Positions 1 through 32,000 are shown, numbered from the stretch's first letter. The stretch: DNA of 32,000 nucleotides from Gemmata obscuriglobus (GCF_008065095.1 NZ_CP042911.1:2520001-2552000), one strand, 5' to 3'. Notes: generated by a model not told the origin, from the letters alone. Numbers and translations: made by a program.

Positions 1-257
1 AACCGGTCCCGCACCTCGCGGAGGAGCTTTTCGGCCTCGCGGTAGTTCCCCTCGGAGAGGAGCACCATCGCGCGGTCGAGCTTGAGCACGTCGGCGTCGC
101 CGCCGTTCTTGGCGATCGCGGCGTCGAGCTTGGTCTTCGCCGCGGTCGTGTTGCCGGAGTTGTACGCCGCGCGGATGTCCTGGAGCTTGTCCGCGTGGGT
201 GGCGCAGCCGATCAGCGCGGCCGACACGACCGCAACGAGCGCGTACAGTTTGGGCAT
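1..257 (-). CDS. Lipoprotein with helical/TPR-like body; first 85 codons only, gene continues past the left window edge
   Basis: Reverse-strand ATG at 257..255 reads MPKLYALVAVVSAALIGCATHADKLQDIRAAYNSGNTTAAKTKLDAAIAKNGGDADVLKLDRAMVLLSEGNYREAEKLLREVRDR. It has a signal peptide plus lipobox (LIGC). Third codon positions are almost all G/C, as in the confident genes here. It is absent from the ORF track because the window edge truncates it. Confidence 0.6.
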   Translation of the reverse strand, partial: MPKLYALVAVVSAALIGCATHADKLQDIRAAYNSGNTTAAKTKLDAAIAKNGGDADVLKLDRAMVLLSEGNYREAEKLLREVRDR

Positions 258-348
258 GAGTCGCTCCGCAACGGGTGGGTGGGGCAGTTCCGGTGTCAAA
301 CCGAGGGCGCCGGGCACGCGCCCCGGCACCGCTCGACCCGAAACCCGA

Positions 349-987
349 TCACGGCCGCCGGCTCTTGCGGTAGCCCTTGCGGATGGAGGCCGATTCCTTG
401 CTTGAGATGCCGGTCTGGATGTTCACGAGTTCCAGGGTAAGTAGGTGGTCCTTCTGGGACGAATCGTTGTTTTGAGTGGTACCTGTGGTGGTGGTGGCGA
501 ATAGCAGGTAGTCAAACGGCATCCCCTGCGACCGCATGGTGGACATGAACTTCTCCTGGCAGTCCGGTTTGAACAGGTCTTCCGGCCGGAGCCGGTGCGT
601 CTCGATTGCGGCCGCGACGTACTTGCGGCTGAGTGACGTGAAGACCTGGGAGTTATTGATTTTCGTGTCGATGATTTCGTTGATTTGGTCCTTCCAGTCG
701 ATGAGATCATCCGAGCCTTTGTTTTGGACGCCGACGAAGCAGATGACTTTCGGGACTGGTGCTGCCGTGCTGGCGGGTTGCAGCCCAGCGTCTTGGCGCG
801 CGAGCAGCTTCGCGACCGCCTCGTCGATCATGGGCTTGTACGTTTCGGCCCCGGCGGCGTGGCTGCCGACCATGTCCTTCTTGCCGTCCTGGATCACCTC
901 GCCGACCTGCTTTGAGCGGCAGCCGACCAGCGCAGGTGCGGCGGCGAACGAACCCCCGACGAGACCCAAGAAGCGGCGACGATCCAT
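349..987 (-). CDS. Lipoprotein with LpoB-like (COG3417-type) domain
   Basis: Track ORF is 349..1047. I prefer the internal ATG at 987 (MDRRRFLGLVGGSFAAAPALVGC), which gives an RR-containing signal plus lipobox. The body (KVICFVGVQNKGSDDLIDWKDQINEIIDTKINNSQVFTSL...MPFDYLLFATTTTG...HLLTLELVNIQTG) follows the pattern I remember for the LpoB/YcfM C-terminal domain. The family call is from memory only. Confidence 0.55.
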   Translation of the reverse strand: MDRRRFLGLVGGSFAAAPALVGCRSKQVGEVIQDGKKDMVGSHAAGAETYKPMIDEAVAKLLARQDAGLQPASTAAPVPKVICFVGVQNKGSDDLIDWKDQINEIIDTKINNSQVFTSLSRKYVAAAIETHRLRPEDLFKPDCQEKFMSTMRSQGMPFDYLLFATTTTGTTQNNDSSQKDHLLTLELVNIQTGISSKESASIRKGYRKSRRP

Positions 988-1284
988 GACGGCTCCTGGC
1001 GGCGCGCGGGCGCGGCGCCGCGATCCCCCCGCGGCCCGGACGCCCAAAGTTCAGTGCGCAGTGCGACGCGGCTAATAGCCGCGCGCCGGCCCGGCGGCAA
1101 GACGGAAACGGATTGCAGGTTGGGGCAAGCGTCCGACAGACGCGCGGCCGGGACGGCCTTTCGTTTCCGCTTGCCGCTCCGCGGCGGGCGGCGATACCAT
1201 GCGTGGATTGCCACTCATTCGCGTCTTTCTGGGACGTGCGACAATCGGTGCCGAGCTGGCCGTCGTCGTTGTTGGTAGGAGGAT

Positions 1285-1914
1285 ATGGCCAAACCCGGCG
1301 CGCCACCGATCACGCAGCCGCTCGCGGGGACGGAACCCGCCCCGGACGCGATCCCGCTCGGTTCGCTCCCTGACCCGGACGCGACCCGGCCCGGGGACGA
1401 CGCGCTCGTGGCCACCTTCAACCAGGTGCGCGACGAACTCGTCAGCACGCTGATGTACCTCCTCGGCAACAGCGACGACGCCCAGGACGCCGCGCAGGAG
1501 GCGTTCCTGAAGTGCTGGCGGGCCCGCGACTCGGTGCCGGACGTGCAGAACCTGCGGGCCTGGATCTTCCGCGTCGCGCTCAACGCCGCCAAGGACTTCC
1601 AGCGGAGCGCGTGGAACCGGAAGAGCCGCCCGCTCCCGGAGGACGACCTCATGTTACCCGCCCGGGGCGACGCGCCGGGCCAGGCGGCCGAAGAGCAAGA
1701 GGCTCTCGACCGGCTCCGGCGCGCCATCACGCAACTGCGGCAGGACGAGAAAGAAGTGTTTCTCCTGCGGCAGAACGGCGATCTAACCTATGAGCAGATC
1801 GCCGAGATCCGCTGCGCCCCGGTGGGCACCGTGAAGACCCAGATGCGCACCGCGCTCATCAAACTGCGCAAGGTGCTCAACCCGCACGCCGCCGAGGACG
1901 AACCCTGTTCGTGA
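1285..1914 (+). CDS. ECF-type RNA polymerase sigma-70 family factor
   Basis: AGGAGG lies 5 nt upstream of ATG 1285. Region 2 reads DDAQDAAQEAFLKCWRARDSVPDVQNLRAWIFRVALNAAKDFQR. Region 4 HTH reads EKEVFLLRQNGDLTYEQIAEIRCAPVGTVKTQMRTALIKLRKVL. There is a Pro-rich ~40-aa N-terminal extension. Confidence 0.9.
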   Translation: MAKPGAPPITQPLAGTEPAPDAIPLGSLPDPDATRPGDDALVATFNQVRDELVSTLMYLLGNSDDAQDAAQEAFLKCWRARDSVPDVQNLRAWIFRVALNAAKDFQRSAWNRKSRPLPEDDLMLPARGDAPGQAAEEQEALDRLRRAITQLRQDEKEVFLLRQNGDLTYEQIAEIRCAPVGTVKTQMRTALIKLRKVLNPHAAEDEPCS

Positions 1915-2020
1915 CGGATCACGGGAGTACGAACGCACGACCGCCCGCCGGCTCCGGGCCGGCGCCCTCAACAACCTTCCCGCCGACCGCCAACCCCGGC
2001 GAGGGGAAGGGGACGAGACG

Positions 2021-5000
2021 ATGAACTGCGAACACTGTCAAACCCTGCTGCTCGATCACCTGTACGACCTCCTCGACCGTGACGAGGCCGCGGCGGTCGA
2101 TACGCACCTCGCCGGCTGCCCCGCGTGCGCAGGCGCCCGCGCCGAGACCGCCCGCGTTCAGGGGCTGATCGCCCGCGCCGCCAAGACGACGTTCCCCGAC
2201 ACCCTCTTCACACCGCCCCCGGTACAGAAGAGCGAGCCGCGCCCCGTCACCGCTCCGGCGTACCCGTCGGTCCCGGGCGGTGCCGGAGAAGGGAAGGGCG
2301 GGTGGCGTGTCGCCGCCGTGGTCCCGTGGGTCGTCGCCGCCGCCGTACTGCTCGCGGTTCCAAGTACGGTTGTTCCGGTTCTGAACACCTTCCGCACCGC
2401 CGCCGAGGAGGGCCGGGCGGCCGAAGCCGCCGACCGCGAGGTCGCTGCCGCCGCCCGCGCCGTTGAAGAGGTGAAACACGCCCGCACCGCCCGCCTCGGT
2501 GACGCCGAGATGCGGCTCGCGACCGCCGAACAGGCCCGCGTCGCGCTGCTCGACCGGTGGCTCGCCGAGCAGAAGGCCGTCGCGCAGGCCGCCTTCACCC
2601 GCAAACTCAACGTGAACGTGCTCAAGCCCGCGACCGTTCAGCCGGGCGCGCCGAACGACTTCCTGCTCGTCGTCCGCGACGAGCGCGACGGGTCCGCGCG
2701 CCGCTCCCGGCTCGTCGCCGAGGTCCGCGCGAGTGACGCAGTCGTGTTCACCCAGCCGCTCGACCACGAGAAGCGCGGCAACCAGCACCCGATCCGGCTT
2801 CCCGCGAGCGTGTGGACGAAGTTGAAGCCCGACGCCGAACTCACCCTCGTCGTCGCCGAGGTGGACGAGAAGACTCAGGCCCGCACGGCGCTGCAAGAGA
2901 TTCGCCTCGCCGGGCCGGTTTTCACCACCCTCCTGACGACCGATAAGCCGGTGTACCGCCCCGGGGAGCGGCTGTTCTTCCGCTCGCTCACGCTCGACCG
3001 CGTCACGCTCAAGCCGCCGGCGACCGAGCAGGCCCTGCGCTACGAGCTGATCGCCGGCACCAACCCGAACGCGCGGGTCGCGCCCGTGGCGGTCGCCACC
3101 GGGACCACCGGGCTGGTGCGAGTCGGGCACGCGGGCGGAAAGGTCGAGGTGGTGCGTACCCCCGTCGGGCAACCGGTCCGCGGGGTGGGGTGCGGCGAGT
3201 TCGTGCTGCCCCCGGATCTCGCCGACGGCGAATACACGCTGGTGCTGCGCGAGGTGCCGACTGGCCCGGGCGGGACGGTGACGCTGCCGGTGCCGGTGAC
3301 CCGCACGGTCAAAGTCCGGTCCGGCACGCGGGACCTGTTCGCGAAGCAACTCGGGTACTCCGGCGCGCGGTCGTTCGCCTCCGGCGATCTGGTCGAGGCG
3401 TGGGCGGAACTGAAGACGCTGGACCAGCCGGTCGTGGGGGCCGAAGTGGTCGGAGTGGTCGTCACCGCGGACGGCGTCCCGGTCCCCGGGGTCGAGGCGG
3501 CGCACACCACCGACGCGCTCGGCCGCGCGAAGCTCCGGTTCGCCCTGCCCGACGAGGTGCTCGACGGGGACGTGCGGGTGAAGGTCACGTTCCGCTCAGC
3601 GGACGGGGTCGAGTCCGTGGCGGACCGCGTCCCGGTCGTCAGCCGGCGGCTCCACGTCGAGTTCTTTCCCGAGGGCGGTGACGCCATCGTTGCGGGCGTG
3701 CCGTGCCGGGTGTACGTGCGGGCGACGACCCCCGCGGGCCAACCGGTGGACATCAGCGGCGTCGTCACCGACGGGCGGCAGACGCTGGCCACCGTGACCA
3801 CGCTGCGGGACGCGGCCGAGCAGGGCGCGAACCGCGGGCTGGCGTCGTTCACGTTCACCCCGCAGGCGGGCGTGCCCACTTGGCTGAAGCTGGACGCGCC
3901 GCACGGGGTGTACGCGCCCCTCCTCGCTGGGGCGCCGGTGAAGGTAGCAGAGGTGGCGGTCGCCGGCGGAGCCGCGGCGGTTGCCGGACGCACCGGCTTC
4001 AGGCTGCCCGACGCGCGGCTCGACGGCGTGGTGATGAGCGTTCCGGACACGATCACCGAGCCCGGGCAGCCGATCAAGGTGCATCTGTATTCCGTGGGGC
4101 AACCGCGGACGCTGGTGGTCGGCGCCTACGTGCGCGGGCGGCTCGCGGACACGCAGAAGGTGCTCGCCGAGCCCGGGCAGCTCACCGAGGCGAAGCTGAT
4201 GGCCGGCTCCGACCCGCGCGGCGGGGTGGTCCGGGTCACCGCCTTCGAGGAAGTGGACGCGAAGAACGACCCCGACCGTCCGGACCTGAAGCCGGTCGCG
4301 GAGCGGCTCGTGTTCCGCCGCCCGGGGGAGGTGCTCAACCTGTCCCTCGCGGTTTCGTCGCCCGAGGCGAGGGCGTTCGTGCCCGGTGCGCCGGTGGCGT
4401 GCGCGGTGGCGGCGACCGACGAGAAGAACAACCCGGCCGCGGCGGTGCTGTGGGCCGCGGTGATCAACACCGGGGTTGCACCGGGCGCGAAGGACCGGGC
4501 GCTGCCGACGCACTTCCTCCTGGCGGGGGACGTGCAGAGCCCCGAAGACCTGGAGTACGCCGACTTCCTGCTCACCGACCACCCGAAGGCGCGCGAGGCG
4601 CTCGACCTGGTGCTCGGCACGCAGGGATGGCGCCGGTTCGCCGAACAGAGCCCGCTCGTGCTGGCCGCGGGTAGGGCCGGGTTGCAGCCGACTCCCTTAC
4701 TGCCGGGCGGGCCCGATTTGGCGCGGCTACTGGTTCAGAACGGGCAGCACGCCGTTTTGGCGGAACCTGCCGTGGCGCTCGAAGCGCGCCGGCTCGCGGA
4801 CACCTACGCGCCGCTGTACGAGGCGGCGGTTCAGGCCGTAACAAAGGCGCGGGCGGCGATCGATCAGACCCACGAGCGCGACCGCGATCAGAGCGACATC
4901 CGGCAGGCGCAAGCGTCCGAATCGGCCGTTCGCCGTGCCGCGGCGGAGCAGGAGCGCCGGACCGGCGCGGCCCGTGAGTCGGTGGAGCGGCTCCGGTCGG

Positions 5001-6256
5001 GGGCGTGGTACGGGGTGGCCGGGTTCGCGGCGCTGGCGCTGCTGTGTGGCGGGGCGTCACTGACCCGCCCGCGGGCACGGCTGCCGCTCGGCTTCAGCAC
5101 GGTCGGTTCGTTCGGGCTCGCGGCGTTTCTCGTTATTGCGGCCGGGTGGGACACCGAGGTCCGGGGCGATCGAAGTGCGGCCACGCCGGAGCCAGCGACC
5201 GCCGACGCCTGGGCGCCACGTGCCGAGCGAGCCGAGCCCGCGATCGCGCCGGCCCCGCGCCTGAAGCGCGCACCGGAAGTTCAGAACATGGCCAGCGCGG
5301 CGTCGGGTGTGGCGTGGGACGGAAAAACGGAAGGGGGCGCGAAGCTCTCTGGTGGTGCCGCCGGTGGCGGGGGATTTGGAGCTGCCGCGCTGCCGGCTCC
5401 GGCCGGACCGGGCGGGCTGCGCCAGCCGAATCTCGCGCAGGCTCCAACTCCGATCCCGCCTCCAAAGGCCCCAGCGGTTGCGCCGCCCGCGGGACGGGCG
5501 CACGAGCGGTTCGCGCCGGCCGCCGTACCGGAACCTGTGGCGCCGCTCGCCGCCCCAAAGATGATGAAGGCGGCTTCTGGCGGCCCCGCCGGTCCCACCG
5601 AGATGGGGTGGGCGCCGATCCGCCCGTCCGCTGTTACGGCCGCCGATCTTGCGCGGTCCGAACCGGACCTCCAGGGACGGTCCCGATCGCGGCCGAGTTC
5701 TGACTGGGCCGTCGTTCAACTCCAGAAGGCCACCGCCGAAGCGAACCGGTTCGCTCACGAGCGGCAGCGGAAGCTCACCGAAGCGCTCGACGCGATGTCC
5801 GGTAACCGCGCGGCACCGGCGGCCGGGCCAGACAGCTTCACCACCCAGGCGTACAACACCCCGCTGTTCACGCCTGAGAAGATCGAGGCCCTCGCACTGC
5901 GGCAGATCCGCGGCGCGGTGCCCGTACTTCCGCCCTTGGTGGTGCGCGAGTACGCCCAACCGCGGCCGGTGGCCGCGGCGCTGGCGGACGCCGGCGAGTC
6001 GCCGGACACGATTCTGTGGCAACCGGTGGTTGTGCTGCCCGCGGACGGCAAGGCGGTGCTGAACTTCGCACTCGGAGACGCCCGCGGGTACCGCATCGTG
6101 GTCGCCGGCCACACGCCCGATGGGCGGCTCGGTGAGGCCCGTGCCGTGATCGCCGTGCAGCCGCTCGTTTCGCGCGCGAGTCCGCCGATCGTAACGACCC
6201 CGCCGGGTGGGGCGGTTCCGACGACCGCTCCTGCCGCACCGGGTCCGCGGCCTTAG
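2021..6256 (+). CDS. Giant membrane anti-sigma factor: N-terminal zinc-binding anti-sigma (ZAS, zf-HC2) domain fused to MG2/alpha-2-macroglobulin-like ectodomain
   Basis: Starts 106 nt after the sigma gene. aa 4-36 contain CEHC and H29-x3-C33-x2-C36 (HLAGCPAC, nt 2105-2128), the ZAS motif. A TM helix follows (WRVAAVVPWVVAAAVLLAV). MG-type segments are TTDKPVYRPGERLFFRSLTLDR, LHVEFFPEGGDAIVAGVPCRVYVRATTPAGQPVDISGVV, DLVLGTQGWRRF, and C-terminal TILWQPVVVLPADGKAVLNFALGDARGYRIVVAGHTPDGRLG. Two more hydrophobic helices lie near nt 5003-5150, followed by a Pro/Ala-rich linker. Confidence 0.85.
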   Translation: MNCEHCQTLLLDHLYDLLDRDEAAAVDTHLAGCPACAGARAETARVQGLIARAAKTTFPDTLFTPPPVQKSEPRPVTAPAYPSVPGGAGEGKGGWRVAAVVPWVVAAAVLLAVPSTVVPVLNTFRTAAEEGRAAEAADREVAAAARAVEEVKHARTARLGDAEMRLATAEQARVALLDRWLAEQKAVAQAAFTRKLNVNVLKPATVQPGAPNDFLLVVRDERDGSARRSRLVAEVRASDAVVFTQPLDHEKRGNQHPIRLPASVWTKLKPDAELTLVVAEVDEKTQARTALQEIRLAGPVFTTLLTTDKPVYRPGERLFFRSLTLDRVTLKPPATEQALRYELIAGTNPNARVAPVAVATGTTGLVRVGHAGGKVEVVRTPVGQPVRGVGCGEFVLPPDLADGEYTLVLREVPTGPGGTVTLPVPVTRTVKVRSGTRDLFAKQLGYSGARSFASGDLVEAWAELKTLDQPVVGAEVVGVVVTADGVPVPGVEAAHTTDALGRAKLRFALPDEVLDGDVRVKVTFRSADGVESVADRVPVVSRRLHVEFFPEGGDAIVAGVPCRVYVRATTPAGQPVDISGVVTDGRQTLATVTTLRDAAEQGANRGLASFTFTPQAGVPTWLKLDAPHGVYAPLLAGAPVKVAEVAVAGGAAAVAGRTGFRLPDARLDGVVMSVPDTITEPGQPIKVHLYSVGQPRTLVVGAYVRGRLADTQKVLAEPGQLTEAKLMAGSDPRGGVVRVTAFEEVDAKNDPDRPDLKPVAERLVFRRPGEVLNLSLAVSSPEARAFVPGAPVACAVAATDEKNNPAAAVLWAAVINTGVAPGAKDRALPTHFLLAGDVQSPEDLEYADFLLTDHPKAREALDLVLGTQGWRRFAEQSPLVLAAGRAGLQPTPLLPGGPDLARLLVQNGQHAVLAEPAVALEARRLADTYAPLYEAAVQAVTKARAAIDQTHERDRDQSDIRQAQASESAVRRAAAEQERRTGAARESVERLRSGAWYGVAGFAALALLCGGASLTRPRARLPLGFSTVGSFGLAAFLVIAAGWDTEVRGDRSAATPEPATADAWAPRAERAEPAIAPAPRLKRAPEVQNMASAASGVAWDGKTEGGAKLSGGAAGGGGFGAAALPAPAGPGGLRQPNLAQAPTPIPPPKAPAVAPPAGRAHERFAPAAVPEPVAPLAAPKMMKAASGGPAGPTEMGWAPIRPSAVTAADLARSEPDLQGRSRSRPSSDWAVVQLQKATAEANRFAHERQRKLTEALDAMSGNRAAPAAGPDSFTTQAYNTPLFTPEKIEALALRQIRGAVPVLPPLVVREYAQPRPVAAALADAGESPDTILWQPVVVLPADGKAVLNFALGDARGYRIVVAGHTPDGRLGEARAVIAVQPLVSRASPPIVTTPPGGAVPTTAPAAPGPRP

Positions 6257-6289
6257 CCCGCTCCCCGGTCACCCTTTTGAACACGATCC

Positions 6290-6324
6290 GACCCGCCGGG
6301 TGAGCGCCGCTCACCCGGCGGGTC
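6290..6324 (+). terminator. GC-rich hairpin downstream of the anti-sigma gene
   Basis: GACCCGCCGGGTGAGCG (6290-6306) and CGCTCACCCGGCGGGTC (6308-6324) are perfect reverse complements. The hairpin lies 34 nt after stop 6256 and has only a weak T tail (gatgcgttt). Confidence 0.5.
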
Positions 6325-6362
6325 GATGCGTTTAGATGGAAGACCCCGGAGGGACCGACATC

Positions 6363-7193
6363 ATGACACTTCGCGCGTTCGGGTTGGCGGTCGCGGTGTG
6401 CGCTTGCGCTCCGGCGCTCGGACAGGCGCAGCACGTTCTGCTTGCGGACAAGAAAACCGTTCACGGCTACCCGTATGGGCCGCGGGTCGCGCCCCCGTGG
6501 GGCTACCCGGGGCTGTACGGCGGGCCGTTCGTCGGGTACCCGGTGTTCCCGCGGTACTACAACAGTCTGTTCACGAACTACGAACCGCTCGGCCCCAACA
6601 TCGGGGTGTACTCGGGGTTCGGCTCTCCGGGCTTCGGGTACGGCTACCCGGGGTACCCCGGCTATTACGGCTTCCCGGGACGGATCGGCAACCAGTGGAC
6701 CAACGGGCTGAGCGCGTACGGCCCACCGGTGCCGGTGTACGGCCCGATCCCGGGCGTGTTCGGCAACAACGACCTCGTGCGGAACTACCGGGCGGCCCCG
6801 GGGATCGGTGGGTACGGGTGGATCGGCATTTACGCCGCGTCACCTCGCCCCCGCCGTCCGAACGTGTCCGTGTACCCGACGGTCGAGCGGGTCGGTTCGG
6901 CGCCCGCTTACGTCGAGACCGTGCCGGCCGCGCCGATTGCACGCCAGACCGCGTGCCTGGTGCTCTCGGTGAAGGTGCCGCAACCGACCGCCGAGGTGCT
7001 CGTTGACGGGCAGAAGACCGCGCAGACCGGTACCGACCGCATCTTCGAGTCGCCGCCGCTCGAAGCGGGCCAACCGTACCGGTACACCGTGACCGCGCGG
7101 TGGATCGAGCGCGGGCAAACGGTTGAGGTGACGCGCGAGGTCACCGGCAGCCCGGGCGAGGTGGTCCGGGTCGACTTCAGCACAGGGAAATAA
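6363..7193 (+). CDS. Secreted Gly/Tyr/Pro-rich protein with C-terminal TIGR03000 (Planctomycetes-specific) domain
   Basis: Track ORF starts at 6336. ATG 6363 has GGAGGG 9 nt upstream and gives the signal peptide MTLRAFGLAVAVCACAPALGQA. The C-terminus ACLVLSVKVPQPTAEVLVDGQKTAQTGTDRIFESPPLEAGQPYRYTVTARWIERGQTVEVTREVTGSPGEVVRVDF matches my memory of the TIGR03000 signature. Confidence 0.8.
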   Translation: MTLRAFGLAVAVCACAPALGQAQHVLLADKKTVHGYPYGPRVAPPWGYPGLYGGPFVGYPVFPRYYNSLFTNYEPLGPNIGVYSGFGSPGFGYGYPGYPGYYGFPGRIGNQWTNGLSAYGPPVPVYGPIPGVFGNNDLVRNYRAAPGIGGYGWIGIYAASPRPRRPNVSVYPTVERVGSAPAYVETVPAAPIARQTACLVLSVKVPQPTAEVLVDGQKTAQTGTDRIFESPPLEAGQPYRYTVTARWIERGQTVEVTREVTGSPGEVVRVDFSTGK

Positions 7194-7205
7194 GCCAAGA
7201 AGATC

Positions 7206-7367
7206 GGCCACAAAAAAGCACAAAGGGCACAAAAGAAAACCGAAGACAAAAGAGTGCGTTCAAAACACTTCTCTTCGTCTTCGGTTTTCTTTTGTGCCCT
7301 TTGTGCTTTTTTGTGGCCAACTCTCTTCTGTCTTTGTCTTCGGTTTTCCTTTGTGCTTTTTTGTGGC
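7206..7367. repeat. 42-bp perfect palindrome (arms 7206-7247 and 7277-7318) plus a third, shortened copy of the T-rich arm (7336-7367), between convergent genes
   Basis: The left arm GGCCACAAAAAAGCACAAAGGGCACAAAAGAAAACCGAAGAC is the exact reverse complement of gtcttcggttttcttttgtgccctttgtgcttttttgtggcc. The loop is 29 nt. The third copy gtcttcggttttcctttgtgcttttttgtggc lacks ~10 nt. The element is strikingly AT-rich for this sequence, and there is no T anywhere in 7206-7254. Confidence 0.9.
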
Positions 7368-7380
7368 TAATCCTGCTGTC

Positions 7381-8787
7381 CTAAAGAACCTTCTCGATCA
7401 GCTCGCCGTGAACATCGGTGAGCCGCATGTCACGGCCTCCGAACCGGTACGTCAGCTTCTTGTGATCGAATCCGAGCAGGTGCAGCGCGGTGGCGTGCAG
7501 GTCGTGGACCTGCACCTTGTCCTGAACCGCGTGGTAGCCGAAATCGTCCGTCGCGCCGACCACCGTTCCGCCCTTCGTACCGCCGCCGGCCATCCACATC
7601 GAGAACCCGAACGGGTTGTGGTCCCGACCGTCGGTCCCTTGCGCCATCGGGGTGCGCCCGAACTCGCCGCCCCAGATCACCAGGGTCTCGTTTAGCAGGC
7701 CCAACCGCTTCAGATCGGTCAACAACCCGGCGATGGGCTTGTCCACCGCTCGGGCGTTATCCTCGTGGCCCTTTTTGAGGTTCGCGTGCTGGTCCCAGCG
7801 GTCGTGCCCCAGGTTCTGACACAGCAACTCGACGAATCGCACGCCGCGCTGAACGAGCCGTCGGGCGAGGAGGCACTGCCGGCCGAACACTTCGGTCTTC
7901 TTGTCGTCAATGCCGTACAGCTTTTGCGTTTCTGTCGTTTCCTTCGAGAGGTCTGTAAGTTCGGGTACGGCCGTCTGCATCCGGAATGCGAGTTCGTAGT
8001 TAGCGATCGCCGCGTCGAGCGGGTCCGCGTCGCCGTACTTCTCTTTCGTCCCGGCGTCGAGCTTGCGGAGCAGGTCGCGCTTCGCCTTCTGTGTTTTCGC
8101 GCTCTCGGTCGGTGGGGCTATGTCCGCAACGGGCTGCGGGCCGTGTTTGAACACCGACCCCTGGTACGTTGCGGGCAAGAACCCGTTGCCGAAGCAGTCC
8201 GCGCCGCCCGGCGGGATCATACCGCTGCCCAGCACGACGAAACCCGGCAGGTCGCGGCACTCGCTGCCGAGCCCGTAGGTCGCCCAGGCGCCGAAACTCG
8301 GGCGCCCCTGGAGCCCGGAACCGCTGTGCCAGAAATAGTTGGCGTTGGTGTGTTCGGAGAAGTTCGCGACCATCGAGCGGATCACCGCGAGGTCGTCCGC
8401 GCACGCGCCGACGTGCGGGAACAGGTCGCTGACGGGTAGCCCGCTCTGGCCGTACTTCTTGAACTTCCACGGGCTGGCGAGCGTGTTGCCGACGTTGTTG
8501 AACTGGGTCGGCTCCGTCTTCCCGGGGAACGGCTTGCCGTGGTACTTCTCGAGCGCCGGCTTGGGGTCGAACGTGTCGATCTGGCTCGGCCCGCCGTCCA
8601 TGAACAGGAAGATCACCGACTTGGCCTTGGGGGCGAAGTGCGGCTTCTTGGGCGCCATCGGGTCGGCGCCCGGGGCGCGGGCGTCGGCCGCCCGCGTGTC
8701 ATCAGCAAGGAGGGCGGCCAGCGCCGCGGCACCGAACCCGTTGGCGGAGCGGAGCAGCAACTCGCGGCGCGAAAGTGGGACGTGCAT
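7381..8787 (-). CDS. DUF1501 domain protein (sulfatase/alkaline-phosphatase-like superfamily), Tat-type signal
   Basis: N-terminus MHVPLSRRELLLRSANGFGAAALAALLA. It has FLFMDGGPSQIDTFDPKP and C-terminal GGRDMRLTDVHGELIEKVL, which I recall as typical DUF1501 signatures. The ORF is 468 aa with high GC3. Confidence 0.9.
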   Translation of the reverse strand: MHVPLSRRELLLRSANGFGAAALAALLADDTRAADARAPGADPMAPKKPHFAPKAKSVIFLFMDGGPSQIDTFDPKPALEKYHGKPFPGKTEPTQFNNVGNTLASPWKFKKYGQSGLPVSDLFPHVGACADDLAVIRSMVANFSEHTNANYFWHSGSGLQGRPSFGAWATYGLGSECRDLPGFVVLGSGMIPPGGADCFGNGFLPATYQGSVFKHGPQPVADIAPPTESAKTQKAKRDLLRKLDAGTKEKYGDADPLDAAIANYELAFRMQTAVPELTDLSKETTETQKLYGIDDKKTEVFGRQCLLARRLVQRGVRFVELLCQNLGHDRWDQHANLKKGHEDNARAVDKPIAGLLTDLKRLGLLNETLVIWGGEFGRTPMAQGTDGRDHNPFGFSMWMAGGGTKGGTVVGATDDFGYHAVQDKVQVHDLHATALHLLGFDHKKLTYRFGGRDMRLTDVHGELIEKVL

Positions 8788-9087
8788 AGTGGAGGCGGGG
8801 TGGTTGATGGTGGGCGGCTCAGTGGCGGGAACGCCACTCTGGCGGGGCGAACGTGCGAGGCAGTAAACTCTGTTCGGGCAGCGCCCGGTACGGGTGTGGC
8901 GTCGTGGGCTGTTGCTTACATCCTAAACGCAGAGTGCCGAACGCCAAACAGCAAACTTGCGGTGCCAGCTTTGCGACTTCGTTGAAGACGTGACCATGAT
9001 GGCCAATTGAACGAGCCGCACCGGGCCGAACCGGTTGCGCCAGCGGTGGCAGTGCCGACAGCTTGGTCGAATGCAGGGGGAACCGAA

Positions 9088-9678
9088 ATGAGAGCGATCC
9101 TGTTTGTTGTGACCCTTTTCAGTGCGGTGGGGGCTTCGGCGGTCGGTTCGGATAAGCCGATCGCTCTCACCGGGCGCCGGGCGGCCGCTCGCGCCGCTCG
9201 GCAGGAGCATGTCGAACTCCTGCTCCGCCAGGCCCCGACTGGTGAGTGCGATTTCGTAGCCGCTGCGGCTGCCGTTCGGCGGCTGGCAGACGAAGCTGTG
9301 GCCGCGGGCGATCACGCAGCCGCGGTTCGCTGGCACGAGCAGTGGGTGGCGGCCGTCCGGAAATTCGACACCAAAGCGAATGCCGCACTCGCAATGGGGA
9401 CCGGAAGCGTCGGGCTTGTGGCCCATCGAGCCAAAGCGGCTCGAATCGAGGCGGAAGTCGATCTGATCCGGCGGCGGGGTGGCGGATCAGCGTCCCTGAT
9501 CGAACTGCTAAAAGAACGGGTGGCTCTGTGCGCCGAGTCCGAGAAGCTGGCCGCAAAGGTCATGGCAGTCAGCGGTCATGGACTGAAAGGCGATTATTTG
9601 GAAGCGAAGGTCGCCCGATTGGACGCGGAGGCCGAACTGGCGAGTGCTGAAGCGGACGCGAAGAAAGGTGGTAAGTGA
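9088..9678 (+). CDS. Hypothetical secreted Ala-rich helical protein (uncertain gene)
   Basis: Track ORF is 9007..9678. ATG 9088 is preceded by AGGGGGA and gives the signal-like MRAILFVVTLFSAVGASAVG. The C-terminal 60 aa look coiled-coil (LEAKVARLDAEAELASAEADAKK). Codon position 1 is G-rich (RNY-like), which supports this frame. However GC3 is only ~70% by hand count, lower than neighbouring genes. Confidence 0.45.
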   Translation: MRAILFVVTLFSAVGASAVGSDKPIALTGRRAAARAARQEHVELLLRQAPTGECDFVAAAAAVRRLADEAVAAGDHAAAVRWHEQWVAAVRKFDTKANAALAMGTGSVGLVAHRAKAARIEAEVDLIRRRGGGSASLIELLKERVALCAESEKLAAKVMAVSGHGLKGDYLEAKVARLDAEAELASAEADAKKGGK

Positions 9679-9995
9679 GCGCAGGCGCAGCACAACGTGC
9701 GTCACCGGGTTCGTTTGCCACCTTTCGCAGGGTGCTTGTATTGGCACCACGGATCGAATAGGGGAGGATGGTTCGGCGAGTCATCGCCACTCGCTTTAAA
9801 CGCCCCGTCGGGGGGGCGCCTGCAAGCCCGCTTCGGCTGCGAAACCGGGCGCGGGATCGAGTTCCTATTCACGGGCTTATGACCACGTTCGGAAGTGGTC
9901 GGGCGGTGAGGCCGGCAATTCGGAGAATTCGTGTGCCGCCACCCGCGGTGGGAGAAGTACTCCGGTAAATTGGTACTTCCGACCCGGGGGCGTCC

Positions 9996-12923
9996 ATGAG
10001 TTCCGACGCGAACCTGACCCACGTCGTTCGACTGCTTCCGTCCCCACACGGCGCTCACCACGGCGACCCGGAACTGCTGGACCGGTACGTTCGGGAACGT
10101 GACCAGGACGCATTCGCGATCCTGGTCCGCCGATATGGCCCGCTGGTGTTCGGAGTCGCGCGCCGGCAACTGGCCGATCGGCACCGGTGCGAGGACGTGT
10201 TCCAGGCCACGTTCCTGGCCCTGGCCCGATCCGCCGCAAGGCTCGGCGGGCGCCCGGCTTTGACCAACTGGCTCTACACGGTTGCTCTTCGACTGGCCCG
10301 AAAGGTCCGTGCGCAGGAATTCCGGTCTAACACGGCCGAGAATGCCGAACCCGCGGACGCAGCATTCGAACGCGACCCGCTTGCCGAGATTACGGGACGC
10401 GAGCTTGTGCGGGTGGTCGACGACGAACTCGCGCGACTCCCTGAGCGGTTGCGGTTACCGATACTGCTGTGCTGTGTGCAGGGACTGTCGCGGGAAGAAG
10501 CCGCCCAGCGCCTCGGGTGGTCGCCCGGGTCGGTGAAAGGGAGGCTCGAGCGCGGGCGCCAGAAGCTCGCGGTCCGGTTGGCGGCCCGAGGGCTGGCGCC
10601 GTCGGCGGTGCTGCTCGCCCCGCTCGCCGCGGTCACCGTCCCGGCTGATCTCCTCGCCCGAACTGTTGCATCGGCGTTGGCCCCGTGGGCGCGGTCCGCA
10701 TCGCCCGCGGTAGCTGCGCTGGCCGCAGCCGGTATGCGTCGGCTGCTCCCGCCTGCTGTTCTTGCGGCTTGTTTTGTGACAGCCGTGACGGCCGGTGTGT
10801 TCGCCCTGATGGAAGAACGGGCCGCTCAGCCCTTGCCGCCGGCCGGCCCCGTGAAAGTGCCGCCGAAGACGGTTCTGGTGCCCGACGATCCGCTCCCGAC
10901 CGGTGCGACAGGGCGGTTCGGCTCGACCCGGTTCCGCCACCCGACGGAAATTAGCGAGCTGTGCGTGTCCGCCGACGGCAAATTCGCGGTTGCCAGCAGC
11001 GACAGGTATCCCAACGGCGCACACCGGGCTTACGACCTGAACACCGGTCGCGCGCTGTTCACCCTCGAAGGCTGGAACGGCGACCGATTCTTTACGGCGG
11101 TGGCAGTGTCGCCTGATGGAAGAACGTTGGCAACGAACCAGAACGGCACCCTTCGGCTCCACGACGCGGCTACCGGCAAAGAAAAGACGCGCATCAACTA
11201 CGTGGTGCCGGCGCCGGGTGTCAAAACGCGAGACTTCACGTTCCGAACCTCCAAGTTGCTCGTGTTCGCGCCGGACTGCACGCATGTGCTGATTGCTGCG
11301 GGCGACGGGAACGCGCTAGTGTTGGTCGATCCGGTGAAGACTGCAGAATTCGAATCCGTTCAGGTATCTCACACGTTCCCCCACAACCAGCTCGTTCATG
11401 CGGCTGCGTTCTCGCCCGACGGTAAACGCATGGTCGGAGGTGGAGAGGAGCAGGATAAGGGCGTGTACTTCGCCCGGCTGTGGAACGCGGAGACGGGAAA
11501 AGAACAGCACCGGCTATGGTTCGGAAAGGGCAAGATTCGCTGCGTGGCGTTTTCCCCCGACGGGGCCACCGTGGCCGTCGGGGGCGACGGCGAAAATGGT
11601 AAGGTCACGGTGACACTCTTCGAGGCCGCCACCGGCAAAGAGCGGTTGCAGCTTCCGTTCCCGAATACTGCGCGCGTGCGATCGGTTGCCTTTTCGCTGG
11701 ACGGCAAGACACTGGCCGCGTCCGGTAGCTCCTATTCCCCGGGCTTCGATTCGTTCTCGGGTGATGGCACCACTCGACTCTTCGAGGTCGCCACCGGTAA
11801 GGAGGCGCTCACGATCGACCGGACGGCCATTGGGCTCCGATTCGCGCCGGACGGCGGGGTACTCGTCGGGGCCGTTGCGAACGCCATTTACCGCTGGGAC
11901 ACAACCACGGGTAAGGCCCTCACCCCCGAAGGCCCGAACAGTCAGATCGAGTCCATTGCCGTAGCGCCCGACGGCTCGCGGATCGTCGCCCGCGAACTCG
12001 CCGGCGCGGCCCACGTTTGGAACGCCCGGTCCGGTAAGTACGTGCCGCGCCTGAGCGTCGGTTGGGGCTCCAGATCGGCTGTGAGCCCAGACGGACACTT
12101 GCTCGTCTGGCTCGAAGCCGACAAGACCGCAACGTTCACCAAGCCTTCGCTTCCGGGGCGTACGCTCACCGGCAGCCGATTGCGAACATTTGACTTGACG
12201 GCCGGTGCGTTCGTTGAACGGTTCGACGGGATCAAAGGCGGGATCAGCCGCGTATGTTTCACGGCCGATAGCAAGGCACTCGTTACGTCCGGCAGTTGGG
12301 GCACAGGCACGCGGTTTTGGGACGTGGCGACCGGTAAACTGGTGCGATCGTTTCTCGCTGACGAGAAAGAGCAACCGCACGGCACTTCGTGCTCGGCCCT
12401 ATCACCGAACGGGAAGATATTCGCGGATGCCACCTACAGCAGTCATTCGAGCGCGTCTGCCGTTTACGCGGTTCGACTTTGGGACACCGAGACAGGAAAG
12501 AAGTTGCACGACCTGTCGGGTCACACGGATCGCATCGGAGCAGTCGCGTTCTCTCCCGACGGCAAGTACCTCGTCACCGGCGAACCGCCCTACCCGTTCA
12601 AGTGGGAGCGGAGACCGCGCGCCGGTCACGTGTTCGTGTGGGAGGTGGCGACGGGGCGGCGGGTCGCGTCGCTGCCGATCGAGATCACCGCGGTCGCGTT
12701 CGCACCGGACGGTAAGGCGCTGGCGGTCGCGGTGGCGGACGGCACGATCCAGTTGTGGGACGCGGGGACGTGGCAGTTGAGCGGCGAGTTCCCGGGGCCG
12801 CGCGAGTGGGTAACGGCCCTGACGTTCGGGCCGGACGGTCGGTTGTTCTCGGGGGCGACGGACGCCGAAATTCTGGCGTGGGACCTGCGGGCGGCGAAAC
12901 GTCCGTCCGCGGACCGGAAGTGA
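9996..12923 (+). CDS. ECF sigma factor fused to a transmembrane segment and C-terminal WD40 beta-propeller repeats
   Basis: Region 2 reads DAFAILVRRYGPLVFGVARRQL...EDVFQATFLALAR. Region 4 reads LRLPILLCCVQGLSREEAAQRLGWSPGSVKGRLERGRQKL. Hydrophobic helices include LLPPAVLAACFVTAVTAGVFALM. At least 8 WD-like units carry (V/A)AFSPDGK cores and ...LWD endings. The architecture matches the planctomycetal ECF class with TM+WD40 extensions reported for Gemmata. Confidence 0.9.
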   Translation: MSSDANLTHVVRLLPSPHGAHHGDPELLDRYVRERDQDAFAILVRRYGPLVFGVARRQLADRHRCEDVFQATFLALARSAARLGGRPALTNWLYTVALRLARKVRAQEFRSNTAENAEPADAAFERDPLAEITGRELVRVVDDELARLPERLRLPILLCCVQGLSREEAAQRLGWSPGSVKGRLERGRQKLAVRLAARGLAPSAVLLAPLAAVTVPADLLARTVASALAPWARSASPAVAALAAAGMRRLLPPAVLAACFVTAVTAGVFALMEERAAQPLPPAGPVKVPPKTVLVPDDPLPTGATGRFGSTRFRHPTEISELCVSADGKFAVASSDRYPNGAHRAYDLNTGRALFTLEGWNGDRFFTAVAVSPDGRTLATNQNGTLRLHDAATGKEKTRINYVVPAPGVKTRDFTFRTSKLLVFAPDCTHVLIAAGDGNALVLVDPVKTAEFESVQVSHTFPHNQLVHAAAFSPDGKRMVGGGEEQDKGVYFARLWNAETGKEQHRLWFGKGKIRCVAFSPDGATVAVGGDGENGKVTVTLFEAATGKERLQLPFPNTARVRSVAFSLDGKTLAASGSSYSPGFDSFSGDGTTRLFEVATGKEALTIDRTAIGLRFAPDGGVLVGAVANAIYRWDTTTGKALTPEGPNSQIESIAVAPDGSRIVARELAGAAHVWNARSGKYVPRLSVGWGSRSAVSPDGHLLVWLEADKTATFTKPSLPGRTLTGSRLRTFDLTAGAFVERFDGIKGGISRVCFTADSKALVTSGSWGTGTRFWDVATGKLVRSFLADEKEQPHGTSCSALSPNGKIFADATYSSHSSASAVYAVRLWDTETGKKLHDLSGHTDRIGAVAFSPDGKYLVTGEPPYPFKWERRPRAGHVFVWEVATGRRVASLPIEITAVAFAPDGKALAVAVADGTIQLWDAGTWQLSGEFPGPREWVTALTFGPDGRLFSGATDAEILAWDLRAAKRPSADRK

Positions 12924-12935
12924 TCCGACCGTTCG

Positions 12936-12979
12936 GGCGCAGCCGCCTGCGGATCGAAAGGCTGCGCCTTTCGATCCGC
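12936..12979. terminator. Hairpin(s) between convergent genes (ECF-WD40 and DUF1559 paralog)
   Basis: GCGGATCGAAAGG (12949-12961), loop ctgcg, CCTTTCGATCCGC (12967-12979) form a perfect 13-bp stem. An overlapping alternative pairs GGCGCAGCC (12936-12944) with GGCTGCGCC (12960-12968). The element sits in the 74-nt gap between stops 12923 and 12998. Confidence 0.6.
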
Positions 12980-12997
12980 GGTTTCGATCTGCCGGAC

Positions 12998-14731
12998 TCA
13001 CTTACCCTTGTCGATGTCGATCACCTCGCCGCCGTTGCGGGTGAACGCGGCCTTCAGCGTCTTCTCGTCGATGGTCGTGCTGATCGCACGCACCGAGCCG
13101 TCGCCCATGCCGACCTGGAACACCTTCTGGCCGCCCGGGGGCACGATCTTCGGCAGCGGCTTTTTCGGGTCGAACGGGAAGTCGTCCGGCTTGGCCCACG
13201 GTACCGAGTCCTCCGTCTCGATCAGCGCGATGGTGTTCGACAGGCCGTCGGTGAAGTGGGCGAACGTGAGCTTCATCTTGGCGGTCGGGTCGAACGCCGC
13301 GCCCGGGCCGCTGATCCCGCGGTAGTTGGTCGTCCCCCACTCAAGATTCGCCGGCAGCGTTGCGCTGGGCGACGTGAACACCCTGATGCGCACCTGCGAC
13401 CACTGCTTGTTGTTCGCACTGTCCCAGGGCTCGTCCAGCTTGAACTTGTTGTACAGGTTGTTTTGCTCGATGTACGGCAGGATCGCCACCCGCCAGCTCA
13501 GGATCGGCTTGCCGTTCTTGTCCACGATGTCCTGCGGCAGGTGCCCGTTGGCGTCGTGGTAGCTGTGGATCGCCAGCATGAGCTGTTTCAGGTTGTTCTG
13601 GCTCTGCGTGCGGGCGGCGGCGGTGCGCACCTTGCCCACCGCCGGTGCCACCGCTGCCGCGCCGAACGCCGACATGCCGCTCAGGGTGACGAGCACCTCT
13701 TTCGGGAGCGGCACCGCGACGGCCAGCTCCGCCTTATCGCGGGCGATCAGCTTCGGGTCGGTGAGCGTTTCGTCCAGCCGCTCGATGGCGCCCAGCGCGA
13801 ACACGGCGGCGAGCGCCTCCGGCAACTCTTCGGGGCCGCGCGGGGTCTTGATCTTCGGGTCGTAGAACTTCTCTTCGAGTTCCTTTTTGGTCTTCGCCAG
13901 CTCCTTGCGGCCCAGGTCCGCGAGCGCCTTGACGGCCTTTTCGGCTTCCCGCGCCGCGGCGTCGTCGGCGTACCCGGCCCGCACGTCGAACCGCGCGTCC
14001 TTGCCGAGGTCGACGGCCAGTGTCAGTTGCTTGGCCTTGAGGATCGGCAGGGCTTCGGGGGGCACGTCCTTGAAGGAGTCGGGCGGGATCGGCAGCGCGG
14101 AGAGGTCCGCGGACGCGACCACCGCCTTCGCGGGCGAGGCGGCCAGCTTGAGCGCGTGAGCCATCGGGCCGTCCTTCGCGGGGGCCTTGGCGAGGTACGC
14201 GTCCAGCGAGCCCTCGGACCCGATCACGATGTGCTTGTCGTCCGGGAAATAGAGATCGACCGGCATGTCGGGGCTGCGGTACACGGTCTTCCCGTTCACC
14301 TTCTCGGTGGTGTGGTTGGGCAGGTACGTCTTCAGCACCTTCGCCGGGTCGAACGCGGCGGAGAACGCCAGCACCCCGACCGCGTGCGGCCGCTTCTTGT
14401 CGTCGATCAGGACGAACGCGGTGCCGCGCGAGATCGTGGACGGGGCCGGGACGAACTGCCGGTCGAGTTCGGCCAGCGCTTTCGGCCCGGCCTTCTCCCA
14501 CGTTTTGCGGAACCCCTCCATCACCTCGTTCTTCCACAGATCCGCAAGCCGGACGTGGACGAAGCCGGTGGCGTCGGCGGGGACCAGTGCGAGGTCCGCA
14601 GGCAAGTCGGCCGCCGGTTGGGCGGCGCGCGCCGCCCCGGCCTCGGGCCGGACCTCAGGGTGTAGCAGCGCCACTGTTGCGGCCAGCGCCGCGACGACGG
14701 CGAACCCGCCGGCCCGGAGTGTGAATCGCAT
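12998..14731 (-). CDS. Atypical DUF1559 protein: Sec-type signal plus ~370-aa unknown N-terminal domain plus DUF1559 domain, no prepilin leader
   Basis: Signal is MRFTLRAGGFAVVAALAATVALL. DUF1559 core is VGKVRTAAARTQSQNNLKQLMLAIHSYHDANGHLPQ...ILSWRVAILPYIEQNNLYNKFKLDEPWDS...FTDGLSNTIALIE...GMGDGSVRAIS. There is no G-F-T-L-I-E-type methylation motif or hydrophobic pilin helix. Confidence 0.85.
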   Translation of the reverse strand: MRFTLRAGGFAVVAALAATVALLHPEVRPEAGAARAAQPAADLPADLALVPADATGFVHVRLADLWKNEVMEGFRKTWEKAGPKALAELDRQFVPAPSTISRGTAFVLIDDKKRPHAVGVLAFSAAFDPAKVLKTYLPNHTTEKVNGKTVYRSPDMPVDLYFPDDKHIVIGSEGSLDAYLAKAPAKDGPMAHALKLAASPAKAVVASADLSALPIPPDSFKDVPPEALPILKAKQLTLAVDLGKDARFDVRAGYADDAAAREAEKAVKALADLGRKELAKTKKELEEKFYDPKIKTPRGPEELPEALAAVFALGAIERLDETLTDPKLIARDKAELAVAVPLPKEVLVTLSGMSAFGAAAVAPAVGKVRTAAARTQSQNNLKQLMLAIHSYHDANGHLPQDIVDKNGKPILSWRVAILPYIEQNNLYNKFKLDEPWDSANNKQWSQVRIRVFTSPSATLPANLEWGTTNYRGISGPGAAFDPTAKMKLTFAHFTDGLSNTIALIETEDSVPWAKPDDFPFDPKKPLPKIVPPGGQKVFQVGMGDGSVRAISTTIDEKTLKAAFTRNGGEVIDIDKGK

Positions 14732-14825
14732 AGGAGGAACTCCTCGAGGAGAGCGTTCCGAGTTCCGGCGGGCCGGTCAGCACGCCGCCGGTGCTCAGCT
14801 TGGAACCCGAAATCTGGGACTTGAG

Positions 14826-14849
14826 ACGACCGCCCGAATGGGCGGTCGT
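14826..14849 (-). terminator. Hairpin downstream of the upstream DUF1559 paralog
   Basis: ACGACCGCCC (14826-14835), loop gaat, GGGCGGTCGT (14840-14849) form a perfect 10-bp stem. It lies in the 206-nt gap between the two paralogs and has no clear U tract. Confidence 0.4.
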
Positions 14850-14937
14850 GGTTGAGCCACGCGTTTTAATGAGCTGCGATCGTCGTGCCGGGGCGTGCCC
14901 CATTCACGGGCGGTCGGGGCTCGTCCCCGGCCGGCGC

Positions 14938-23418: not shown

Positions 23419-23512
23419 GAGCGTGAGCCTCATACTACTCCGTTAATTCGCCACAAATAATTACAGTGTCGCTACTTATGGCGATCTGCACCTACAGGCC
23501 CGTGCACCCGCA

Positions 23513-23537
23513 ATGGGTTCAAATCCCAGCGATTCTG
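23513..23537 (+). other. tRNA T-arm/3'-acceptor-like fragment (possible integration-site remnant); not a functional tRNA
   Basis: atGGGTTCAAATCCCagcgattctg resembles a T stem-loop (GGG/TTCAAAT/CCC) plus a 3' acceptor strand. No matching 5' acceptor, D arm or anticodon arm can be folded from the 75 nt upstream. Confidence 0.25.
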
Positions 23538-23739
23538 GCGAGTCCGTTCACGAGAGCAGCAAACATCCCGCTGGGGCAGTGAGCATTCCATTTGACTCAA
23601 GTCCAGATCCTACAAGGTGTTCCGTCGAGATGTGTCCTGGTGGCGTGTACATAACACGTTGTAAAATAAGCAGTTGTGGCGAGGTAACGGAGTAGTACTC
23701 AAGCGGGTTGGAAAAATACGCCTCATTGAACAACGTCTA

Positions 23740-23768
23740 TTGACTTGGAAGCCGCACAAAACAACAAT
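23740..23768 (+). promoter_or_regulatory. Candidate sigma-70-type promoter in the AT-rich leader of the toxin gene
   Basis: TTGACT (23740-23745), a 17-nt spacer, AACAAT (23763-23768). Planctomycetal promoter rules are poorly known, so this is weak. Confidence 0.25.
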
Positions 23769-23925
23769 CCTCTCTTCAATCACAGCTCAACTCTCCCGAA
23801 TCGCGGCGATTGTCCGTGTCAGACTGGATCGAATGCTGATCGCGTTGGCAATTGATTAGCAATTTCTCTGGTTGTTTCTTTCGCACAGTCGTCTGCCTGA
23901 AGCCTTTCGCACGGAGTACGCGCCC

Positions 23926-26900
23926 ATGCTGAGCGAAGCCTTGCGCCGGTTCGTCCGCCGTCTCTTGGCCCGGTCCCCGTTCCGCGAGCCCTTCGGGCGG
24001 TCGTCGCGTGTTGTCACCCGCCACACCGGCCTGCCGTACCGGTTCCGGCTGGCGGGGCTCGAGGCGATCGAGAGTCGGGACCTTCCCGGCTCGCTGCTCG
24101 CCCTCGAGTCCCTCCCGACGTTTCAGGACCTCAGTTTCCCCGCGCCGCCCGCGGGCGTTCCGGCCCTCACCTCCTGGTTGGGTGACAATCCGGTCGGCAG
24201 CGGTTCGGCTTCTTCAGCCGCCGAAAGCTCAACCCCTGCCGTCCTTGACTTCTCCGGGAGCGACTCCGACCGTGGGGGCTCTGGCGCATCGAGCGATGAG
24301 CCCCTGTCGGGTTTCCACAGCACCGTTGATGACGATTTGGGGATCTCCTGGGACGTTCCGTTCGCTGCGCTGGGCGAAATGCCGCCCGCCTCAGCCCCGA
24401 ACCCGAATGGTACGGCCGGCGGTCCCGCGGGGTTCGGGGAGAGCCCGACCGGAGGGTCGTCAGGCAGCGGGTCGGGAGGCGGCGGACTGGAAGGTGAAGG
24501 AGGTGGCACCGGAGGAACCGGGGGAACGGGTGGTGGTTCGGTTGGCGGGCCGGTGGGCGGCGGTCTGGAAGGCGAAGGAGGTGGCACCGGAGGAAGCGGA
24601 GGGACGCCGGGGGGCGAAACGGGAGGTGGTGGAGAAACGGGCGGCGGGGAGACGGGAGGTGGCGGGGAGACGGGCGGCGGGGAGACGGGAGGTGGCGGGG
24701 AGACGGGCGGCGGAGAAACGGGCGGCAGCGGTGGTACCGGCGGCGGCACTTCGTCGACCGGCGTCTGGATCGAAGCCGACAACGATTACGTTTACCGCGG
24801 CGATACCGTTACGTTCTACGTCCAGACATCGCTCACCCCCGAGCCGGTGTACACCTCGATCGAGTGGGATTTTGACTACCAGGCAGGCAACTTCCAGGCC
24901 GACGTTTCCGGTACCGACGAGTTCGCTCCACACACGTTCACAAGCGTGGGGAATGCCACGGTTGCCGCGCGGTTGACCAACGCCCAAAGTGTTGAGGTCG
25001 TCACGACGGCTGTCACGGTCCACCACGAACCGCCCGTCCTCACCGTCCCGGAAAACCTCACGGTCGTTGCCGGCAACACCAAGACGCTGACCGTAACAGC
25101 CGACACCGATGTCGCCATCACCGGGGTTGAGTGGTGGGTCGCCCTCGACGGCTGGGAGTACGAGCAGGTCTCGGACATGACCACGCTCGCGGCGGACTAC
25201 GAGTTCGAGACCTACGGCGACTACGACTTCTGGGTCCAGGTAACCGACGCCAACGGCGAGGTGGCCGAGAGCGGGTTCACCGTCAAGGCGACCAACGACA
25301 CGCCGGACGGGTACGCGTTCTACCGGACCGCGACCGGTGTCGTCAACGCGACGGTCGATGAGGGGAGCGTGGTCACGTTCGTGGTCACCGACCTCGACCG
25401 CGAACTCGATGTCGAGAACACCGACTCGCTGACCGTGGAGGTCGATTGGTACGGGACCGGAGAGTACGACATCGTCAACGACGGCGACTGGACGTTCAAC
25501 CGGGAACTCAAAACGGTCACGTTCGACACCCCGTACGAAGACAACCCGGAGGGCGGAACCGTCTGGCACGCCAAGGTCCGGGTAACCGACGATTGGGGGG
25601 CGGCTACCGACGACGCCGTTGATGTCCACGTCCGCAACGTGGCCCCGACCGCAACGGTTCAGGCGGGCACGGTCATCTCGACCGTGGCCACGGGCGGCCA
25701 GGATGTGCGTGTGCTGTACGACCAGGAGTTGCTCTCGTTCGAGAACATCGTCGAACCGTCCGAGGCCGACCTCGAACAGATGGAGTTCTTCTGGATAGTC
25801 GACGGGACCCGGCTGGGGAACACGGCCGCCGTTCCGCTACCCGACTACACGGTGGCCCGGCCGCACATCGTCGAAGCGTACATGAAGGACAAGGACGGCG
25901 GCGAGACGCCACACGTCACCTTCAAACTCGTGGTCGCACCGGCGCCCATCCCGGCTGCGCATGCGATGGGCATGCCGGAGGGGACTGGGGACCCCAACGA
26001 CCCGAACGAAGGGGATTTCTTCACCACCGATTCGGGCCTCTTGGTCGAGCCGCAGTTGGGCGACGGACTGCCAAGCGCGACCGTGTTCGGCAAGTTTATC
26101 CCGACCGACATGACTGTTGACAATTACCTCCAGTACGCGAGCTGGCCCATCGTCCGCCGGTCGGTCGGGGTCGGCCAGGGGTTCAGTGTCAAGTTCACCT
26201 ACGATCCGGAGAGCCTAGCGTTCGCTGCCGCGCACGGGTACACCCTCCGGTACCGGTACGCGATCGACGTGCAGTACCCGTCCGACGGGCACGGGAGCGG
26301 GCCGCTGCCGCCGCACCAGTACACCAAGACCGCGAGCGACACCATCTCGGTCTCCGGTCAGCCGGAGGACCGGGTCATCATCGTGACGGTGATCCCGGAG
26401 ATGCTGAGCGGCGGCACCGTGGTGCGGTCGGCCGGGCCGCACCAAGTGATCGCCACCACCCCGCGGTCGCAGTCCACCTGGGATCAGGCGGTGGACCTGT
26501 GGAAGATGGTCCGGGACCTGGCCCCGCAGCTCGGCAGCGCGGCCGCCAACCTGTTCACGTCGCTGTCCGGGAGCGGGTTCACGACCCTGATGAGCAACCT
26601 GGAGGCCGGGCTGACCGGGGCGCTCAGCGACTTCGTCAGCGGGTTCCAGACGACCAGCAAGAAGGCGTTCTTCGAGTGGCTCGGGGCGGGCTCGACCACC
26701 CTTCTGTCGAACCTGGCGAACGCCAACTTCAACGAGTGGGAGGACATCCAGGCGTTCCTGCTCGGGTACGCCGGGCTGACGTGGGACAACGTGCAGGCGG
26801 TGATGCTGCAGGAGCTGGGTGCCGGGAACGTGGCGGCGGTGACGAAGATCTACGACGACTACTTCGCAGCCGAGTCGGACACGTCGAGCGCCCGATCGCT

Positions 26901-28821
26901 GATGGCGTTCGTCAATAAACTCGATCCCAACCTGGTCGAGGGGCTGAAGACCAAGGCGATGGAGCAGATCACGATCGCGGCGGGGCGAGCCGTGGCCCAG
27001 GCGGCGTCCATGTTCCTGCCGGGTGCGGGTGCGATCCGCGGGCTGTACAACGCCCTTCAGTGGGCGCTCGACAACCGGACCCAGATGGGGGACATGTTCA
27101 CCAAGATCGTGGACAGCCTGAACGCGCTGGCGGCGGGCAACGCGGGCAACTTCCGGGCGGAGCTGTTGGGGGCCATGAACGCATCGCTCGGGCCGCTGAT
27201 CGGTCTGGCGGCGCAGCAGTTCGGTCTGAACAAGCTGCGGGACGAACTGAAGCGTCTGACCGAGTACGTGCCGCAGCGGGTGGACAAGCTGCTGCGGGAC
27301 CAGGTGGCGGCCGTGGCCAAGGGGCTGGGTGGCGGGGTGATCACGGGGGCCGAATCCGGCAAACTAACATCGACGCAATTCACGTTCGCGTACAAGGGGA
27401 AGAGCTACAAGCTGGTGCCGGTGGAGGCGGGAACCGCGTCGCAGTTGAAGATCATCCACCAATCGGAGGGGAACAAGGTCCACGTGTTCACGGCCCAGGA
27501 CTTCGACGGGCCTGCTCTGGCCAAGTACCAGGAGGTGATGGCGGCCGAGGTGGCGGTGCGTGCGGCGGCGAGCGGTCCGACGCGAGTGGCCATCAAGCAG
27601 AACGTTAACGGTGCAGGCACCACCGCGCCGCAGCCGAAGGCGAAGTTCGCGGATCTGAAAGCGAAGCAGGCGGCCCTGGACACCAAGCTGGCGGACCTGA
27701 CGGCGTACCTGCAAGCGAACGGGTGCAAGTACCTGAACGCGGGTTGCTTCGCGGCCGGGACCAAGCTGCTGACGCGGCGCGGGTGGGTGGCGGTCGAGTT
27801 ACTGGGGATCGGGGACGAGGTTGCCAGCCGCACCGAGCACGACCTGACTGGGCCGGTGGAGTGGAAGGCGGTGGAGGACACGTTCCGCCGCATGGGCCGG
27901 GTGCTGCACCTGCACTTCGCGGGCGGGGAGCTGATCCGCACGACGCCGGAGCACCCGTTCTGGGTGGACGGGAAGGGGTGGACCGCGGCCGGGTCACTGG
28001 CCGCGGGGGACCGGATCGCGACCTTGTCAGGCGAGTGGGTGCCCATCGCCGAGGTGTTCGACACCCAGGAATGGGAGCCGGTGTACAACCTGCGGGTGGC
28101 CGACCACCACACCTACTTCGTCGGCGACGACAACTGGGGGTTCGCCGCCTGGGCGCACAATGCGTACGTTGTCGTGCACAAGAAGGTCGGCAAGAAATAT
28201 GTTTGGAGTGTTGAGGACGAGAGTAAGCAGACACCTGCTGCATCTGTAGATCGTTACGTTCGCGATGTATTTGGTGCGAGAGCGACCTTCGCCACACAGG
28301 ACATTGCTCTCAAAGTGCGTGACCAGCAGCAAAAGGCGGAGGAGAAAGTAACGGCTCTATCTACCGATGACGGAGATCGTTTTGAGTTCTTAGCGCGAAT
28401 CTCTCACGCACCAAGCCGGCATTCCGAACTCATTTTCAGGCCGGATGGAACTATTTGGCAGGAAATCGATTTTGAAGTCAACGGCCGCATTTACGAAACT
28501 GGAATTTCGCTTGGGTCGAAACAGGAGCAACTCATCCGCTATGGTATCATTGCGCGCGCTCGAGGAATGACCGTTGGCGTCATCTTCGGGCCACGAGCAT
28601 CATCGACAACAGTGCGAACTTACTACGCTACACTCTCCGTGCCATTTAGCAATGCACTTATTCAAGAAGAGATGCCGCCGGGAGTAAGTATCTCGGATAG
28701 TCAGATTGTCGCCTCGTATTTTACCACATTTGAAGGTCGGACTTATGGTTTTCCCGCGCCAATAATAGGTCAAAATTCAATGCTCATTTGGCCTACTGAC
28801 TGGGAAAGGACGACTAACTGA
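23926..28821 (+). CDS. Polymorphic-toxin-like multidomain protein: Arg-rich LExLExR header, Gly-rich repeats, PKD-like Ig domains, helical domain, Hint autoprotease domain, variable C-terminal tip
   Basis: Track ORF starts at TTG 23872. ATG 23926 has GGAG 9 nt upstream. PKD-like ends include VRVTDDWGAATDDAVDVHVRNVAPTA. The Hint domain and tip are listed separately. Composition is host-like (about 65% GC) up to nt ~28160. Confidence 0.85.
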   Translation: MLSEALRRFVRRLLARSPFREPFGRSSRVVTRHTGLPYRFRLAGLEAIESRDLPGSLLALESLPTFQDLSFPAPPAGVPALTSWLGDNPVGSGSASSAAESSTPAVLDFSGSDSDRGGSGASSDEPLSGFHSTVDDDLGISWDVPFAALGEMPPASAPNPNGTAGGPAGFGESPTGGSSGSGSGGGGLEGEGGGTGGTGGTGGGSVGGPVGGGLEGEGGGTGGSGGTPGGETGGGGETGGGETGGGGETGGGETGGGGETGGGETGGSGGTGGGTSSTGVWIEADNDYVYRGDTVTFYVQTSLTPEPVYTSIEWDFDYQAGNFQADVSGTDEFAPHTFTSVGNATVAARLTNAQSVEVVTTAVTVHHEPPVLTVPENLTVVAGNTKTLTVTADTDVAITGVEWWVALDGWEYEQVSDMTTLAADYEFETYGDYDFWVQVTDANGEVAESGFTVKATNDTPDGYAFYRTATGVVNATVDEGSVVTFVVTDLDRELDVENTDSLTVEVDWYGTGEYDIVNDGDWTFNRELKTVTFDTPYEDNPEGGTVWHAKVRVTDDWGAATDDAVDVHVRNVAPTATVQAGTVISTVATGGQDVRVLYDQELLSFENIVEPSEADLEQMEFFWIVDGTRLGNTAAVPLPDYTVARPHIVEAYMKDKDGGETPHVTFKLVVAPAPIPAAHAMGMPEGTGDPNDPNEGDFFTTDSGLLVEPQLGDGLPSATVFGKFIPTDMTVDNYLQYASWPIVRRSVGVGQGFSVKFTYDPESLAFAAAHGYTLRYRYAIDVQYPSDGHGSGPLPPHQYTKTASDTISVSGQPEDRVIIVTVIPEMLSGGTVVRSAGPHQVIATTPRSQSTWDQAVDLWKMVRDLAPQLGSAAANLFTSLSGSGFTTLMSNLEAGLTGALSDFVSGFQTTSKKAFFEWLGAGSTTLLSNLANANFNEWEDIQAFLLGYAGLTWDNVQAVMLQELGAGNVAAVTKIYDDYFAAESDTSSARSLMAFVNKLDPNLVEGLKTKAMEQITIAAGRAVAQAASMFLPGAGAIRGLYNALQWALDNRTQMGDMFTKIVDSLNALAAGNAGNFRAELLGAMNASLGPLIGLAAQQFGLNKLRDELKRLTEYVPQRVDKLLRDQVAAVAKGLGGGVITGAESGKLTSTQFTFAYKGKSYKLVPVEAGTASQLKIIHQSEGNKVHVFTAQDFDGPALAKYQEVMAAEVAVRAAASGPTRVAIKQNVNGAGTTAPQPKAKFADLKAKQAALDTKLADLTAYLQANGCKYLNAGCFAAGTKLLTRRGWVAVELLGIGDEVASRTEHDLTGPVEWKAVEDTFRRMGRVLHLHFAGGELIRTTPEHPFWVDGKGWTAAGSLAAGDRIATLSGEWVPIAEVFDTQEWEPVYNLRVADHHTYFVGDDNWGFAAWAHNAYVVVHKKVGKKYVWSVEDESKQTPAASVDRYVRDVFGARATFATQDIALKVRDQQQKAEEKVTALSTDDGDRFEFLARISHAPSRHSELIFRPDGTIWQEIDFEVNGRIYETGISLGSKQEQLIRYGIIARARGMTVGVIFGPRASSTTVRTYYATLSVPFSNALIQEEMPPGVSISDSQIVASYFTTFEGRTYGFPAPIIGQNSMLIWPTDWERTTN
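24616..24726 (+). repeat. 33-bp coding tandem repeat (ETGGGG-ETGGG) about 3.4 copies, inside a ~330-bp Gly-rich tract
   Basis: The sequence reads gaaacgggaggtggtgga gaaacgggcggcggg gagacgggaggtggcggg gagacgggcggcggg and so on. Just upstream is a 75-bp-spaced duplication encoding GGLEGEGGGTGG(T/S)G at ~24481 and ~24556. Confidence 0.9.
27745..28161 (+). other. Hint (Hedgehog/intein-type) pre-toxin autoprotease domain
   Basis: CFAAGTKLLTRRGWVAVELLGIGDEV...ELIRTTPEHPFWVDGKGW...GDRIATL...PVYNLRVADHHTYFVGDDNWGFAAWAHN. It has the N-terminal Cys (27745-27747), a TxxH block (TTPEH) and a terminal His-Asn (28156-28161). The +1 residue is Ala. Confidence 0.85.
28162..28818 (+). other. 219-aa low-GC C-terminal tip (putative toxin domain of unassigned family)
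   Basis: Hand counts of 60-nt lines give ~65% GC at 28081-28140, versus ~48% at 28201-28260 and ~42% at 28741-28800. The position directly after a Hint domain fits a toxin tip. I recognise no catalytic motif with confidence. Confidence 0.6.
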
Positions 28822-29456
28822 TGAGCTCGCGCTGGTGTTGGTTTGGATACCCGGCGCCGGGGCGGTCACTCAATCCGTCAGCAGGTTTGGCCGCGCTCGG
28901 CAACTCATTCCGTCCCGATCCGCCATCCGTTTATACAATGGCGGCCGAAAAAAATCCGGACTCTCCCGATATCGGTTGGCTCCGGCGAACCCGACTGAGT
29001 GAGCCGGTTTCGCTCGCGCTCCGCCATCGGCTCTCGATGGGAGAGAACATTAAAGCTTTTCTTCGATTTGAAGGGGTAGAATCGGGCTTTTACCAAACAG
29101 CCGCGGAATTCTACTCGTTCCACTCTGCCCGGAAACCCGAGCTGATCTTGGTGTACTCAACTCACGAGACGAGCTTCCAGCAACAGATTATGCTTCGATA
29201 CGTGCGAATATTTGCATCTGCCGCCAATGCCGCGTACTTGATACGAACGAATGAGATATGGAACCTCGATGAACTATTCATATTGTCCGAGCCGGTGCCT
29301 GAACTGCGATTCCCAGATCCGGCATTCGGGCACGGGGTGTACGAGGTCTGCGTCAACGCCGCCAACGGCGGGTTGAAACCGATCGGATTAGAAGCGGTAC
29401 CTGGCGAGCCGGTTGAAGCGGGCTTCATCAGTTTTGCCGCACTACGACCGGCATGA
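28821..29456 (+). CDS. Putative cognate immunity protein (211 aa, family unassigned)
   Basis: The ATG overlaps the toxin stop (cTGATGa). Low GC matches the tip (~47% at 29161-29220). No signal peptide. The alternative start ATG 28938 is also possible. The call rests on context only. Confidence 0.55.
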   Translation: MSSRWCWFGYPAPGRSLNPSAGLAALGNSFRPDPPSVYTMAAEKNPDSPDIGWLRRTRLSEPVSLALRHRLSMGENIKAFLRFEGVESGFYQTAAEFYSFHSARKPELILVYSTHETSFQQQIMLRYVRIFASAANAAYLIRTNEIWNLDELFILSEPVPELRFPDPAFGHGVYEVCVNAANGGLKPIGLEAVPGEPVEAGFISFAALRPA

Positions 29457-29668
29457 ACGAGATAGAGGTAAGCGTTCACAGTTGATGAAGTTGGCAATCA
29501 CCAGATTGCGTAGAAGAATTTTCGTCATCACTTTTCTGTTAGCTCGACGACGTATCCGGGCAGCCGCGAGCACCGATCGGTGTTCGCGGCCGCGGTCGCG
29601 GCGCGTTCGTGCTGTCCCGAGCTATACCCGATGAGGATTGGTCGGCCGGGCGGGACTAAGAACCGCAG

Positions 29669-29917
29669 TTACGCTTCACCGAACGCGGGCGCGTCGCTCA
29701 CGACGAACTGGACGGCCTGCGATTGAATCGGTCGCTGCTCGGCCACGTGTTCGGCCGGATGCCCGATCCGCTCTATGTGGCGGACCGCGCTGGCGACGTG
29801 TTCGGCCCCGGCATTGGGGTCGACATTGATGGTGGCGAACTAGGCCCGCAACCGCTCGATCACCTCATCCGGTGACAGATAAGATTGCCCGTCCGGTAGT
29901 CCTAGCCAATGAGTCAT
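29669..29917 (-). pseudogene. Small ORF interrupted by an in-frame TAG (possible decayed gene)
   Basis: The reverse strand reads MTHWLGLPDGQSYLSPDEVIERLRA, then TAG at 29842-29840. It continues in the same frame as FATINVDPNAGAEHVASAVRHIERIGHPAEHVAEQRPIQSQAVQFVVSDAPAFGEA, with stop at 29671-29669. No family was recognised. Confidence 0.25.
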
Positions 29918-30848
29918 TCGCCTTGTCTTCTAAACAGCAGCTCATTCTGCGATCAGAAAGCGTTCAGCGACGGGATACAGCGCGTTGCCCAGTGGCCCGT
30001 TACTTCCCGCTGTATCAACGAAGAGAGTCGCCGTTCGCACCGGCCGTCAAGGTTCGCGTTCAGCGCGGCCAAGTCGTGTAACAGATCGCAGGACGGATCG
30101 GTTTTGAACGCGGCTTCGGTCTCGTCGCGGGTGCGGACCAATGCCTCTCGTGCGAGGGTGGGAACGGCTGCCAACTGAACCCAGTAACTCTGCGCGAACG
30201 AACAGCGACCCCTTCAGCCCTTGCTGGTATCGAAGGGCGTTGTGGTGGGACCACGAGAGCTTCGCGACATCATCTGTACCGCACCGGCTTCACACCTCGA
30301 TTGTCTCGCGTATCACAGGGTCTTCTTTACAGATCCCTTCAGCAACGGCATTTTCGGCAAGGTTGAAATGCGTTGATCCGGACTCACCATGGAGCGCGTT
30401 GCCATCAGGTTGGTAGGGGGCCGCAGCGGGCGCTACACGAATCATGTGGCCGAGGCCCCAGGTGCAGCCAGCCTGCCAGGGTTAGTGACAGAGGAGTGGG
30501 TGCTCGCGGCACGAGCGACATTCGCGGACGGGACGGGCGATGGGGTATGAACTGACGTTCCGCGGGCGATTCGCTGCCTATTCGCTGGTACGGCATTACC
30601 ACCGAATCGCGCCCTCAAAACCCGGACAATCGCTCCCGGTGAGCTGATCTGGGCTTCCGCGTAACGCGAAACGTCTGCTGTAACACGTTTCTGCGGCGAC
30701 TCTTACGGCGGGTGCTGGTTCGGCACAGGGAACACCCGTCTCGGGCGAAAACTGGTGCGGTCGCTTCACCCGAGGCTTCTCAAACGGCCAGAACTACCAC
30801 GCAGGGGGAATTGGCGATGTGCGTGAAATCGATGCCGCGTCCGAGTCA

Positions 30849-30885
30849 CAGAGGGGCGTTTCACCTCCGAGTTCACGCCCCTCTG
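30849..30885 (-). terminator. Hairpin 10 nt downstream of the glycoside-hydrolase-like gene
   Basis: CAGAGGGGCGT (30849-30859), a 15-nt loop, ACGCCCCTCTG (30875-30885). There is no clear U tract on the minus transcript. Confidence 0.45.
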
Positions 30886-30894
30886 TTTGGAGGA

Positions 30895-32000: not shown

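Follow-up and report, generated by a model that had tools for sequence, protein, structure and literature searches.

A probable pre-toxin-Hint polymorphic toxin and immunity module in Gemmata with a conserved scaffold and a variable C-terminal tip

Results

We identified in a Gemmata species what is, with good confidence, a pre-toxin-Hint polymorphic toxin/immunity module. In the window, which is the whole 32,000-nt stretch of DNA analysed, a long scaffold was followed by a Hint domain with its characteristic motifs, a C-terminal tip and a small adjoining partner gene. Related loci shared the scaffold and differed in the tip, GC at codon third positions (GC3) broke close to the end of the Hint domain, and relatives of the tip were linked with relatives of the partner gene. 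Self-cleavage, toxicity and nuclease activity of the tip, immunity through the partner and export of the protein are predicted from these sequences. The module is real and of an already familiar kind, and its toxin, immunity and scaffold families are so far unnamed.

Gene layout

The mechanical ORF on the plus strand (23872..28821) opened at a TTG (23872) and encoded 1649 aa. The orthologue in Gemmata algarum begins MFSEALRR... and paired with M19 of the window ORF (LSEALRR). The toxin gene probably starts at the corresponding ATG, which would give a protein of roughly 1630 aa (Table 1). Positions 28813-28830 read ACTAACTGATGAGCTCGC, in which the stop codon TGA (28819-28821) shares one base with the ATG at 28821-28823. 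The ORF coordinates and this sequence confirmed the description in the initial annotation of a 219-aa tip ending in TGATG, where a 211-aa ORF begins. Hint domain, tip and partner gene together form a textbook polymorphic-toxin layout. No tRNA or Rfam family was found flanking the cassette, and promoter and terminator scans gave chance-level results only. The ORF list showed no long ORF in the 1.4 kb downstream of the 211-aa ORF (29457-30894).

Table 1. Coordinates of the features of the toxin locus within the window.
Feature	Coordinates	Strand	Evidence or remark
Polymorphic toxin gene	23926..28821	+	ORF list; probable start ATG 23926 = M19 of the mechanical ORF
Conserved N-terminal region (...RFRLAGLEAIESRDLPGSLLALESLPTF...)	23926..24130	+	Conserved in P0001 and G. 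algarum
Gly/Glu/Thr-rich low-complexity tandem repeats	24467..24744	+	Repeat families D1-D3
Beta-rich PKD/Ig-like repeat region	24769..25970	+	Weak PF18911 PKD_4 in P0001
Conserved region of unnamed family between repeats and Hint	26440..27744	+	Strong conservation with P0001
PT-HINT / type-A bacterial-intein-like domain, predicted self-cleaving	27745..28161	+	PF07591 match and residues from translation
219-aa variable C-terminal tip (candidate toxin)	28162..28818	+	GC 0.496, GC3 ~0.46
Conserved tip core, tip residues 66-165	28357..28656	+	Alignments A2, A6; AlphaFold2
Candidate cognate immunity gene, 211 aa	28821..29456	+	Start overlaps toxin stop (TGATG)

Hint domain

The PT-HINT model PF07591 matched aa 1300-1430 with an E-value of 3e-16 and 60.3 bits (Pfam cutoff 27.7). 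In the translation, Cys1 was Cys1292 (codon nt 27745-27747), the TxxH block was T1358-P-E-H1361, and the terminal H1429-N1430 closed at nt 28161 with Ala1431 as the +1 residue. Between the window protein and a metagenomic relative (P0001) that was 43% identical, no difference was seen at Cys1, the block-B His, His-Asn or the Ala-Tyr that follows, and the catalytic positions were conserved in G. algarum as well. The model match and these residues bear out the earlier description of a Hint domain with every catalytic position present. The accompanying claim that protein splicing is impossible was too strong: in type A bacterial-intein-like (BIL) domains, where His-Asn closes the domain and a +1 nucleophile is missing, cleavage dominates and weak splicing by aminolysis is possible (PMC4031507). 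A true (mobile) intein was rejected, since the +1 residue was Ala and the "C-extein" was variable and unrelated between orthologues.

Conserved scaffold and variable tip

The syntenic locus of G. algarum had the same IMPDH/HemN-like neighbours. Its DNA was 89-90% identical to the window across 18463-28163, where homology stopped, and within the toxin gene the identity was 90% over window positions 24544-28163. Beyond this point G. algarum carried an unrelated tip and then another downstream gene. The alignment with P0001 reached ...HNAY and then diverged. The break at ...HN(A/V/T)(Y/C) was common to three independent assemblies, and the window reading frame was intact across the junction. A conserved scaffold followed by a varying tip and downstream gene was seen in both G. 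algarum and P0001, which is the constant body and variable C-terminus of a polymorphic toxin system. This comparison, which the initial annotation had called for and whose outcome agreed with its prediction, together with the tip-partner linkage described below, supports the proposal in the initial annotation of a laterally swapped toxin/immunity cassette on a scaffold of host GC.

Tip and partner families

Word-indexed homology searches with the tip and the 211-aa ORF returned nothing, and relatives emerged only from an exhaustive HMMER search, which gave 18 remote, unannotated relatives of the tip. Clustered at 50%, the family numbers 18 or more members, every one of them annotated "hypothetical". 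Tip relatives were located at C-termini behind PT-HINT (P0006, P0020 and P0021), after DUF6531 and RHS repeats (P0010) and at the C-terminal end of a 1754-aa protein (P0018). Pfam, NCBIfam and PHROGs models showed no match to any of the 17-18 family members. PDB sequence and profile searches and plasmid tblastn for the tip or partner gave nothing significant, and scanning viral and metagenome loci with the tip gave no significant match. By its homologues, the tip belongs to an unnamed family of putative toxin domains shared with RHS and other Hint proteins.

A partner gene of 208-236 aa adjoined the tip homologue downstream in all eight places examined, with a stop/start overlap in four of the eight pairs. 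The 211-aa ORF showed 28% identity to the T. immobilis partner (E 1e-15) and matched two further partners (hhalign 93.8%, E 1.7e-7), and the partner HMM recovered two pairs that had been left out of model building (E 1e-21 and 5e-19, respectively). Tip and partner were full-length compared with their homologues, Met1 of the partner included. No Pfam or NCBIfam family was found for the partner. Adjacency in 8/8 places is the genetic pattern that marks a cognate immunity gene, and a protective role is predicted. Tip and ORF had been described as unassignable and possibly both new; they do lie outside named families, but they are not singletons, as each belongs to an unannotated family.

Predicted fold and activity of the tip

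In alignments A2 and A6, tip residues D103, E112, G114, S116 and K120 were invariant, and G71, E75, E89, Q123 and R134 were near-invariant. The AlphaFold2 model built with 18 sequences had a pLDDT of 73.9 and a pTM of 0.70, with pLDDT 85-93 in the core stretch. A single-sequence model (pLDDT 33) was useless and was left out of the structure search. The predicted topology was helix 70-82, strands 86-92, 98-106 and 109-114, helix 121-133 and strand 137-142, which gives the order alpha-beta-beta-beta-alpha-beta; in this secondary-structure order the model fits the PD-(D/E)xK core. The initial annotation had pointed to a structure search for the tip, and Foldseek with the AlphaFold model gave no significant match to any family (best E 0.41 in PDB and 0.017 in BFVD); restriction and other endonucleases were over-represented among the sub-threshold matches.

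The invariant D103 and E112 were located on the strands expected for PD-(D/E)xK, with an invariant Gly at E+2 and an invariant Lys at E+8. The tip residues follow the order G...E, ID, E, K, Q, in parallel with "GxxxE, IxD, ExK, Q", the signature of Tox-REase-7 (PMC3482391). In Pfam, NCBIfam, PHROGs, PDB profile and Foldseek searches, no known PD-(D/E)xK member was significantly similar to the tip in profile or structure. The topology and the conserved E, D, E, K and Q suggest a nuclease of the restriction-endonuclease fold, an assignment made from topology and motif order, with the canonical ExK lysine replaced by glycine. The most likely activity of the tip is that of a metal-dependent PD-(D/E)xK-fold nuclease, for which we put the chances at even or slightly better.

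It is possible, and we raise it tentatively, that the tip is toxic without being PD-(D/E)xK. The motif E-x-G-x-S-x-x-(G/S)-K-x-x-Q, an invariant strand-loop-helix element, could then be a phosphate- or nucleotide-binding loop, and the tip an enzyme dependent on nucleotides, an RNase with some other fold or the carrier of an entirely new activity. The best PDB profile match, which was non-significant (E 0.15), placed the motif on the Walker-A loop of SRP54, and the second (E 0.65) placed it on the E-x-G-S-G...R-P-x-L segment of an IS607 serine recombinase. Known nuclease families, too, gave no significant match with the tip, whose lysine is outside the ExK position. However, the residue after this lysine was not a conserved Ser/Thr, and a core of ~105 aa falls short of the size of a P-loop NTPase. 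The locations of the three conserved acidic residues, on alpha1, beta2 and beta3, match those in the REase fold exactly, and the named sub-threshold structural matches were mostly endonucleases.

Scaffold of the large protein

PT-HINT was the sole Pfam/NCBIfam domain found in the window protein. The N-terminal region had no Pfam match even at E<=10, and reading its sequence revealed no hydrophobic stretch or signal peptide. The idea of a Pfam N-terminal motif of the "Planctomycete extracellular" type was dropped, as no match appeared even at E<=10. The Gly/Glu/Thr-rich repeats varied in length, being gapped relative to P0001 and shorter in G. algarum. The PKD/Ig-like region of the window itself gave Ig-like matches that were all sub-threshold, and a metagenome scan with the scaffold returned PKD-repeat look-alikes that matched only this region. 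The unnamed-family region before the Hint domain (roughly 430 aa) is expected from its composition to be alpha-helical and had no Pfam and no PDB sequence match. At E<=1 the window protein showed no RHS/YD repeats, TPS/FHA repeats, PAAR/VgrG or LXG/WXG domains, and Pfam, NCBIfam and PDB sequence searches with the scaffold found no T5SS, T6SS, T7SS, RHS, PAAR or LXG trafficking domain.

A more far-reaching reading joins three novelties. The scaffold, with its N-terminal RFRLxGLExxExR...LLAL motif, PKD-like repeats and ~430-aa region, would be a Gemmataceae-specific means of toxin export or presentation that uses none of Sec signal peptide, T5SS, T6SS, T7SS and Tc/RHS; the tip would be catalytically new, as a PD-(D/E)xK nuclease with the lysine on the following helix or through a different, phosphate-loop-based activity; and the immunity protein would have a new fold. 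Taken as a whole, we consider this combination rather doubtful.

Orphan cassettes and arrays

G. algarum (L002) carried an array of at least three orphan modules, each consisting of a Hint fragment, a new tip and a small ORF. The Hint fragments matched window positions 27668-28176 at 84-92%, and different tips went with different partners. Standalone tip-immunity cassettes were also present in T. immobilis (L047 and L050) and in a metagenome (L048). In the metagenomic array the tip cassette was interleaved with PT-HINT modules bearing a weak MafB19-deaminase match or DUF3990, and the array also held a weak SMI1_KNR4 match; in another array, a neighbouring cassette matched Endonuclea_NS_2. MafB19-deaminase is a known toxin family and SMI1_KNR4 a known immunity family. 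In the window downstream of the module, tblastn and tblastx detected neither orphan Hint fragments nor remnants of the G. algarum cassettes.

The protein could instead be a non-antagonistic surface protein (adhesin, kin-recognition or signalling), with the Hint-released tip and its partner serving recognition and not killing. Its PKD-like repeats and Gly-rich spacer are features often seen in adhesins, and the tip, whose toxicity is a prediction, matched no known toxin family. However, the tip domain was also found on RHS proteins and in cassette arrays, where neighbours gave the weak MafB19-deaminase and SMI1_KNR4 matches and the Endonuclea_NS_2 match described above, and the strict one-to-one linkage with a small partner plus translational coupling is the toxin-immunity pattern of PMC3482391. 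We regard a purely recognitional role as improbable.

Base composition break

GC was 0.670 in the scaffold, 0.496 in the tip and 0.561 in the downstream ORF. The tip was the lowest-GC 657-nt stretch in the whole 32 kb (z = -4.9 relative to windows outside the locus). GC3 dropped from 0.90 to 0.46 across the break, with the shift located in codon third positions, and the maximum-likelihood GC3 changepoint was codon 1441 (nt 28195), 11 codons or ~33 nt beyond the end of the Hint domain. Four GC hand counts made earlier were exact when recomputed (0.650, 0.483, 0.417 and 0.467). The GC cliff is genuine and far outside what chance would give, and it is at the Hint/tip junction to within ~33 nt, not exactly at it as had been stated. 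GC likewise fell after the Hint domain in the G. algarum locus and P0001. GC3 was ~0.9 in all scaffolds and Hint fragments compared; for G. algarum, P0001 and the closest T. immobilis cassette, the tips and partners gave 0.44-0.60.

An assembly chimera or a decaying pseudogene remnant, as an abrupt composition break within one ORF and the 1.4 kb without a long ORF after the partner might indicate, is extremely improbable given the intact frame through the junction and the full-length tip and partner. An assembly artefact was rejected, as the same junction occurred in three independent assemblies.

Discussion

We propose that the ~1630-aa protein would be an exported or surface-displayed delivery scaffold, in which the N-terminus, Gly-rich spacer, PKD-like repeats and unnamed-family region are followed by the Hint domain, the last before the tip. 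For release, Cys1292 would make a thioester and Asn1430 would cyclise, and the chain would be cut after His-Asn, freeing a 219-aa tip that starts with Ala1431. As a nuclease, the tip would use E75, D103 and E112 as metal ligands, with the usual lysine moved to K120. The 211-aa gene would be translationally coupled through its start within the toxin stop codon, and its product would be the cognate immunity protein, binding the tip and blocking it in producer cells and their kin. Tip and immunity gene may form a cassette from a pool of ~50% GC that is exchanged by homologous recombination inside conserved Hint-coding DNA, for which the Hint-coding DNA on orphan cassettes of related genomes would be the recombination handle.

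The pair of G. algarum and the window is a clean natural case of tip replacement, and its breakpoint, resolved to ~30 nt, is useful for studying Hint-coding repeats as recombination handles. The locus further gives three concrete items open to experiment: a previously unnamed family of putative toxin domains, carried by Hint proteins, RHS proteins and orphan cassettes, an equally unnamed putative immunity family defined by its strict adjacency to the tip, and a predicted delivery scaffold in which no known secretion module was recognised. It leaves the general picture of polymorphic toxin systems unchanged. Bacterial antagonism in this phylum, which the initial annotation had called little studied, has so far been a matter of genome-based prediction. 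An in silico catalogue that includes polymorphic toxins of Planctomycetes had already been published by Zhang et al. 2012 (PMC3482391).

Comparison with known systems

Tox-REase-7 and other Tox-REase domains (PF15649 etc.) share with the tip family the order of conserved residues and, as far as its predicted secondary structure goes, the alpha-beta-beta-beta-alpha-beta core. Tox-REase domains, too, occur with HINT and RHS and in Planctomycetes (PMC3482391). However, no Tox-REase model scored on any tip family member even at E<=10, and the tip lysine follows the Glu by 8 residues, with an invariant Gly and Ser between, and not by 2 as in Tox-REase.

The window Hint domain has Cys1, TxxH, C-terminal His-Asn and the lack of a +1 nucleophile in common with type A BIL domains (Amitai 2003; Dassa 2004; reviewed in PMC4031507), which reside in variable secreted proteins and give mainly cleavage products. 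In the window domain the +1 residue is Ala, and autocleavage, perhaps with some weak splicing by aminolysis, is a sequence-based prediction.

In the pre-toxin-HINT toxins (Zhang, Aravind et al. 2012, PMC3482391; PF07591), as in the present system, a Hint autopeptidase directly precedes a variable C-terminal toxin, an immunity gene adjoins downstream, standalone cassettes are available for tip replacement, and Planctomycetes are among the listed carriers. By contrast, the window tip and immunity families are absent from Pfam/NCBIfam, and the scaffold is without their trafficking modules (T2SS signal peptide, TPS/FHA, LXG/WXG, RHS and TcdB/TcaC).

In contrast to Rhs/CdiA toxins, the window protein carries neither RHS/YD nor filamentous-haemagglutinin repeats, and the window shows no partner of the PAAR, VgrG or CdiB type. 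Its tip is predicted to be released by the Hint domain, and not by the Rhs aspartyl autoprotease or at a VENN-type demarcation. In both, a variable tip and immunity gene of low GC follow a GC-rich conserved body, and one relative of the window tip (P0010) sits on an RHS protein. Orphan modules of Rhs/CdiA keep a conserved coding piece as a recombination handle, and so does the G. algarum array.

The toxin gene, its Hint domain and its surroundings

Judged by its sequence, the locus is a genuine and intact polymorphic toxin/immunity module of the PT-HINT type, with toxicity and immunity both putative. Because the Gemmata algarum orthologue begins (MFSEALRR...) at the residue aligned with Met19, ATG 23926 is more likely the true start of the toxin gene than TTG 23872, where the mechanical ORF begins. 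The toxin ORF and the following 211-aa ORF overlap at TGATG, as had been noted in the initial annotation, and have one base, the A, in common.

The Pfam search matched PF07591 (pre-toxin Hint) at aa 1300-1430 (E 3e-16; 60.3 bits, gathering score 27.7). No other Pfam domain was above threshold in the 1649-aa protein, and NCBIfam gave nothing further. Translation confirmed the complete catalytic set read earlier: Cys1292 is the first residue (nt 27745), block B reads T1358-P-E-H1361, H1429-N1430 are last (nt 28161), and Ala occupies +1. The +1/+2 residues among relatives were AY, AC, TY, VY or AK. Since Cys1, TxxH and the C-terminal His-Asn are present without a +1 nucleophile, the domain corresponds at the residue level to a type A bacterial intein-like (BIL) domain. 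Such domains yield mostly N- and C-terminal cleavage products, and weak splicing by aminolysis is possible (PMC4031507; PMC7664689), so the earlier statement that protein splicing is impossible was too strong. HINT peptidases located just N-terminal to toxin domains have been proposed to release the tip (PMC3482391), and by analogy Asn cyclisation is expected to release the tip (the 219-aa C-terminal candidate toxin) in this protein.

The scaffold, the long body upstream of the Hint domain, contained no RHS, PAAR, VgrG, TPS, LXG or other trafficking domain in Pfam or NCBIfam, and no hydrophobic signal peptide was seen in its sequence. No Pfam or PDB relative was found for the pre-Hint region of ~430 aa. 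The sole motif conserved across three full-length relatives was N-terminal (...RFRLxGLExxExR..PGSLLAL.SLPTF). In lacking a recognised export route, the scaffold is where the locus departs most from convention. In-frame Gly/Glu/Thr-rich tandem repeats, built of 15/18-nt units and including a 78-nt duplication, occupy 24467-24744; their length in G. algarum is different, and the metagenomic relative P0001 lacks them.

The upstream neighbours were housekeeping genes (IMP dehydrogenase and a HemN/HemW-like radical-SAM protein), and no tRNA or Rfam element was found flanking the locus. The intergenic DNA ahead of the toxin gene holds a 265-nt insertion relative to G. algarum (23433-23697, GC 0.51). 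Because its ends are 31-nt inverted repeats (84% complementary) and CTCA stands at both flanks, this insertion resembles a MITE that has duplicated a 4-bp target site. Downstream, 29457-30894 is a 1.4-kb stretch of GC 0.605 in a high-GC genome, with a longest ORF of at most 91 aa; the matching position in G. algarum holds orphan toxin cassettes. In searches, this stretch resembled neither those cassettes nor any of the fetched loci, and no Hint-like or cassette-like sequence was found in it; the window is without orphan modules. The stretch may represent decayed cassettes or non-coding DNA.

Conservation of the scaffold and variability of the tip

The scan of one genome per species returned a single related locus, in G. 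algarum JC673, with a scaffold of 90% protein identity. Its DNA was 86-90% identical to window 18463-23432 and 23699-28163. The two loci are therefore syntenic, and the window belongs to a second Gemmata species (Planctomycetota, Gemmataceae). The DNA homology ended at nt 28163, 2 bases past the Hint domain. There the G. algarum protein passes from ...AWAHN to ACEIAGPRRK..., an unrelated tip of ~230 aa followed by a different 238-aa ORF. P0001 showed 43% identity over the full scaffold, aligned through ...HNAY, and then diverged into a 127-aa tip. The initial annotation had suggested a swapped toxin/immunity cassette on a resident scaffold and had proposed looking in related genomes for a conserved scaffold with a variable tip and downstream ORF; exactly this comparison supported it.

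The GC content was 0.667 for the window and 0.496 for the tip, which is the lowest-GC 657-nt stretch in the 32 kb (z = -4.9). The drop sits in codon third positions, where GC3 fell from ~0.90 in the 340 codons before the break to 0.46 after it. All four earlier hand counts of GC were exact on recount. The cliff itself stood, but not its placement exactly at the Hint/tip junction: the maximum-likelihood GC3 changepoint fell at codon 1441 (nt 28195), 11 codons beyond the Hint domain and ~33 nt past the junction. Since the first 11 tip codons after His-Asn retain a host-like GC3, the practical recombination breakpoint lies just inside the tip. This short stretch may serve as a conserved linker or form the context of the cleavage site. 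AY(V/T)V directly after His-Asn recurred in unrelated carriers (VYTV in P0006, AYTV in P0021), and tip residues 2-19 formed a confident beta-hairpin in the AF2 model. The post-Hint drop was also present in G. algarum and P0001, with GC3 of 0.80-0.91 in scaffolds and Hint fragments and 0.43-0.60 in tips and partners.

The G. algarum array (locus L002, 10112-15222) contained at least three orphan modules (Table), each of which opens with a Hint-coding fragment (84-92% identical to window 27668-28176) and goes on to a new tip of low GC with a small ORF. This arrangement explains tip replacement, which would proceed by homologous recombination within the Hint-coding repeat. The partner at L002 13739-14296 matched DUF2947 (E 4e-15), and because of that match DUF2947 would be a candidate immunity family.

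Relatives of the tip and of the 211-aa ORF

Nothing was found for the tip in word-indexed, Pfam, NCBIfam, PDB, plasmid and locus-scan searches. An exhaustive HMMER search through 1.84 billion cluster representatives returned 18 proteins matching the tip at E <= 1e-3, the best being P0005 of Tuwongella immobilis (187 aa, 43% identity, E 4e-28, annotated 'hypothetical'). The domain lay at the extreme C-terminus after PT-HINT in P0006, P0020 and P0021, at the extreme C-terminus after DUF6531 and RHS repeats in P0010 (preceded by the RHS-core-like segment ...NPLVDVDVLGL), and P0018 (1754 aa) likewise ended in it. P0006 lies on contig L048, a PT-HINT module array whose other tips gave a weak MafB19-deaminase match and DUF3990, and one of whose partners weakly matched SMI1_KNR4, an immunity family already known. 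An Endonuclea_NS_2 gene was present as well in T. immobilis locus L047. By position and company, the tip domain behaves as a polymorphic-toxin warhead.

Partners were picked by position alone, as whichever gene immediately followed a tip homologue. Those in L047, L048, L049, L050 and L051 were 208-219 aa long and aligned with the window ORF from Met1; the T. immobilis partner was 28% identical to it (E 1e-15). Comparison of the {window, L047} and {L048, L050} partner profiles by hhalign gave a probability of 93.8% (E 1.7e-7, 178 columns). A tip-core HMM and a partner HMM were run on the ORFs from six-frame translation of every fetched locus, and recovered two further pairs in T. immobilis L050 that were absent from model building (Table). 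Tip and partner were adjacent in 8/8 pairs, with a stop/start overlap in 4/8: TGATG, TAATG (twice, both in L050) and ATGA. The pairing thus held without exception on three kinds of carrier. It establishes the 211-aa ORF as a real gene and matches the expectation for a cognate immunity gene, for which this ORF is the candidate.

The initial annotation had left the tip and the 211-aa ORF unassigned and possibly new. No family model matched the partner, and no Pfam, NCBIfam or PHROG model matched any tip-family member, so that view holds for named families; relatives of both were nonetheless found.

Within L050 (MBLW1, LR593887.1), three copies of the tip-immunity cassette lie within 7 kb (3235-9561), beside an ankyrin/SMI1_KNR4 gene and an isolated piece of Hint sequence. 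In L051 (14-4139), a DUF6531-RHS protein carries the tip core and partner at normal high GC (tip GC3 0.80), so not every tip-family member sits in low-GC DNA. Most examined cassettes were near 50% GC although host GC differs; the closest, P0005 and its partner, had GC3 of 0.44-0.48 against 0.62-0.69 in its own flanks. The exceptions, at or above their surroundings, were the RHS-borne cassette of L051 (GC3 0.80-0.83) and two L050 pairs (0.68-0.74). A shared mobile pool fits the cassette composition better than a single transfer.

Table. Coordinates of the ORFs, modules and conserved tip residues
Feature	Position	Strand	Remark
1649-aa ORF	window 23872-28821	+	ORF list
211-aa ORF	window 28821-29456	+	ORF list
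First 11 tip codons, AYVVVHKKVGK	window 28162-28195		host-like GC3
Orphan module 1, G. algarum	L002:11315-11788 and 11760-12236		downstream
Orphan module 2, G. algarum	L002:12735-13745 and 13739-14296		downstream; partner matches DUF2947
Orphan module 3, G. algarum	L002:14484-14789 and 14773-15222		downstream
Further pair, T. immobilis	L050: tip 3235-3603, partner 3603-4313		HMM, E 2e-26 and 5e-19
Further pair, T. immobilis	L050: tip 8231-8851, partner 8851-9561		HMM, E 4e-30 and 1e-21
Tip residues G71, E75	helix before sheet		near-invariant
Tip residue E89	beta1		near-invariant
Tip residue D103	beta2		invariant
Tip residues E112, G114	beta3		invariant
Tip residue S116	loop after beta3		invariant
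Tip residue K120	start of next helix		invariant
Tip residue Q123	next helix		near-invariant

Predicted activity of the tip

The single-sequence AlphaFold model of the tip was uninformative (pLDDT 33). Modelling with the 18-sequence alignment gave pLDDT 73.9 and pTM 0.70, with 85-93 over tip residues 40-160. The modelled elements (H46-64, H70-82, E86-92, E98-106, E109-114, H121-133, E137-142, H148-159) give a predicted alpha-beta-beta-beta-alpha-beta core. Judging from the register, D103 and E112 would face each other on adjacent strands if E98-106 pairs with E109-114 in a hairpin. The placement of conserved residues (Table) follows the pattern of PD-(D/E)xK nucleases, but an invariant glycine stands where those enzymes have the ExK lysine. 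Tox-REase-7, which is linked to HINT, RHS and Planctomycetes, has the published signature 'GxxxE, IxD, ExK, Q' (PMC3482391), and the residue order of the tip runs parallel to it.

Foldseek of the tip model against PDB showed nothing significant (best E 0.41; Ecl18kI, AgeI and BsaWI amid many unrelated matches). Against BFVD the best match was likewise not significant (E 0.017), and some twelve among the 50 best matches were named restriction or other endonucleases. The tip profile retrieved from PDB nothing beyond segments of an SRP54 P-loop and of an IS607 recombinase, at non-significant E-values of 0.15-1.1. The fold and family check suggested earlier thus ended with every direct test non-significant, and with a topology and residue order that are REase-like. 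We give the model-based reading of an REase-fold nuclease with a displaced lysine an even chance or slightly better. Another activity of the tip is judged less likely but plausible.

Comparison with known systems

The system belongs to a well-known kind; its novelty lies in its members, namely a toxin domain without a family name (probably a nuclease), an immunity family likewise unnamed, and a scaffold restricted to Gemmataceae that has no recognisable secretion module. The orphan modules of G. algarum are arranged like the orphan arrays of rhs and cdiA, and a GC contrast of the same kind between Rhs core and tip has long been known.
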